From positions 1 to 54,677 of the forward strand of contig CAZHUY010000004.1 of the NCBI GenBank assembly GCA_964535465.1: DNA of 54,677 nucleotides. The letters run 5' to 3'. The position numbers and the translations under genes are program-made. Below are positions 1 through 54,677 of this stretch, in pieces (position 1 is the stretch's first letter; every line of letters starts with the position of its first letter). Origin of the DNA: an uncultured Myxococcales bacterium (GTDB taxonomy: Bacteria > Myxococcota_A > Polyangia > Fen-1088). The notes beneath the pieces were generated by a model that was not told where the DNA came from, did not search any database, and saw only the letters and a program-made list of their open reading frames with translations.

Positions 1-597
1 TACCCCGGCGGTGAAGTTGCTGACCCCCACGCTGCGCTTGCCGGGGTATTTCACCTCCTGATCATTGAAGCTGAACTGAGCCCACGACCCGTCCATGGCA
101 AGCAGGGCCATCCAGCGCGAGGTGATGCTGAAGCCCAATTGAACGGAATACGACAAGGCTGGCTCGTGCTTGGACATGTCGCTGGCGCTGTAGGAGAGCG
201 CGCCGATGCCCAGGCCGACGCCGAACATGAACGGGCGATAGGTCAACGGTCGCCTGGGCGCGATGGGGTAGGCGTACCTCGGCTGGCCGTAGTAGTAGGG
301 ATAGGGCACGCCAGGAGGTGGACCGTAGCCGGGATGGGGACGGCTTGGGGGTGGGGGCGGTATGGCCTGCGGCCCTTGCTGCGGGGGGGCAGCGGGTTCG
401 GCTTGCGCTTCGCCGGTCGGCGCCGCGGCCGCTTCCGGCTTTGATTCTGGCGCCGCGGTCTCGGGCGCCGCTTCGGGAGCGGTGGGGGGGGCCGGCGTTT
501 GCCCCCAAGCCGTGGCCGAGAGGGCCAGCACGCTCGTCGCGGCGATTGCCATGGTCGATATACGCCTCAGGTCGCGAGCCAATCGGGACGGTTTCAT
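1..597 (-). CDS. Secreted proline-rich protein with beta-barrel-like C-terminal region; the C-terminal part runs off the left edge of the window
   Basis: This open frame is not in the supplied ORF track because it has no stop in the window. My hand translation from ATG at 597 gives MKPSRLARDLRRISTMAIAATSVLALSATAWGQ (signal peptide). A Pro/Ala-rich segment follows (PPPPPSRPHPGYGPPPGVPYPYYYGQPRY). Then come alternating hydrophobic and Gly/Ser-rich stretches (FMFGVGLGIGALSYSAS...LSYSVQLGFSITSRW) typical of OMP beta-barrel domains. Confidence 0.6.
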   Translation of the reverse strand, partial: MKPSRLARDLRRISTMAIAATSVLALSATAWGQTPAPPTAPEAAPETAAPESKPEAAAAPTGEAQAEPAAPPQQGPQAIPPPPPSRPHPGYGPPPGVPYPYYYGQPRYAYPIAPRRPLTYRPFMFGVGLGIGALSYSASDMSKHEPALSYSVQLGFSITSRWMALLAMDGSWAQFSFNDQEVKYPGKRSVGVSNFTAGV

Positions 598-720
598 GAC
601 GCTCTCCTTAGACTGCTCGGTAGCATACTCGATTCGACACCGAATAAATGTGATGCCGCCCGCCAGAAATGCAATCTCTCTGGGGACTTACCCCCCACGT
701 GAAGTACAATAGCGTCGAAC

Positions 721-2517
721 ATGGCAGGCCCTGGCTCCGCCGGACTCTTTGCTTCCTTACGTAGCGCCGCTCGCTTGACCCAGGAGCGATTTCTGGTCGG
801 GATAGCGAACGCCGAGGAACGGGTTCGTGTGGTCTCGGCCCTCTCCGCCGAGGGCACGGTGATCGAGCTGCCCTCGGCCGAGAAAGCTCTGGATCGCCTG
901 GCGGAAGAGCCCTTCGACATGGCGGTGCTGGACGAGAAGGCGGTGGACCTGACGCGCGATCCCTTTACCACCGCCCGCGAGCTCCGACCCTTCGCCGACG
1001 TGCTCATCCTGCTCGATGGCGATCCGAGGCGCTGTTCGGATTTCTATTCGCGCGAGGTCGCGGCCCTGCTCACCCGGCCCTTGCCGAGCAGCGACGCCCT
1101 GTTTCGCGCCCACCTGCGCTGGCTGGCCTCGTGCCGGCGGGCACGCACGCGTGAGTTGTTGCTGGGCAACGCCATCACCGGAAATCGCGAGGCTTTGGAG
1201 GCCAACGAGCCAGCGCTGGCCGGGGCGTTGGCGGGCGTGCTGGCCGATCGCAAGCGCCAACTCGCCATCGCGGTGATGGGCGACGCCGAGTTGGCCAAGC
1301 TGGCGGGTGGTGGTGTCATCACGACCGCGGCCGATGTGGCGGTGGTTGGCTTGGCCCCTGACGATCGCATCGACGCGCGTCTGCGCGAGGTACGCAACCG
1401 CGCCGCGGGCGCCGCCGTGGTCGTGGTGGATGCGGCGCCTTCGCCGGAGAGATTGTCAGCCGCAGTCTACGGCGGGGCGCGCGCCTATATGGGGCGCGAT
1501 CGTCTCCTGGATCTCGGGCGCATCGTGGCCAGCACCGCGGGCCGCCGCCGCGCGGAGATCATTGGGCGCCAGCTTGTCGAAACCCTGGCGCGCTTCGGGG
1601 TCATGGACCACGACGAGCGCGAGGGTGGGGCACCGGCGGCTCCCCAGGACCTGGACGCTCGTTTGATCGCGGATGCCACCTCGGACAGCAACGGGGCCGT
1701 GGTGCCCTCGTCGCACGAGGTGCTGGTGGTCGACGACGAGGTCGTGGTCCTGACGGTGTTGCGTGAGATCCTGCGCCGGGGCGGCTACCGGGTGACCACC
1801 GCGGCTTCGGCCGAGGAAGCTATCGAGCTCATGCGCCAGCGCCGCTTCGATCTGGTGCTCACCGACAAGAACCTGCCGGGCGCCTCGGGTCTCGAGGTCT
1901 TGCGGGTCGCGCGCACCCTGGATCCGCCGCCCGCCGTGGTGATGATCACCGGGTATTCGTCCTACGACTCCGCGGTCGAGGCCCTGGACATCGGCGCCCA
2001 GGACTACATCGAAAAGCCCATCCGTGACGCCGAGGCCTTGCGCTTTCGCATACGGCGCGCGCTCTCCCGGCGCAACGAGCAGTTGGCGCGTGCGCAGGCC
2101 AGCGCGCAGAACAGTCCGCCTCGTCCCGAGGGCCAGAAGGGTCGTGTCTTGCTGGTGGAGACCGACGGGCCGCGCCGTCACGTGATCGCCGAGTTCCTGG
2201 GCCGCAGCTTCGATCTCACCACCGCGGCCACCGGCGACGATGCCCTGGCGTTGCTGCAAAAGGAGCGCTTCGACGTGGTCCTGGCCGACCGCAACCTCCC
2301 GGGCTTGTCCGGTCTGCGGGTCATCGAGCAAGCCAAGCGCCTGCTCCCCTACTGCGCCTCGGTCTTGTACACCGCCTATCCCTCCTACGAGACCATCAAA
2401 GAGGCTTTCGAGGCAGGCGTGGACGGCTACCTGGCCCGGCCCAACGAGGATCTGAAGGCGCTGGCCGAGAAGGTGGCCGGCGCGCTTCGCAGCCGCGGCG
2501 GGATCTTGCTCGGCTAG
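721..2517 (+). CDS. Multi-receiver response regulator: two canonical REC domains preceded by two degenerate REC-like modules, with no recognisable output domain
   Basis: REC motifs: VLVVDDEVVV...FDLVLTDKNLPGASGLEV...VVMITGYSS...DYIEKP and VLLVETDG...FDVVLADRNLPGLSGL...VLYTAYPS...GYLARP. The N-terminal half has weaker REC-like segments (FDMAVLDEK; AAVVVVDAAPS). Confidence 0.85.
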   Translation: MAGPGSAGLFASLRSAARLTQERFLVGIANAEERVRVVSALSAEGTVIELPSAEKALDRLAEEPFDMAVLDEKAVDLTRDPFTTARELRPFADVLILLDGDPRRCSDFYSREVAALLTRPLPSSDALFRAHLRWLASCRRARTRELLLGNAITGNREALEANEPALAGALAGVLADRKRQLAIAVMGDAELAKLAGGGVITTAADVAVVGLAPDDRIDARLREVRNRAAGAAVVVVDAAPSPERLSAAVYGGARAYMGRDRLLDLGRIVASTAGRRRAEIIGRQLVETLARFGVMDHDEREGGAPAAPQDLDARLIADATSDSNGAVVPSSHEVLVVDDEVVVLTVLREILRRGGYRVTTAASAEEAIELMRQRRFDLVLTDKNLPGASGLEVLRVARTLDPPPAVVMITGYSSYDSAVEALDIGAQDYIEKPIRDAEALRFRIRRALSRRNEQLARAQASAQNSPPRPEGQKGRVLLVETDGPRRHVIAEFLGRSFDLTTAATGDDALALLQKERFDVVLADRNLPGLSGLRVIEQAKRLLPYCASVLYTAYPSYETIKEAFEAGVDGYLARPNEDLKALAEKVAGALRSRGGILLG

Positions 2518-2540
2518 ATCGGCGCTCCAGGTGCCCTGCC

Positions 2541-3986
2541 TCAGGGCGCGATGCTCGCGATCTTGTTGGCGTCGGCCAGGGTGAACCATAGCTGCCCATC
2601 GGGGCCGGCGACGATGAACATGGGGCCACCTGTCCTGGCGGTGATGGGGAATTCGCTGACTTTGCCTTCGGGGGTGATGCGGCCGATCCTGTTGGCTGCG
2701 TACTCCGTGAACCATATGTTGTGGTCTGGTCCGAGGGCGAGAAACCCGCGCGAGCCCGCGCTGTTGGGCGTGGGAATCGTGAAGTCGTCGAAGACGCCCT
2801 CGGTGGTCATGCGGCCAATCCGGTTCGTGGCGGTTTCGTAGAACCACAGATTCCCGTCGGCGCCGGTGGCGATGCCCGATGGGGCCGCGAACGCGGACGC
2901 CGTCAGCCAGGACGACGTGGGAGTCGGCGCGGACGGCACCAGACGGCCGATCTGTCCGGAGCCATACTGGGTGAACCATATGCTGCCATCGGCGGCCACG
3001 GCGGGACGAGCGGGCTGACTGTAGACCACGCTGACGGGGTATTCGGACAGAGTCCCGTCGACCGACAGCGAGCCAATCCGGTTGCCGTTCATCTCGGTGA
3101 ACCACAGCTTGCTGTCGTGGCCCACCACGATTCCGACGGGGCCGCTGCCCCGGGTCACGGCGTGCTCGGAGACCTGACCCGAGGGCGTCATGCGGGCGAT
3201 CTTGTCGGCGCTGTATTCCGTGAACCACAGATTGTCGTCCGGTCCCCACACGATGCCCTCGATGGTGGTTCCGTTGGGAAGGGCTTGGAACTCGGAGAAG
3301 GTGCCACCGGTGATCGAGTACTTCAGGATCTTTCCGGTGGTGTGTCCAGCGATCCACAGGCTGTCGTCCGGACCAGCGGTCAGACACCACGGCTGGGTGA
3401 ATCCGATGGGGAGCTTGCGCTCCTTGATGACGTTGAGCGGTCCCGTGTCAGCGCGCAGGGTGTCCCTGGGTGCGTCGCCGACCGTCGATCCGCCGTCGGC
3501 GTAGTCCTCTCCAGTCTCCGCGTCCAGACCGCCGTCGAAGGGGGCTTCCTCAGCGTCGCGGGCGTCCGCCGTGGCCGTGTCGAGCTCGGGGCTTTCCGCA
3601 TCCACGGCCGCATCGTCAGCTGCCGTTGTGTTCGCATCCTTTGTGTCGCCGCGCCCATCCACGGTTGTGATGTCAGGGGGCGAGTCTTCGCTCTGGGGCA
3701 GGTCGCGATTCGCATCGAGAGTATGGTTCGCGTCCATGAGCCCCAGGGCATCGGATGCCGGCGGATCCGTGGGCGCACTTGCTTCGGGCTTGCGGCCCAT
3801 ATCCAAGCCGCCGTCGTCCCATGCCGCCGCGCTGCCGTCCTGGTCAGCAGCCGGCGTCGAGGCGGCGTCGCGGGCGGCAGGACCACGCAGCCTGCTCGCA
3901 TCGAACGAGCATCCCACCATCATCAAGAGGATGATCCATGGGCTTGTCAGTCTGGGTATCGATTCTCGGAACTCAGCAGTGATCAT
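2541..3986 (-). CDS. Lipoprotein with Vgb (streptogramin-lyase)-like beta-propeller repeats and an acidic low-complexity linker
   Basis: Lipobox WIILLMMVGC near the N-terminus. A long D/A/T-rich linker follows. Repeated blades carry the G-P-D-x-x-L-W-F-T-E signature (GPDDNLWFTEYSADKI, HDSKLWFTEMNGNRI, DGSIWFTQYGSGQI, GADGNLWFYETATNRI, GPDHNIWFTEYAANRI, GPDGQLWFTLADANKI). Confidence 0.75.
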   Translation of the reverse strand: MITAEFRESIPRLTSPWIILLMMVGCSFDASRLRGPAARDAASTPAADQDGSAAAWDDGGLDMGRKPEASAPTDPPASDALGLMDANHTLDANRDLPQSEDSPPDITTVDGRGDTKDANTTAADDAAVDAESPELDTATADARDAEEAPFDGGLDAETGEDYADGGSTVGDAPRDTLRADTGPLNVIKERKLPIGFTQPWCLTAGPDDSLWIAGHTTGKILKYSITGGTFSEFQALPNGTTIEGIVWGPDDNLWFTEYSADKIARMTPSGQVSEHAVTRGSGPVGIVVGHDSKLWFTEMNGNRIGSLSVDGTLSEYPVSVVYSQPARPAVAADGSIWFTQYGSGQIGRLVPSAPTPTSSWLTASAFAAPSGIATGADGNLWFYETATNRIGRMTTEGVFDDFTIPTPNSAGSRGFLALGPDHNIWFTEYAANRIGRITPEGKVSEFPITARTGGPMFIVAGPDGQLWFTLADANKIASIAP

Positions 3987-4154
3987 ACTGACGACTAATA
4001 GAGATCGTCAGTCTGGACCATCGTCTTGAGCATCGCTGGCCTACGGCGCCCCCCTGGACGACGCGTGAGGCCGTGGTGGCTGTCCGCTTTTGGTGCTTTT
4101 TTTTGGACCAACCCGTGGGTCTTGTGGCTGCTGCTGAGAAACCGAGAGGCATCA

Positions 4155-5468
4155 ATGAAAGCACACCTGGCGATTGGGATTCCTTTGCTGACCATTGCGA
4201 CCGCGTGGGGCTGCGGCGGCTCCGACAACGCACGGGGCTTGGGAGGCGCAAGCGGCACCAGCCTCGCTGGCGGCTCGTCTGCCCAGGGCGGAAGGAATGA
4301 CTCCGGCGGCGCATCAGGCACGGGAGGCCTGTCATCGCTGGGGGGGGGCCTGGGCAGCGCGGGCAGCTCGGCCAAGGGCGGGAGTACGGGCGCGAGCACC
4401 CATTCCAGTGCGGGCGGATCCTCCGCGGTGGTCTCCACCGGCGGTAGCGCGGGTCGAGGCGGTGGCGCGGGCGGTGGCGGCAAGACCGTGACCAGCACCA
4501 GCGCCTCGGGCGGTGCCGGCGGCGCTGCCGGCAGCAAGGGAGGCGACACGGGCGGTGGTGGAGGCAGCCCTCGGGACGACGGTGGAGTGTCCGGCGATGC
4601 CTTGGCGGTCGATGGCGCAAAGGCTGATGCGCCCGAGGCCGGCGGCAGCGCCCAGACATGTCCGACCGGCCTGCCTGCGCCGAGCGCGGGCAACCGCAAG
4701 GGAACCCTCCAGCACGGCGGCAAGTCGCGCACCTACACTCTGCACGTCCCCTCGGGGCTTTCGGCTGGCAAGCCGCTGGCCTTGGTCTTCGATCTGCACG
4801 GGGCCGGCGGCTCGGGCACGGGGCAGCAAAGAGACAGCGGCTGGGGCGCCGTGGCTGACAGGGAGAAGTTCCTGATGGCCTATCCCGACGGAATCGACGG
4901 CTATTGGAACGTGGACGACACGTGCTGCGGTACGGCTGGAAAGCAGAAGATCGACGACGTCGGCTTCCTCAAAGCTCTCATCCTGGCTCTGAGCAAGGAC
5001 ATCTGCATCGACGCCACACGCATCTATGTCACCGGCTTCTCCAACGGCGGGGGACTCACCCACCGCATGGGCTGCGACGCGGCCGATGTCATCGCCGCCA
5101 TCGCGCCCATGGCCACCGACCTGCGCACGCAGCCCTGCAAGCCCGTGCGCCCCATCTCGATGATGGAATTCCGCGGCACCAAGGACTCGCTTGAACCCTA
5201 CGAGGGCGGCCTGGTGGGCCCAGCCGGCGGGCAGTACGTGGCCGTCGGGGCCAAGGCCTCGTTGAAGCTGTGGGCCGACATCAACCAGTGCACGGGCACC
5301 ACCACCCCCATCGATAAGTACTGCGAGAGCTACACCGCCTGCCAGGGCGGCGTGGAATCCGATCTCTGCTCGATGACGGGCGTGGATCACTCGCCCTACC
5401 AACACAACCTGGACTTCAACGCCGCCGAAGTCGCCTGGAAGATGTTCCAGCGGCAAGCCATGCGCTGA
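4155..5468 (+). CDS. Lipoprotein esterase of the PHB-depolymerase / LpqC-like alpha/beta-hydrolase family
   Basis: I chose the internal start MKAHLAIGIPLLTIATAWGC (lipobox) over the upstream ORF start at 4026. A long Gly/Ser-rich linker follows. The catalytic domain shows LVFDLHGAGGSG, AYPDG, DDVGFL and the nucleophile elbow GFSNGG. Confidence 0.75.
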   Translation: MKAHLAIGIPLLTIATAWGCGGSDNARGLGGASGTSLAGGSSAQGGRNDSGGASGTGGLSSLGGGLGSAGSSAKGGSTGASTHSSAGGSSAVVSTGGSAGRGGGAGGGGKTVTSTSASGGAGGAAGSKGGDTGGGGGSPRDDGGVSGDALAVDGAKADAPEAGGSAQTCPTGLPAPSAGNRKGTLQHGGKSRTYTLHVPSGLSAGKPLALVFDLHGAGGSGTGQQRDSGWGAVADREKFLMAYPDGIDGYWNVDDTCCGTAGKQKIDDVGFLKALILALSKDICIDATRIYVTGFSNGGGLTHRMGCDAADVIAAIAPMATDLRTQPCKPVRPISMMEFRGTKDSLEPYEGGLVGPAGGQYVAVGAKASLKLWADINQCTGTTTPIDKYCESYTACQGGVESDLCSMTGVDHSPYQHNLDFNAAEVAWKMFQRQAMR

Positions 5469-5529
5469 CGGTGGGTCGACCGGCGTCCCTGGAACGTCCC
5501 TTGGACGGACGGGCGCTCTGCGAGCATGC

Positions 5530-5979
5530 TTGGACATCATGCGAGCGAAATGGTTGCTGGCCTTTCTCTTGGGCTTGGGCGCGGGGGGGTGTGGACGGGA
5601 TGGTTTGGCGGTACCGGTTCCGGATGCCGGGCGACGTCATGGTGGGCTCCCTTGGATCGGCAATGTCGTGAGGATGTTGCCCGATGGCGGTCTGGCGTCG
5701 TGGCTGGGGGACGGAGGCTTGGGCGTTCTGGTTTGTGGGGCGCAGGTCAGGCTTGGGGGAGCCTGCTCGGCGGACACGCTTCCTTGTGTCCTCTCCAGTC
5801 TGGGAGGGGTGTGCGCCTGCGTTTCGGGAAGATACCTATGCCCGCTCAACACCACGAGCGGGCCCAAGACCTGCCCAGCCACGGCCGCGACCGGAGACGC
5901 TTGCCGCTCGCCCATGTCCATCTGCGTGTCGGACGACATGGCTTGTCTGTGCGGCATGGGCACCTACAGCTGCCTGTGA
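5530..5979 (+). CDS. Small cysteine-rich putative lipoprotein (hypothetical)
   Basis: The N-terminus MRAKWLLAFLLGLGAGGC carries a lipobox. There are more than 12 Cys in about 140 aa. Codon bias is weaker than in neighbouring genes, so confidence is moderate. Confidence 0.45.
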   Translation: MDIMRAKWLLAFLLGLGAGGCGRDGLAVPVPDAGRRHGGLPWIGNVVRMLPDGGLASWLGDGGLGVLVCGAQVRLGGACSADTLPCVLSSLGGVCACVSGRYLCPLNTTSGPKTCPATAATGDACRSPMSICVSDDMACLCGMGTYSCL

Positions 5980-6023
5980 TTCGACCGAGCGGGCAGGGGC
6001 CTTCAGCGACACGGGGCCGGCGA

Positions 6024-7223
6024 TCAGCGAGGACCCGCATCCTTCGGCGCGGGAGTCGTCGCCGGCGTCTGGGATAGTCCGAGGTTGGCGGCCGTGGCAG
6101 CGGCCATCACGCCGCGGATTCCCATCGACACCGCCTGTTCGGGCAGGGTGCGAACGAAGGCCAGCGGAACGCGCAGCGAAAGCTCGGCCCGGTCGGCTTC
6201 GCCGGAAGGCGGGGTTGCGCTGCCGCGCAGGTTGAGGGTGGGGCCATCTTGGCGACAATCGAGGGCGAGATCCCAGGCGCCTTGAGGCGTCTGTTCCGCG
6301 CTGGCCAGCCATAGCGGCGCCCCGCGATCGACGCGCAAAATGGGTTGCCCGAGCCGGCCCAAGGCGGTGGTACCGTCGGCGGCGAAAAGTCTCTGGCCCT
6401 CGCTCTCTTTCCAGGCGTCGTCGATGGCGATGACGGTCGACGCATCCAGGATCCGGAAGGTGAGTGCGCGCGACAGGAAGCCACTGACCCGAAAGGTTTT
6501 GGCGCCCCCCGTTCCTTCGCTGCGGATCTGCAGGGTGTCGGCGCCCAGGACGCCCACCAGACAATAGAGATTCCTCTCGTCGGCGATGCCGGCGGCTCGC
6601 ACCACGATCATCTGCGCACCCTCGGTGCGCCTGGCGATCAGGATGCGCGCGTTGGCGAAATCGATCTGGCAGGTCGCCAGGGCCGACAGTTCGGAGCGCG
6701 CGGTGATGCCCTGGACAGCCAGGAGCTGTTCGACCGCCGCGGAGCCCGCCAGGCCGACCACCATGGACGCATCCGCGGGGATGAACGATTCCAGTCCGTG
6801 TTGCGCGCCCGTGGTGGCCACCGGGAGAGGCGCGGGGGCCGCTTCCTTTTTCGACTTTGAGCCCATCAAGCCCGTGAGGTCACGCAGGTTGCTGACGACC
6901 TGCTGGGTCCCCAGATTGCCCAGCGACACGCCCAGCACCACCACGCCCACCGCCAGGAAGCGCAGCGCCAGGCGGCTTCGTCCCGAGAGAGAGGAAGGGG
7001 AGCGATCCTTGCCGCCGGTTCCGCCCAACAGATGCCAGAGCAAAGGCAGGAAGGGGAAGGTGGCCAGGCCCGCTCCGACCGCCAGCCAAGTCGGGCTCTT
7101 CTGGGCGAGCAAGCCGGCATACAAGGTGAGGGCGGCGACGATGGCCAGCAGAGAGCACAACACCAGAAGCCAAATGTCCGAGGTTCGCCTCTTCTCTTGG
7201 GTATTCGTCGTAGCAGGTTCCAT
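6024..7223 (-). CDS. Hypothetical membrane-anchored protein
   Basis: 399-aa ORF with N-terminal hydrophobic helices (IWLLVLCSLLAIVAALTLYAGLL; WLAVGAGLATFPFLPLLWHLL; LALRFLAVGVVVLGVSLG) followed by a soluble domain. I recognise no family. Confidence 0.55.
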   Translation of the reverse strand: MEPATTNTQEKRRTSDIWLLVLCSLLAIVAALTLYAGLLAQKSPTWLAVGAGLATFPFLPLLWHLLGGTGGKDRSPSSLSGRSRLALRFLAVGVVVLGVSLGNLGTQQVVSNLRDLTGLMGSKSKKEAAPAPLPVATTGAQHGLESFIPADASMVVGLAGSAAVEQLLAVQGITARSELSALATCQIDFANARILIARRTEGAQMIVVRAAGIADERNLYCLVGVLGADTLQIRSEGTGGAKTFRVSGFLSRALTFRILDASTVIAIDDAWKESEGQRLFAADGTTALGRLGQPILRVDRGAPLWLASAEQTPQGAWDLALDCRQDGPTLNLRGSATPPSGEADRAELSLRVPLAFVRTLPEQAVSMGIRGVMAAATAANLGLSQTPATTPAPKDAGPR

Positions 7224-7357
7224 CAGGACAGGGAGAATAGCCTGGATCGCGGCGAAGGCACGACTACTGGCCGCCCAATAGCCAGAATGGGTAGGTTGGT
7301 CAGGGGACTGTCGCTAGGTCGCTCGGCGAACCTTCGCCGTGCCGCCTCGAGCGGTCG

Positions 7358-8146
7358 CTAGATCATCCCCGATCCCAACAGCAGGGCAATGAGGAGCAGC
7401 AAGACTCCCGTGATCCGTTGGACCGTGGCCATGGTGATCTTGTGCAGAACCCGTTTCCCCAGAATCACCCCGGAAAAGGCGGCCAGTGCGCCGACCGCGA
7501 TCAGCAGACCGTCGCGGCTGCCTGTCAGGTCGGTGAGACGCGAACCCAGCAAGATGGTCCCGTAGGCCGAGATGCGCACCACATCCACCATGAGCCCGAT
7601 GAGGGCGTTGGTGCCGACGAAGGCTTGCGGCGCGATGCCGGCCTTGGCCAGAAAGGCAGAGCGCAAAGCCCCCTGGTGCCCCGAGAGGCCCCCGAAGAAT
7701 CCCGACAGGAGTCCGCCGAGCGGCAGATAGCGGCGATCGATCTCCAGCTTTTCGAAGCGCGGGTGGAGCTCGATCACGGCGAACCCGCTCATGAGGATGG
7801 CCATGGCCAGCTTGAGCGGCGTGACGATCGCAAGTTTGCCGAAGAGCGAGTACGACCAGAGCTCGGGCATCGCCGCGAGGAGCTTGAGGGTGTATGCCCC
7901 GGCGAAGGCCGCGACGACGGCCGGCACCCCGAAGCGCAGCACCAGCCGCGGCTCCGCCAACTTACCGAGCAGCACCGCCTTCAGCAGGTTGTTGGCGCCG
8001 TGGACCAGCGCCGTGGCCGCGACCGCGAGCTCGACCGGGAGAAAGAAGGCGAACACCGGCAAGAGCAACGTGCCCAGCCCAAAACCCGAAAACATGGTCA
8101 GGCCAGAGGCCAGCAGAGCGACAAAGGCTACGACGATGTATTCCAT
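7358..8146 (-). CDS. TauE/SafE-family (DUF81) anion exporter membrane protein
   Basis: 262-aa polytopic protein. The N-terminus VALLASGLTMFSGFGLGTLLLPVF and the internal GLLSGFFGGLSGHQGALRSAFL match the duplicated TauE signature. Confidence 0.8.
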   Translation of the reverse strand: MEYIVVAFVALLASGLTMFSGFGLGTLLLPVFAFFLPVELAVAATALVHGANNLLKAVLLGKLAEPRLVLRFGVPAVVAAFAGAYTLKLLAAMPELWSYSLFGKLAIVTPLKLAMAILMSGFAVIELHPRFEKLEIDRRYLPLGGLLSGFFGGLSGHQGALRSAFLAKAGIAPQAFVGTNALIGLMVDVVRISAYGTILLGSRLTDLTGSRDGLLIAVGALAAFSGVILGKRVLHKITMATVQRITGVLLLLIALLLGSGMI

Positions 8147-8379
8147 GACTTGCAGCGCTCAGAGGTATGGATGTGCGCTCAAGCAAAGGTGATTCGAGGA
8201 ATTTCGGGCGTGCGGCGTCTGCTTGACCGCGTCCCTGCCGGCGACCTCGCGTGCGTTTGCGACTTTCCGCGGCCAGTCGGCCCTTTGTGAACAAGCCAAG
8301 TGGCAGTTGACGGAAGCCGATCGGTTTTGTTCTACTGCTTCCCTAAAGACATCCGATCAAACGCGGGTGTGGCGACGAC

Positions 8380-10572
8380 GTGAAGATTGCATTTACTCAC
8401 AACCTTCGCTTAACAGACAGCGAAGACGAAGCTGAATTCGACACAGCGGAAACTGTCGATGCCATAGCAGACGGCTTACGAGCCGGCGGCCACGAGGTCG
8501 AGAAGATCGAGGTCACGGGACCAGCTTCTCACCTGGCGGCACGTCTGGAATCCTACGGGCCGGACCTGATCTTCAACACGGCCGAGGGACGGCGCGGGCG
8601 CACGCGCGAGGCCTTCTACCCGGCCTTGTTCGAGGAGTTGGGCTTCCCGTACACCGGCTCGGACGCGTACGTGCTGACGGTCACCCTCGACAAGTGGATG
8701 ACCAAGCTGGTGCTGGGAGCGCAGGGCATTGATACGCCGCGCTCGCGTCTGGTGGTTCAGGACGATGTGCAGCGCGCGCGCGACATCGGCCTGTGGGGGT
8801 TGGCCTTCCCGGTTCTGGTCAAACCCAACTTCGAAGGGTCGTCCAAGGGCATCGGCGACGAGGCCGTGGCCCGCGACGCACGTGCCCTGCTGGACATGTT
8901 GCCCAAGGCCCTGCGCCGCTATCCGGCCGGCGTGTTGGTCGAGGAGTTCGTCCCTGGCGATGACGTCACCGTCCCGTTCCTGGAGGGCGCGGGAGAGGAT
9001 GGCGTGCTGATGCCCGTGGACTACGTCATCGATCCGGCGGCCCGCAGCCGCTTCAACATCTATGACTATCGTTTGAAATCAGCCGAGGCCAACCGGGTGG
9101 CCGTGCGATGCCCGCCCGACCTGCAGCGCGACGTGGTGGCTCGGCTGCGTTCGGTAACCAAGCTGGCTGTCCGCACCCTGGGCGTGCACGACCTGGGGCG
9201 CGTCGATTTTCGCCTGGGTGACGACGGTCGCATCTATCTGCTCGAGGTCAACGCGCTCCCGTCGTTGGAGCGTGGTTCCAGCACCTTCGCCGCGGCCGCG
9301 CGCGAGGGCCTGGACTACCGGGCGGCCCTGGGCGCCATCGTGGCCAGCGCGGCTCGGCGTCAAGGACTCAGCGCGCCGCAGGTGGGGGGGAAGAAGCGCC
9401 GCAGCCCCGATGCCTTGCGCATCGGCTTCACCCACAACATGAAGCGCGTCGACTCCAAGCGTGGGGACGACGCCGAGGCCGAGTACGATGCGCCCGAGAC
9501 CATCGAGGCCATCCGCAGCGCCCTGGAGAGCTACGGACATGTGGTGCTGCCTATCGAAGCCACGGCCGAGTTGCCGCGCCAGTTGATGGATTCGCCGGTG
9601 GATCTGGTCTTCAACATCGCGGAGGGCGTGGAGGGCCGCAACCGCGAGGCCGCTGTCCCGGCCCTGTGCGAGCTGATGGGCATTCCTTACACCGGCTCAG
9701 ACGCGGCCACGCTCTCCATCGCGCTCGACAAGGCGCTGTCCAAGAAGGTGCTGCGCCAGCACGGCATCCTCACGCCGGAGTTTCAGGTCATGGAGACCGG
9801 GCGCGAGCGCCTGTCGCCCAAGATGGTCTTCCCCCTGATCGTCAAACCCAACCAAGAGGGTTCGTCCAAGGGTGTGAGCGCTCATGCCTCGGTGGTCGAC
9901 GACGAAGAATCCTTGCGCTTGGTGGTGCGCGAGCTGCTGGACAAGTACCGGCAGCCGGCGCTCATCGAACACTACATCGCCGGTCGGGAATTCACCGTGG
10001 GCCTGCTGGGCGACAAACGCCCGCGCGTCCTGCCGCCCATGGAGATCATGTTCCTGGACAAGGACAACCCGCGGCCGGTGTACGACTACCAGATCAAGCA
10101 AGAGTGGGAGAAGCACGTGTACTACCAGTGCCCCGCTCAACTGACGCCGTCGGAGATCAAGGCCATCGAGAAGGTGGCACGCGAGACCTTCGTGGCGCTC
10201 GACTGCCGGGATGTGGCGCGTGTGGACCTGCGCATGGATGCAGGCGGGCAGTTCTACGTGCTCGAGGTCAACCCCCTGCCGGGCTTGACCCCCGAGTACT
10301 CCGACCTGTGTCTCATCGCCAAGGCGGCCAACATCGACTATCGCTCGCTCATCGGCGAGATCCTGGCGGGCGGACTCAAGCGCCTGCGCGAAAAGCGTCG
10401 GGCCGGTGCGCGCGAGGCGGAAGCGGCCCGCGGCGAGGGCAACGGCAAGTCCGAGAGCAGGGCCGAGAACGGCAATGGCAAGCACGAGGGCAACGGCAAG
10501 GGCGAAGCCAATGGCAAGGCCGAGCGTGCGTCCGCCGAGAAGACCCCGTCCGCGGTGCCCGAGACCCCCTGA
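8380..10572 (+). CDS. Tandem-duplicated D-Ala-D-Ala-ligase-like ATP-grasp enzyme (two complete ligase modules in one polypeptide) with an Asn-Gly-Lys repeat tail
   Basis: GTG start. The two halves align motif by motif: KIAFTHN/RIGFTHN, DLIFNTAEGRRGRTREA/DLVFNIAEGVEGRNREA, GFPYTGSD/GIPYTGSD, FPVLVKPNFEGSSKGI/FPLIVKPNQEGSSKGV, RVDFRLGDDGRIYLLEVNALPSL/RVDLRMDAGGQFYVLEVNPLPGL. The C-terminal tail is GEGNGKSESRAENGNGKHEGNGKGEANGK. Confidence 0.85.
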   Translation: MKIAFTHNLRLTDSEDEAEFDTAETVDAIADGLRAGGHEVEKIEVTGPASHLAARLESYGPDLIFNTAEGRRGRTREAFYPALFEELGFPYTGSDAYVLTVTLDKWMTKLVLGAQGIDTPRSRLVVQDDVQRARDIGLWGLAFPVLVKPNFEGSSKGIGDEAVARDARALLDMLPKALRRYPAGVLVEEFVPGDDVTVPFLEGAGEDGVLMPVDYVIDPAARSRFNIYDYRLKSAEANRVAVRCPPDLQRDVVARLRSVTKLAVRTLGVHDLGRVDFRLGDDGRIYLLEVNALPSLERGSSTFAAAAREGLDYRAALGAIVASAARRQGLSAPQVGGKKRRSPDALRIGFTHNMKRVDSKRGDDAEAEYDAPETIEAIRSALESYGHVVLPIEATAELPRQLMDSPVDLVFNIAEGVEGRNREAAVPALCELMGIPYTGSDAATLSIALDKALSKKVLRQHGILTPEFQVMETGRERLSPKMVFPLIVKPNQEGSSKGVSAHASVVDDEESLRLVVRELLDKYRQPALIEHYIAGREFTVGLLGDKRPRVLPPMEIMFLDKDNPRPVYDYQIKQEWEKHVYYQCPAQLTPSEIKAIEKVARETFVALDCRDVARVDLRMDAGGQFYVLEVNPLPGLTPEYSDLCLIAKAANIDYRSLIGEILAGGLKRLREKRRAGAREAEAARGEGNGKSESRAENGNGKHEGNGKGEANGKAERASAEKTPSAVPETP

Positions 10573-10581
10573 GTTTTTCCT

Positions 10582-10655
10582 CACAGAGAACACAGAGTCC
10601 AAACAAGAAGAATTCGACACCCCCTCGTCTCCCCTCCGTCTCTGCGTCCTCTGTG
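10582..10655 (+). repeat. Inverted CACAGAG heptad pairs in the comparatively AT-rich spacer between the tandem ATP-grasp gene and the DmpA gene
   Basis: CACAGAGAACACAGAG (10582-10597) matches the reverse complement of CTCTGCGTCCTCTGTG (10640-10655) at 14 of 16 positions. The arms are separated by a loop of about 42 nt. Confidence 0.55.
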
Positions 10656-10684
10656 TCCTTTGTGGTTAACTCCCTCTGGCAATC

Positions 10685-11821
10685 ATGAGACAGCGGCTAC
10701 GCGATCTGGGTTTCTCCATCGGGCAAATTCCCCCCGGCCCCCTCAACGCCATCACCGATGTACCAGGGGTCAGGGTAGGGCACACCACCCTGATCGAGGG
10801 TGAAGGGCCGCTGGTGGTGGGCAAGGGGCCGGTGCGCACCGGCGTGACCGCCATTCTGCCGCCCGACCCGATCTTCGCCGAGCGTGTCCTGGCCGGATCC
10901 TTCGTGCTCAATGGGGCGGGCGAGGTCTCGGGGTTGACTCAGGTGGTGGAGTGGGGACTGCTCGAAACCCCCATCCTGCTCACCAGCACCATGTCGGTGG
11001 GCAAGGTTTCCGACGCGACCGTCAAGTGGATGACCCGCCGTTTTCCCGGCATCGGCACCGAATACGACGTGATCATCCCCATCGTCGCGGAGTGCGACGA
11101 CTCGTGGTTGAACGACGCCGTGGGTCGGCACGTTCGCTCCGAGCACGTCTACCGCGCCATCGAGCAGGCCGCGAGCGGCCCCGTGGGCGAGGGCTGCGTG
11201 GGCGCGGGTACCGGGATGGTCACCTGCGACTTCAAGGCGGGCATCGGCACCAGCTCGCGCCGGGTCACGATCCACGGGTTGCACGGCGACGCCGCGCCCC
11301 TGACCTACAACCTGGGCGTGTTGGTGCAGAGCAACTTCGGGGTCATGCCCTCTCTGTGCATCGCCGGTGCGCCCGTCGGTCAGATGCTGGAGCCGCGCTT
11401 CGTCGAGGCTGCCAAGCGGACCTTCAACGCCGGCTCGATCATTTGTGTGGTGGCCACCGACGCGCCCTTGTTGTCATCGCAGATCGACCGGCTGTGCAAG
11501 CGCGCCGCCCTGGGCATTGGCCGCGTGGGATCGTTCGCCGCCCACGCCTCCGGCGAGATCATCATCGGCTTCTCCACCGCCAACAAAGTGCCGCGCGTGA
11601 CCTCGGGCATGACCCACCGGATCGAGGTGCTGCTCGACGACGTGTGCGATGGGCTTTACCAGGCGGTGATGGAATGCACCGAGGAGGCCATCGTCAACGC
11701 CTTGTGCATGGCCGAGGACATGACCGGCGCGTCCGGGCACTTCGCCCCAGCCTTGCCGCTCGGTCGGCTGTCCGAGATCCTGTCGCGCCATCGAGACGCC
11801 CAAAAGATCGATCCGCCGTGA
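10685..11821 (+). CDS. DmpA/BapA-type aminopeptidase (peptidase family P1/S58, Ntn-hydrolase)
   Basis: The N-terminus GPLNAITDVPGVRVGHTTL...VRTGVTAILP is typical of the family. Also present: GAGTGMVTCDFKAGIGTSS and a glycine-rich core. Confidence 0.85.
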   Translation: MRQRLRDLGFSIGQIPPGPLNAITDVPGVRVGHTTLIEGEGPLVVGKGPVRTGVTAILPPDPIFAERVLAGSFVLNGAGEVSGLTQVVEWGLLETPILLTSTMSVGKVSDATVKWMTRRFPGIGTEYDVIIPIVAECDDSWLNDAVGRHVRSEHVYRAIEQAASGPVGEGCVGAGTGMVTCDFKAGIGTSSRRVTIHGLHGDAAPLTYNLGVLVQSNFGVMPSLCIAGAPVGQMLEPRFVEAAKRTFNAGSIICVVATDAPLLSSQIDRLCKRAALGIGRVGSFAAHASGEIIIGFSTANKVPRVTSGMTHRIEVLLDDVCDGLYQAVMECTEEAIVNALCMAEDMTGASGHFAPALPLGRLSEILSRHRDAQKIDPP

Positions 11822-11838
11822 CATAGTGTTCGTCAGGC

Positions 11839-12888
11839 ATGCGCATCGCTTTTCTGGTCCCTGAGGCCAAAGTCCAGCAGCCCAGCTTCGGGGGGATCCA
11901 TCTGGCCTGGGCCGCCCAACGCCGAGGTCACGAGGTGTGCTTCGTGTCTTCGCACGATCTGTCGTTTCTCGACGACAACACCGTCCTGGCCAGCACCGTG
12001 CGGGTGCGCGCCGGCGAGTACCGCCGGCCGGCGGACTTCCATGCCGCCCTGGTCTCCGGCGAGGCGGTGCGCGAGGAGGACGCGTTGAGTTCTTTCGACG
12101 TGATCTTCTTGCGCTACAACCCTCTGCGCGAGCCGCCCGGCCAGCCGGCCTCGCCCGTCATCGACTTTTGCTGGCGCCTGCGGGTGGGCGGTGCCTTGGT
12201 GGTCAACGATCCCGAGGGCGTGCGTCGCGCCTGGGGGCGCCTGTACCTGGCCGATCTGCCGGCCGAGGTGCGCGCGCGCACCATGGTTTCGCGATCGCCC
12301 GAGGCCATCAAAGCCTTCCTGCGCGAACTGGACAAGCCGGCGGTGCTCAAGCCCCTGGCCCATGCCGGGGGAGAGAAGGTCTTCTTCCTGCCGCGACGCC
12401 AGTCGAAGAATCTCAATTCCATCATCAGCGCCATCACGCGAGAGGGCTACGCGGTGGCGCAAGAGTACCTGCCCGAGGCCAAGGGCGGCGAGAAGCGTAT
12501 CCTGCTCCTGGGCGGCGCCCCCATTCGCGTCGGGGAGCAGGTGGCCATCTACCGGCGTCGGCCCTCGCCGCAGGTGGGACACGCGGCGCCGTCTCGCGGA
12601 AAGGCCCTCTCACGCGCGGGGCGTTGTCACTTCGGCGCCAGCGAACAGAAGGTTTGCGACCTGCTTCGCCCCAAGCTGTTGGCCGACGGCCTCTACTTCG
12701 TCAGCGTGGATGTGGTGGGGGACAAGATACTGGAGTTGAACGTGTTTTCGCCTGGGGGCATTCACTCGCTGCGCGAGATCTATCGCATCGATGTCGCCAC
12801 CGTGATCATCCGCGATCTCGAGCGACGCGCCCGCCTGCGCGCCGCCTATCGCGGCACGGCAGATCCCGAAGCTGCGGATATCGCCTAG
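11839..12888 (+). CDS. Glutathione-synthetase-like (GshB/RimK-type) ATP-grasp ligase
   Basis: Collinear with bacterial GshB: AAQRRGHEV, DVIFLRYNP, VLKPLAHAGGEKVFF, AQEYLPEAKGGEKRILLLGGAP, YFVSVDVVGDKILELNVFSPGG. The substrate loop region is divergent. Confidence 0.8.
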   Translation: MRIAFLVPEAKVQQPSFGGIHLAWAAQRRGHEVCFVSSHDLSFLDDNTVLASTVRVRAGEYRRPADFHAALVSGEAVREEDALSSFDVIFLRYNPLREPPGQPASPVIDFCWRLRVGGALVVNDPEGVRRAWGRLYLADLPAEVRARTMVSRSPEAIKAFLRELDKPAVLKPLAHAGGEKVFFLPRRQSKNLNSIISAITREGYAVAQEYLPEAKGGEKRILLLGGAPIRVGEQVAIYRRRPSPQVGHAAPSRGKALSRAGRCHFGASEQKVCDLLRPKLLADGLYFVSVDVVGDKILELNVFSPGGIHSLREIYRIDVATVIIRDLERRARLRAAYRGTADPEAADIA

Positions 12889-12910
12889 CAGGTTTCTGAC
12901 ACCCTCTTAG

Positions 12911-14203
12911 TTGGTGAGTTGCCCGGGATCTTGTACGCTGAGGTCCACGAGGTTAGGCGTGGAACTGCGCAACAGTCCCATCAGCAGCGAAACCGAGGCT
13001 CTGCCCGAGGGGGACACGTCTCTGCGCGAGGCGGCCCCTCAACTTGAGGTCGAGGAAGAGCCCTCCATCCCCAATCCGCCCACCGCGCCCGGCCCGATCT
13101 TCACCCTCTCGCCCGAGGAGATCACCCGCTTTTTCCAGCGCGCGCGAAGGGATCAGGACACCGAGCGCTGGGACGTGCGTTTGGACGCGGCCCTGCGCGA
13201 GATCCTTGAACGCGCCAACGATTTCGTTCCCTCGGAGTCGGGCGGCATCTTGCTTGACGATCCGCGCGCCAAGCTGGCGGGGGTTCGCACGCCCCGGCTG
13301 ACCTTCATCGCCACCTACGGTCCGGGGACGTCGCATCTGTTGGGCAAGCGCATCCCCAGCGATCGGGGCTTCGTGGGGCAGATCTACCGTTCGGGGGTGG
13401 CCTGCCGGACCGACCAGCTCTCCGACGAGGATCCCTTGACCATCGCCATGCCCGCGCGACCCGAGGGACGGCCGGTGGTCTCGGTCATCGGCATGCCGGT
13501 GGTGGTCGGCGAGTCCATCTGCGGCGTCCTGCAGCTCGTGAACCGGCGTTCGGGCGGTCCCTACAGCGCCCGCGACAGCGAGCTGTTGCGCATCTTCGCC
13601 GCCTACATGTCGTCCTCGATCCAGAACGCGCTGGATGCCATTCACGCCCGCGCCTTGGCGCGGCTGGATCACCTGACCGGACTGTTCAACAGTCGCTATT
13701 TTCACATTCGGCTGGAGGACGAGATCGCCCACGCCGATCACAACGCCACGGATCTGTCACTGCTCTTCATCGATCTCGACCACTTCAAGGCCGTCAATGA
13801 TCGCTTCGGCCACCTGGCGGGTAGCTGGACCCTGCGCGAGGTGGCCCGTTTGCTTTCGGAGAACGCGCCGCCCGCGGCGGTGCTGGCTCGCTACGGCGGG
13901 GACGAGTTCGTGGCCATCCTGCCGGGCAGCGACATCCATCGCGCGACCCAGACCGCCGAGGAGCTTCGTCGTGTCATCGCGGACGCGACCATGTTCGACA
14001 GCGAGACCGAGGGCGAACACAACGCTCAGCCTTTGCCGGGGGTGCGCGCTTCGATCGGGGTAGCCTCCTATCGCGAGCATCTGGCGCCGGGAGGCAACCA
14101 GCGGCGCCGCGAGAACTTGCTGTTACGACTGGCCGACGCCGCTATGTACCGGGCCAAGGCCAACGGCCGCGACCGGGTCGAGGTCGCCGACGCCGAAGAG
14201 TAG
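12911..14203 (+). CDS. GAF-domain diguanylate cyclase (GGDEF)
   Basis: GAF-like region (GGILLDD...GFVGQIYRSG...VIGMPVVVGESICGVLQLVN). GGDEF domain motifs: LDHLTGLFNSRYF, LLFIDLDHFKAVNDRFGH and RYGGDEFVAILPG. The start codon is uncertain (TTG at 12911 or GTG at 12914). Confidence 0.85.
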   Translation: MVSCPGSCTLRSTRLGVELRNSPISSETEALPEGDTSLREAAPQLEVEEEPSIPNPPTAPGPIFTLSPEEITRFFQRARRDQDTERWDVRLDAALREILERANDFVPSESGGILLDDPRAKLAGVRTPRLTFIATYGPGTSHLLGKRIPSDRGFVGQIYRSGVACRTDQLSDEDPLTIAMPARPEGRPVVSVIGMPVVVGESICGVLQLVNRRSGGPYSARDSELLRIFAAYMSSSIQNALDAIHARALARLDHLTGLFNSRYFHIRLEDEIAHADHNATDLSLLFIDLDHFKAVNDRFGHLAGSWTLREVARLLSENAPPAAVLARYGGDEFVAILPGSDIHRATQTAEELRRVIADATMFDSETEGEHNAQPLPGVRASIGVASYREHLAPGGNQRRRENLLLRLADAAMYRAKANGRDRVEVADAEE

Positions 14204-14217
14204 GGGCTCCCCCCTAC
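14200..14217. terminator. Short GC-rich palindrome spanning both stop codons of the convergent GGDEF and flgM-like genes (possible bidirectional terminator hairpin)
   Basis: GTAGGGG-CTCC-CCCCTAC forms a 7-bp stem with a 4-nt loop. There is no U-tract, so terminator function is uncertain. Confidence 0.3.
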
Positions 14218-14414
14218 TGTCGCTTCAAGGCCCGGACCAGGATCCTGAGGGCCAGCCTTTGCGGCTCAACCTGATACTGCCCTGCCGCTACCATCTGCCG
14301 GAGTTCTTCGACCCGTGCCGTGCGGTCGACATCGCCTTGAGAAGCAGAAGCAATGAGATTCGCGGTGCGAGGGCCGCGTCGAGTACCGATTGTGAGTGCC
14401 ATACCCACACACAT
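14214..14414 (-). CDS. flgM: FlgM-like anti-sigma-28 factor (short)
   Basis: The C-terminal segment ARVEELRQMVAAGQYQVEPQRLALRIL follows the FlgM sigma-binding pattern (compare Salmonella [27 protein letters not shown]). It lies directly downstream of a FliA-type sigma gene. An AGGGAG Shine-Dalgarno-like sequence precedes the ATG. Confidence 0.65.
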   Translation of the reverse strand: MCVGMALTIGTRRGPRTANLIASASQGDVDRTARVEELRQMVAAGQYQVEPQRLALRILVRALKRQ

Positions 14415-14482
14415 CGGTCACTCCCTGGGGATCTTAAGGAGTTTTTTTTCTGCTCCTATTTTTATCGTTTGAATTCAAGGGT

Positions 14483-15247
14483 TTAGGCTGCCGCCGTTTC
14501 TTCTAGATCGCCAAGGGTTTCGCGCAGTCGGCGTGTGGCTTCGCCATGAATCTGGCAAACGCGAGACTCGGTCACACCGAGCACATGGCCGATCTCCTTC
14601 AGGTTCAGGTTTTCGCAGTAGTACAGCGACAGAACCTGCTGCATCTTCTCCGGCAGATCATCGATCCCCGCCACCAAGCGCGCCAGGGTCTCACGATGAG
14701 CCGTCACTTCGAACGGATCGGGCTGGCTGTCGTCACGCGTGCGCTCGAGGAAGTCCGGGCCGGCATCGTCGATGCCCACGACGGACGAGCCGCTCAGTTT
14801 CTGTTGGCGCGAATACAGCTCCTGCACGTTGAGACCCAGAGTCTCGGCCAACTCCGCGTTGTCCGGGGTGCGGCCAAGCTGCGATTCCAGCTTGCGGGTC
14901 GCCTCGCGCAGTTCATTGGACAGCCGACGCATGTCGCGCGAGAGCGTGTCGCGCGAACGCAGATCGTCCAGCATGGCACCGCGGATGCGGAACTCTGCGA
15001 AGGCCTCGAAGCGATCGACGCGCTTGGGATCGAAGCGCTCCGCCGCCTCCATCAGACCGATGACCCCCGACGAGATCAGATCGTCGATCTCCACATGGGC
15101 GGGCAGGCGACGAGCGAGTCGACGCGCCACCTTCTCGATGTAGGGAAAAAACTTAGCTGCGTATTCGCGACGTCGAGCTGCCAGCATCTTGGCAGACGGT
15201 TTCCGCGCCTTGCTACCCTTGCTCTTCTTGCTCCTGGCCTTTCGCAT
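14483..15247 (-). CDS. FliA/WhiG-family (group 3, sigma-28-type) RNA polymerase sigma factor
   Basis: Region 2 (DLISSGVIGLMEAAERFDP...FEAFAEFRIRGAMLD), region 3 (LGRTPDNAELAETLGL) and region 4 (LSLYYCENLNLKEIGHVLGVTESRVCQIH). I chose the ATG at 15247 (MRKARSKK) over the GTG at 15277. Confidence 0.85.
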   Translation of the reverse strand: MRKARSKKSKGSKARKPSAKMLAARRREYAAKFFPYIEKVARRLARRLPAHVEIDDLISSGVIGLMEAAERFDPKRVDRFEAFAEFRIRGAMLDDLRSRDTLSRDMRRLSNELREATRKLESQLGRTPDNAELAETLGLNVQELYSRQQKLSGSSVVGIDDAGPDFLERTRDDSQPDPFEVTAHRETLARLVAGIDDLPEKMQQVLSLYYCENLNLKEIGHVLGVTESRVCQIHGEATRRLRETLGDLEETAAA

Positions 15248-15441
15248 GTGCGTCCCCCAATGCAGGTCACGTGCCACCGGGGACAGATCGCTAAGCCTTT
15301 GAGATCACATGCCCAGCGAACGCGCGTGGTCATGTGATCGTCATGGGGATGACGATTTGACGGCGGTCGCACCGTCAACGGGGTGACAGTGGACCGTCAG
15401 CCAGCCCGACGGTCACTCCGGCGCGCGTTCGCGGAGCACGC

Positions 15442-16737
15442 TCAGCCAGTCCGCCGGCGGAGTTTTTCCACCAGCGTGGTCCTGTTCATGCCGAGCAATT
15501 CGGCCGCGCGATTCTTGTTGCCCCCGGTTCGTTGCAGGGCTTGCTCGATCAGCCGATCCTCGAGTTGGGTGAGCAGCAGGCGCAGATCGACGCCGTCTTG
15601 AGGCAGATCCACCAGCGTGGGGCCGAGCCTCACCACGTCGGTGCGTAGCCCAGGGGGGAGATCATTGACGGTGACCTCCCGGTCCTTGACCGTGGCGACC
15701 AGTCGGTCGACTGTCTCCGCGACCTGGCGTACGTTTCCTGGCCACGAAGATGCCCCGAGCTTGACCAGGACCTCGGGAGAGAACGGCGGAACACTGCGAT
15801 TCCGCCGGGCGTTGGCGGCCCGGCGAAAGTGATCGATCAGGGTCGGAATGTCCTCGGGGCGTTCGCGTAGGGGCGGGATGGAGAGGGGGAGGACGTTCAG
15901 ACGGTGGAAGCGCTCGGTGAGGAACTCGCCCTCCCGAACCACCTGCTCCATGTTCTGGGTGGTGGCCACGACGATTCGCAGGTCCTTGCCGGACGCTCCG
16001 CCCAGATCCTTGGGATTCTTCAGGATTCCGAGCAATCCGATCTGCGCCTCGGTCGTCAGGGTGGCCACGTCATCGATGAACAGCGTGCCTCCCAACGAGG
16101 ACATGACCTCATCAGGCGCCTCGTTGGCACCGAAGAAGTCGTTGTCGCTCTCTTGGCTCGACTCGCGTCGGACCGCCACGAAGGGTCCGGCGCGACGGCT
16201 GCTGCACGAGTGGATCAGGCGGGCGACGATCTCTTGCCCGGTGCCCTCCTCGCCGCGTATGAAGACGCTGGCTCCGGAATCGGCGGCCTGTTCAATGCGA
16301 TCCAGGACCACCCGAATGGCGGGATGGTCGCCCATCAGGCATGCCCCGCTGGTTTCGCTGCCAACGCCGCCGCTGACACTCTCGTGTATGACCCGGCGGA
16401 TGATGGCAACCGCCAGATCGGGGTGAAACGGTCGCGGCAGGAAATCGGCTGCGCCGGCGCGAAAGGCCGTCACCACCTCGCCCGTGGTGCGTTGACCGGC
16501 CAAGGCAATCACCGGAGTCCACGGCTGGCAGGCTTGCGCCGTCTGGATGATCTGCTCGCCGCCCTCGGGGAGATTCATGTCGACGACGCACAGGTCGAAC
16601 GATTCGGAGCGGAGCTGCTCGCGCGCTACCTCAGCCGTGGCTGCCATCACGCAACCTCGTTCGAGCCGCGCGGCCACTTGCTGAAGCGCCGTCTGTCCGA
16701 CGGCATCGGCGTCCACAAAAAGGAAACGGTTTGGCAT
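15442..16737 (-). CDS. NtrC-family response regulator (REC - AAA+ sigma-54-activator-like domain - Fis-type HTH) with a degenerate ATPase/sigma-54 contact region
   Basis: REC domain (FLFVDAD...FDLCVVDMNLP). AAA+ core (VFIRGEEGTGQEIVARLIHSCSSRR, GGTLFIDDV, LRIVVATTQ, RLNVLPLSIPPLRERPEDI, WPGNVRQ). C-terminal HTH (GGNKNRAAELLGMNRTTLVEKL). No GAFTGA motif is visible. Confidence 0.85.
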   Translation of the reverse strand: MPNRFLFVDADAVGQTALQQVAARLERGCVMAATAEVAREQLRSESFDLCVVDMNLPEGGEQIIQTAQACQPWTPVIALAGQRTTGEVVTAFRAGAADFLPRPFHPDLAVAIIRRVIHESVSGGVGSETSGACLMGDHPAIRVVLDRIEQAADSGASVFIRGEEGTGQEIVARLIHSCSSRRAGPFVAVRRESSQESDNDFFGANEAPDEVMSSLGGTLFIDDVATLTTEAQIGLLGILKNPKDLGGASGKDLRIVVATTQNMEQVVREGEFLTERFHRLNVLPLSIPPLRERPEDIPTLIDHFRRAANARRNRSVPPFSPEVLVKLGASSWPGNVRQVAETVDRLVATVKDREVTVNDLPPGLRTDVVRLGPTLVDLPQDGVDLRLLLTQLEDRLIEQALQRTGGNKNRAAELLGMNRTTLVEKLRRRTG

Positions 16738-16968
16738 TGCCTTCCGCAGGGTATCGGCGGGAGGAAATTGCTGCTAAAGAGCCCTGGCGCCGAGACCGGC
16801 ATGCACGAAAACACGATCTCGGCAGAGAAAGCAATATTGTTGGAGGGACCGCGATTTATGTGGCGCGCTGTGAGGGTGCGCGAATCCCCGCAGGCGACTT
16901 GACGAAGGGCTGATGACGACGGAGATTTGCCCAAACGCGAGACCGAGAATCAGACCCGGAAGTCCTTC

Positions 16969-18872
<1,904 letters not shown>

Positions 18873-18876
<4 letters not shown>

Positions 18877-19433
18877 ACCCAGCCGCACACACCACAACCC
18901 TGGCCGAGATCGTCGCCTTTGCTGTCCTGAGCGCCGGCGTCCTGGGCGGGGCCATGTTGACCATCACCCGGCGCAATCCCGTGAGCGCGGTCATGAGCCT
19001 GGTGTTCACCTTTGCCGCTCTGGCCGGCGTGTTTGCCACGCTGGCCGCGCACTTCCTGGCCATCCTGCAGGTGCTGGTCTACGCCGGCGCCATCATGGTG
19101 CTGTTCATCTTCGTGGTCATGATGGTGAACCGCAAGGAGACCACGCCCATCACCCGTTATGGCATCGTCACCCGCGCCCTGGGAGTGCTGGCGGGCGGCT
19201 ATGTCTTCTATCGGGTGGCCTGGTTGGTGGGGCACGAGCGCGCCGTCCCTCTGCTGGCGGCCAACACGGTCCCGCCGGTGGTGAACTTCGGTACCGTGGG
19301 CTCGGTGGGGGCGCTGCTCTTCTCCGATTTTCTGTTTCCCTTCGAGGCCATCTCGTTGTTGTTGCTGGTGGCCGTGGTGGGGGGCGTGACCCTGACCCGA
19401 CGCTTGCCCCGCGCGGGCGGCCGGACTTCCTGA
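18873..19433 (+). CDS. nuoJ: NADH-quinone oxidoreductase subunit J
   Basis: The start ATG overlaps the nuoEF stop (ATGA). Sequence: AVLSAGVLGGAMLTITRRNPVSAVMSLVFTFAALAGVF...LQVLVYAGAIMVLFIFVVMM...FEAISLLLLVAVVGG. Confidence 0.88.
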
Positions 19434-19732
19434 TGCCAACCTACGCCTACATCCTGCTCTCCCTGGCGCTGTTCTTCGTGGGTAGCGCCGGCGTGCTCTT
19501 GCGGCGCAACGTGCTCATCGTGCTCATGAGCGTGGAGATGCAACTGGCGGCCGGCACCCTGGCCCTGTTGGCCTTCTCGCGCGCCCTGGGCGATCAGAAG
19601 GGTCACGTGTTCGCCTTCTTCGTCATGGCCTTGGCCGCGGCCGAGGCGGCCATCGGGTTGGGCATCGTGGTGAGCATCTTCCGCACGCGGCAGACCGCGA
19701 ACCTGGACGAAGTCAACGAGTTGAAGGGCTGA
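19433..19732 (+). CDS. nuoK: NADH-quinone oxidoreductase subunit K
   Basis: 99 aa. Sequence: LSLALFFVGSAGVLLRRNVLIVLMSVEMQLAAGTLALLAF...FFVMALAAAEAAIGLGIV. The start shares one nt with the nuoJ stop (TGATG). Confidence 0.9.
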   Translation: MPTYAYILLSLALFFVGSAGVLLRRNVLIVLMSVEMQLAAGTLALLAFSRALGDQKGHVFAFFVMALAAAEAAIGLGIVVSIFRTRQTANLDEVNELKG

Positions 19733-19735
19733 CCC

Positions 19736-21943
19736 ATGCTTTCTCGTCTGTTCTTCATCCCGCTCTTGCCCTTGCTGGGCGCTCTTTACCTGATGCTCTT
19801 CGGGCGGCTGCACGGCCGCAGGCTGGTGCACCTGATCGCCTGCGTGGCGGTGGGCGCGGCCGCGGTGATCTCGCTGGATGCTTTCTTTCGCGGCCTGCCC
19901 CCGGTGGTGGCGTCGGGCGGCCTGTACGAGCCTTTGTGGACCTGGTTCGCGAGCGGCAGCTTGAAGGTCGACCTGGCCCTGCGCATGGACGCGCTCTCCG
20001 GTCTCCTGTGCCTGGTGGTGACCGTGATCGGCACGCTCATCCACATCTATTCCACGGGCTACATGGCCCACGAGGCCGACTACGCGCGCTTCTTCGCGTA
20101 CATGAACCTGTTCTGCGGCGCCATGCTGCTGCTGGTGCTGGGCGACAGCCTGCCCGTGATGTTCATCGGGTGGGAGGGCGTGGGCCTGTGCAGCTACCTG
20201 CTCATCGGTTTCTGGTACGGCGAGAGCGCCAACGCCAACGCGGGCAAGAAGGCCTTCATCACCAACCGCATCGGCGATTTCGGATTTCTCATCGGCATGT
20301 TCCTGCTCTTCCGCGCGCTGGGCACGCTGGAGATGCCGGCCATCGTGGGGGCCGCCCACTCCGGTAGCGCCGCGCTGACCGCACCCCTGTGGTTGGGTCA
20401 GCCGGTGGCCTTCTGGGCGGCGGTCTTCCTGTTCATTGGTGCCGCGGGTAAGTCGGCGCAGCTTCCTTTATATGTATGGCTGCCCGACGCCATGGCCGGC
20501 CCCACCCCGGTTTCGGCCCTGATTCACGCGGCCACCATGGTGACCGCGGGGGTGTACATGGTGGCGCGGCTGGGGACGCTCTACCTGCTGGCCCCTGCCG
20601 CCTTGGCCATCGTGGCCATCGTGGGGGCGCTGACCGCGCTTTTCGCGGCGGCCATCGCCTTTGCCCAGAACGATTTCAAGAAGGTGCTGGCCTATTCCAC
20701 CATCAGCCAGCTTGGCTTCATGTTCGTGGGCGTGGGCACCGGGAACTTCGCGGGCGGCGTGTTCCACCTGTTCACCCACGCCTTCTTCAAGGCCGGGTTG
20801 TTCCTGTGCGCGGGTTCGGTCATGCACGCCATGGCCGGCTCGGGCGACATCACCAAGATGGGGGGCCTGGCTCGCAAGATGCCGTGGACCACCTGGGTGT
20901 TCCGCGCTTGCTGGCTGGCCATCTGTGGCGTGCCGGTCTTCAGCGGCTTCTTCTCGAAGGACTCTATCGTGGCCGGCAGCTTCGCCACCCGTGCCTTTGG
21001 TCCTGGCATGACCTGGGTGGGGCCGGCGGTGGGCTGGGCTTTGCTGGTCGCGGCCCTGGGCACCGCGTTCTACATGTCGCGCCTCTATTTCCTGGTGTTC
21101 ACCGGTGAGTGCCGCGCGGACCAACACACGCGCGAGCACCTGAATGAATCCCCGATCGAGATGGTTGCTCCCCTGGTGGTGCTTGCCTTGGGCGCCGTCG
21201 TGGCCGGGGCCATCGGCCTGCCCACCGCGCTTTTGGGCGAGCACGGCGAATGGCTCGAGCACTGGTTGACCCCGGCCGTGGGTCATGGGGTCTCCATCGC
21301 CACGGCGATCCAGTGGCGGACCATGATCCTGTCGACCGTCGTGGCGCTGACCGGGATCGGGCTCGCTTGGGTCTTCTTCGGTGGCGGCGTGCGCGCCCCC
21401 GCCCGACGTTTCGTCGCGCTCTGGCCCAACCTGGCCAGCGCCACCGAGGCCAAGTTCTTCGTGGACGAGATCTACCACTCGCTGGTGGTGCGACCCCTGC
21501 GGGTGGTGTCGCAGGCCCTCTTCCACTTCTTCGACCGCATGATCATCGATGGTCTGCTGGTGGGAACCTGGGCTGCGCTGGCGGATGGGGCAGGGCGCCT
21601 GCTGCGTCGGTTCCAGGTGGGCGACGTGCAACGCTACCTGGCCGTGTTCGCGGTCGGCTTGGCCGCCCTGGTCTACGTGATGGCCAAACCCGCGTCGCCC
21701 TCGGACATCCTGGTGCGCGTGGACGGCCGCAACGTCAACGTCGAGGTGAAACAGCCGGATGGCGCCGGCCCGCTTCGTTACGGCTTCGATTTTGACGGTG
21801 ATGGTGTGGAAGACCGCAGCGGCGCTTCCTCGCGGGTCAGTTGGCTCTACGCCGGGCCCGGGCGCTACCAGGCCCTCATTCGTGTCAGCGATCCGCGCTG
21901 GGGAACGACGCGTACGTTGTCGCACACCATCGAGGTACGGTAA
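19736..21943 (+). CDS. nuoL: NADH-quinone oxidoreductase subunit L with a C-terminal PKD-like extension
   Basis: Motifs: GWEGVGLCSYLLIGFWY, SAQLPLYVWLPDAMAGPTPVSALIHAATMVTAGVY, AYSTISQLGFMF, HAFFKAGLFLCAGSVMH. An extra 85 aa follows the last TM helix (LRYGFDFDGDGVEDRSG...WLYAGPGRYQALIRVSDPRWG). Confidence 0.9.
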   Translation: MLSRLFFIPLLPLLGALYLMLFGRLHGRRLVHLIACVAVGAAAVISLDAFFRGLPPVVASGGLYEPLWTWFASGSLKVDLALRMDALSGLLCLVVTVIGTLIHIYSTGYMAHEADYARFFAYMNLFCGAMLLLVLGDSLPVMFIGWEGVGLCSYLLIGFWYGESANANAGKKAFITNRIGDFGFLIGMFLLFRALGTLEMPAIVGAAHSGSAALTAPLWLGQPVAFWAAVFLFIGAAGKSAQLPLYVWLPDAMAGPTPVSALIHAATMVTAGVYMVARLGTLYLLAPAALAIVAIVGALTALFAAAIAFAQNDFKKVLAYSTISQLGFMFVGVGTGNFAGGVFHLFTHAFFKAGLFLCAGSVMHAMAGSGDITKMGGLARKMPWTTWVFRACWLAICGVPVFSGFFSKDSIVAGSFATRAFGPGMTWVGPAVGWALLVAALGTAFYMSRLYFLVFTGECRADQHTREHLNESPIEMVAPLVVLALGAVVAGAIGLPTALLGEHGEWLEHWLTPAVGHGVSIATAIQWRTMILSTVVALTGIGLAWVFFGGGVRAPARRFVALWPNLASATEAKFFVDEIYHSLVVRPLRVVSQALFHFFDRMIIDGLLVGTWAALADGAGRLLRRFQVGDVQRYLAVFAVGLAALVYVMAKPASPSDILVRVDGRNVNVEVKQPDGAGPLRYGFDFDGDGVEDRSGASSRVSWLYAGPGRYQALIRVSDPRWGTTRTLSHTIEVR

Positions 21944-21946
21944 GCC

Positions 21947-23572
21947 ATGGCCAGCCTCTCCCTCACCGTGCTGATACCGCTCATCGGGGCCGGCCTGGTC
22001 ATGCTGGTGCCTCGTGGCGAGCGGACCAGCCGCCCGCTCGGTCTGCTCTCGGCCTTCGTCAGCCTGGTGCAATCGGTGCTGGTGCTGCTCGGCTTCGACA
22101 AGACCTTGGGCACCTTCCAGATGCAGGTCGACTGGCCTTGGGTGCCGTCGCTGGGCATTCGCTTTCATCTGGGCGTGGACGGGATCTCCCTGTGGCTGGT
22201 GCTGCTCACCACCCTGATGGTGTTCATCACCTTGCTGTCGCCCCAGGCCATGGGCCTGCACAAGACGCGCGCCCGCGAGTTCGTGGTGTCCATGTTGGTG
22301 CTGGAGACCGGCATGTTGGGCGCCTTCCTGGCCATCGACCTGTTCGCCTTCTACGTGTTCTGGGAGGTCATGCTCATCCCGATGTACTTCATCATCGGGG
22401 TGTGGGGCGGCGAGCGGCGCATCTACGCGGCCCTGAAGTTCGTCATCTTCACCATGGTGGGCTCGCTGCTGATGCTGGCGGCCATCCTTTACATGTACGT
22501 CCAGGTCCACAAGGTCACGGGGCAGTGGACCTTCGACTACGTCACCTGGAGCACGCTGGCCTTGCCGCGCACCGCGGAGTTGCTGTGCTTCCTGGCCTTC
22601 ACCCTGGCCTTCATGATCAAGGTGCCGCTCTTCCCGCTGCACACCTGGTTGCCCGACGCCCACGTCGAGGCGCCCACCGGCGGATCGGTCATCCTGGCGG
22701 CTGTGTTGCTGAAGTTCGGGGCCTATGGTTTCCTGCGTTTCGCGTTGCCGCTCTTCCCGGTGGCGGCCCATCAGGTGGTGCCGGTGATCGCCTGGCTGGC
22801 GGTGATCGGCATCATCTTTGGCGCGCTCATGGCTTGGGTGCAGGACGACATCAAGAAGCTGGTGGCGTACTCGTCGGTGTCGCACCTGGGATTCGTGGTG
22901 CTGGGGATCATGACCTTGACCCAGACCGGCATCCAGGGTGGCATCTACCAGATGCTGGCCCACGGGATCTCCACGGGCGGTCTCTTCTTGGCCGTCGGGA
23001 TCCTTTACGAACGTCGACACACCCGCTTGATGGCGGACTTCGGCGGTCTGTGGAAACAGATGCCGGTGTTCGCGGCGTGCTTCCTGGTCATCGTGTTGGC
23101 GTCGGTGGGTCTGCCGGGGTTGTGCGGTTTCGTGGGCGAGTTCCTGGTGCTGGTCGGCACCTTCACCGCGGGCAAGGAATGGCAGGCCGCGGGGATGACG
23201 AACCCGCCATTTTCCCATCCGGCGCTGCTGGCGGGCTTGGCGACCATCGCCGTCATTCTGGCCGCCATCTATCTCCTCACCATGTTCCAGCGGGTCATGT
23301 TCGGGCCGCTCGACAAGCCCGAGAACCGCGCCCCCGAGGTGCGTGATCTAGGGTGGCGCGAGCGTGTGGTGTTCGGGGTGCTGATGGTGGTCGCGTTGGT
23401 GATGGGCATCCTGCCCCAGCCCATCATCGAGCGCACCAGCGCCTCGGTGGGAACCCTCACCGCCCACTACGCCAGTCGTCTGGTCGAGGCCAGCCAGAAC
23501 CCCGACGGCCCGGCACGACAGATCAAAACCGGTCGAACCCTCGCGCATGGCGAGACAGCGAGGGCTTTCTGA
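21947..23572 (+). CDS. nuoM: NADH-quinone oxidoreductase subunit M
   Basis: Motifs: FYVFWEVMLIPMYFIIGVWGG, KVPLFPLHTWLPDAHVEAPTGGSVILAAVLLKFGAYGF, AYSSVSHLGFVVLG. Confidence 0.9.
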   Translation: MASLSLTVLIPLIGAGLVMLVPRGERTSRPLGLLSAFVSLVQSVLVLLGFDKTLGTFQMQVDWPWVPSLGIRFHLGVDGISLWLVLLTTLMVFITLLSPQAMGLHKTRAREFVVSMLVLETGMLGAFLAIDLFAFYVFWEVMLIPMYFIIGVWGGERRIYAALKFVIFTMVGSLLMLAAILYMYVQVHKVTGQWTFDYVTWSTLALPRTAELLCFLAFTLAFMIKVPLFPLHTWLPDAHVEAPTGGSVILAAVLLKFGAYGFLRFALPLFPVAAHQVVPVIAWLAVIGIIFGALMAWVQDDIKKLVAYSSVSHLGFVVLGIMTLTQTGIQGGIYQMLAHGISTGGLFLAVGILYERRHTRLMADFGGLWKQMPVFAACFLVIVLASVGLPGLCGFVGEFLVLVGTFTAGKEWQAAGMTNPPFSHPALLAGLATIAVILAAIYLLTMFQRVMFGPLDKPENRAPEVRDLGWRERVVFGVLMVVALVMGILPQPIIERTSASVGTLTAHYASRLVEASQNPDGPARQIKTGRTLAHGETARAF

Positions 23573-25056
23573 TGAAGATTGACGTCTCGGAGTTTGCCGC
23601 TCTCCTTCCGTTTCTTCTGCTCTCCGCTGTGGGGTGCGCGACCCTGCTGGTCGACGTCTTGGCCAAGAGCCGCACGCTGGCCTTGCGGGTGGCGCAGTTG
23701 GGGTGCCTGGCCGCCTTGGCCGCAGTCATCGGGCAGTGGGAAGGCGCTGGCAGCAGCAGCACGGTCTTCTCCGGCATGTGGGTCGCGGATCGCATGGCGT
23801 TGTTCTTGGATGCAATCTTTCTCATCACCGGGCTGGTCACCTTGATGGTGGCCGCTCCCTTCATGCGCGAACACGACTTCGAGCACGGCGAGCACCACGC
23901 CCTGGTCCTGTTCGCCGTGGCCGGCATGATGATGGTGGGCCACGCCGGCCACCTGCTCTCGTTGCTCATCGGCGTCGAGACCATGTCGATGGCCGCCTAT
24001 TTGTTGGTGGCCAGTTGGCGGCGGCAAGCGCAGGGGGCAGAGGGCGCGCTCAAGTATCTGCTGCTGGGCGCGTTCGCCACGGGCTTCCTGGTCTATGGCA
24101 CCGCTCTGGTCTACGGCACCACGGGTGGGGCCATGGGCTACGCAGCCGTCAGCGCCGCCGCGGCTCGGGCCGCCGGCAACCCCTTGTTCGTCATCGGCAT
24201 GTATTTCCTGCTGGTCGGGCTGCTGTTCAAGATCGCGGCCGTTCCCTTTCACATGTGGACCCCCGACGCCTACCAGGGGGCGCCAACCCCGGTGACCGGG
24301 ATGATGGCGGCCGGTGTAAAGGCCGCGTCCATCGCCGGTCTGTTGCGCTTGCTGAGCGTGGCTTTTGCCGATTCCGGCCTGACCCTGGGCCATGCGGGCT
24401 GGGTGCGCATCTTGGGCTTGGTGGCCGTGGTGACCATGACCTGGGGCAACCTGGCGGCGCTTCGCCAGGACAACGTCAAGCGCATGCTGGCCTATTCGTC
24501 GATCGCCCACGCCGGCTATCTGCTGGTGGGCCTGGCGGCCTTGGGCCTACGCCTGGATGGCGCGCAGGCGGCCCTCTTGGTGTATCTGGCGGCCTACGCG
24601 CTCACCTCGCTGGGACTGTTCGCGGTGGTGGCGTGGGTCGGCCGGCGCGACGACGAGCGCTCCCTGGTGGACGACTGGTCCGGCCTGGCCCGCACCCGAC
24701 CTGCCACGGCCCTGGCCATGGCGCTGCTGCTGCTCTCGCTGGCCGGGATCCCGCCCACTGGTGGCTTCTTCGGCAAGTTCTATGTGTTCCGCGCGGCCAT
24801 GCAGAGTCCCGAGCTGGTCTGGCTGGTGGTGGCCGCCGTGATCAACAGCGTGATCAGCGTCTACTACTACCTGCGCCTGGTGGTCGTCATGTACTTCCGC
24901 GATCCGGCGCGGCCGTGGAATCTCTATCCGTCGGCAGGCACGGGCTTGGCCCTGGCCGCCACGGTGCTGCTGGTCCTCGCGCTGGGCGTGGTGCCGGGCC
25001 CGGTGGTCGAGCTGGCGGCGGGCGGACTGGATCCCCGCGCTTTCTCGCTCTGGTGA
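23572..25056 (+). CDS. nuoN: NADH-quinone oxidoreductase subunit N
   Basis: I chose the start MKIDVSEFAALLPFLLL, overlapping the nuoM stop (TGATG), over the upstream ORF start at 23353. Motifs: GVETMSMAAYLLV, KIAAVPFHMWTPDAYQGAPTPVTGMMAAGVKAA, AYSSIAHAGYLL. Confidence 0.88.
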   Translation: MKIDVSEFAALLPFLLLSAVGCATLLVDVLAKSRTLALRVAQLGCLAALAAVIGQWEGAGSSSTVFSGMWVADRMALFLDAIFLITGLVTLMVAAPFMREHDFEHGEHHALVLFAVAGMMMVGHAGHLLSLLIGVETMSMAAYLLVASWRRQAQGAEGALKYLLLGAFATGFLVYGTALVYGTTGGAMGYAAVSAAAARAAGNPLFVIGMYFLLVGLLFKIAAVPFHMWTPDAYQGAPTPVTGMMAAGVKAASIAGLLRLLSVAFADSGLTLGHAGWVRILGLVAVVTMTWGNLAALRQDNVKRMLAYSSIAHAGYLLVGLAALGLRLDGAQAALLVYLAAYALTSLGLFAVVAWVGRRDDERSLVDDWSGLARTRPATALAMALLLLSLAGIPPTGGFFGKFYVFRAAMQSPELVWLVVAAVINSVISVYYYLRLVVVMYFRDPARPWNLYPSAGTGLALAATVLLVLALGVVPGPVVELAAGGLDPRAFSLW

Positions 25057-25068
25057 TACCCTGGGGCG

Positions 25069-27336
25069 ATGCGCCGCCGCTGCTCACTGGGTCTGTGCCT
25101 GGTCCTTCTCGGCTGTCATGCGGGGCTGAAGGTCCGTGGCGACGCCGGGAGCGACGGCGTTCGTCTTGTCGCTGACGCCACGGCGAACGACGCCGCCACT
25201 CCTCTCGAAGATCGGGATGCCGCTTCCGACACCGGGCTGATCGGATTTTGCGGAAGGGTGGTGGCTGTGGCCGCGGGAACGGTGCATGCCTGCGCCGTGT
25301 CGAACGATGGTGTGCTGTGGTGCTGGGGTGACAACAGCGAGGGGCAGTTGGGCGACGGCACGACCGAAACCCGGACAACCCCCGTGCGCGTTGCGGGCCT
25401 GGGCACGGATGTGGCGCAGGTCGCGCTCAGCTACCTCTCTACCTGCGCGCTCATGCGCGATGGGGCTCTGTGGTGCTGGGGCAACAACAAGAACGGCCAA
25501 CTCGGCAACGACACCTGGACGGGCTCGCACACACCCAAGGCGGTCAAAAGCCTGGAGGGCCGGGTGGTGCAGTTGGTGGCGGACGGGTCAGTGTGCGCGC
25601 GGACCAGCGAAGGCCGGGTCTGGTGCTGGGGCTACCTACCCGACAACTCCACCATCATGCTCCTCAACCGGCCCCAGGAGATTGTCGGGCTCTCCGATGC
25701 TACCGACATCGCCGTGGGCTGGTCGCACCGTTGCGCGCTCAGATCCGACGGCACGGTCTGGTGCTGGGGCTCCAATTCCAAAGGTCAGTTGGGCAACGGC
25801 TCGCGCAAGGGCGGCCCGGCGCTCGTGCAAGTGAACGGCCTACCTCCGGCGAGACGGGTCTTTGCCGCCGCCGATGGGTCGTGCGCCCTCATGATGGACG
25901 GGTCGTTGTGGTGCTGGGGCGACGTGAACGACAGCCTGACCCCCACGCTCATGGGCCATCTGCCCGACACCGCCGAGGTGGCCCTGGGAAGCGAGCACGC
26001 GTGCGCGCGCCGCCACGATGGTACGGTGTGGTGCTGGGGAGGCAACCAGTACGGCCAATTGGGTGACGGAACGCTTTTGCCCAAGCCGTCGCCCTCGCTG
26101 GTGCGCGAGGTGAGGGAGGCCAGGCACATCGCCGTGGGTGGCGCCTTCGCCTGCGCGGTCGACGGGGAGGATGAGTTGCATTGTTGGGGCAGCAACGATT
26201 GGGGGACGCTCGGCATCGGTCGCTTGCCTGTGCAAACCGTGCCCAAGCCGGTCGCCAGCCTCAGCGCGCGCGTGGCGCAGCTCTCCGCCTCCGACCAGTC
26301 TTTTTGTGCACGTGGCGTGGACGGCGCTGTCTCCTGCTGGGGCAACAGCTTCTACACTGAGCTGGGCTATGGTCCCCAATCGGTGACGGCACGGCCGGCG
26401 CCCCTGACCTCGCTAGGCACCCGGGCGGTGCACATCGCCTCGGGCGGCGCGGGCACCTCGTGCGCCGTGCTGGCCGAGGGCGGGGCCTGGTGCTGGGGCA
26501 TGGTCAGCAACGCCAAGGGCGTGTTCGATCGCAAACCCTTTCCCGAGCAGGTCGCCGACCTACCGCGCGCGCGCCAAATCGCCGCGGGTTGGGGGCACGC
26601 CTGCACGCGCGGCGATGACGGCGTTTCCTGTTGGGGACGCAACGACAGCGGCGAGCTGGGCAACGGAGCCAAGTTCCTCTTCGCCATGGTACCCGGGCCG
26701 GTGAAGGACATCGGGGCGGACGTGGTGCAACTGGCCTCGTCGTACAACCACACCTGTGCGCGCCTATCCGACGGAACGCTGAAGTGCTGGGGCGCCAACA
26801 CCTGGGGCCAGCTGGGCGACGGCACCACCGCCGAGCGCCTGACCCCGGTGCAGGTGGCCGGGCTGGGCGGCAAGGCACGCGACGTGGCCACGGGTTGGGG
26901 CCACACCTGTGCCGTGCTCGAGACCGGCACGACCTGGTGCTGGGGCCAAAACGATCTGGGCCAACTGGCCGTCGACGCGCCAAGCTCCAGCCCCACGCCG
27001 GTGCGTATCGCGGGCCTGCCGCCGGCCCTGGCGGTTTCCAGCGGCGAGAACCACATCTGCGCGCTGGCCGTCGGCGAGGTCTGGTGCTGGGGACGCAACG
27101 ACATGGGCCAATTGGGCAACGGCACGAACGAGCCATGGCGCTCCGCCGCGACCCCGCCGGTGCGCGCGCAAGCCCCGGGCGTCGTCTTCGTCGAGGTCAG
27201 CGCGGGCGCCAACGCCACCTGCGCCCGCAGCAAGGACGACAACGTGTGGTGCTGGGGCACCCGGAACCACGGCTTGCAGGCCGACGGCGAAACCGGGTAC
27301 AGCCCAAAGCCGATGGCCGTGGCGGGGTGCCGCTGA
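25069..27336 (+). CDS. Lipoprotein with 14 RCC1 repeats (predicted double seven-bladed beta-propeller)
   Basis: Lipobox LCLVLLGC. There are 14 occurrences of the (W/H/S/K)CWG-x-N-x-x-GQLG blade signature (for example VLWCWGDNSEGQLGDG, ALWCWGNNKNGQLGND, TVWCWGSNSKGQLGNG). The gene starts 12 nt after the nuoN stop. Confidence 0.85.
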   Translation: MRRRCSLGLCLVLLGCHAGLKVRGDAGSDGVRLVADATANDAATPLEDRDAASDTGLIGFCGRVVAVAAGTVHACAVSNDGVLWCWGDNSEGQLGDGTTETRTTPVRVAGLGTDVAQVALSYLSTCALMRDGALWCWGNNKNGQLGNDTWTGSHTPKAVKSLEGRVVQLVADGSVCARTSEGRVWCWGYLPDNSTIMLLNRPQEIVGLSDATDIAVGWSHRCALRSDGTVWCWGSNSKGQLGNGSRKGGPALVQVNGLPPARRVFAAADGSCALMMDGSLWCWGDVNDSLTPTLMGHLPDTAEVALGSEHACARRHDGTVWCWGGNQYGQLGDGTLLPKPSPSLVREVREARHIAVGGAFACAVDGEDELHCWGSNDWGTLGIGRLPVQTVPKPVASLSARVAQLSASDQSFCARGVDGAVSCWGNSFYTELGYGPQSVTARPAPLTSLGTRAVHIASGGAGTSCAVLAEGGAWCWGMVSNAKGVFDRKPFPEQVADLPRARQIAAGWGHACTRGDDGVSCWGRNDSGELGNGAKFLFAMVPGPVKDIGADVVQLASSYNHTCARLSDGTLKCWGANTWGQLGDGTTAERLTPVQVAGLGGKARDVATGWGHTCAVLETGTTWCWGQNDLGQLAVDAPSSSPTPVRIAGLPPALAVSSGENHICALAVGEVWCWGRNDMGQLGNGTNEPWRSAATPPVRAQAPGVVFVEVSAGANATCARSKDDNVWCWGTRNHGLQADGETGYSPKPMAVAGCR

Positions 27337-27342
27337 CGCCGT

Positions 27343-27891
27343 CTACCACGTCTCCTTGTGTACGTACTTCGCGTCGAACCTGGTGCGTGCCGGCTTCTCC
27401 TCGGCGGGCCAGCCGATGGCGATGCCGGAGACCGGGACGATGTTCGCGGGCAACCCCAGGATCTTGCTCACGGCCTCGATGCGGGGCTGGCGCGGGTGAA
27501 TGCCCAGCCAGCAGGCGCCCAGCCCCAGGGCGTGGGCGGCCAGCAGCAGGTTCTCGATGGCGGCCGCGCAGTCTTGCAGCAGGTAGCTGAGCTCGTTGGC
27601 GTGGGCGGCGTCGAGATCACCGCACACCACGATGCCCAGCGGGGCGCCGGCGATCATGCTGCCGTTGGGCAGAGCGGTGGCCAGGGCTTGCAGGGTGGGC
27701 TTTTGGCGTGCCAGCACGAAACGCCAGGGATCCTTGCCACAGGCCGAAGGTGCGGCCATGGCCGCGGCCAGGAGATCGGCGACCATTTCGTCGGCGATGG
27801 GTTTCTGCTGATAGGCGCGCACGCTGCGCCGGCCGAAGAGGAAGGACAGTTGAGGGTTGAGGGCAGGGCTCATGGAAAGCGGTCTTACCAT
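27343..27891 (-). CDS. Nitroreductase-family flavoprotein
   Basis: Motifs: RRSVRAYQQKPI, LLAAAMAAPSACGKDPWRFV, QDCAAAIENLLLAAHALGLGACWLG, and GLP...PVSGIAIGWP near the C-terminus. Confidence 0.8.
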   Translation of the reverse strand: MVRPLSMSPALNPQLSFLFGRRSVRAYQQKPIADEMVADLLAAAMAAPSACGKDPWRFVLARQKPTLQALATALPNGSMIAGAPLGIVVCGDLDAAHANELSYLLQDCAAAIENLLLAAHALGLGACWLGIHPRQPRIEAVSKILGLPANIVPVSGIAIGWPAEEKPARTRFDAKYVHKETW

Positions 27892-28070
27892 GAAGCCGGG
27901 CCGCCCAGCAGAGGGCCGCAGGGACCACGCTCGGCCGCTTGTCGTCCCGGCGGAGACGGGAGTGGTGGACCCGTGTTATCCTCGTGGCAGGGCTTTGGTG
28001 CCGCATGCTGGGTTCTACCATCAACGATGATTCGGCCGAGCGTCGTCATGCTGCTGTTTCTCCATGAGTC

Positions 28071-29105
28071 ATGACGCAAGATCGTGATGACCCTGCCAGT
28101 GAGGATGGACCGGCGGCAGGCGGTCCTGCCGAGGAGGGCGTGACCAAACCCGTCTCTGCTCCCCCCTCGGTGGAGGCGCCAAGGTCGCGTTCGGTTGGCA
28201 GCTTTGCCGAATGGTTGCTGTTGCGGAAGAACTCGAGCGATGTTCGAGCCGCGGGCGGAAGCCTCTCGGCCGCGCGCAAGCAGAACATTCAGAGGGCACG
28301 CAACCTGGCCGAGATCGGCGATTGGGTCCTCGAATCAGCGGAGAGCGCCGCGCATCTCGCCGCCCTGAGTCTGTACCGCGAGGCCGTCTATTGGCTCTTT
28401 GCACCCGATACCCCGAGTCCCGTCACCATGACGGCCGTGTTCGATGCGGCCCCGCGAGAGATGCTGGAAAGCGCCGCCGGCGGTTGCGCGGAGCTGGCGC
28501 GCATGCGCACCACCCTGGCCGAGCAAGACTTCGTGGCCAGCGCCAATCTGCCGTCGGCCGAGCAGCGCACCGCCGCGCAATCGGCGAGCAGGTTCGTCAA
28601 GTCCCTCGTTCATCAAGTGCGAGAGCAGGCCGAAGGTCGCTCTCGCCTGGCGCGCCTCCCTTGGCGAAGGATGGCTCTCGCCTCGCTGGCCCTCATCGCC
28701 GTCCTCTCCCTGGTCGGGCTTGCGGCCAAGGTCTTCAGCCGCACCGATCTTGCCCAGGGCAAGCCGTGGACCACCAACAGTTCGCTGCGGGCCGACCTGC
28801 CTTCGAACCTGATGTTCCACACGGCGCTTCCCCACGAGATGAATCCCTGGTTCGAGATTGACCTGGGCGAGCCCAAGCGCATCCGCAGTCTCCACGTCAG
28901 GAACCGCACGGACTGTTGCCAGGATCGGACGACTCCGCTGCTGGCCGAAGTCAGCCTCGATCGAGTCACTTGGACCACCGTGGCCTTGCGCGAGGGCTAT
29001 TTCATTACCTGGACCCCCAGCTTCCCCCCCACCGACGCGCGCTATGTCCGCTTGCGTGTCCCCCGGGTCAGTGCCCTGCACCTCGAGGAAGTCAAAGTCT
29101 TCTAA
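28071..29105 (+). CDS. Type II membrane protein with a C-terminal discoidin (F5/8 type C-like) carbohydrate-binding domain
   Basis: A soluble N-terminal region of about 200 aa, a single TM helix (MALASLALIAVLSLVGLAA), then NPWFEIDLGEPKRIRSLHVRNRTDCCQDRTTPLLAEVSLDRVTW...ARYVRLRV. Confidence 0.7.
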   Translation: MTQDRDDPASEDGPAAGGPAEEGVTKPVSAPPSVEAPRSRSVGSFAEWLLLRKNSSDVRAAGGSLSAARKQNIQRARNLAEIGDWVLESAESAAHLAALSLYREAVYWLFAPDTPSPVTMTAVFDAAPREMLESAAGGCAELARMRTTLAEQDFVASANLPSAEQRTAAQSASRFVKSLVHQVREQAEGRSRLARLPWRRMALASLALIAVLSLVGLAAKVFSRTDLAQGKPWTTNSSLRADLPSNLMFHTALPHEMNPWFEIDLGEPKRIRSLHVRNRTDCCQDRTTPLLAEVSLDRVTWTTVALREGYFITWTPSFPPTDARYVRLRVPRVSALHLEEVKVF

Positions 29106-31027
29106 TGGGCGGTTTCCTGGCGAAGAACGTGCACCTGCTCGCGGCCTTGGCGGTCTTTGTGTGCTCGCGTGTTCTTCTGGTGCTGCTGCAGGTCCGCTTC
29201 GATGCCAGCCCGTTGACCTACTACTGGCAGTACGTGGATCCCGAGCTGCTGCGCCAGGATCTGCTCCGATCGATCTTCTACCTTCACTCCCAGCCACCGC
29301 TCTTCAATTTCTTCATCGGCATCGTCCTCAAGCTCTTTCCACACGGCTACGCCACGGCGTTCTCTCTCATCTTCTACGGCCTGGGAATCGTCCTGACCCT
29401 GAGCCTCTTTCGCTTGTTGGTGCTCTTGCGCATCCCCAAGACCCTGGCGCTCATCCTGACCGTTGTCTTCATCTTGTCTCCCGCCGTGCTCATGTACGAG
29501 CGCTGGTTCTTCTACGAGTACCCCTCCATGGTGCTCTTCTGCGCGCTCAGCTATTTCTTCTGCAAGTCTGTCGCCCGGGGCAGTGCCGGGGACGCCTTCG
29601 TGACCTTCGTGCTGGCGGCCGCCCTGTCCTTGATCCTGAATACCTTCCACTTCGTTTGGATGGTCGCCCTGGTCGCCGCGATGTGCATCCTCCATGGACG
29701 GTCGCGGAAGAGGGTGTTGCTGGCAGGGGCGCTGCCGCTCGCCATCGTCTTTGCCTTCAACCTGAAGAACCTGGTCGTCTTCGGGCATTTCAACATGGCG
29801 CCCTATCACTCCTCTGGGGCGCTGGCGCTGGAGACGGTTCTGCGCCTTCCCCTTCCCATGCGCGAAGAGCTGCACAGAGAGGGCAAGATCTCCAAGTGGT
29901 CGCTGGTCGGCCCCTACGCCGAGAGGCTGGAAGAGTATACGAACATAGGCATCGCGGCCCCACGTCGCTGGGGTGTTCCCGTTCTCGATGAGATGACCAA
30001 ATCGACCGGGGCGGTGAACCGGCATCACATCGTGTTTCTGGAGATGGCCGACGACCTGGCCCGCGACGCCATGTTTGCGGTCAAGCACTACCCCGACGTC
30101 ATCGCGCCGTCGGAGCCCAAGATCAAAAAGTGGCTCTTCGCCACGCCTGACGATTGCTGGGGCGTGCCCCGTTATGACCGCCTCGCCGGCTACACCAAAT
30201 GGTACTCGTTGATCTTCTTCGGTCCTGGGAACGCTTGGCTCGCCGTCGAATTGCTCCTTCCGCTTGCCTTCGCCCCGGTCGTGCTTCTTCGTGGCCTGCG
30301 CAAGCGAATCGCCAAATCCACCGCCGTGTTCTGGGGCTTCCTGGCCATCAACGTGGTCGGCTTCAACCTGCCCATGATCTTCTTGTCTGGTTACGAGCAA
30401 CACCGCTATCGATTCAGAACGGATTCACTCTCCTTCGTCTTGCTCGCCCTCCTGATGATGCACGGCTGGCGGGCGGTCGTGCGGCTGTGGCGCAAGCGCG
30501 GACCGACGGGGTGGAGCCGGCGACCATGGTTGGTTCCCGCGCCCGCCGCTTTGGCCGGCGCCACGACAGCGTCCCCGCCATCCTCTCCGCTCGGTCTCTT
30601 CCTCGATTCATTCTTCATGAATCTGGGGTTCGCGAGCCCCGCCGATCCCGCGGGGGCGTCGCGCGCGGGCCAGCAACAATCGCAAGAGGTCAGGAGCTGG
30701 CTCGAGGCGAACGGGGAAGCCATCTTGGGAAGCCGCCCCTGTAGCTTTGCTGGGCGCATGACCGCGGATGTCGGCGAGGTGCGTTTTGCCGCCAAGGACG
30801 ATGCGCTCTACATCATTCTGCTCGCGCGCCCCGCGGGACGGACCCTGACCCTTGATGGCTTGGTCCTCGAGCCCGACAGCACCGTCACCATGCTGGGCCA
30901 TCAAACGGGATCTCTCGAGGTCTCGCAGTTCAAGTCGGCCCTGACCATCCTGCTTCCCCAGCCCTTGCCCGCGTGGCCGGCCTACACCTTCAAGGTGACA
31001 CCGCTGCCCAAGAGCGTCTCTCTCTGA
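29105..31027 (+). CDS. Polytopic GT-C-like (PMT_2/ArnT-like) membrane protein with a C-terminal alpha-L-fucosidase-C-like beta-sandwich domain
   Basis: The start ATG shares one nt with the upstream stop (TAATG). The first loop has an acidic motif plus HSQPPLFNF, similar to the hPPL signature of GT-C enzymes. There are at least 9 hydrophobic helices. The tail VRFAAKDDALYIILLARPAGRTLTLDGLVLEPDSTVTMLG...AYTFKVTPLP resembles fucosidase C-terminal domains. The family assignment is tentative. Confidence 0.6.
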   Translation: MGGFLAKNVHLLAALAVFVCSRVLLVLLQVRFDASPLTYYWQYVDPELLRQDLLRSIFYLHSQPPLFNFFIGIVLKLFPHGYATAFSLIFYGLGIVLTLSLFRLLVLLRIPKTLALILTVVFILSPAVLMYERWFFYEYPSMVLFCALSYFFCKSVARGSAGDAFVTFVLAAALSLILNTFHFVWMVALVAAMCILHGRSRKRVLLAGALPLAIVFAFNLKNLVVFGHFNMAPYHSSGALALETVLRLPLPMREELHREGKISKWSLVGPYAERLEEYTNIGIAAPRRWGVPVLDEMTKSTGAVNRHHIVFLEMADDLARDAMFAVKHYPDVIAPSEPKIKKWLFATPDDCWGVPRYDRLAGYTKWYSLIFFGPGNAWLAVELLLPLAFAPVVLLRGLRKRIAKSTAVFWGFLAINVVGFNLPMIFLSGYEQHRYRFRTDSLSFVLLALLMMHGWRAVVRLWRKRGPTGWSRRPWLVPAPAALAGATTASPPSSPLGLFLDSFFMNLGFASPADPAGASRAGQQQSQEVRSWLEANGEAILGSRPCSFAGRMTADVGEVRFAAKDDALYIILLARPAGRTLTLDGLVLEPDSTVTMLGHQTGSLEVSQFKSALTILLPQPLPAWPAYTFKVTPLPKSVSL

Positions 31028-31076
31028 GGCGCGCGCCCGCGCATGCGTCGTGGCTCTCATGCGCGGCGATCCGAAC

Positions 31077-31679
31077 TCAGGGTTCGGACCCGCGACAGCG
31101 CTGGGTGTAGGCACCGGCCAGGCCAGGGACACCGGGGGCGCCGTCGGGAAAGGCGCGCAGAATCCTGGCAAGGAGGGCCGTGCGTTGCGCGGGCGGTGTC
31201 TGCTGGTGCTCGGTCGCGAAGGCGTAGGCGACCTTGGGGGTGGTGACGCCCAGGGCCCCTCGCAGCTCCAGCTCCAGCGAGAGCGCGTGTGCTTCGGCGT
31301 TCACGGCCGCGTTCACGCGTTCCTCGCAGGGGGCTTGCGAGGGGGGCCAGGGTGGAATGAGCAGGTGCATGAGCAGGTGAGCGGCGCGTGCTGCGGCCTC
31401 ATCGTCGCCCAGGCTTTGGTCGAGGATGAGGGGACCGTCTTCCCGCAACTGGGATTCCTGGCCGAAGCACCAGAGGCCAAGGTCCGTGGCTTGCGAGACA
31501 GCCTGCGCATCCGGCGTGGCCAAGCGGGGCAGGGCGCCACCCAGCCGTTCGATCAGGCGGGCCTGACGGGCGGGGTCGGCCTGCGTGCCGCGTGGGCACG
31601 CCTGGGGATACGGTCGCGACAGGACCAGGGCCCCGGCCAGCAGCAGCAGAACGGCCGCGATCAGGATCGCCAGACGCAT
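31077..31679 (-). CDS. Secreted hypothetical protein
   Basis: I chose the internal start MRLAILIAAVLLLLAGALVLS (signal peptide or anchor). I recognise no family. It is divergent from the MotA-like gene. Confidence 0.5.
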   Translation of the reverse strand: MRLAILIAAVLLLLAGALVLSRPYPQACPRGTQADPARQARLIERLGGALPRLATPDAQAVSQATDLGLWCFGQESQLREDGPLILDQSLGDDEAAARAAHLLMHLLIPPWPPSQAPCEERVNAAVNAEAHALSLELELRGALGVTTPKVAYAFATEHQQTPPAQRTALLARILRAFPDGAPGVPGLAGAYTQRCRGSEP

Positions 31680-31756
31680 GGTCTCGCCATTGTAACCCGA
31701 GGCGGGCGCATTTTTTTGTTCACAGGTCGGGCCGAGCCAGGCAACCTTGGGGGGCC

Positions 31757-32617
31757 ATGACGTCAACCATTCTCGCTGGGCTCTCCCTCATCGATAGCAT
31801 CGGTCTCGTCATTCTGGGCAGCACCCTCTTGACCCTGGTGCTCGCCATCGTGATGAACCTGTCCTTGCGCGGTCGCTACGCCAGACTCGAGCGCGAGGTG
31901 GCGCGGGCCAGTGCCCCCGACGAGCCGTTCAACCATGCCGTCCTCGACCACATCTGGGCCGAGGCGCGGGCGGCGGCGCAGCGGGGCGGCGAGGTCAACA
32001 CCCAGGCCATCATCGAGGATCGTTTTCAGGCGGAGATGCGGCCGGCGCTGTTGGCCGAGCGCTACGTGCGCGCGGCCACCGGCTTGGTCATCATCCTCGG
32101 CCTGCTGGGCACCTTCTACGGTCTGACCCTGTCCATCGGCAAGATCGTGCAACTGGTGGCGGTGGAGACCGGGGCCAACACCGACATCACCCAGGGCGTG
32201 ACCCAGGGCCTGACCTCGGCGCTCTCGGGCATGGCGGTGGCCTTCTCCAACTCGCTGCTGGGCGTGCTCTCCGCGGTCATCTTGACCATCGTGGGCGTGC
32301 TGTCCAACGTGGCCGACCGACGCACCGGCGTGATGGTGCAGATCGAGGCCTATCTCGAGCGCATGCTGCCCCAGGTGGGGGCGACGCGTGCCCACGCCAT
32401 GGCGGGGACCGGGGCGGGCGAGGCCATGACCCGCTTGGACGGGACGGTGGTGCGCTTCGAGACGGCGCTGCAGAACTTCGCCAAGAGCACGCGCGACTTC
32501 CACGAGTTCAACGCGCACCTCAAGGACAACATCTCGCGCCTGAGCCTGGCCTTCGCCGATCTGAGCGAGACCCTGAAGGCCCACGCCGGTGCCCTGAAGC
32601 CTGGCAGCCGACTCTAG
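31757..32617 (+). CDS. MotA/TolQ/ExbB-family proton-channel protein with a C-terminal helical tail of about 100 aa
   Basis: I chose the start MTSTILAGLSLIDSIGLVILG (TM1). The channel core is LVIILGLLGTFYGLTLSIGKI and GLTSALSGMAVAFSNSLLGVLSAVILTIV. The helical C-terminal tail includes FETALQNFAKSTRDFHEFNAHLKDNISRLSLAFADLSETL. Confidence 0.75.
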   Translation: MTSTILAGLSLIDSIGLVILGSTLLTLVLAIVMNLSLRGRYARLEREVARASAPDEPFNHAVLDHIWAEARAAAQRGGEVNTQAIIEDRFQAEMRPALLAERYVRAATGLVIILGLLGTFYGLTLSIGKIVQLVAVETGANTDITQGVTQGLTSALSGMAVAFSNSLLGVLSAVILTIVGVLSNVADRRTGVMVQIEAYLERMLPQVGATRAHAMAGTGAGEAMTRLDGTVVRFETALQNFAKSTRDFHEFNAHLKDNISRLSLAFADLSETLKAHAGALKPGSRL

Positions 32618-32624
32618 GGGCACC

Positions 32625-33536
32625 ATGCGAAACCGCCGCAACCTCCTGTCGGATCACGAGAGCACGCGCGAGATCTGGCCGGCCTTCACCGACGTCATGT
32701 CCACCATGGCGTTGATCCTGTTCGTGTTGGTGCTGCTGGCCTATGTGCGCAACCTGATCAGCGGCAAGCAGATGGATGCCTTCCAGAAGCGCATCGCCGC
32801 CACCGAGCTGCAGTTGCGCAAAATGCAGACCGATCTGCAGAGCGCGGCCGCCGAGCTGTCGCTCTCGCAGATACGCCTGCGCGAGCAGCAGGCGGTGGTG
32901 GCCGACAGCAACCGACAACTCGGCACCCTGCGCTCGCAGTTGCAGGGCATCGCGGTGTTGCGCGTGTCGGTGCTGGACAAGTTGAGGCGCGCCATCGAAG
33001 CCGAGTTGAGCCCGGGCACGGACGCCGGCAGACCCCAGGTGGCGACCATCAGCGACAACGGTGACATCGCCATCAACGAGAGCCTGGTGTTCGAGTTCAA
33101 CTCGCACGCGCTGAAGAAAGAGGCCAAGCCGGTCCTCAATTCGCTGGCCAAGGCCCTGGGCAAGCTGCTGGAAGACCCCGAGGTGCGTGAGAACATCGAT
33201 ACCATCGTCATCCAAGGGCACACCGACGAGCGCGGCTCGGCGGCGTTCAACTGGGAGCTGTCGGCCAAGCGGGCCACCGTGGTGCTCGAGTACCTGTTCC
33301 AGGCCAACAAGACGCTGGCCGACTCTTATGGAAACTACTTCGCCGCCAGCGCCTTCTCCAAGTTCCGTCCCATGAACCCGGCCAAGACCGAGGCCGCCTA
33401 TCAGCAGAACCGGCGCATCGAGATCTCGGTCGTGCCCAGGGACAGCAACGTGCGCAAGGTCATCGACGAGTACGCCCAGAACATCAACCCAGCCCTGCAG
33501 CCCGCCCCCGCCGCGAGCCCGACCCCGGCGCGTTGA
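32625..33536 (+). CDS. MotB/OmpA-family protein: plug-TM segment with conserved Asp, coiled-coil insertion, OmpA-like peptidoglycan-binding domain
   Basis: N-terminus IWPAFTDVMSTMALILFVLVLLA (MotB-type TM helix with Asp). Heptad-rich segment of about 85 aa (QKRIAATELQLRKMQTDLQSAAAELSLSQIRLREQQAVVADSNRQLGTLRSQL). OmpA-like domain motifs: FEFNSHALKKEAKPVL, IQGHTDERGS, NWELSAKRA, NRRIEI. Confidence 0.8.
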   Translation: MRNRRNLLSDHESTREIWPAFTDVMSTMALILFVLVLLAYVRNLISGKQMDAFQKRIAATELQLRKMQTDLQSAAAELSLSQIRLREQQAVVADSNRQLGTLRSQLQGIAVLRVSVLDKLRRAIEAELSPGTDAGRPQVATISDNGDIAINESLVFEFNSHALKKEAKPVLNSLAKALGKLLEDPEVRENIDTIVIQGHTDERGSAAFNWELSAKRATVVLEYLFQANKTLADSYGNYFAASAFSKFRPMNPAKTEAAYQQNRRIEISVVPRDSNVRKVIDEYAQNINPALQPAPAASPTPAR

Positions 33537-33584
33537 ACCCGTCCTAAACCTCGTCCCTTGCCAAGACGATGGTAGAAGTTCGAC

Positions 33585-35621
33585 ATGGCGTTCTTCGCGA
33601 ACCTCCATCGGCTTGATCCCGGGCTGGGCGGCAAGGCGCGCTCGTTGGTGAGGTTGTCCGATGCGGGCTTGACCACGCCGGTGGGCTTCGTGGTGTTGGA
33701 TGATGTCTTTCGGGCGCTCTGTCCCGCCAGGGCCTTGCCCAGGCAAATCGATCAGGTCGGGCTCGAGGCCTTGGACCACATCACGAACGACTTCCTCGCC
33801 GCATCCTGGCCCGCGGGATTCATCCCCCAGCTCACCGCCCAACTGGCACAGGCGCCGGCCGCGCTATGGTCGGTGCGCTCGTCGTTCGCCGGCGAGGACC
33901 AGGCAGGGGCCTTGGGCGCGGGGGTTTATCACTCGGTGGTAGGGATTCCGACGTCGCAAGTGCCGGCGGCGATTCGCGAGGTCTTGTCTTCGGCCTTGTC
34001 CCCGGGCGCGGTGGCGTATGCGCTGGCGCATGGTCTGGAGCCCGCGGCCAAGCCCCTCACCGTGTTGGTCCACCACTTCATCCAGGGCGATGCCGACGGC
34101 GGCGCAGCTTACGACAAGGCACCCGAGTCATTCGTGGTGCAAGTGAACAACGGCCGCCTCTCCGAAGCGGCCCGCGGACGCCTGCGTGACAGCCTGCAGA
34201 GGCTGGCCGAGCAGTATGGTCCCGTCGAGGTGGAATGGGCCGCCGTGAACGACGAGCTGGTGTTTCTGCAGATGCGCCCCTACCTCGCGCCCGCAACCCC
34301 GACGGACTGGTCAGGGTGGAAGGACCTGGGGGCGTCGTCACCTGGCGATTGGCATTGGGACCAGGCCCACAACCCGCTACCCCTCTCTCCCCTGCACGAG
34401 GGCTTGGTGGGGCTGATTGACCTGCGCTGCATGATGGGATTCCGGCAGCGCGTGCTCGGACATTATCTCTTCTACACCAGGGACAACCGGCTGGGGCCCG
34501 CTGCCATCAGCGCCGAGCAAGCCCCCACGCGCTTTGCGGTGCTGCGCGCCGAGGTCGAAGCGGGGCTGGCGAGGATGGGCGCGGAGCCATCCCTGCAGGG
34601 CGCGCTGGATCTGTTCGTGAGCATTCACGAGCCGATCTTCGGCGTGATCCAGCCGGCCCTGCGCTCGGCACGCACCCGGCTGAGGGATTTTCTGCGCGAG
34701 CAGGGGTCCGCCGGGCTGTTCGACTTTGCGCACCTGCTGACCGGCGTGACATCTGTGGCCAGCGAGCGCCGCCAACGGGCCGCGGCCTTGCGCGCGGCGG
34801 ACGACCCGCAGGCGGCCGCGCAGGCGCGCCAGCGCTACCTCGAGCTGTTCGGAGACGAGAGCCCCGTGTGGGACGTGGCGACTCCCACGTGCAACGAATC
34901 TCCTGGGTGCTTGGGGACGGCCGAGACGTCGACGCCGCCCGGCCCGACGGCCGACCACGAGCGCGCCGCGGCGGCGGTCGAAGCCCGGATCCGCCCCGAG
35001 CGACACGCCGAATTCCGCGAGCTGCTGGCCCTGGCGCGACAGGCGGTCGCGCTTGGCGAGGAGGACGATTGGCTGTACGCCCGTGCCCAGGCGGCGCTGC
35101 GCCGCGCGCTCTTGCGTGGGGGCAATCGGCTGGTGGAGCAGGGAACCCTGGCCCGGCCGGACGATGTCTTCTTCCTGCCCTTGGAGCTGGTGCGCGCCCT
35201 GGACTCGGGAACACCGGCGCCCGCCAGCCTGCAAGAACAAGCGGAAGCGGGGCGGTCCGCCTGGCAGGCAGCCTGCGCGCAACCGCCGCCTGTGGTGACC
35301 GCCGCCGACACGACGACCATCAAGGGCGTGGGCACCGGCGGTCGCGCCGTGGGCCGTGTGGTGGTCCATCGTGCAGGGCGCCCGCAGCAGGCCCGGGATC
35401 AGGTCCTGCTGGCCTCGACCCTGCTGCCCAGCGAGTTGCCCCTCATCGTGGCGGCGGCCCTCGTCGTCGAAACCGGCGGCCCGCTGGACCACGTGGCCAC
35501 CCAGGCGCGCGAGCGCCAGCTCCCCGCGGTGGTAGGCGCCGCGGGGGCCACCCGCGTCCTGCGCGAAGGCGATCTGGTGTTGGTGGACGCGGATCGCGGT
35601 CTGGTCGTGCGCCTGGCGTGA
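33585..35621 (+). CDS. PEP-utilising-enzyme-family phosphotransferase (PPDK_N ATP-grasp domain + swivelling phosphohistidine domain, no PEP/pyruvate TIM-barrel); PpsA/rifampin-phosphotransferase-like architecture
   Basis: N-terminal GGKARSLVRLSDAGLTTPVGFVV and VRSSFAGEDQAGALGAGVYHSVVG. C-terminal mobile domain GVGTGGRAVGRVVV...VLLASTLLPSELPLIVAAALVVETGGPLDHVATQARERQLPAVVG...GDLVLVDADRGLVV. Confidence 0.75.
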   Translation: MAFFANLHRLDPGLGGKARSLVRLSDAGLTTPVGFVVLDDVFRALCPARALPRQIDQVGLEALDHITNDFLAASWPAGFIPQLTAQLAQAPAALWSVRSSFAGEDQAGALGAGVYHSVVGIPTSQVPAAIREVLSSALSPGAVAYALAHGLEPAAKPLTVLVHHFIQGDADGGAAYDKAPESFVVQVNNGRLSEAARGRLRDSLQRLAEQYGPVEVEWAAVNDELVFLQMRPYLAPATPTDWSGWKDLGASSPGDWHWDQAHNPLPLSPLHEGLVGLIDLRCMMGFRQRVLGHYLFYTRDNRLGPAAISAEQAPTRFAVLRAEVEAGLARMGAEPSLQGALDLFVSIHEPIFGVIQPALRSARTRLRDFLREQGSAGLFDFAHLLTGVTSVASERRQRAAALRAADDPQAAAQARQRYLELFGDESPVWDVATPTCNESPGCLGTAETSTPPGPTADHERAAAAVEARIRPERHAEFRELLALARQAVALGEEDDWLYARAQAALRRALLRGGNRLVEQGTLARPDDVFFLPLELVRALDSGTPAPASLQEQAEAGRSAWQAACAQPPPVVTAADTTTIKGVGTGGRAVGRVVVHRAGRPQQARDQVLLASTLLPSELPLIVAAALVVETGGPLDHVATQARERQLPAVVGAAGATRVLREGDLVLVDADRGLVVRLA

Positions 35622-35793
35622 AGGGAGTTTGCTGGTGCCTCGACCGATGCGTACTGCTCGCATCTGGCTTGGTCTTTCGCGCGCTGGCTTCGTTGCTCGT
35701 CGGTTACATAGCTACGGCTTGCGCTCTCCTCGCGCCTCGCCATCGCACGAAATCCACAGCGCCAGCTGCAATCACTACGCCCCGGTCGAGGCC

Positions 35794-37050
35794 CTAGTCC
35801 GTGGCCAGGTACGGCCGGATCATCTCGTACTTGGCCTGGTTCACGCTGACCCAGTCGTCCTTGAGGATGCCCTCGGTGTCGCCCGAGTTGGGGTTCATGC
35901 ACCAGAAGGTCCAGTTCGAGTCCTTGCCGACGTACTCCATGAAGGCCTTCAGCCACTTGTGCGCGGTGTTGTTGGGGTCGGCGGCGGAGGCCTCCTTGAT
36001 GCCGAATTCGCCGAAGAAGAGCGGGGCGATGCCTTCCTTGTGGATGAACCAGAACTTGCTGTCCCAGATGTCAGGCAGGTTGTCGGGAAAGCTGCTGTCC
36101 GAGAACCAGGTCTGGTTGTACACCTCGGGCCCGTATTCGTGGGCCGAGTACCATAGGTTGGACGAGGGGATCTCGCTGTCCTCGATGGGATAGTCGGCCA
36201 CGCCCTTGAGGTTGCCGCCCCACCAGTAGTTGTCGCCGCGGTAGTTCTCGACCCCCTCCACGATGATGATGATCTTGGGGTTGACCTTCAGTATGGCCTG
36301 GCCGCACTTGACCGCGGCCTTGCGCCAGTCGGTGGTGCCGTAGCCATCCTGGTCGTAGCCCCAGGTGGCGGGCGGCTTCATGCCCTGGGTGGTGTTGCCG
36401 TGGGGCTCGTTCTTCAGATCGGCCGCCACCACCGCGGGGTTGTCCTTGTAGCGCTCGATCAGCATGACCCAATCCGAGATCCAGCTCTCTTCGCTGTGGT
36501 CCTTGGTGTACCACAGGGTCTCCTGCATGTAGCCGTCGTGGGCGCGCGAGTGATTGTCGAGGATCACCTTGAGCCCGATGCGGTTGCACTCGTCCAGGAT
36601 CTTGTCCATGACCTGCAGCGAGGTGAGACCACCGAGATCCAGGTTGAGCGGCTCGTTGGTGTAGGGGTCGGTGCCGTAGGCATTCACCTGGATGCCGGTG
36701 GGCGTCGCGGTCAACATGTCGTTGCACCAGGGCAAACGCACGCTGTTGAAGCCCAGATCCTTGATCTGGCGAAGCATGGACTTGTAGTCACGCGCCCAAA
36801 GCCCGTGGGGAAAGTAGTTGGTGGTCTCGAAGCCGAACCAGTTGACCCCGGTCAGGCGACCGTGTTGGCAGTCGGGGCAGCCTTGCGGTCCCGGCGAAGA
36901 CGAGCCTCCCTTGCCGGAGACGCCGCCGCTGCCACCCCCGTTCCCGCCGGAGGCGCCGGGCTCGCTGTCGCCGCCCGAGCACCCCGGCGACGCGAGTAGG
37001 GCCATGAGGGAGATGACGGCGGCATGAGATGGGATCGATGGCCGAGTCAT
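35794..37050 (-). CDS. GH5 endoglucanase (cellulase) lipoprotein
   Basis: I chose the start MTRPSIPSHAAVISLMALLASPGC (lipobox). A Gly/Ser linker follows. Motifs: GVNWFGFET, HGLWARDY, GFNSVRLPW, LKNEPHG (acid/base Glu), FGEFG (nucleophile Glu). The 746-aa ORF in the track is an upstream read-through extension. Confidence 0.85.
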   Translation of the reverse strand: MTRPSIPSHAAVISLMALLASPGCSGGDSEPGASGGNGGGSGGVSGKGGSSSPGPQGCPDCQHGRLTGVNWFGFETTNYFPHGLWARDYKSMLRQIKDLGFNSVRLPWCNDMLTATPTGIQVNAYGTDPYTNEPLNLDLGGLTSLQVMDKILDECNRIGLKVILDNHSRAHDGYMQETLWYTKDHSEESWISDWVMLIERYKDNPAVVAADLKNEPHGNTTQGMKPPATWGYDQDGYGTTDWRKAAVKCGQAILKVNPKIIIIVEGVENYRGDNYWWGGNLKGVADYPIEDSEIPSSNLWYSAHEYGPEVYNQTWFSDSSFPDNLPDIWDSKFWFIHKEGIAPLFFGEFGIKEASAADPNNTAHKWLKAFMEYVGKDSNWTFWCMNPNSGDTEGILKDDWVSVNQAKYEMIRPYLATD

Positions 37051-37212
37051 GAGCTCACAATCTACCCGGCCCAACCTGAAGGCCAAGTCACAAGAGCGAA
37101 ATGTGGCAAAAAGTGAGAAGTGGCGCGGAAATCGACAGCGCGCCCGCAAGATTCTGGCCTTGGGCCGACCAGTTCGCCTAGCATTCCTGGCAATTCTCGT
37201 TGAGGAGTCCCC

Positions 37213-38274
37213 ATGGTTTCGCCTCGTTCCCCTCGTCTCTTGGCCTTGGCTTGTCTGCTGTCCGCCTGCGCTTCGACCTCGGAGGAGGAAGAAGGAGGAG
37301 GTGGCGCCGCCGGCGGCAGCGGCGGTGGCGGCGGGTCGGAGGGTAATAAGACCTTCACCGTCGATGGTCGCCACCTGAAGGATCCCTGCGGAAACAAGGT
37401 CGTCCTGCGCGGGGTGAACGAGATGATCGTCTGGAGCTCCGACAAGACCGGCGCCTCCGTTTACCAGGAGATCGCCAAGACCGGCGCCAACGTGGTGCGC
37501 ATCGTGTGGAGCGCGAAGGGGAGCAGCGCCTCGGACCTGGACAAGACCATCAGCAACGCCCTGGAGAACAAGATGATTCCCATGGTCGAGAACCACGACA
37601 CCACGGGCAAGCTCGCAGAGATTCCCGCGGCGGTCGATTATTGGACCAAGGCGGATGTGGCAGAGGTCCTGCAAAAATACGCGGACAAGATCCTGCTCAA
37701 CATCGGCAACGAGGCTGGAGACGGCAGTGTCCCCTCGGACGAGTTCGAAGGCACCTACGCCACCGCCATCAAGCGATTGCGCGATGCCGGATTCAAGTTC
37801 CCCCTCATCGTCGATTCGGCCGGATGGGGCAGCAGCATCCAGACCATCTGGTATTCCGGCGATGTGGTGGTGGCCTCCGATCCGCTCAAGAACACCATGC
37901 TCAGCATTCACACCTACTGGGACGATGCCGACGGCGCCCTCACCCGCAGGCACCTGACCGAGGTGGTGGATGATTTGAAACTGCCGCTGATCGTGGGGGA
38001 GTTCGCCGACACCCGGGTCAACGTCTGCACGCACGGCTCGTACAATGTCAAAGAGCTGATGGCCGTGGCCCAGGAGAAGGAGATCAGCTGGTTGGCCTGG
38101 TCGTGGGGGGCGGTCAAGAACAACGATTGCCCGGGCATGCTCGACATGACCAGCGACGGCACCTTCGCCGGCTTGACGAATTGGGGCCTGGAGGTCGCCA
38201 GCAACGACGCCAACAGCATCAAGAACACGTCGGTGCGTTCGCCCTACATCGAGAAGGGCAGCTGCGACCAGTAA
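37213..38274 (+). CDS. GH5 beta-mannanase-like lipoprotein
   Basis: Lipobox LACLLSAC. An acidic/Gly linker follows. Motifs: VLRGVNEMIVW, IAKTGANVVRIVW, LLNIGNEAG (acid/base Glu), LIVGEFA (nucleophile Glu), WLAWSW. Confidence 0.75.
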   Translation: MVSPRSPRLLALACLLSACASTSEEEEGGGGAAGGSGGGGGSEGNKTFTVDGRHLKDPCGNKVVLRGVNEMIVWSSDKTGASVYQEIAKTGANVVRIVWSAKGSSASDLDKTISNALENKMIPMVENHDTTGKLAEIPAAVDYWTKADVAEVLQKYADKILLNIGNEAGDGSVPSDEFEGTYATAIKRLRDAGFKFPLIVDSAGWGSSIQTIWYSGDVVVASDPLKNTMLSIHTYWDDADGALTRRHLTEVVDDLKLPLIVGEFADTRVNVCTHGSYNVKELMAVAQEKEISWLAWSWGAVKNNDCPGMLDMTSDGTFAGLTNWGLEVASNDANSIKNTSVRSPYIEKGSCDQ

Positions 38275-38608
38275 CCTGGTTCGACCCGAATCCGATCCTC
38301 GCTTTCGCTACCGTCGAGGTGACGTTCGACTGAGAGGCGGTCGGCGCCTTTGCTTCTTCAGGCCCATGTGGCTTCGCCCGGCCCGCCAACACGGTTGAAT
38401 ATTCTCGGCCCCGAAAGAGAATGCGCCCGCGCATGTCGCTGATCGCGGTGGCTGCCGCGTGTTCACCTCAGGAGGCGGATGTGAGCGAGACGCAAGCGAA
38501 GCTCACGGCCGCCCCGCCGCCGACTTGCCCAGCTGGGTACAACGGGATCGTCGGGAGCGAGGGAGATGACCACCTGGTGGGACGAACCAAGCCGATCGTC
38601 GAAGGACC

Positions 38609-38929
38609 TTACAGTTCCGACGCCGCGCTCACCCGTTCGGCGGGCTTGCGGTTTCCGGCGTTCACGCGCTCGCGCAGCTCCTTGCCCACCTTGAAGAAGG
38701 CCAGGCGCTTGGGCTTGACGTGAACGGTGGCGCCGGTGCGCGGGTTACGGCCGTCGTAGGCGCGGTACTCGCGCACGGTGAAACTGCCAAAGCCCCGGAT
38801 TTCGATGCCCTCGCCGCGCGACAGGGCGTCCGACATCGAGGAGAAGATCTGATCCACCAGCAGCTCGGCGCGCGCCCAAGGGAACTTGAGCTTCTCGGCG
38901 ATGATGGCGATGAGGTCGGCCTTGGTCAT
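38609..38929 (-). CDS. ihfB: Integration host factor beta-like (HU/IHF family) DNA-bending protein
   Basis: MTKADLIAIIAEKL...GEGIEIRGFGSFTVREYRAYDGRNPRTGATVHVKPKRLAFFKVGKELRERVN. The IEIRGFGSF and GKELR-R-N motifs match the IhfB type. I chose the internal ATG at 38929. Confidence 0.85.
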   Translation of the reverse strand: MTKADLIAIIAEKLKFPWARAELLVDQIFSSMSDALSRGEGIEIRGFGSFTVREYRAYDGRNPRTGATVHVKPKRLAFFKVGKELRERVNAGNRKPAERVSAASEL

Positions 38930-38964
38930 GACAACGAGGGGGCAGTCTATCCAAAAAGGCGCGT

Positions 38965-39837
38965 CTAGTCGAGAGGGCGCGCGGGCAGCGGCGCGTTGGC
39001 GTCGGTTCGGTAGCGATAGGTCTTGAAGAAAGAGTATTCGCTGCAGCTGTGGCGTGCGTAGAAGTCGAGAACGTCGCGCCACCCGAAGTGTTTCTGGTCG
39101 ACACCTTCCTTGATTTCTCGCCACGAGAAGGTCTGCTGGCAGGTGTCCTGGCCGCGGAAACCCACATGCCCCGAAAAGGTGCGTGGATCGTATAAGGTGG
39201 GGTTGAGCGGCAGGCGCGAGGCGTAGAAGGCCGAGATAGCCGGCACCTCGATGACCTCGATGCGGTTGATCTCCACGGTTTCGTCGCGGCGGTACAGACA
39301 CTCCGTGCGCATGATGGTCTGGTTGGGCGCGAGGGACATGGCGTTGTGGGGTATCTCGCCCTTGTGCGTGCAGCGCTTCTTGTCGGAGACGCTGGTCTGG
39401 ACTCGGTAGAGGAGATGGACCGGCGTTCGGTTCTCGATGCGCAGGATCAGATGATCCACGTTGATGCTTTGACCCGCCATGATCGATACGGCTTTGTTGA
39501 TCTCGAGCGACACCTTCAGGTGACGCGTCTCGATGGGGGCCTTGACCCGCAGGCGTTGTTTCTTCTTCAGCTCATCGAAATAGGGATTGGGCTGGATGAT
39601 CTCGTCCCAGGACACCGGCGGAATGCCGAAGGCCTTGGCATCCTGCTCGAGCTGGGTACGGTAGTACACGGGCGAGAAGCGCAGCTCCGAGTTGATCAGC
39701 GTCGACACGGGTGGGGGCGGACGGGGTCGCTCGGGGGCTGGCGGCGGCGTGCTGCTGGCGTGCAGGGCGAGGGTGCCCGCGCCGATGGCCAAGGCGGCTG
39801 CCACGAGCACGGCGAGAGCGAGGGGTTTGCCTTCCAA
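38965..39837 (-). CDS. Secreted hypothetical protein (Pro-rich N-terminal linker, Cys-containing globular domain)
   Basis: Signal/anchor KPLALAVLVAAALAIGAG, then PPPAPERPRPPPP, then a domain of about 230 aa that I do not recognise. It is tightly packed between serS (7-nt gap) and ihfB (35-nt gap). Confidence 0.6.
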   Translation of the reverse strand: MEGKPLALAVLVAAALAIGAGTLALHASSTPPPAPERPRPPPPVSTLINSELRFSPVYYRTQLEQDAKAFGIPPVSWDEIIQPNPYFDELKKKQRLRVKAPIETRHLKVSLEINKAVSIMAGQSINVDHLILRIENRTPVHLLYRVQTSVSDKKRCTHKGEIPHNAMSLAPNQTIMRTECLYRRDETVEINRIEVIEVPAISAFYASRLPLNPTLYDPRTFSGHVGFRGQDTCQQTFSWREIKEGVDQKHFGWRDVLDFYARHSCSEYSFFKTYRYRTDANAPLPARPLD

Positions 39838-39843
39838 GTCCGT

Positions 39844-41109
39844 CTACCCGAGAGTTTCGCGACCCCCAAAGTATGGTCGAAGCACGGCCGGTATGTCTAG
39901 TTTGCCGTCGGCGCGCTGGTAGGTCTCCATCACACCAATCAGGGTGCGGGGCAGGGCCAGGCCCGAGCCGTTCAGGGTGTGCACGAAGCGGGTCTTCTCC
40001 TGCCCGTCGCGGAAGCGAATCTTGGCCCGGCGGGCCTCGAACTCGCCGAAGTTCGAGCACGAGCTGACCTCGAGCCACTCGTTGCAGCCCGGGGCCCACA
40101 GCTCGAGGTCGAACTTGACCATGGCCGAGAACGAAAGATCACCGGTGCACATCTCGATGACCCGGTAGGGCAACTCCAGCGCCTTGAGCACGTCTTCGGC
40201 GTCGCTGAGCAGGGCCTTGAGCTCGTCCATCGAGGTCTCGGGACGCACGAATTTGACCAGCTCGACCTTGTCGAACTGGTGGCCGCGCTTGATGCCGCGG
40301 GTATCGCGGCCGGCGGCCATCTGCTCGCGGCGGAAGCACGCGGTGTAGGCCACGTGCTTGATGGGCAGCTTGTCGCCCTCGAGGATCTCCTCGCGGTACA
40401 GGTTGGTCACCGGCACCTCGGCGGTGGGGATGAACCAGAAGTCTTCCTCGGCGTCGCGGTACAGGTTCTCGCCGAACTTGGGCAGGTTGCCCGTGCCCAC
40501 CAGGGCCTCGCGGCGGACCATGTAGGGCGGCAGGATCTCGGTGTAGCCGTGCTTGCTGGTGTGCAGGTCCAGCATGAAGCTGATGAGCGCCCGCTGCAGG
40601 CGCGCGCCCCAGTCCTTGAGGATGTAGAAGCGCGAGCCCGAGACCTTGACCCCACGGTCGAAGTCGAGAACGCCCCAGCGCGGGCCCAGATCCCAGTGGG
40701 CCTGCGGGGCGAAGTCGAAGTCTCGCTTCACCCCCTCTTCGCGCACCACGCGGTTTTCCGTGTCGTCCTTGCCGACGGGCACCGAGGGGTGGGGCAGGTT
40801 GGGCAGCTCCAGCAGCTTCTCTTCCAAGAGCTGCTCCTTGGCGGCCAGATCGGCGACCAGGGCCTCCAGCTGCTGCTTGCACGCGGCACCCTTGGCCTTG
40901 GCCTCCTCCCGGGCCTGCGGGTTGGGCGCCTTGGCGATCTCGCGCGACAGGCGATTCTGCTCGGCCTGGATGGTCTGCGAGTCGTTCTTCAGCTTGCGAA
41001 CGGTTTGGTCCAACGCCAAAACGGCGTCGAAGTCCACGGTGGCGCCCAGTTTGGCGAAACCGGCGCGCACCTCGTCGGGGTTGTCTCGGATCAGGCGGAT
41101 GTCAAGCAT
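39844..41109 (-). CDS. serS: Seryl-tRNA synthetase
   Basis: MLDIRLIRDNPDEV, coiled-coil arm, and class II motifs (FIPTAEVPVTNLY, YTACFRREQMAAGRDTRGIKRGHQFDKVE, HTLNGSGLALPRTLIGVMETYQ). I chose the internal ATG at 41109. Confidence 0.95.
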   Translation of the reverse strand: MLDIRLIRDNPDEVRAGFAKLGATVDFDAVLALDQTVRKLKNDSQTIQAEQNRLSREIAKAPNPQAREEAKAKGAACKQQLEALVADLAAKEQLLEEKLLELPNLPHPSVPVGKDDTENRVVREEGVKRDFDFAPQAHWDLGPRWGVLDFDRGVKVSGSRFYILKDWGARLQRALISFMLDLHTSKHGYTEILPPYMVRREALVGTGNLPKFGENLYRDAEEDFWFIPTAEVPVTNLYREEILEGDKLPIKHVAYTACFRREQMAAGRDTRGIKRGHQFDKVELVKFVRPETSMDELKALLSDAEDVLKALELPYRVIEMCTGDLSFSAMVKFDLELWAPGCNEWLEVSSCSNFGEFEARRAKIRFRDGQEKTRFVHTLNGSGLALPRTLIGVMETYQRADGKLDIPAVLRPYFGGRETLG

Positions 41110-41178
41110 GGGAAACGCAGTGTACGACGAGCCCACCCCAGGGCCAAGAGCCTTGCCGGGTGTGCTATGGGTTAATGC

Positions 41179-41568
41179 ATGCCGCTCGTCACAATCGAAA
41201 CCCGGCGCGGGCTGGCGCCGGCGACGAAGAAGGCCCTGTTGGACGGGGCCCACCGGGCTCTGGTGGACTGCTTCAAGATCCCCGACCACGACCGGGCCCA
41301 GAGGTTCATCGAGCACGCCCCCGAGGACTTCGAGATCCCGGGAAACCGCGGCGAGAGGTTCACCATCGTGACCCTGACGGTGTTCGCCGGCCGTTCGCTT
41401 GACGCCAAGCGTGCTCTCTACCGCAGCCTGGTCGACAGCTTCGAGGCCGCCGGGATCCCCAGAACCGACGTCCTCGTGGTGTTGCAGGAGGTGCCCAGCG
41501 AGAACTGGGGCCTACGCGGTGGCATCGCCGGTTGTGACATCGACATCGGGTTCAAGATCGGCGTTTAG
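41179..41568 (+). CDS. Tautomerase-superfamily protein (4-OT-like, Pro1)
   Basis: The protein begins MPLVTIETRRG (catalytic Pro after Met). It has two beta-alpha-beta-like halves (second half FTIVTLTVFAGRSLDAKRALYRSLVDSF). Confidence 0.7.
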   Translation: MPLVTIETRRGLAPATKKALLDGAHRALVDCFKIPDHDRAQRFIEHAPEDFEIPGNRGERFTIVTLTVFAGRSLDAKRALYRSLVDSFEAAGIPRTDVLVVLQEVPSENWGLRGGIAGCDIDIGFKIGV

Positions 41569-41574
41569 CCATCA

Positions 41575-41597
41575 CGGAAAGCGGCCGCAAGGCGCTG
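41575..41597 (+). repeat. Left copy of an exact 23-nt direct repeat CGGAAAGCGGCCGCAAGGCGCTG
   Basis: Read directly from the sequence. It lies 7 nt after the tautomerase stop, in the 396-nt spacer upstream of the FG-GAP lipoprotein gene. Confidence 0.9.
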
Positions 41598-41964
41598 GCG
41601 GTCGTCAGATCGGCTTGCGGGGGACGTCCATCACCGGCCGGGCGCCGGGGGGGCCGAAATGGTGAGGGAATTCCCGCCGCGCCCGTCCATGATGGACTCG
41701 ATCGTCGCCTGGCATCCGCGTCTCGCAGACGAGCCGCGGAGCGGCTCCTTCCGCCCCCGCAAACCGACCTGCCGCCCGCTGGCGCGCCTTGCTTCCCTTA
41801 CGTCAGGGATGAAGAGGCGGGGAAATCGCTCCGGTGGGCGACGAGGATGTAGATTGCCTGGCGGACCGATGTTTCTGCCAGGACGAGAAGTACCAGTGAG
41901 CTCGGCCTTTGGAATGGATGTCCAGGCAGACGCGTCCATCCCCTCTGCCTCAAGGAAAGGACCC

Positions 41965-44754
41965 ATGTACCAATCCACCAAGCTCGTGATGTCCCTTGTC
42001 TTGCTCGCCAGTGTCTTCTGTGCGTGCGGCCAGGAGAAGAAGGTGCAGAGCGATGCTCTCGTTCTTGCGGACGCCGCCGCACCTGAGGCCGGCGGGGGCG
42101 CGTTTGATGGCTCGGCGGTTCTGGCGGACGCAAACCTGGATGCTCATGCTGGACCCACGCAGGTGGATGCACCCTGGACGGGGATGACGGATGGTTCGCT
42201 GGTTTCGGCGGATGGACTGGGCCGCGACACGTTCGGGGACAGGGCCGCCGACAGGGGCGCGGGTGATGCCCCGGACGTGGGTGCGGGCAAGGTGGATGCG
42301 GTCGTGGTCGACGCCAACCTGGGGCGGGATCTGGTTGGTCCCCGGCCTTCGACCTGTTTCGGTCGTCGCACCAATCTGACCGAGGATCCCATGAACTGCG
42401 GCGCCTGTGGAAACGTGTGTGAAGCCACTTGTTCGGAAGGGGTGTGCACCGAGGCCTGCCAGTTGCCGCTCAAACAGATAGGCAGCGGCGTGTGCGCTGA
42501 TCCGCGAAGCGACCCGCGCAATTGCGGGGGCTTTGGCTGCAACGCCGCCCAGGTCTGCCAAGAAGGTCGCTGCGAGACGATGTGCGAGCTGGGCAAGGCC
42601 CTGTGCGCGGGCGATTGCGTGATCCTGGCCATGGACAACAAGAACTGCGGCTCCTGTGGCCATGTTTGCCCGGCAGGGACCGGTTGTACGTCGGGGGGGT
42701 GTCTGTCCTGTGGACTTCTCTTCCCGGCGCTACCTGCCTTGGCGGCGCCCGAGAAGCCCTCCAGCGTGGTCAGCGCGGATCTCGACGGCGACGGCAAGCT
42801 CGACCTCGTCACCTTGGGCGAGGGCATCGCGACCTTCCTGGGCAAGGGGGATGGCACCTTCGCGGCCGAGCGCAGGCTGGCGGCGGACGTGGTCGGGCAG
42901 CTGGCGGCGGCGGACGTGGACGGCGACGGCAAGCTGGATGTGCTGGCGGCTTCGTCTGCGCGCGATGCCATCGTCGTGCTGCCGGGCTCGGGGGACGGCC
43001 TGTTCGGCCCGGCCCACAGCACGCCGGTGTCCGCGGCCGGCAAACCCCTGGTCGCCGATCTGAATGCGGACGGCCGGGTGGATGTGGCCGTCCTCGGGGC
43101 TGACAATGCGGTCAAGATCTTGCTGGGCGCAGCCGGTTTCGCTTTTGCCCCGGCCACCAGCTACGGCCTCGACAGCCCGGTGACCCTGCTGGAGAGCGGC
43201 GACCTGGATGGCGACGGCAAGGCTGATCTGGTGGTCGCGGGCGTGAAGGACGGCCGCATCCACGCCCTCTTCGGCGTAGGGGACGGCACATTCAAGGCGC
43301 CCCAGTTGCTGCAAACCGTGGAGGGCCTTTCGGCCTTGGCCGTGGGCGATTTGAACAACGATGGCAAAGCGGACATCGTCGTGGACGCGAACAACCAGGT
43401 TGTGGTTTTGCAGCGCCCGGCGAACCACTACCCGCAAGGCCGCGCGGGGATCTCTGTGCCCAAAGCGCAAGGACCGCTCATCCTTGCCGACGTGGACGCC
43501 GACGATCGATTGGATGTGGTGGTGGGCAGCGCGCCCCGCGGGACCGACGTGCACGTCCTTCTCTCGTCCAGCTATGGCCGCGTCTTGGGTTTGCCGCAGA
43601 CGACAACCGTGGGCGAGATGGACGCCATCGCCCTGGGCGACTTCGACGGGGACGGCCGTCTCGACGTGGCCAGGGCCAGCCGCATGTCAGAAGGCGTACG
43701 TATCTTTCTGGGCCTGGGTCAGGGGATCTTCCGTGGGGTGGGGGTCGAGGCGGGCGCGGCGCTCTCCGGCTTGATCGTCGCCGATCTGGATCAGGATGGC
43801 CTGGACGACATCCTGGGACACAAGACGGGGTACAACCTGCTCAGCATCTTCACCGGCAAGTACCGCTGGGATTCCGAGCAGCAATGGGACATCCCCGCCG
43901 ACGCGGGCTCGGTGTTTGCCGTGGCTGATCTGAACGGTGATGGCCGACAGGACATCGCTATCGGCAGCAACAGGGCCAAGAACCTCTGCTTGGTGCTGAG
44001 CAAAGCCGATGGCAGCCACACCACCGGCCTTTACAACTTCGACACCATGATGGACGCCTTGGTCCTGGGCGACTGGAACGGCGACGGCAAGATCGACTAC
44101 GCCGCCGCCAGCCGAGCCGCGAGCGACGTCACCGTGGTCCAGGGTCAGGGGGGCAACGGCTATGGGGACGCGACCCACTACCCCGTGCCCAGCGGTCCGG
44201 GCCAGATCTTCGCCGTGGACATGGACGGCGACGGCAAAAAGGACCTGCTGGTGGCTGGCTCGGGGTCGGTCAGTTATCTGGCCAGCAAGGGGGATGGCAC
44301 CTTTGCGACCGCCAAGAGCATCAGCGACGCGGGCATCTGGGCTGAGGTGGGCGACTTCGACGAAAACGGTATCGTCGATGTGGCCGTGCTTGGGTTGCGC
44401 GAGGACGTCTTATCCCCGGCCATCGGCGTGCTGCTGGGGAGCGGGGGTGGCGCTTTTGCCGCGCCCAAGCTCTATCCCTACGACGATCGCGCCGAGGTCT
44501 CCGACTTCTCGGTTGGCGACGTGGACGGCGACGGCCATTTGGACTTGATGCTGCCCGGCTCCAGAACCAACGGCATCACGTACTGGCTGGGCCGAGGCGA
44601 TGGCAGCTTCGCTCAGGCCAGCGCGCCCGGTGCCCCTTACACCCCGGCACGCCTTGCTGACCTGGACCATGACGGCCGGGCCGACCTGATCCTCTTCGAC
44701 CAGAACGGGTTCAGTGTGCTCAAGGCACCGAGGGACTGCGCAAGAACGCAGTAG
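41965..44754 (+). CDS. Large lipoprotein with Cys-rich NCGxCG modules and many FG-GAP/VCBS repeats
   Basis: I chose the start MYQSTKLVMSLVLLASVFCAC (lipobox) over the upstream ORF start at 41659. Three D-x-x-NCG-x-CG-x-x-C modules are present. At least 10 repeats of the D(L/V)(D/N)GDG(K/R)xD(L/V) type follow (ADLDGDGKLDLV, ADVDGDGKLDVL, ADLNADGRVDVA, GDLDGDGKADLV, GDLNNDGKADIV and others). Confidence 0.85.
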   Translation: MYQSTKLVMSLVLLASVFCACGQEKKVQSDALVLADAAAPEAGGGAFDGSAVLADANLDAHAGPTQVDAPWTGMTDGSLVSADGLGRDTFGDRAADRGAGDAPDVGAGKVDAVVVDANLGRDLVGPRPSTCFGRRTNLTEDPMNCGACGNVCEATCSEGVCTEACQLPLKQIGSGVCADPRSDPRNCGGFGCNAAQVCQEGRCETMCELGKALCAGDCVILAMDNKNCGSCGHVCPAGTGCTSGGCLSCGLLFPALPALAAPEKPSSVVSADLDGDGKLDLVTLGEGIATFLGKGDGTFAAERRLAADVVGQLAAADVDGDGKLDVLAASSARDAIVVLPGSGDGLFGPAHSTPVSAAGKPLVADLNADGRVDVAVLGADNAVKILLGAAGFAFAPATSYGLDSPVTLLESGDLDGDGKADLVVAGVKDGRIHALFGVGDGTFKAPQLLQTVEGLSALAVGDLNNDGKADIVVDANNQVVVLQRPANHYPQGRAGISVPKAQGPLILADVDADDRLDVVVGSAPRGTDVHVLLSSSYGRVLGLPQTTTVGEMDAIALGDFDGDGRLDVARASRMSEGVRIFLGLGQGIFRGVGVEAGAALSGLIVADLDQDGLDDILGHKTGYNLLSIFTGKYRWDSEQQWDIPADAGSVFAVADLNGDGRQDIAIGSNRAKNLCLVLSKADGSHTTGLYNFDTMMDALVLGDWNGDGKIDYAAASRAASDVTVVQGQGGNGYGDATHYPVPSGPGQIFAVDMDGDGKKDLLVAGSGSVSYLASKGDGTFATAKSISDAGIWAEVGDFDENGIVDVAVLGLREDVLSPAIGVLLGSGGGAFAAPKLYPYDDRAEVSDFSVGDVDGDGHLDLMLPGSRTNGITYWLGRGDGSFAQASAPGAPYTPARLADLDHDGRADLILFDQNGFSVLKAPRDCARTQ

Positions 44755-45850
44755 GGGAGCTCTCGTCGTCCGCCGGGCTACCGGCCAGGTCTGGGGACAG
44801 GGTCAGGCTGCCCGCGTCCAGGGCCATCTCGTAGTAGCCGTGCGGGTTCCACGGCAGGGCCTGACCATTTTGCGAAAGGGTCCCGCCGTCGACGCGGACG
44901 CGCAGGTATCTTCCGGGAGGAAAGTGCGCGGGCACGGCCCACGTCCAGGTGGTGATGGTGCCGGTCTTCTTGGGTTGGCAGGCCGTCACGAGTCTCTGCC
45001 CGCGCCAGTAGGCTGCCACCGCCACCATGCTGTCGATCCACACGTCGCCGCGCATCTTGGCGTAGTTCACGTTGGCGGCGAAGTCGGCGAACCTGATGGG
45101 CATGTAGGCGCCATCGTGGCCGCCCTCGAAGCCGTGCAACAGGAAGACGCGCCACTTACCGTTGGTGCGCGCGGTCTCCACTTGCGCATTGAGCATGCTG
45201 GCGGGGGCCTGTTGGGGTGGCCCATAGGCAGGAAGGTCGAACGGATCCACGTTGTCGCTTGCCCCGATGAGCCCGGGCACCACGCCGCGGTTGACCAGGA
45301 AGCGGCGGCCGGCGAGCGGCGGGTAGCTGGGATCGCCAAAGGGCGAGGCCATCGTCCAGGCGGTCACGCCAAAGCGGCGCTTGATGAAGTCGGTGGCGGC
45401 GTCGAGGTCACTGGCACGCCCGCTTTGCGCGTGACTCTTGCTGTGGTTGCCCAGCTCGTGGCCGTCCTTCAGCGCGCGCGCCCACACCGGGTTCGCGGCA
45501 TCGGGGCTGCCGGTGGTCAGGTAAAAGGTCACGGGCACGCCCAGCGCCTGCAGCTCGTCGTAGTGCTCGATCTGAGAGGAGGATCCGTCGTCGAAGGTGT
45601 AGGTCACCGCGGCCTTGAATCCCGCCCATGGCAGGACGATCAGATTCCCCGGTTTTCCCGCTGGTCGAGGCAGGTTGTCCGGCCCGGGTGGAATCGGGAG
45701 GCCCGATACATCGTCGGAGCGACGCACCCCGGTGTTGCCCTGTCCACGCTCGGCGCGGGTGGTTTGCTGGTCGGCGGCGTGGGGCAGCCGCCCGATGCAT
45801 GCCGAGGAGAGGACGATGAGGAGCAGGGCGGCGAAATGGTGGGAGGGCAT
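44720..45850 (-). CDS. Polysaccharide deacetylase (CE4, NodB-homology) lipoprotein
   Basis: I chose the start MPSHHFAALLLIVLSSAC (lipobox). Motifs: TYTFDDGS, HELGNHSKSH. The 3' end overlaps the convergent FG-GAP gene by 35 nt. Confidence 0.8.
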   Translation of the reverse strand: MPSHHFAALLLIVLSSACIGRLPHAADQQTTRAERGQGNTGVRRSDDVSGLPIPPGPDNLPRPAGKPGNLIVLPWAGFKAAVTYTFDDGSSSQIEHYDELQALGVPVTFYLTTGSPDAANPVWARALKDGHELGNHSKSHAQSGRASDLDAATDFIKRRFGVTAWTMASPFGDPSYPPLAGRRFLVNRGVVPGLIGASDNVDPFDLPAYGPPQQAPASMLNAQVETARTNGKWRVFLLHGFEGGHDGAYMPIRFADFAANVNYAKMRGDVWIDSMVAVAAYWRGQRLVTACQPKKTGTITTWTWAVPAHFPPGRYLRVRVDGGTLSQNGQALPWNPHGYYEMALDAGSLTLSPDLAGSPADDESSPTAFLRSPSVP

Positions 45851-45875
45851 GGCTAGGGGCAGGTATAGGCTAACC

Positions 45876-45898
45876 CGGAAAGCGGCCGCAAGGCGCTG
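45876..45898 (+). repeat. Right copy of the exact 23-nt direct repeat CGGAAAGCGGCCGCAAGGCGCTG
   Basis: Read directly from the sequence. It lies 26 nt beyond the CE4 deacetylase start codon, in the same orientation as the left copy. Confidence 0.9.
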
Positions 45899-45954
45899 CG
45901 AAGTCGCCTGGCCGGGGCGGATGACGTTCTCCAAGGCGAAGCTGCCCTCCGGCC

Positions 45955-46158
45955 AGCGTGGGCGTGAGCGTTAGCAACCAGCGTATCCCGGCTCGCGCGA
46001 CGGGCGAGCGAAGCGAGGGGGGACGGGGCGGGCCTTCCGTCCCGAAGCCCCTTAGGGAGGGCGGCTGGCGAGAGCGTGAGCGATCCGTGGGTCGCGGCTC
46101 GCGTGCCGCTTGCCCCCAAGGACACGCTCACGCCACCGCTCACGCCCACGCCCACGCT
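45955..46158. repeat. Nested inverted repeats built from GCGTGAGCG / CGCTCACGC units in a 357-nt non-coding spacer
   Basis: GCGTGGGCGTGAGCG (45956-45970) is the exact reverse complement of CGCTCACGCCCACGC (46137-46151). An inner pair is GCGTGAGCG (46075-46083) with CGCTCACGC (46125-46133). A GGGACGG...CCGTCCC hairpin sits at about 46019-46042. Confidence 0.7.
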
Positions 46159-46207
46159 AGCCGCGCGCCGGCCCCTCAGAGTTTCGCACTTTTCCGACAC
46201 GTCCTCG

Positions 46208-47401
46208 CTACGGGGCGGGCACGAGCTTGTGCAGGCACGCGATGACGTGGTCTTGTTCCTCGGGCTTCATGCCTTGGAAGAGGGGCAGGAGGATGGTGCG
46301 GTCGCGGGCTTGTTGGCTGGCTTCCAGACGACGGCACCAGCCCAGTTCGTGATCGGCGGGATCGCAGGGTTGCGAGCCGCAGGTCCAGGGAGCCTGGCGG
46401 TAGGCCGGTTGGGTGTGGGCGTTGTTGATGCCTCGGCGGGCGGAGATGCCGTGGTCTTGCAGCGAGCGCATGATCTCGGTTTGGCTCTTCTTGCAGGCTG
46501 GCCGCAGGGTCACGGCGTAGCTTTGCCAGTTGCTGCGCGCCCACGGCTGCTCGCTGGGCGGCTCCAGCCACGGGTGTTGGGCCAGGGCCTCGTGATAACG
46601 GGCGGCGAGAGCGCGGCGCTCTTTGATGATCGCGGGCAGGCGGGCCAGTTGGGGCCGGCCCACGGCGGCCTGCAGGTCGGTCATGCGGAAGTTGAAGCCC
46701 ACCTCTCTGTAGGTGTCGGCGGGGACGTGCATGGGATCCTTGGACGTGGTCATCTCCATGGCGTGCTGGCGCAGCAGGCGCAGGCGAGCGGCCAGGGCGG
46801 GATCGGCGGTGGTGATCATGCCGCCGTCGCCGGTGGTGATGACTTTGCGCGGGTGAAAGGAGAAACAGGCCAGCACGCCGTGCGGCCGACCGATGCGCTG
46901 CCACTCCTCGCCCATGCGGATCTCGCTGCCCAGGGCACAGGCCGCGTCCTCGATGACGGGGATGCCGCGCGCCTTGGCGATGGCCAGGATGGCGGGCATT
47001 TCCGCGGGGTGGCCGATCTGATGGACGACGAGAACGGCCTTGGTCGCCGGCGTGAGGGCGGCGCTCAGCGCCTCGGGATCCATGTTGAAGGTGGCAGCCT
47101 GGATGTCGACGAACAGCGGGCGCGCCCCTACGGCCAGCACCGAGTTCGCGGTGGCAATGAAGCTGTGGCTGACGGTGGCCACTGCGTCGCCCGGCCTCAC
47201 GCCCGCCACCCGCAGGGCCAGTTGCAGGGCCGTGGTGCAGTTGGATGTGGCCACCGCGTGCTTGGCCCCGACGGCCGCCGCGAATTCGCGCTCGAAGGCC
47301 GCCACCTCCTCGCCTTGGGCGATCCAGCCCGAACGTATGATCCGGCTGGCGGCCTCGACCTCCGCGTCGCCGAGCGCCAGGCGCATGATGGGGATGTCCA
47401 T
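46208..47401 (-). CDS. DegT/DnrJ/EryC1/StrS-family PLP-dependent sugar aminotransferase
   Basis: Motifs: GWIAQGEEVAAFEREFA, AVATSNCTTALQLAL, IPVIEDAACALGS, FSFHPRKVITTGDGGMI (PLP lysine). Confidence 0.85.
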   Translation of the reverse strand: MDIPIMRLALGDAEVEAASRIIRSGWIAQGEEVAAFEREFAAAVGAKHAVATSNCTTALQLALRVAGVRPGDAVATVSHSFIATANSVLAVGARPLFVDIQAATFNMDPEALSAALTPATKAVLVVHQIGHPAEMPAILAIAKARGIPVIEDAACALGSEIRMGEEWQRIGRPHGVLACFSFHPRKVITTGDGGMITTADPALAARLRLLRQHAMEMTTSKDPMHVPADTYREVGFNFRMTDLQAAVGRPQLARLPAIIKERRALAARYHEALAQHPWLEPPSEQPWARSNWQSYAVTLRPACKKSQTEIMRSLQDHGISARRGINNAHTQPAYRQAPWTCGSQPCDPADHELGWCRRLEASQQARDRTILLPLFQGMKPEEQDHVIACLHKLVPAP

Positions 47402-47495
47402 ACCTCTAGAATCGGGCCAAGGAACGATGGACGCAAGTTGCAGGTGGGTGGGGTCCCGGCGCTGAGGTCTGCTGGTCGTGCGCTAGACTGGCGCC

Positions 47496-47900
47496 ATGCA
47501 GATCGATGTCGCCACACCCGCCTTGCTGTTCCCAGCCATTACCTTGCTCCTGCTGGCCTACACCAACCGGTTCCTTGGCTTGGCCACGCTGATCCGCGGC
47601 CTGGCCGTCCGTTATGCCGAAACCCGCGATCGCGTCGTGCTGGGCCAGATCGAGAATCTGCGCCATCGGCTGTCTCTCATCCGCCGCATGCAGTCCTTCG
47701 CGGTTGTCGGGATCTTCGGCTGCGTGGGCTGCATGTTCTTGTTGTTCGCCGGCTGGACGCTGACAGGCAAGATCGTGTTCGCCATCAGCATGGTCTTGCT
47801 GATGATCTCGCTCGCCTTTTCCTTTCTCGAGATTCGGCTGTCGACCAAGGCGCTGGAGCTGGAGCTGTCTACCCTCGAGGATCGCGGACGCCAGGGGTAG
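47496..47900 (+). CDS. Small integral membrane protein, DUF2721-like
   Basis: 134 aa with three hydrophobic helices. PALLFPAITLLLLAYTNRFLGLATLIRGL followed by an amphipathic stretch resembles DUF2721. The family call is from memory only. Confidence 0.5.
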   Translation: MQIDVATPALLFPAITLLLLAYTNRFLGLATLIRGLAVRYAETRDRVVLGQIENLRHRLSLIRRMQSFAVVGIFGCVGCMFLLFAGWTLTGKIVFAISMVLLMISLAFSFLEIRLSTKALELELSTLEDRGRQG

Positions 47901-47920
47901 GGGGGCGGCCCCCACAAGTC

Positions 47921-50071
47921 TCACCTACCCGGGAGCCGGTGCGCCCCCAGGGTTTGCGTGCCGGTCTGAGTGACGGTGGCGGTCATGGTGGCGATGCGCG
48001 TCTCCGTGATGCTCACCGTGCCCGTGGCGGTTTGGGTGGTGGTGGCTGGGATGGTGCCGACGGTCGTGCCCGTGGCGGTGGCGGTGAGGGTGATGGGATC
48101 TGTGGCCGTGGTGCTGGCCGTGGCTGTCCCCGTCTTGATGACGGTGCCGGTGCAAGCCGTGTTGTTGCACAGGTGCAGGTTGTCCACCTCCAGAGCGCTC
48201 AACGTGTAGTCGTGGTAGATGCGCAACATCGAGACATCGCCAGCGAAGCGGACGGGGGTCTGGCTGGTGACGACGCACGGATCCTGAGTGTTGGTCAGAT
48301 CCCAACCGCTCATGTACCAGTAGCCCAGACAGTTGACGACGTTCGGGGTTGGTTGAGGGTTACGGAATGGGCTGCGCCCGGTGTTGGACACACTGTTCGC
48401 GCTGCCGTTCACGTAGAGCCGCCATGTGGTGCCTTGTTGGGTACAGACAATGTGCGACCACTGGTTGGGCGTCAGGAGGATGGTGTTGCTGGGCGGCGAC
48501 GTGTCCAGCGGCAGGCAAGCCGCATGGCCGCCGTCATCGATGTAGAGCTGAACATCGCCGAAGTTCCACGCCACGATGCTCTGCTTGCTTCCAGTGAACT
48601 GCGATGGCTTGACCCAGACACTGATGCTGAGCTGGCCGGTCGGGGTCGGGGTCCAGGCACAATCGCTGATGCGGCCGTGGCTGTTGGGGATCACGAAGCG
48701 GGTGCTGCTGGCAGAGAACAGATTGCCGTCTCCGGCCGCCACGCTGTACAGCGTCGCGTTGCAGGGCAGTTTCTTCTCGTACACGCCGGTGCCGCAGAAG
48801 TACCTGCCCGACTCATCTCCTCCTGCCGAATTGGCGAGCGGCAGATAGGTCATGGCCATAGCGGCCGCCGAGGAGGTCGCGGTGCTGGTGGACGCCGCGG
48901 TGCTGGTGGCGGTCACCGAATAGGTCAAGCTGATGGTTCGCGTTGCGGTCGCCGTCCTGGTGATGATGTCGGTGACGGTGCCGGTGGCCGTGCTCGGGAC
49001 GGTCACGTTGAAGCTGGTCGTGGTGCTGGCCGTGCCCGTGATCACCGCGGTGATGACGGTGGTTCCCACCATCGTCATCGTGCCGGTCTTGGTTGCGGTA
49101 CCCGTGCCGGTGCTTGTGCCGGTGCCCGTGCCGGTGCCTGTGCTGGAGCCCGTGCCGGTGCCTGTGCCGGTATTCGTGCCGGTACCGGTCTGGGCCGTGG
49201 CCACGGATGTTTGCGTGGCCGTGGAGCTGGGTCCGGTGGCGGTCGCGCTTGAACCGGTGACCGTCGCCGTGGCCTGGCCGGTCGTCGAAATCTCTGTTCC
49301 CGTGGCCCCGGTGGACGTCCCTGTTCCCGTCGAAGTGCTGGCAGGGGGCTGACCCGTTTCGCTCCCCGTTCCCGTCTCGGTCATCACGCTGCCGGTCCCG
49401 CCTTCAGTCGCCGTCTCGGTGGTTGTTCCGGTCGACACGGGCGTGTCCAGCGCGCTGTCGCGGGAAGCGTCAGCGCTGGCCAACGGAGTGTCTTGGGCGG
49501 CATCCTTGGCTTGGTCTCCGCCAGCCTCCCGCGCGTCGCCGTCGTTCGCATCGGCGACGCTGGCATCGGGGCTGGATGGCGGGGGGATCAACCCCGGCTG
49601 GTAGACGGGCAGGTCTTCACCCTTCACCGTCTCGGGCTGGCACCCATTGGGGCCGCAGGTCAGGCCGGAGGAGCACGCCCGATCCCTGCACGAGGCCAGC
49701 AGAGACAGGTCGATGACGACTCTCTTGTCCGGAACGAACGACAGCACAGCGCTTCGAACCACGACCAGGACCTGACCCAGCAGGCCCTGCACCTCGATCC
49801 TGATGGCGGCTTGGCTGTTGTTGGTGGGGTAGAGGCCCTCGCGCACCGGCAGCATCACCCGTTCGGTGCCCGGCCCCAACATGAACGTGTATTCATGCAG
49901 CGGCGTTTGTGTGACCGCCGAGGTGGTCTTGATCGTGATCCGATCGATGTCGGCGGGGACGGCCAGGTCCGATTGAACGTAGACGATGATGGCCGTGTCC
50001 TTGTCTTGGTCGCCTTGGCAGGCAAGCGCGAGCGTCAAGGCGAGCAGGGGCAGAAGGTTGCGTGGCTTCAT
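47921..50071 (-). CDS. Lipoprotein with long Thr/Gly/Ser-rich low-complexity regions and a LamG/concanavalin-like lectin domain
   Basis: I chose the start [18 protein letters not shown] (lipobox); it shares one nt with the upstream stop. The central tract of about 230 aa is dominated by T, G, S and A ([31 protein letters not shown]). The LamG-like core is [35 protein letters not shown]...[20 protein letters not shown]. The C-terminal tail is Thr-rich. Confidence 0.75.
49085..49192 (-). repeat. Imperfect hexanucleotide (ACC-GGC)n microsatellite-like tract encoding (Thr-Gly)n inside the LamG lipoprotein gene
   Basis: The plus strand reads GTGCCG GTGCTT GTGCCG GTGCCC GTGCCG GTGCCT ... The minus-strand translation is [36 protein letters not shown]. 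Confidence 0.8.
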
Positions 50072-50745
50072 CACGGCTGAATTCCTGCTGTTTCGTTGCA
50101 GTCGGGGCAGAAGTTGGAGGTCTTCTTGCCAGTGGTCAGCAGGACCGCGGTGACGATTCCGCCCGCCACCACCGCGCCCGCCCCGGTCCAGAACCACCAA
50201 GTCTTATAGATCGGTGTCGAGGTCGCGGCGGGCTCGGGCGCCTGGCTGGTCAGGTCCAACGCCTCCGGCTGCGGCGGTGTCGCCGGCGGTGGCGGTGTTC
50301 CTGGTCCTGCCACAGGCACGGGGACAGGCGTGGTCACGGTCTGGGGCGGCGAAGGCTCGACGGGCGTCGCCGTCGTTTTCTGCTCGACGATCAGCTTCTC
50401 CAGTTCCTCCACGCGGCGATCGACCTCTTCTCGGTTGGGCGCATCGGGGCGGCGGCGCAGGTAGCTCTTGTAGAAGTCGATGGCGTCCTGGTTGTGGCCC
50501 AGCTTGCGCTCGCACTGTGCGATGTTGAAGAGGAACACCGGATCCCCGGACAACCGGTAGGCCTCGCGAAATCCTTCCAAGGCTTCGGCATACTCCTTCA
50601 GGTCGTACCGGCGCGCCGCGTCCTGGTAGCGGGCCTTGGCTTCCGCCTGCTCATCCGGGCTGGCCGCCCAGACGGGGGAGAGCGGAGTGGCCAGGATCAG
50701 CAACAGGGTCAGGAAGAACCCAAGGTGCGGAGAGGGCACGCGCAT
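50071..50745 (-). CDS. Secreted TPR-like protein with Pro-rich linker and C-terminal membrane anchor
   Basis: Signal peptide ([18 protein letters not shown]). TPR-like helices ([57 protein letters not shown]). Pro/Thr-rich linker. TM anchor [22 protein letters not shown]. Confidence 0.7.
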
Positions 50746-50815
50746 GGCAGGTGCCAGAATAACCCCGCGACGGGAATGACACTAGGGGGGATGTCCCCCC
50801 TCCCTCGGTCCGGGA

Positions 50816-53287
50816 TCAGGCGCCCTTGCCCTCCTTGTCGTGCTCGTCCTTGCCGTCCTTGCCCTCCTCCTTGCTGCCCTTGCCCTTGCTCTTGCCATCG
50901 TCTTCCCCCTCTGCCTCTCCCTCCTCCTTCGACTCCTTCTCCCACAAGGGCGCCAGTCGCCAGGTTCGGCGGAACATGGTGAGCAGGATCAGCGCCAGCG
51001 CGGCCACCAGCAGGATGCTCTGGTCGGCGTAGCGCAGGTCGTTCCATACCTCGGCGTAGCTCAGGGATTGGCCGAAGGCCAGGGCCAGCAAGGCCACCAC
51101 GGCCAGGGCAAAGGGACGGTCGCGTTCACCCGGCGCGGCCACGCCCACCATCATGAGGGGCAAGAGGAACACGAACTGAAAGGCCGAGCCGGGCGCGTAT
51201 GTGTAGAAGGGCACAAGCACGAGCCCGATGAGGCTGACCTGGAACACGTGGCGCTTGCGGCAGGCCACCAAGGCCAGGGCCGTGGCCGCCAGCAAGGCCA
51301 GGACGTACAGGGGGAAGCGTGCGTTGAAGGTGAGGTGTTGCACGCGCTCCCATTCGCCCCACAGGTTGGGCGTCTGTCGCTGTGCCAGGGCGCTGGCCGT
51401 CGTGCTGCCGTCAAAGGACACCAGGGTTTGCAGGCCCATGCTGTGGGAATAGGGGACGTCTATGAAGGTCTGCGCATGCTCGCGCCACGCCCCCCACGAG
51501 CCCACGCCAAAGAACAGCGAAGAGAGCAACATGATCCCCAGCATGCCGCCCGCCGCCCCGGCCAGGGCGCGCAGGGCAGGGTTCTGGCTGTCGCCTAGTT
51601 CCGCGAAGCGCGGCACCCGCTTGTGCTCGCGCCAGGCATCGATCACGTACCAAAGGATGGGCACGGCCAGGAAGGCCACGGCCGTGATGGGGAACACGCG
51701 CGACAGGGCGGCGTAGGCCAGCAGGGCGCCGCCTAGCACCGGACGCTGCGCCTTGAACGCGCACACCCCGAAGCCCAGCGCCAGCACCCAATCCAGGCGC
51801 AGGGTGGCGCCCATCATGTTGGTGCCCCAGTTGGGGAAGTCGCTCACCCCCCACAGGACCACCAGATACATCATCACGCGCCAGTCGAAGGTGCGGCCCA
51901 CCACATAGAAGAGCAGCAGGAGCAGCAGCGGATCGAGCAGGCCGGTGAAGGTCAGCACGCCTTCACTGGCGGGCACGAACCCCAGCACCAGTTTGGCGGG
52001 CAGCAGCCAGGCCGGCGTGGCCTCGGTGCCGTGGTCCTGCATGGCGGCCAGGTAGTCGGCCTCGCCCATGGCGTGGGCGAAGTAGCGCATGTCCTTGCGG
52101 AAGGCCTGCCAGCGCTCGGGCGAGAAACGCGCCTTGGCCTGGCTCATCTCGGCGCCCAGGTCGCGGGCCAGGCGAATCTGGCCATCGCGCAAATCACGCA
52201 CGCGCACGTCGGCCATGCGCTGCTGGGCGAACTCGGGGTTGTCTTCGGCGTACGCGGCCAAGCTGGCCAGATAGGCGCCGTGGTAGCCCACCTCGCCGAA
52301 GTATTTGGCGGTGGGGAAGTTTTGCCGCATGTCCCAGGTGTGCACGAAGGTGCGGCGGCCCTTGCCTTCGTCGAAGTACTGGGGTGCGCCGAAATGGGCG
52401 TAGGTGGCAAAGGCCATGACCGCGCAGAAGCCCAGGGTGGCCATCGTCACCTTGCGCGTGGGGGACAGGTCTTCCTTCAGATAGGTCTCTTTGATGACCA
52501 GCAACGCGGTCAGCGCGGCCAGGACGGCGCGCAGGGCCGGCTCTTGATCGAAGAAGGGGTAGAGCGCCGCCAGCTCGCGGGCCAGCATCCAGCCCGCAGC
52601 CGCCGCCGGCAGCACCAGCAGGTAGTGCGAGCGACCCGCTTTGCGACGGTGAACCAGCAGGAAGAAGACGGCGAAGATCCCGAAGATGACGACCTTGGTG
52701 TTGACGGCGTCGGCCACCGTAATCCCGCGCGTACGCACCAACTCGGGCGGCCAGACCTTGGGGCATTCGGCGTACACCGCCACCTCGGCCACGCTGTACA
52801 GGGCATCGCCGCCCGTGGCCGACAGGCGCACATAGCGCGCCTGGGTGTCGACCTTCTGGTTGCGCAGGCGCATGCCCGCGCCGTTCTCGGTGCCGATGCG
52901 CCACAGCGGCTGCCAGTTCACGCCGTCGGTCGACGTCGACATGTTGTAGACGTCGTTGTTGTCGGCCTGGACCAGGGCGCAGCGGAGTCGTTGTGGGCTG
53001 CCCAGATCCCACTCGGCAAAGGCCCGCGACGACATGAAGCGGGATGTGACGTCGGTCAACCACTCGTCGCCTTCGTTGCTGTACATGCCGTCGGTCAGGC
53101 GTTGCGGATTCTTCACGCCTTCGTGACCAATGGCCGGCTTGTCTTGCAGCAAGCTCACCGGCTTGTTCTCGGCCAAAACCGTATTATTGGCGGCCAAAAG
53201 CAGCGTGACGGGAAGCGCGCAAAGGGTCAGAATTCGACGGACCAAGTGGCGCGCCAGGGGGGGCTTTCCAGGACAAAATGTCATCAC
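50816..53287 (-). CDS. Large polytopic membrane protein with an N-terminal discoidin (F5/8 type C-like) domain and a Lys/Glu/Gly-rich tail
   Basis: N-terminal anchor. Discoidin-like region: AFAEWDLGSPQRLRCALVQADNNDVYNMSTSTDGVNW...ARYVRLSATGGDALYSVAEVAVYAEC. At least 12 hydrophobic helices follow. The tail is KESKEEGEAEGEDDGKSKGKGSKEEGKDGKDEHDKEGKG. Confidence 0.7.
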   Translation of the reverse strand: MMTFCPGKPPLARHLVRRILTLCALPVTLLLAANNTVLAENKPVSLLQDKPAIGHEGVKNPQRLTDGMYSNEGDEWLTDVTSRFMSSRAFAEWDLGSPQRLRCALVQADNNDVYNMSTSTDGVNWQPLWRIGTENGAGMRLRNQKVDTQARYVRLSATGGDALYSVAEVAVYAECPKVWPPELVRTRGITVADAVNTKVVIFGIFAVFFLLVHRRKAGRSHYLLVLPAAAAGWMLARELAALYPFFDQEPALRAVLAALTALLVIKETYLKEDLSPTRKVTMATLGFCAVMAFATYAHFGAPQYFDEGKGRRTFVHTWDMRQNFPTAKYFGEVGYHGAYLASLAAYAEDNPEFAQQRMADVRVRDLRDGQIRLARDLGAEMSQAKARFSPERWQAFRKDMRYFAHAMGEADYLAAMQDHGTEATPAWLLPAKLVLGFVPASEGVLTFTGLLDPLLLLLLFYVVGRTFDWRVMMYLVVLWGVSDFPNWGTNMMGATLRLDWVLALGFGVCAFKAQRPVLGGALLAYAALSRVFPITAVAFLAVPILWYVIDAWREHKRVPRFAELGDSQNPALRALAGAAGGMLGIMLLSSLFFGVGSWGAWREHAQTFIDVPYSHSMGLQTLVSFDGSTTASALAQRQTPNLWGEWERVQHLTFNARFPLYVLALLAATALALVACRKRHVFQVSLIGLVLVPFYTYAPGSAFQFVFLLPLMMVGVAAPGERDRPFALAVVALLALAFGQSLSYAEVWNDLRYADQSILLVAALALILLTMFRRTWRLAPLWEKESKEEGEAEGEDDGKSKGKGSKEEGKDGKDEHDKEGKGA

Positions 53288-53414
53288 CGCCGAACGCTAC
53301 GTGCGGCGGGGGAGATCGTCAACAGCCCTCGCAAGTCCGGCAGGATAGGGAGTGCTTGCGTGCACCAGAATCCGGTGACAGAAACCCGGCCATGCGGTGT
53401 TATTCGAGGTCAAG

Positions 53415-54068
53415 ATGACCCCTTCTGCTGATGGTCTGGTTCAAAACCTCCTAGCCCTTCCGGTTTTCCGTTCCGAATGGGTGCTTTGGCTCCTTCTCGG
53501 TCTATCGCTGCTCTCGGTGGCGGTCATGGTGGAACGCTGGATTTTCTACCGGCGACGGAAGGTCAATTTCGACAACCTGCGAGACGAGTTCACCAAGCAC
53601 CTGGACAAGGGCGATTTCGAGGCCGCGGCCAAGCTGCTGGCCAAGACCGACAGCCTGGAGACCAACGTGACCCTGGCGGGCCTGCGTGGCTACGACAAGG
53701 GGCCGGAGTCGGTCGAGGATTTGTTGGCCGGCGCCATGTCGCGCGAAAAGGGCATGTACGAGCGGCGCCTGTCCATCCTGGCCACCCTGGCCTCCAACGC
53801 GCCCTACATCGGTCTGTTCGGAACCGTGCTGGGTATCGTGCGCGCCTTCAAGGATCTGTCCAAGGACATCGCCAGCGCCAGCTCGGGCGTGATGGCCGGC
53901 ATTGCCGAGGCCTTGGTGGCCACCGCGGTCGGCCTGTTGGTCGCCATCCCGGCCATCATCGCCTACAACGTGTTCAAGGGCATGGTGAAGGACTCGGTGA
54001 CCAACACCGAGGCCCTGTCACGCCTGTTGCTGGCCGAGCTGAAGGCCGCGGGCGACAAGAGAGAGTAG
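53415..54068 (+). CDS. TolQ/ExbB-family proton-channel protein
   Basis: The ATG at 53415 is preceded by GAGG. Motifs: LATLASNAPYIGLFGTVLGIVRAF and GIAEALVATAVGLLVAIPAIIAYNVF. Confidence 0.85.
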   Translation: MTPSADGLVQNLLALPVFRSEWVLWLLLGLSLLSVAVMVERWIFYRRRKVNFDNLRDEFTKHLDKGDFEAAAKLLAKTDSLETNVTLAGLRGYDKGPESVEDLLAGAMSREKGMYERRLSILATLASNAPYIGLFGTVLGIVRAFKDLSKDIASASSGVMAGIAEALVATAVGLLVAIPAIIAYNVFKGMVKDSVTNTEALSRLLLAELKAAGDKRE

Positions 54069-54077
54069 GGGATCGCC

Positions 54078-54506
54078 ATGGCTGGTTTGAGCAACGGCAA
54101 CGGCGAGGACGACGGGCCGCTCGCCAACATCAACATCATCCCCTTCGTCGACATCGTTCTGGTTCTGCTCATCATCTTCATGCTGACCTCGGCCGCCATC
54201 GTACGCGCCAGCATGCAGGTCAACCTGCCCAAGGCGGCCAGCGCCGGGGCGCGCGTCGAATCCACGGTCAACCTGGTCTACACCAAGGAAGGCAAGCTCT
54301 TGCTCAACGGCAAGGAGAGCAACCTGGACGAGATCGCCCAGCACGTGAAGCGCGAGCGCGAGAGCAATCCCAAGCTGCAGGCGGTGATCGCCGGCGACAA
54401 GGGCGTCGAATACGGCAAGGTGATGGACCTCATCGATCTGGTCAAGCGCAACGGCGTGACCGCTTTCGCCCTGGACGTGGAACGCGCACCCGCCGCGGCC
54501 GAGTAG
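54078..54506 (+). CDS. ExbD/TolR-family protein
   Basis: ANINIIPFVDIVLVLLIIFML (TM helix with conserved Asp), then the periplasmic domain VNLPKA...LLLNGKE...VIAGDKGVEYGKVMDLIDLVKRNG. Confidence 0.85.
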   Translation: MAGLSNGNGEDDGPLANINIIPFVDIVLVLLIIFMLTSAAIVRASMQVNLPKAASAGARVESTVNLVYTKEGKLLLNGKESNLDEIAQHVKRERESNPKLQAVIAGDKGVEYGKVMDLIDLVKRNGVTAFALDVERAPAAAE

Positions 54507-54512
54507 AAGACC

Positions 54513-54677
54513 ATGGCCCCCCGCACCTCCCATAGCGCCGAAGCGAAGCTGGTCGAAAACCGGCGACCGTCGCGCCAGTACCGCAATCCCTTCGTGGAGA
54601 AGCGGGCGCAGCAGCGCAAGACCTCGCAGGCGCGGACCATGGCGCGGGTGCGTGTGCCGCTGACTTCGCCGATTCGG
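54513..54677 (+). CDS. Start of a basic protein downstream of exbD/tolR (possible TonB/TolA-type partner); 3' end off the window
   Basis: An open frame runs from the ATG at 54513 to the window edge (MAPRTSHSAEAKLVENRRPSRQYRNPFVEKRAQQRK...). It is not in the ORF track because it has no stop. Function is inferred only from its position after the exbB-exbD-type genes. Confidence 0.35.
   Translation, partial: MAPRTSHSAEAKLVENRRPSRQYRNPFVEKRAQQRKTSQARTMARVRVPLTSPIR

Follow-up and report, generated by a model that had tools for sequence, protein, structure and literature searches.

Glutathione is synthesised by GshA and GshB and turned over by the Ntn-hydrolase GGT; glutathionylspermidine synthetase/amidase is a further ligase/hydrolase pair. 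In cyanophycin systems, the genes for the synthetase and the hydrolase (cphA and cphB) are typically adjacent. The S58/P1 enzymes characterised so far prefer unusual residues at the N-terminus, D- and beta-amino acids among them; the nylon-oligomer hydrolase NylC is a member of the family, and the same fold serves for acyl transfer in ArgJ and for biosynthetic amide cleavage in ThnT. The locus considered here sets a double ligase of the Ddl type next to an S58 enzyme.

The locus

The window is the whole analysed stretch of 54,677 nt from an uncultured Myxococcales bacterium; the closest relatives of the locus are found in Polyangia MAGs, which bears out the Myxococcota origin guessed in the first-pass annotation. 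Four co-directional genes on the forward strand encode a tandem Ddl-like ATP-grasp ligase, ‘Ddl2’ (ORF1; 8380–10572, 730 aa, PF07478 twice); a self-processing N-terminal aminopeptidase of the S58/P1, DmpA/BapA type (ORF2; 10685–11821, 378 aa, PF03576); a lineage-specific third ligase, GshB-like and again of the ATP-grasp type (ORF3; 11839–12888, 349 aa, PF02955 and PF02951); and a lineage-specific neighbour, a GAF-GGDEF diguanylate cyclase (ORF4; 12911–14203, 430 aa, PF00990 and GAF_2). The intergenic gaps are 112, 17 and 22 nt, exactly as given in the first-pass annotation, and its family assignments are borne out by Pfam profiles (Dala_Dala_lig_C twice, Peptidase_S58, GSH-S, and GAF with GGDEF). 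Composition is of the coding type throughout, with GC3 of 0.83–0.88.

A promoter-like block (8307–8336, forward strand: TTGACG, an 18-nt spacer, TCTACT) lies ~45–70 nt 5′ of the GTG start of the ligase gene and recurs in the four loci most closely related to this one (L001, L002, L058 and L060). A scan for consensus promoters made no call there, and the block is a weak candidate for the promoter of the ligase gene. No convincing terminators were found at the four-gene locus. Neither mur nor fts genes lie near the tandem ligase, which is thus placed outside a cell-wall context.

A conserved core of two genes

Synteny was compared in 80 species-level genomes, among which 68 loci had enough downstream sequence. 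The S58 gene is directly downstream of the tandem ligase in 52 of these 68: in all 32 loci of the window's own Polyangia clade (clade A, defined by Ddl2 identity of 75% or more), in 10 of 11 loci of clade B and in 10 of 10 distant loci (50–54% identity) labelled Bdellovibrionota, Aminicenantes and others. The pair occurs also in an Elusimicrobia locus (L084) and in one from Anaeromyxobacteraceae (L086); a metagenomic locus (L088) presents a minimal form, in which a single ligase of the module-2 type overlaps the S58 gene by 4 nt. At some of the distant loci, ligase and S58 abut or overlap when each is taken as its longest ORF, the start codons being uncertain. The identities of the two proteins to their counterparts in the window co-vary (Spearman 0.95, n = 56 loci). 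Such pairing, across phyla and with short gaps or possible start/stop overlaps, is non-random. No description of the ligase–S58 pair, nor of such a pairing for DmpA or BapA, was found in the literature.

Not every tandem ligase has this neighbour. Fifteen Myxococcota loci forming one clade (60–67% identity) have the tandem ligase and no S58 gene within 10 kb, and two further loci (L085 and L087) likewise have the ligase without S58, which indicates that the ligase can do without an S58 neighbour. In the compared loci, neither a target gene nor a small ORF was found to recur beside the pair.

The remaining genes have a much narrower distribution. Of 26 clade-A loci, 23 have a GshB-like gene no more than 8 kb downstream, against 1 of 31 outside the clade (L032); a co-directional GGDEF gene follows in 19 of the 24 loci scored in clade A, against none of 28 elsewhere. 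Even within clade A the arrangement is loose: L001 has no GshB-like gene, L015 carries its GGDEF gene inverted and ~7.5 kb upstream, and L008, L062 and L073 contain inserts of kilobase size. What the first-pass annotation had taken for a cassette of four genes, with synteny across Myxococcota and other phyla proposed as a check, is accordingly divided: adjacency of the ligase to the N-terminal peptidase holds in several phyla, and the four-gene unit was found in one Polyangia clade only, where members may be missing, displaced or inverted. The conserved core is an uncharacterised two-gene module, a double Ddl-like ligase with a DmpA-type aminopeptidase.

On the 5′ side, the earlier annotation overlooked a gene at 721–2517 (forward strand, 598 aa, synteny cluster 6) for a multi-receiver-domain protein with two Pfam Response_reg matches. 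It stands directly 5′ of the ligase in ~30 clade-A loci, and in four of them (L013, L014, L022 and L023) its stop codon comes 15–21 nt before the ligase start; in the window a 5.9-kb block lies between the two genes. The protein is a possible member of the ligase–S58 system.

The tandem ligase

Ddl2 contains two Dala_Dala_lig_C stretches (8e-64): module 1 (~aa 1–330, nt 8380–9369) and module 2 (~aa 346–672, nt 9415–10395), followed by a non-conserved, GNGK-rich tail (aa ~680–730, nt 10417–10569). The modules share 37% identity, and each is ~30% identical to E. coli DdlB. Single-module relatives exist for each type, so the modules are distinct paralogues and not the result of a recent duplication; two such solitary relatives (L081 and L089) have no S58 partner. 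In an AlphaFold2 model (pLDDT 89) each module is predicted to be a complete three-domain Ddl fold, and the top Foldseek matches are Ddl structures (target TM-score up to 0.90); the orientation of one module to the other is not confidently predicted (pTM 0.54). With the ATP and Mg residues all present, two complete Ddl-like modules, as first annotated, remain the description of ORF1. Cyanophycin synthetase was considered as an identity for this protein and rejected: the only domains detected are Ddl-type ATP-grasp domains, with none of the Mur-ligase type.

Residues were compared in the window Ddl2 and the 25 most divergent relatives checked (16 from clade C, 9 from clade D). Neither module shows any change at the equivalents of DdlB K144, S150/151, K215, R255, D257, E270 and N272. 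The substrate side is another matter. At the H63 position each module of the window protein has Glu, as do most of the relatives checked; two of the nine clade-D proteins have Lys there in module 2. The Y216 position is occupied by Ser (module 1) or Gln (module 2) in the window protein and varies among relatives. The D-Ala1 site, taken as the Glu15-Ser150-Tyr216 triad with His63, is not reproduced by the Ddl2 modules. The N-terminal Ddl motif GGxSxEREVS is replaced by FTHN...AE(F/Y)D, and the position of Leu282 is an invariant Asp in module 2.

Scores against NCBIfam agree. The full-length protein exceeds the cut-off of the Ddl ‘subfamily’ model (329.5 versus 243 bits) because the scores of two modules add up; taken singly, module 1 (141.7 bits) and module 2 (192.8) fall short of it, every Ddl cut-off is missed by each module alone, and the scores lie far below those of the equivalog models. 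In scores, in D-Ala-site residues and in gene context away from the cell wall, Ddl2 departs from genuine Ddl.

The S58 aminopeptidase

ORF2 matches Peptidase_S58 (PF03576) over profile positions 1–305 of 307 (8e-112, 374 bits against a cut-off of 23.9). Its best PDB matches are Pyrococcus horikoshii PH0078 (2DRH, 2e-89), BapA (3N2W, 7e-73) and DmpA (1B65, 2e-67); ThnT appears weakly (6e-5). Alignment to the first three begins at residue 3–5, without a leader, and no signal peptide is apparent in ORF2. Self-cleavage in the family is recognised by Gly/Asn-Ser, with Ser as the nucleophile, followed by an ATDAPL motif, and ORF2 conforms to this: the predicted site is Gly250-Ser251 (nt 11432–11437), aligned with those of BapA and PH0078. 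All 47 S58 proteins linked to a ligase share this site and the motif V(G/A)ECDDSxLND without change, and likewise Glu136, which we take to be the residue that anchors the free N-terminal amine in BapA. The full-length match and retained Gly-Ser site leave the original P1/S58 (DmpA/BapA) assignment secure.

The GshB-like ligase and the cyclase

ORF3 matches GSH-S_ATP (PF02955, 6e-34) and GSH-S_N (PF02951, 2e-8), and is ~30% identical to E. coli GshB (1GSA). It falls below the cut-off of all three NCBIfam glutathione synthase models: PRK05246 (164 bits against 272), TIGR01380 (158 against 299) and the subfamily PRK12458 (270 against 408). On the residue numbers and roles that we assume for GshB, ORF3 retains the residues for Mg and ATP as well as counterparts of Arg210 and Arg225, but not the RGNLAAGG lid loop. 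Its homologues are named ‘hypothetical protein’ at NCBI. Of the label ‘GshB/RimK-like’ the first half survives; for RimK, the NCBIfam score of ORF3 is 21.5 bits against a cut-off of 143, and ORF1, at 29.6 bits, has no significant stretch in the Pfam and NCBIfam RimK profiles.

ORF4 has the GGDEF domain (PF00990, 1e-35, 123 bits; TIGR00254, 144 bits against a cut-off of 37) with an intact YGGDEF motif, together with a GAF domain (GAF_2, 3e-13), and the name GAF-GGDEF cyclase is well earned. The RxxD I-site is absent, the sequence 5′ of GGDEF being APPAAVLAR; the I-site is optional, so that its absence leaves membership among the diguanylate cyclases standing. Judged by its motifs, the protein looks catalytically active, with a GAF domain as sensor. 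No EAL domain was detected in ORF1–ORF4 with Pfam or NCBIfam.

Proposed function and alternatives

The most probable reading of the pair is as a cytoplasmic make-and-trim module, in which a small peptide is synthesised and its N-terminal residue removed by the S58 enzyme; we give this reading a probability of about 0.45. The analysis shows the folds, as modelled, the retained catalytic residues, the divergence from genuine Ddl and GshB, and the conserved pairing of the genes; what the product is, which way the peptidase acts and how c-di-GMP might be connected are what we infer. Given its full ATP/Mg catalytic set, each module is expected to turn a carboxylate into an acyl-phosphate and couple it to an amine. 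That the sites are distinct points to two amide bonds of different kinds, and thus to a short oligopeptide, for example a tripeptide. The S58 Ntn-hydrolase would act in the cytoplasm after processing itself at Gly250-Ser251; since Glu136 is kept, it should remove the N-terminal residue of the product. Ligase and peptidase together would form a cycle of synthesis and turnover for a small, protease-resistant cytoplasmic peptide. In the Polyangia lineage, the GshB-like ligase probably extends the peptide by one residue at its C-terminal carboxylate, by GshB chemistry, and the multi-receiver protein on the 5′ side and the GAF-GGDEF cyclase on the 3′ side may regulate the putative operon.

Some counterpoints to such a cycle may be noted. 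Tandem and single-module ligases are also found without an S58 neighbour; to encode a ligase beside an enzyme that hydrolyses its product would seem wasteful in the absence of regulation; and the S58 enzyme could be biosynthetic, or act on some other substrate.

A second perspective makes the S58 enzyme a partner in biosynthesis, as an aminoacyl or peptidyl transferase or a maturation amidase that converts the ligase product to a final metabolite. Enzymes of the DmpA/BapA type serve in peptide synthesis by aminolysis (PMC9235088), which is in keeping with this. The tight and possibly translationally coupled pairing suits a pathway as well as a cycle, and ThnT is among the weak structural matches of ORF2. 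But the matches of ORF2 to the hydrolases PH0078, BapA and DmpA (2e-89 to 2e-67) are much stronger than that to ThnT (6e-5), and invariance of the presumed amine anchor Glu136 fits an exopeptidase; we consider a biosynthetic role unlikely.

Somewhat less probable again is a polymer module, in which a polyamide of repeating units would be made as reserve material at the two ligase sites, in the manner of cyanophycin synthetase, with S58 as depolymerase. The two distinct, conserved active sites within one polypeptide speak for it, as do the adjacency of cphA and cphB and the place of NylC in S58/P1. Against it, ORF1 has neither a Mur-ligase-type domain nor the N-terminal domain of cyanophycin synthetase; the fold neighbours of Ddl2 are all small-molecule Ddl enzymes; L088 pairs S58 with a single module, so two sites are not required; and ORF2 resembles aminopeptidases that act from the end.

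Chance neighbourhood of housekeeping genes, with ORF1 a peptidoglycan Ddl, ORF3 a glutathione synthetase and ORF2 a general aminopeptidase, is improbable. Public annotations do read D-alanine--D-alanine ligase and glutathione synthase, and full-length ORF1 passes the Ddl ‘subfamily’ threshold; but single modules do not, the D-Ala-site residues differ, ORF3 is below every GshB threshold and ‘hypothetical’ at NCBI, ORF1 lies outside a cell-wall context, and adjacency across phyla with possible start/stop overlaps is not coincidental.

Least probable is the RimABK-like scheme of the first-pass annotation, a peptide tail added to a protein and trimmed from it under c-di-GMP control by the GAF-GGDEF cyclase: ligases, peptidase and cyclase are co-directional and closely spaced in clade A, and the cyclase looks active and sensor-equipped from its sequence, but its gene is absent at 28 of 28 loci outside the clade and inverted or displaced at some within it, so that the proposed tuning has lineage-restricted adjacency as its one basis and is not upheld, and the RimK, RimB and RimA families are all absent, the fold neighbours of the ligase all act on small molecules, and the pair has neither a target gene nor a small ORF as a conserved companion.

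Comparison with known systems

In Pseudomonas RimABK, as at the locus, an ATP-grasp ligase is encoded next to a protease and to an enzyme of c-di-GMP metabolism. The logic of that analogy holds, but not membership, none of the three families being in the cassette: the ligases are Ddl- and GshB-like and not RimK, the peptidase is S58 and not the retropepsin-like RimB, the c-di-GMP enzyme is a GGDEF cyclase and not the EAL phosphodiesterase RimA, and here its gene lies outside the conserved core. No link of the locus to ribosomal protein S6 was found.

CphA/CphB resembles the pair in having two ligase active sites per polypeptide and a hydrolase encoded next door; Ddl2 differs in lacking a Mur-ligase-type domain, the peptidase is S58 and not S51, and the minimal form has a single module.

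The glutathione and glutathionylspermidine systems offer an analogy in logic to the proposed cycle, a peptide built by ATP-grasp enzymes whose unusual N-terminal linkage is cut by a dedicated self-processing Ntn-hydrolase or amidase. ORF3 adds a GshB-type fold with retained Mg/ATP residues to the likeness. Unlike those systems, the locus has no homologues of GshA, GGT or the CHAP amidase, and ORF3, unlike GshB, fails the equivalog cut-offs and lacks the lid-loop motif.

To judge from the model, each Ddl2 module has the three-domain fold of Ddl/VanA-type ligases, with all residues for ATP, Mg and acyl-phosphate; it differs from Ddl in the fusion of two paralogous modules, in the change of His63 to Glu and the loss of Tyr216, and in standing outside a mur/fts context, paired with an S58 peptidase. 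ORF2 shares with DmpA, BapA and PH0078 (MEROPS P1, formerly S58) a full-length Pfam match and the Gly-Ser site, the PH0078 structure being the closest; it differs from DmpA and BapA in that its gene, downstream of one for an ATP-grasp ligase, has the look of an obligate partner.

The four genes

The first-pass annotation's four co-directional ORFs stand as described: 8380-10572, 10685-11821, 11839-12888 and 12911-14203, all on the + strand, with gaps of 112, 17 and 22 nt; each has the third-position GC bias of genuine genes (the window is 66% GC). Profile searches bear out the assigned families, NCBIfam being concordant with Pfam at family level. By Pfam, ORF1 carries two D-Ala-D-Ala-ligase C-terminal stretches (the tandem ligase), ORF2 a full-length Peptidase_S58 match of 374 bits, ORF3 both glutathione-synthetase domains, and ORF4 a GAF and a GGDEF domain. 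The nearest relatives are MAGs of Polyangia (Myxococcota).

None of the four proteins matches a PADLOC defence model. An Rfam search of 7000-15500 gave no credible match, a promoter scan called none, and terminator-like sites occur at chance frequency and lie inside genes.

Pairing of ligase and aminopeptidase

The window proteins were mapped onto 80 loci from one scan of species-representative genomes, and all ORFs of these loci were clustered; loci were grouped into clades by identity to the window ligase, and each denominator below counts those loci whose downstream sequence was long enough for the test in question. In clade A (Polyangia, at least 75% ligase identity), S58 is the next gene in 32/32, a GshB-like gene lies within 8 kb in 23/26, and a GGDEF gene is co-directional downstream in 19/24. 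The same three counts are 10/11, 1/10 and 0/9 in clade B (~68-70%); 0/15, 0/13 and 0/12 in clade C (60-67%; Kofleriaceae and others); and 10/10, 0/8 and 0/7 in clade D (50-54%; Bdellovibrionota, Aminicenantes and others), where the longest ORFs of ligase and S58 abut or overlap, their start codons being uncertain. The more the ligase of a locus resembles the window ligase, the more its S58 resembles the window S58 (Spearman 0.95 between the two identities, n=56).

The interpretation given in the first-pass annotation survives in part: the ligase-S58 pair crosses phyla, but the GshB-like and GGDEF genes are practically confined to clade A and are sometimes missing or displaced even there. The pair also occurs on an Elusimicrobia contig (L084) and an Anaeromyxobacteraceae contig (L086). 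Its minimal form is a single module-2-type ATP-grasp ligase of 351 aa, whose stop and the S58 start share 4 nt (contig L088, 6001-8186); genes for an OmpA-like protein and an amino-acid permease come next. No constant third partner is seen in the distant loci, where the neighbouring genes are not the same throughout (aldo-keto reductase, M24 peptidase with PGA_cap, trehalose phosphatase, inositol-1-phosphate synthase). There are counter-examples. In one locus, L085 (10221-12484), genes for a GNAT acetyltransferase and an Amidohydro_3 amidohydrolase come after the tandem ligase where S58 would be expected, and the amidohydrolase may be an alternative hydrolase partner; in another (L087) no hydrolase lies near the tandem ligase; and single-module ligases stand alone in L081 and L089.

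A database protein with both Ddl and S58 Pfam domains (P0443) seemed at first to prove that the two are functionally linked. It was discarded as an artefact of frameshifted gene calls, because its contig (L082), from a long-read metagenome assembly, carries fragmented, frameshifted genes.

In four clade-B loci (L030, L036, L038 and L042), a putative zinc metallopeptidase gene (PF15887 Peptidase_Mx, HExxH) lies just downstream of S58 on the opposite strand, convergent with it; its product may be a second peptidase partner.

The two enzymes

Modules 1 and 2 of the tandem ligase share 37% identity, and each is ~30% identical to E. coli DdlB. Aligned with DdlB, both keep all the residues needed to bind ATP and Mg and for acyl-phosphate chemistry (K144, S150/S151, K215, R255, D257, E270 and N272), and none of these changes even in the most distant relatives checked. 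The residues that define the D-alanine site are, on this alignment, different from those of Ddl: Glu stands in place of His63 in both window modules and in most of the relatives checked; Tyr216 gives way to Ser or Gln in the window ligase, and its position is variable across the family; module 2 has an invariant Asp where DdlB has Leu282; and the N-terminal GGxSxEREVS motif is exchanged for a conserved FTHN...AE(F/Y)D. Scored singly, the modules reach 141.7 and 192.8 bits against 243, and neither attains any curated Ddl cut-off; full-length ORF1 passes the 'subfamily' Ddl model only because the two scores sum.

A usable AlphaFold2 model required a diverse alignment (pLDDT 89, as against 53 with a shallow one); the placement of the modules relative to each other is uncertain in it (pTM 0.54). 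Its top structural matches are all Ddl or VanA-type ligases. Searched exhaustively, 1.84 billion representatives yielded 1,427 clusters with E ≤1e-30, among them tandem forms down to ~35% identity and many single-module proteins specific in their match to module 1 or to module 2; the two modules are therefore old, distinct paralogues. The GNGK-rich, low-complexity C-terminal tail of the ligase (10417-10569, aa ~680-730) shows no conservation in homologues, and its pLDDT (<50) predicts disorder.

ORF2 matches P. horikoshii PH0078 (2DRH, 2e-89), BapA (7e-73) and DmpA (2e-67); as these alignments begin at residue 3-5, no signal peptide is apparent. The predicted self-cleavage/nucleophile site, Gly250-Ser251, and the motif VxECDDSxLND are invariant in 47/47 collected ligase-linked S58 proteins; in the BapA structure, the Glu of this motif anchors the free N-terminal amine.

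Accessory and signalling genes

ORF3 keeps its catalytic residues and lacks the GshB lid loop; it falls below all curated glutathione-synthase cut-offs, and its homologues carry the NCBI label 'hypothetical protein'. The ORF4 cyclase looks active, with an intact GGDEF motif and no I-site. Within clade A, the GshB-like gene is absent from L001 and both accessory genes from L005 and L021; kilobase inserts occur in L008, L062 and L073, and in L015 the GGDEF gene is inverted, ~7.5 kb upstream. The link to c-di-GMP, the most exciting element of the first-pass annotation, has become the weakest part: a GGDEF gene follows in 0/28 loci outside clade A.

A multi-receiver-domain gene (721-2517, +), overlooked at first, is the immediate 5' neighbour of the ligase in ~30 clade-A loci; in some of these its stop codon precedes the ligase start by just 15-21 nt. 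In the window the two stand 5.9 kb apart, and the intervening block has the look of an insert in a conserved arrangement of genes: it holds a virginiamycin-B-lyase-like beta-propeller (2541-3986, -), a Gly/Ser-rich ORF with no Pfam match (4026-5468), a membrane ORF (6024-7223, -) and a TauE exporter (7358-8146, -). Clades B and C have a histidine kinase and an NtrC-type regulator downstream of the module. Receiver, cyclase, kinase and NtrC-type neighbours together place the module persistently among signalling genes in Myxococcota; because these genomes abound in such genes, adjacency alone is weak evidence for regulation.

NtrC-type activators being nearby, a sigma-54 promoter was sought 5' of the ligase; a 9-of-11 match was found in only 3/67 loci (background 1.5%), none convincing. 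Downstream in the window, an NtrC-type activator (15442-16737, -; weak Sigma54_activat match, 87 bits) appears to lack the sigma-54-contacting GAFTGA loop, reading ...DNDFFGANEAPDE... instead; it adjoins a sigma-28-type sigma factor (14483-15277, -) that is 83-92% conserved in relatives. Beyond it, translations read by eye suggest a series of nuo-like NADH dehydrogenase genes (16927-25056, +), opening with an apparent fused NuoE/NuoF-like protein (649 aa) followed by membrane subunits; no obvious nuoG, nuoH or nuoI was read between them.

A candidate peptide pathway

The best-supported reading, at a probability of roughly 45%, is a two-gene module in which the ligase makes a small cytoplasmic peptide and S58 strips its N-terminal residue. 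In the window's lineage the GshB-like ligase would extend the peptide. We infer the peptide, the physiological sense in which S58 acts (turnover or maturation) and any control by c-di-GMP. A wider claim is more tentative: that a Ddl-fold ligase, tandem or single, and S58 constitute an undescribed cross-phylum pathway to make and turn over a novel small cytoplasmic peptide. This could be, for instance, three or four residues long with a D-, beta- or iso-linked residue at its N-terminus, and its role would be comparable to that of glutathione, or of a peptide osmolyte or signal. In Polyangia the pathway would have acquired the third ligase along with regulation by receiver domains and c-di-GMP.

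The S58 enzyme might instead be a biosynthetic partner of the ligase, which seems unlikely, if the foremost of the alternatives; slightly less credit goes to a cycle in which the pair builds and trims a polymer. That these are housekeeping genes, neighbours by coincidence, is improbable. The RimABK-like logic first proposed, its c-di-GMP arm limited to clade A, is the least probable of all.

Public annotation names these genes D-alanine--D-alanine ligase and glutathione synthase, labels that are probably wrong for a family of >1,000 representative clusters. The pair is held together, by genome label, in Myxococcota, Bdellovibrionota, Aminicenantes, Elusimicrobia and others, and so likely marks a novel small-peptide metabolite. 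DmpA/BapA enzymes are employed in biocatalysis; we know of no clear assignment of their physiological role, and the pair would supply a first natural substrate context for the family. It is well conserved, probably mis-annotated, and a compact two-gene target directly testable in vitro.

Relation to known systems

The likeliest place for a prior mention of the pair is the 2009 amidoligase survey of Iyer et al. No description of a Ddl-like ligase paired with S58 was found in the literature; an earlier mention in that survey is possible. The ligase/hydrolase logic of the module is that of glutathionylspermidine synthetase/amidase, GshA/GshB with GGT, CphA with CphB, and RimK with RimB; its protein families differ from those of all four, and the module is therefore assigned to none.

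Follow-up and report, generated by a model that had tools for sequence, protein, structure and literature searches.

A Putative Ion-Driven Membrane Motor Pair Related to ZorAB, without Linked Effectors, in Polyangia and Clostridia

Introduction

Two adjacent genes, A and B, of an uncultured myxobacterium of the class Polyangia raise the question of what job a 5:2-type ion motor pair performs in its host. Five jobs are known for such motors: flagellar rotation, Ton uptake, Tol division, gliding/T9SS, and Zorya defense. A and B probably constitute an autonomous membrane motor of the A5B2 kind, powered by ions (most likely protons), that falls in the ZorAB branch within the MotAB/ExbBD/TolQR superfamily. 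Compact and effector-less, this relative of ZorAB is retained as a unit in two distantly related phyla and occurs in cultured Clostridial hosts, and a full-text literature search found no paper on it. It could answer what a ZorAB-type motor can do without its nucleases and how a wall-anchored stalk sets motor register.

The Locus and Its Surroundings

The genes lie in a stretch of 54,677 nucleotides (the window; GenBank assembly GCA_964535465.1, contig CAZHUY010000004.1), and their features are listed in Table 1. A and B are real, conserved genes. The ATG start of A is backed by the N-termini of 20 homologs, GC content at third codon positions reaches 0.82 in A and 0.91 in B, and a separate metagenome contig of 12.3 kb matches positions 30900–35664 with zero substitutions. 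Evidence of transcription consists of three short contigs from a single run labeled RNA-Seq.

Table 1. Features of the A-B locus and its neighbors (positions within the window)
Feature	Position	Strand	Description
Upstream spacer	31680..31756	+	77 nt between A and the divergent secreted-protein gene (31077-31679), common to both
Gene A	31757..32617	+	286-aa ExbB/ZorA-type channel subunit, 3 TM helices and ~100-aa cytoplasmic C-terminal tail
A residues 95–183	32039..32305	+	TM2, periplasmic loop, TM3; ion-pathway core; GLLGT119FYGL, GMxVAFxxS166L
A residues 221–279	32417..32593	+	C-terminal cytoplasmic helix; cross-phylum motif F..(N/S)TRDFxEFNxHLKxN..R
Gene B	32625..33536	+	303-aa MotB/ZorB-type partner: N-terminal TM helix, stalk, OmpA-like domain
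Asp23 codon of B	32691..32693	+	within W18-P19-x-F21-T22-D23 (here WPAFTD)
B stalk, ~residues 44–130	32754..33014	+	heptad-phased coiled coil from the TM helix to the conserved IIAxSNRELG...AVLR segment
B residues 156–263	33090..33413	+	OmpA-like peptidoglycan-binding domain; Pfam OmpA 52.7 bits, E 5.8e-14
Pps/Rph-like gene	33585-35621	+	starts 48 nt past the end of B
Canonical ExbB/ExbD pair	53415-54506		MotA_ExbB 116.9 bits, ExbD 94.4 bits

The initial annotation described the genes as an orphan pair of the MotA/MotB (5:2) type with helical elaborations, and all the coordinates and features it gave hold on re-check. The topology it assigned to A (one TM helix, a cytoplasmic insert, two TM helices, and a helical tail of ~100 aa) recurs in the same order in the AlphaFold model; B does follow A after a 7-nt gap and carries the expected TM aspartate, coiled coil, and OmpA-like domain. 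The downstream enzyme has the swivel architecture attributed to it, since a domain profile search returns PPDK_N and the PEP-utilizers swivel domain, with the TIM barrel absent. No flagellar, Tol-Pal, TonB, or gliding genes occur within ~10 kb of the pair, and the separate set elsewhere in the window scores as canonical ExbB/ExbD, both as first described. Besides A-B, the genome holds 10–11 canonical ExbB/ExbD- or TolQ/TolR-type copies.

Upstream of A, the spacer is not homologous to the leader that precedes the pair in relatives, the 400 nt ahead of A match no relative, and a search for a sigma-70-like site found none.

Channel Subunit A

The AlphaFold model of A (pLDDT 79.6 overall and 50–78 in the tail region) places helices at residues 14–50 (TM1), 61–75 and 82–93 (cytoplasmic), 95–137 (TM2), 144–183 (TM3), and 185–215 and 221–279 (tail). 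The predicted fold is that of the A subunit of 5:2 ion motors. Foldseek searches with the model match exclusively such subunits, with the best matches to ExbB, followed by ZorA (8qyk/8qyd), TolQ, and PomA; the 13 top matches are all ExbB, with an E value of 2.6e-4 and target-normalized TM-scores (TMt) of ≤0.65.

In terms of sequence profiles, A is much nearer to ZorA than to ordinary ExbB/TolQ. The PADLOC profile for ZorA1 matches A with an E value of 3.3e-10, and hhalign aligns the A family to true ZorA1 over 98 columns with a probability of 94.6% (E 6.5e-8), as against 6.5% for the window's own ExbB/TolQ. A falls below every curated family cut-off, including those of Pfam MotA_ExbB (PF01618; 13.2 bits, E 0.074, cut-off 22.9) and NCBIfam ZorA_2 (NF033915; 28.8 bits, cut-off 100), and no motor protein emerged for it when a profile search was run against PDB sequences.

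Both motifs of the ion-pathway core, T119 and S166 included, are invariant in an alignment across Polyangia and Clostridia, and hhalign places them on the GVLGTF and AFNTSL segments of a ZorA1. Asp26 of E. coli ZorB is contacted by the ZorA residues Thr147 and Ser184. The C-terminal helix of A is proposed to be its input/output surface. The flexible linker ahead of this helix ranges from 41 to 53 residues in non-quantized steps, and the final 42 residues of the protein are constant in length in 13 Polyangia sequences.

Peptidoglycan-Binding Subunit B

B is matched by the PADLOC profile for ZorB1 over residues 8–282 (E 8.3e-29) and itself matches PDB MotS and MotB at E values of 2e-7 to 5e-6. 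Its scores lie below the curated cut-offs of NCBIfam ZorB1 (NF041788; 36.2 bits, cut-off 400), the NCBIfam MotB models (≤56 bits, cut-offs ≥259), and the PRK09039 models NF006543-6 (78.4 bits, cut-off 305), the last of which score alphaproteobacterial B proteins at 460–540 bits.

The aspartate in the TM helix is the proton carrier found universally in 5:2 motors. Together with W18, P19, F21, and T22, D23 is invariant in 22 B sequences drawn from two phyla. The distance from this residue to the SN motif at the end of the stalk is 72 residues (10 heptads plus 2) in Polyangia and 79, 86, 93, or 107 residues in Clostridia, so that all five length classes equal 2 modulo 7; an additional 108 homologs have distances of 86 or 93. 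Stalk length varies solely by whole heptads, and this strict phasing argues for the importance of the angular register that the TM helix and the wall-binding domain keep to each other.

The OmpA-like domain contains a GHTD sequence and the residues F208-N209-x-x-L212-x-x-x-R216, of which N209, L212, and R216 are invariant in the 22 sequences. Their spacing equals that of Y151-N152-L155-R159 in ZorB, which is required for peptidoglycan binding (PMC11946911), and the peptidoglycan-binding motif of B is intact.

Relationship to Zorya and Other 5:2 Motors

The pair was compared with Zorya on the basis of E. coli ZorAB (PDB 8QYD), its Shewanella counterpart (8VVN), and PMC11946911. ZorA and ZorB are the best sequence-profile matches of A and B, respectively, and ZorA structures rank near the top of the fold matches of A. 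In A as in ZorA, a cytoplasmic helical tail comes after three TM helices, and like ZorB, B combines an N-terminal Asp-bearing TM helix with an OmpA-like domain that carries the same (Y/F)N..L...R motif. The early impression of a ZorAB resemblance with a far shorter A subunit and no ZorC/D/E is borne out by this comparison. The tail of A is a helix-loop-helix of ~100 aa, whereas that of ZorA is a pentameric coiled coil of ~500 aa. B has a 10-heptad stalk, while the peptidoglycan-binding domain of ZorB is joined straight to the TM helix with no linker (PMC11946911). Both proteins score far under the curated ZorA/ZorB cut-offs, and unlike whole Zorya systems, the pair comes without ZorC/D/E, ZorF/G, or any other linked effector.

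With ExbB/TolQ, A shares the three-TM topology and the GLLGT motif in TM2. However, its partner is of the OmpA/MotB type and not ExbD/TolR (PF02472), and no TonB or TolA is linked to the pair, unlike in Ton and Tol motors. B resembles the corresponding subunits of MotAB, PomAB, and MotPS in pairing an Asp-bearing TM helix with an OmpA-like domain, but A, a three-TM protein in the model, lacks the four-TM layout and the large FliG-contacting cytoplasmic domain of MotA. No flagellar genes occur near A-B in the window, in the loci of 8 relatives, or at any locus examined.

Alphaproteobacterial pairs of a MotA-like protein and a PRK09039 “peptidoglycan-binding protein” share the gene order and layout of A-B, with a tailed channel first and then a protein that combines an Asp-bearing TM helix with a coiled coil and an OmpA domain. 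The core of A is ~30% identical to its alphaproteobacterial counterpart. These pairs are a distant outgroup to A-B, with a branch of 3.57 substitutions per site in between; their A proteins have ~400 aa and a different tail (compared to 286 aa), and their B proteins reach up to 1100 aa owing to their stalks (compared to 303 aa). Unlike A-B, they occupy a fixed housekeeping context (ClpA/B, LepA, M23).

Distribution, Linkage, and Relocation

A and B are adjacent in 8 of 8 relatives, in all 16 Clostridia loci, and in ~45 alphaproteobacterial loci, and their linkage extends over Polyangia, a sister clade in Clostridia, and the distant alphaproteobacterial pairs. No conserved third gene stands beside them in the loci examined from any of these three groups. 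Identity is 62–76% in every same-genus genome. The pair is single-copy and near-universal within two genera (11/11 and 12/13 genomes), and its occurrence across the family is patchy (25/89 genomes, 4/19 genera). Cultured Clostridial hosts include Alkaliphilus metalliredigens, Geosporobacter ferrireducens, and Natronincola.

The upstream neighbor of the pair varies, with at least 11 different ones among the contexts. The genome from which the window derives has a clean empty site at a spot where three relatives carry A-B, and its own copy sits in a variable interval; one of its other contigs (C424) has 27 nt where a relative (L017) holds 1889 nt made up of the leader, A, and B. The pair relocates as a cassette, and the only conserved unit is the two genes.

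Proposed Mechanism and Alternative Explanations

By homology, A and B would assemble in a 5:2 ratio. The stalk would be a rigid coiled coil of two B chains, long enough to reach the cell wall and secure the B dimer to it, and ion flow past Asp23 would drive rotation of the A pentamer around B. Tethered by its flexible cytoplasmic linker, the C-terminal helix of A may take in or hand on a signal or force, with the partner encoded elsewhere. Our best guess is that the pair serves as a chromosomal envelope-state sensing or signaling device, possibly connected to c-di-GMP, rather than in classical Zorya-type defense.

That the pair is nonetheless a minimal Zorya-like anti-phage system, which would detect phage damage to the envelope and respond either by recruiting effectors encoded elsewhere or by killing the cell through proton leak (abortive infection), is unlikely. 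Its closeness to ZorA and ZorB in profile searches would fit such a role, as would its similarity to accessory DNA in its many insertion contexts, its empty site, and its patchiness among genera. However, A-B is not in a defense island: no defense genes were found beside the pair in the loci of 8 fully fetched relatives or in the other contexts examined. The ZorC model matched nothing in 9 genus genomes, although its controls likewise matched nowhere, and the ZorD model matched only generic SNF2 helicases in the genus. Every tail truncation of ZorA tested in E. coli abolished Zorya defense (PMC11946911), while the tail of A is already short. Near-universal, single-copy retention in two genera also speaks against defense, as does the housekeeping context of the remote alphaproteobacterial pairs, which are not members of the A-B family itself. 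Still less probable is a non-rotating device, in which the motor fold persists but works as a gated leak or a tether, so that the pair would be an ion channel tethered to peptidoglycan or a structural anchor of the envelope. The tail of A, with its non-quantized linker, is not a rigid shaft, and no rotor-like partner is encoded nearby; against this, the invariance of the Asp and the Thr/Ser ring in two phyla is what a working ion pathway would lead one to expect, and the heptad phasing of the stalk argues that angular register matters.

Least credible is a three-gene module in which control would run from the motor pair to the downstream ATP-grasp/swivel phosphotransferase or the other way, perhaps with the divergent secreted protein involved as well. 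The short same-strand gap between B and the enzyme gene holds no terminator-like site, and the closest metagenomic relative (88% identity) seems to have the same arrangement. Yet in 10/10 genus relatives the enzyme gene and A-B lie on different contigs, at least 4 family genomes have the enzyme gene but lack A-B, and in 5/5 same-genus relatives the gene occupies a conserved backbone (nuoN ... Pps-ihfB-orf-serS), from which A-B is absent. These findings rule it out as a conserved partner. None of the window's neighbors, including the secreted protein, lies within ~9 kb of A-B in 8 relatives, which leaves the latter unsupported as a partner. The initial annotation had proposed a motor module with an enzymatic effector and held that absence of conserved linkage among the three genes would refute it; in relatives, only A and B proved to be linked. 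The module is therefore already refuted as a conserved unit: its motor pair stands, the enzyme as effector does not, and the two flanking genes are unrelated neighbors, the enzyme gene being there by chance. The two-gene unit survives the loss of the third gene.

The possible connection to c-di-GMP draws on a weak, recurring neighborhood link to c-di-GMP genes. PilZ and EAL genes occur near A-B in two independent Polyangia contexts and GGDEF genes near 6/16 Clostridia loci, a pattern that was noticed post hoc and in which some loci are closely related. A more speculative extension, for which we would not claim much likelihood, is that A-B represents a further functional class of 5:2 motor: an effector-less, self-relocating cassette of Polyangia and Clostridia in which the heptad-phased stalk couples wall state to rotation of the A ring and the C-terminal helix of A talks to c-di-GMP proteins (PilZ, EAL, GGDEF). 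If so, the pair would be a wall-to-second-messenger mechanosensor and not a defense or motility device. Public records call the Clostridial homologs “MotB”, and the database labels “chemotaxis protein MotB” and “flagellar motor protein” are probably wrong for this family.

Identity and expression of the A-B pair

The channel subunit gene (A) and its MotB/ZorB-type partner (B) probably constitute an autonomous two-gene motor of the lineage of ZorAB, the membrane core of the Zorya anti-phage system. The pair fails several tests that define Zorya, MotAB, ExbBD, and PRK09039 pairs, and it is therefore set apart as a variant among the 5:2 motors (the MotAB/ExbBD/TolQR/ZorAB superfamily). A search of the literature on Zorya-like or ZorAB-like pairs and on PRK09039 yielded nothing relevant.

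A, B, and the downstream ATP-grasp/swivel (Pps/Rph-like, hereafter Pps-like) enzyme gene all lie exactly where the initial annotation placed them; its anatomy of the two motor proteins is right, and the separate TolQR/ExbBD set that it described is real. The start of A is set by an N-terminus common to 20 homologues, and GC at the third codon position reaches 0.82 in A and 0.91 in B, on a contig (66% GC) from an uncultured member of Polyangia (Myxococcota). An independent 12.3-kb bioreactor metagenome contig spans 30900-35664 with zero substitutions, so the A-B-enzyme order does not stem from an assembly artefact. The same contig (run X1) has one extra T at 31710, in the T-run of the spacer upstream of A; homopolymer length here differs from one sample or assembly to another. 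Three short contigs from a biogas fermenter run labelled RNA-Seq fall inside A and are weak evidence of its expression.

Features of the A-B locus and of related loci (L, loci fetched from related genomes; G, those genomes)
Feature	Sequence	Positions	Strand	Description
A	window	31757-32617	+	286 aa
B	window	32625-33536	+	303 aa; 7 nt after A
Pps-like enzyme gene	window	33585-35621		678 aa; starts 48 nt after B
nuoN-Pps interval	window	25057-33584		RCC1 lipoprotein, nitroreductase, discoidin protein, GT-C-like protein, secreted ORF, A, B
Divergent secreted protein	window	31077-31679
Divergent GH5 gene pair	window	35794-38274		between Pps-like gene and ihfB
TolQR/ExbBD set	window	53415-54506
Leader, A, and B	L017 (G009)	9056-10944		1889 nt
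A in two pieces	G361, C11	84575-85337		sister genus
Different short pair	L110 (G183)	1177-2761		A-like, 266 aa; OmpA-type B-like, 259 aa
Protein upstream of A	L016	3932-4663	-	241-243 aa
Protein upstream of A	L018	8346-9071	+	241-243 aa
Protein upstream of A	L122	5254-5985		241-243 aa

Protein A

Protein A is too divergent for Pfam: it scores 13 bits against MotA_ExbB, for which the cut-off is 22.9, and a genome-wide PF01618 scan recovers 10-11 canonical paralogues and misses it. PADLOC, applied solely to A, B, the enzyme, the secreted protein, and ten longer A relatives, matches just A and B among the four window proteins, to ZorA and ZorB models, with the ZorA match covering the TM2-TM3 core of A (E 3.3e-10). 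No motor protein is matched when the A profile is compared with PDB sequences. An AlphaFold model built from a shallow alignment is unusable (pLDDT 60), and one built from a cross-phylum alignment reaches pLDDT 79.6. All significant Foldseek matches to the latter are A subunits of 5:2 motors, including ExbB (E 2.6e-4, TMt up to 0.65), ZorA (8qyk, 8qyd), TolQ, and PomA. The family profile aligns with a genuine myxobacterial ZorA1 over 98 columns (probability 94.6%, E 6.5e-8) and with the window's own ExbB/TolQ at a probability of 6.5%, which by profile comparison puts the A family on the ZorA side. The invariant residues T119 (GLLGTFYGL) and S166 (AFxxSL) line up with the parts of ZorA that contain Thr147 and Ser184, two residues in contact with ZorB Asp26.

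The tail of A consists of a helix extending TM3, a low-confidence linker of 41-53 residues, and a fixed terminal helix. Linker length is not quantised, heptad quantisation having been sought in the tail and found absent, and unlike the shaft-like tail of ZorA in Zorya, the tail of A is not a shaft of that kind. The terminal helix carries the motif F..(N/S)TRDFxEFNxHLKxN..R, kept in both Polyangia and Clostridia, and may be the face of A that contacts a partner encoded at another locus.

Protein B

Protein B matches ZorB1 along its whole length (E 8.3e-29, PADLOC) as well as Pfam OmpA. Invariant in 22 sequences from two phyla are W18-P19-x-F21-T22-D23, GHTD, N209, L212, and R216, the last three being spaced as in the ZorB residues Y151-N152-L155-R159 that are needed for peptidoglycan binding. 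From the transmembrane Asp, the invariant SN(R)EL segment is 72 residues away in all eight Polyangia sequences, 79, 86, 93, or 107 among 14 Clostridia, and 93 (101 sequences) or 86 (seven sequences) in 108 further homologues, while the segment from SN(R)EL up to GHTD is a constant 102 residues. Every stalk length thus equals 2 modulo 7, so that only whole heptads have been gained or lost. This quantisation argues for a continuous, phase-constrained coiled coil running from the axle helix to the wall-binding domain. Polyangia, which are diderm, have a shorter stalk than Clostridia with their thick walls.

Wider family

Among 1.84 billion representative proteins, a profile search returns 1103 relatives at E ≤0.001, 73 of them at E ≤1e-30. 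The closest relatives outside Polyangia in species genomes are found in Clostridia (Natronincola, Geosporobacter, Tindallia, and Alkaliphilus), with identities of 30-37% over the full length of A and 38-47% for B. In the B tree, Polyangia and Clostridia each form one clade (SH-aLRT 68 and 89, respectively) within a fully supported joint group. Alphaproteobacterial pairs, in which B is NCBIfam PRK09039 and the surroundings are housekeeping genes, form a remote outgroup. The ten longer A relatives (400-784 aa) also match PADLOC ZorA models only weakly, so the short A-B pair represents one branch within a broad ZorA-like radiation rather than a degraded Zorya system.

Another myxobacterial family has a short pair of its own, distinct from A-B (L110). 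Its A-like protein matches the A profile with an hhalign probability of 94.8%, so short-tailed ZorA-like pairs may have more than one origin.

Gene linkage and candidate partners

Within the genus, A-B is present in 10/10 genomes, and the 13-19 kb loci of eight relatives contain no further window gene alongside the pair. B directly follows A in all 16 Clostridia loci, which share no conserved third gene. The initial annotation proposed the Pps-like gene as an enzymatic effector and called for a test of synteny among this gene, A-B, and the divergent secreted protein; only A and B prove to be linked. Synteny and phyletic pattern rule out the effector role: the Pps-like gene is present in all genus genomes, every time on a contig other than that of A-B, and also in family genomes without the pair. 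Five relatives keep nuoN, variable cargo, and Pps-ihfB-orf-serS in order, and the enzyme gene is a chance neighbour. The secreted protein has no family matches and is missing from the relatives' loci. In four related genomes (L121, L125, L126/L020, and L139), which have three different upstream neighbours of A, B is closely followed by a Na+/H+ exchanger gene (PF00999). Being confined to these genomes and missing from both the Clostridia loci and the window's own genome, the exchanger is rejected as a linked partner and treated as lineage synteny; it may be left over from the ancestral context.

Neither flagellar genes nor Ton/Tol partners occur beside A-B. Enrichment in defence islands, a check set by the initial annotation, is not borne out, as none of the genes checked in Pfam in the relatives, around A-B or between nuoN and Pps, looks defence-related or mobile. 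The ZorC model finds no match in the genus genomes and is silent in controls too, and the ZorD search is uninformative because that model matches generic SNF2 helicases in 11/14 control genomes. Genes related to c-di-GMP do recur near the pair: in three genus genomes a PilZ gene immediately precedes A, in at least four genomes of a sister genus an EAL gene does so, and in 6/16 Clostridia loci a HAMP-GGDEF gene is found within 10 kb (adjacent in two). The Polyangia cases represent two independent events among about 15 contexts, noticed post hoc, and the association is a lead, not a result.

Insertion site and distribution

In same-genus relatives, the interval from nuoN to the Pps-like gene measures 0.8 kb in one genome and holds 3.4-6.8 kb of unrelated cargo in four (L101-L105), differing per genome and including YkuD, sigma-54 activator, kinase, GH2, and GT2 genes. 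The window interval is 8.5 kb, with A-B inside. The same arrangement is apparently present in the nearest metagenomic relative, at 88% identity, so the placement of A-B beside the Pps-like gene is not brand new. Further downstream, only the window genome has the GH5 gene pair between the Pps-like gene and ihfB, the Pps-ihfB gap being about 200-300 nt in five relatives.

In C424, a 3482-nt contig of the window's own genome, the site of the A-B cassette is cleanly empty. Both genes that flank A-B in G001, G006, and G009, the PilZ gene and the one downstream, are retained there, and 27 nt replace the leader, A, and B of G009. No terminal repeats or mobility genes are seen at the junctions of this empty site.

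Gene A is found in 25 of 89 family genomes: in 11/11 and 12/13 genomes of two genera, in a single carrier in each of two others, and in none of 15 more. At least 11 different upstream neighbours of A occur across the family. In G361, the match to A is split between two neighbouring stretches, covering model positions 32-89 and 88-286, which suggests that this copy is frameshifted or disrupted; A is missing from one other genome of this sister genus.

In L013, L014, L017, L019, and L020, the motif CGACCxCGG(C/T)TAnnAT ends about 8 nt ahead of the A start codon (ATG) and resembles a -10 box positioned to give a leaderless or near-leaderless transcript. In the window, A has a G-rich stretch there in place of the motif. 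In three relatives, a same-strand gene 15 nt upstream of A encodes a protein with a signal peptide and no Pfam family that looks like a beta-barrel.
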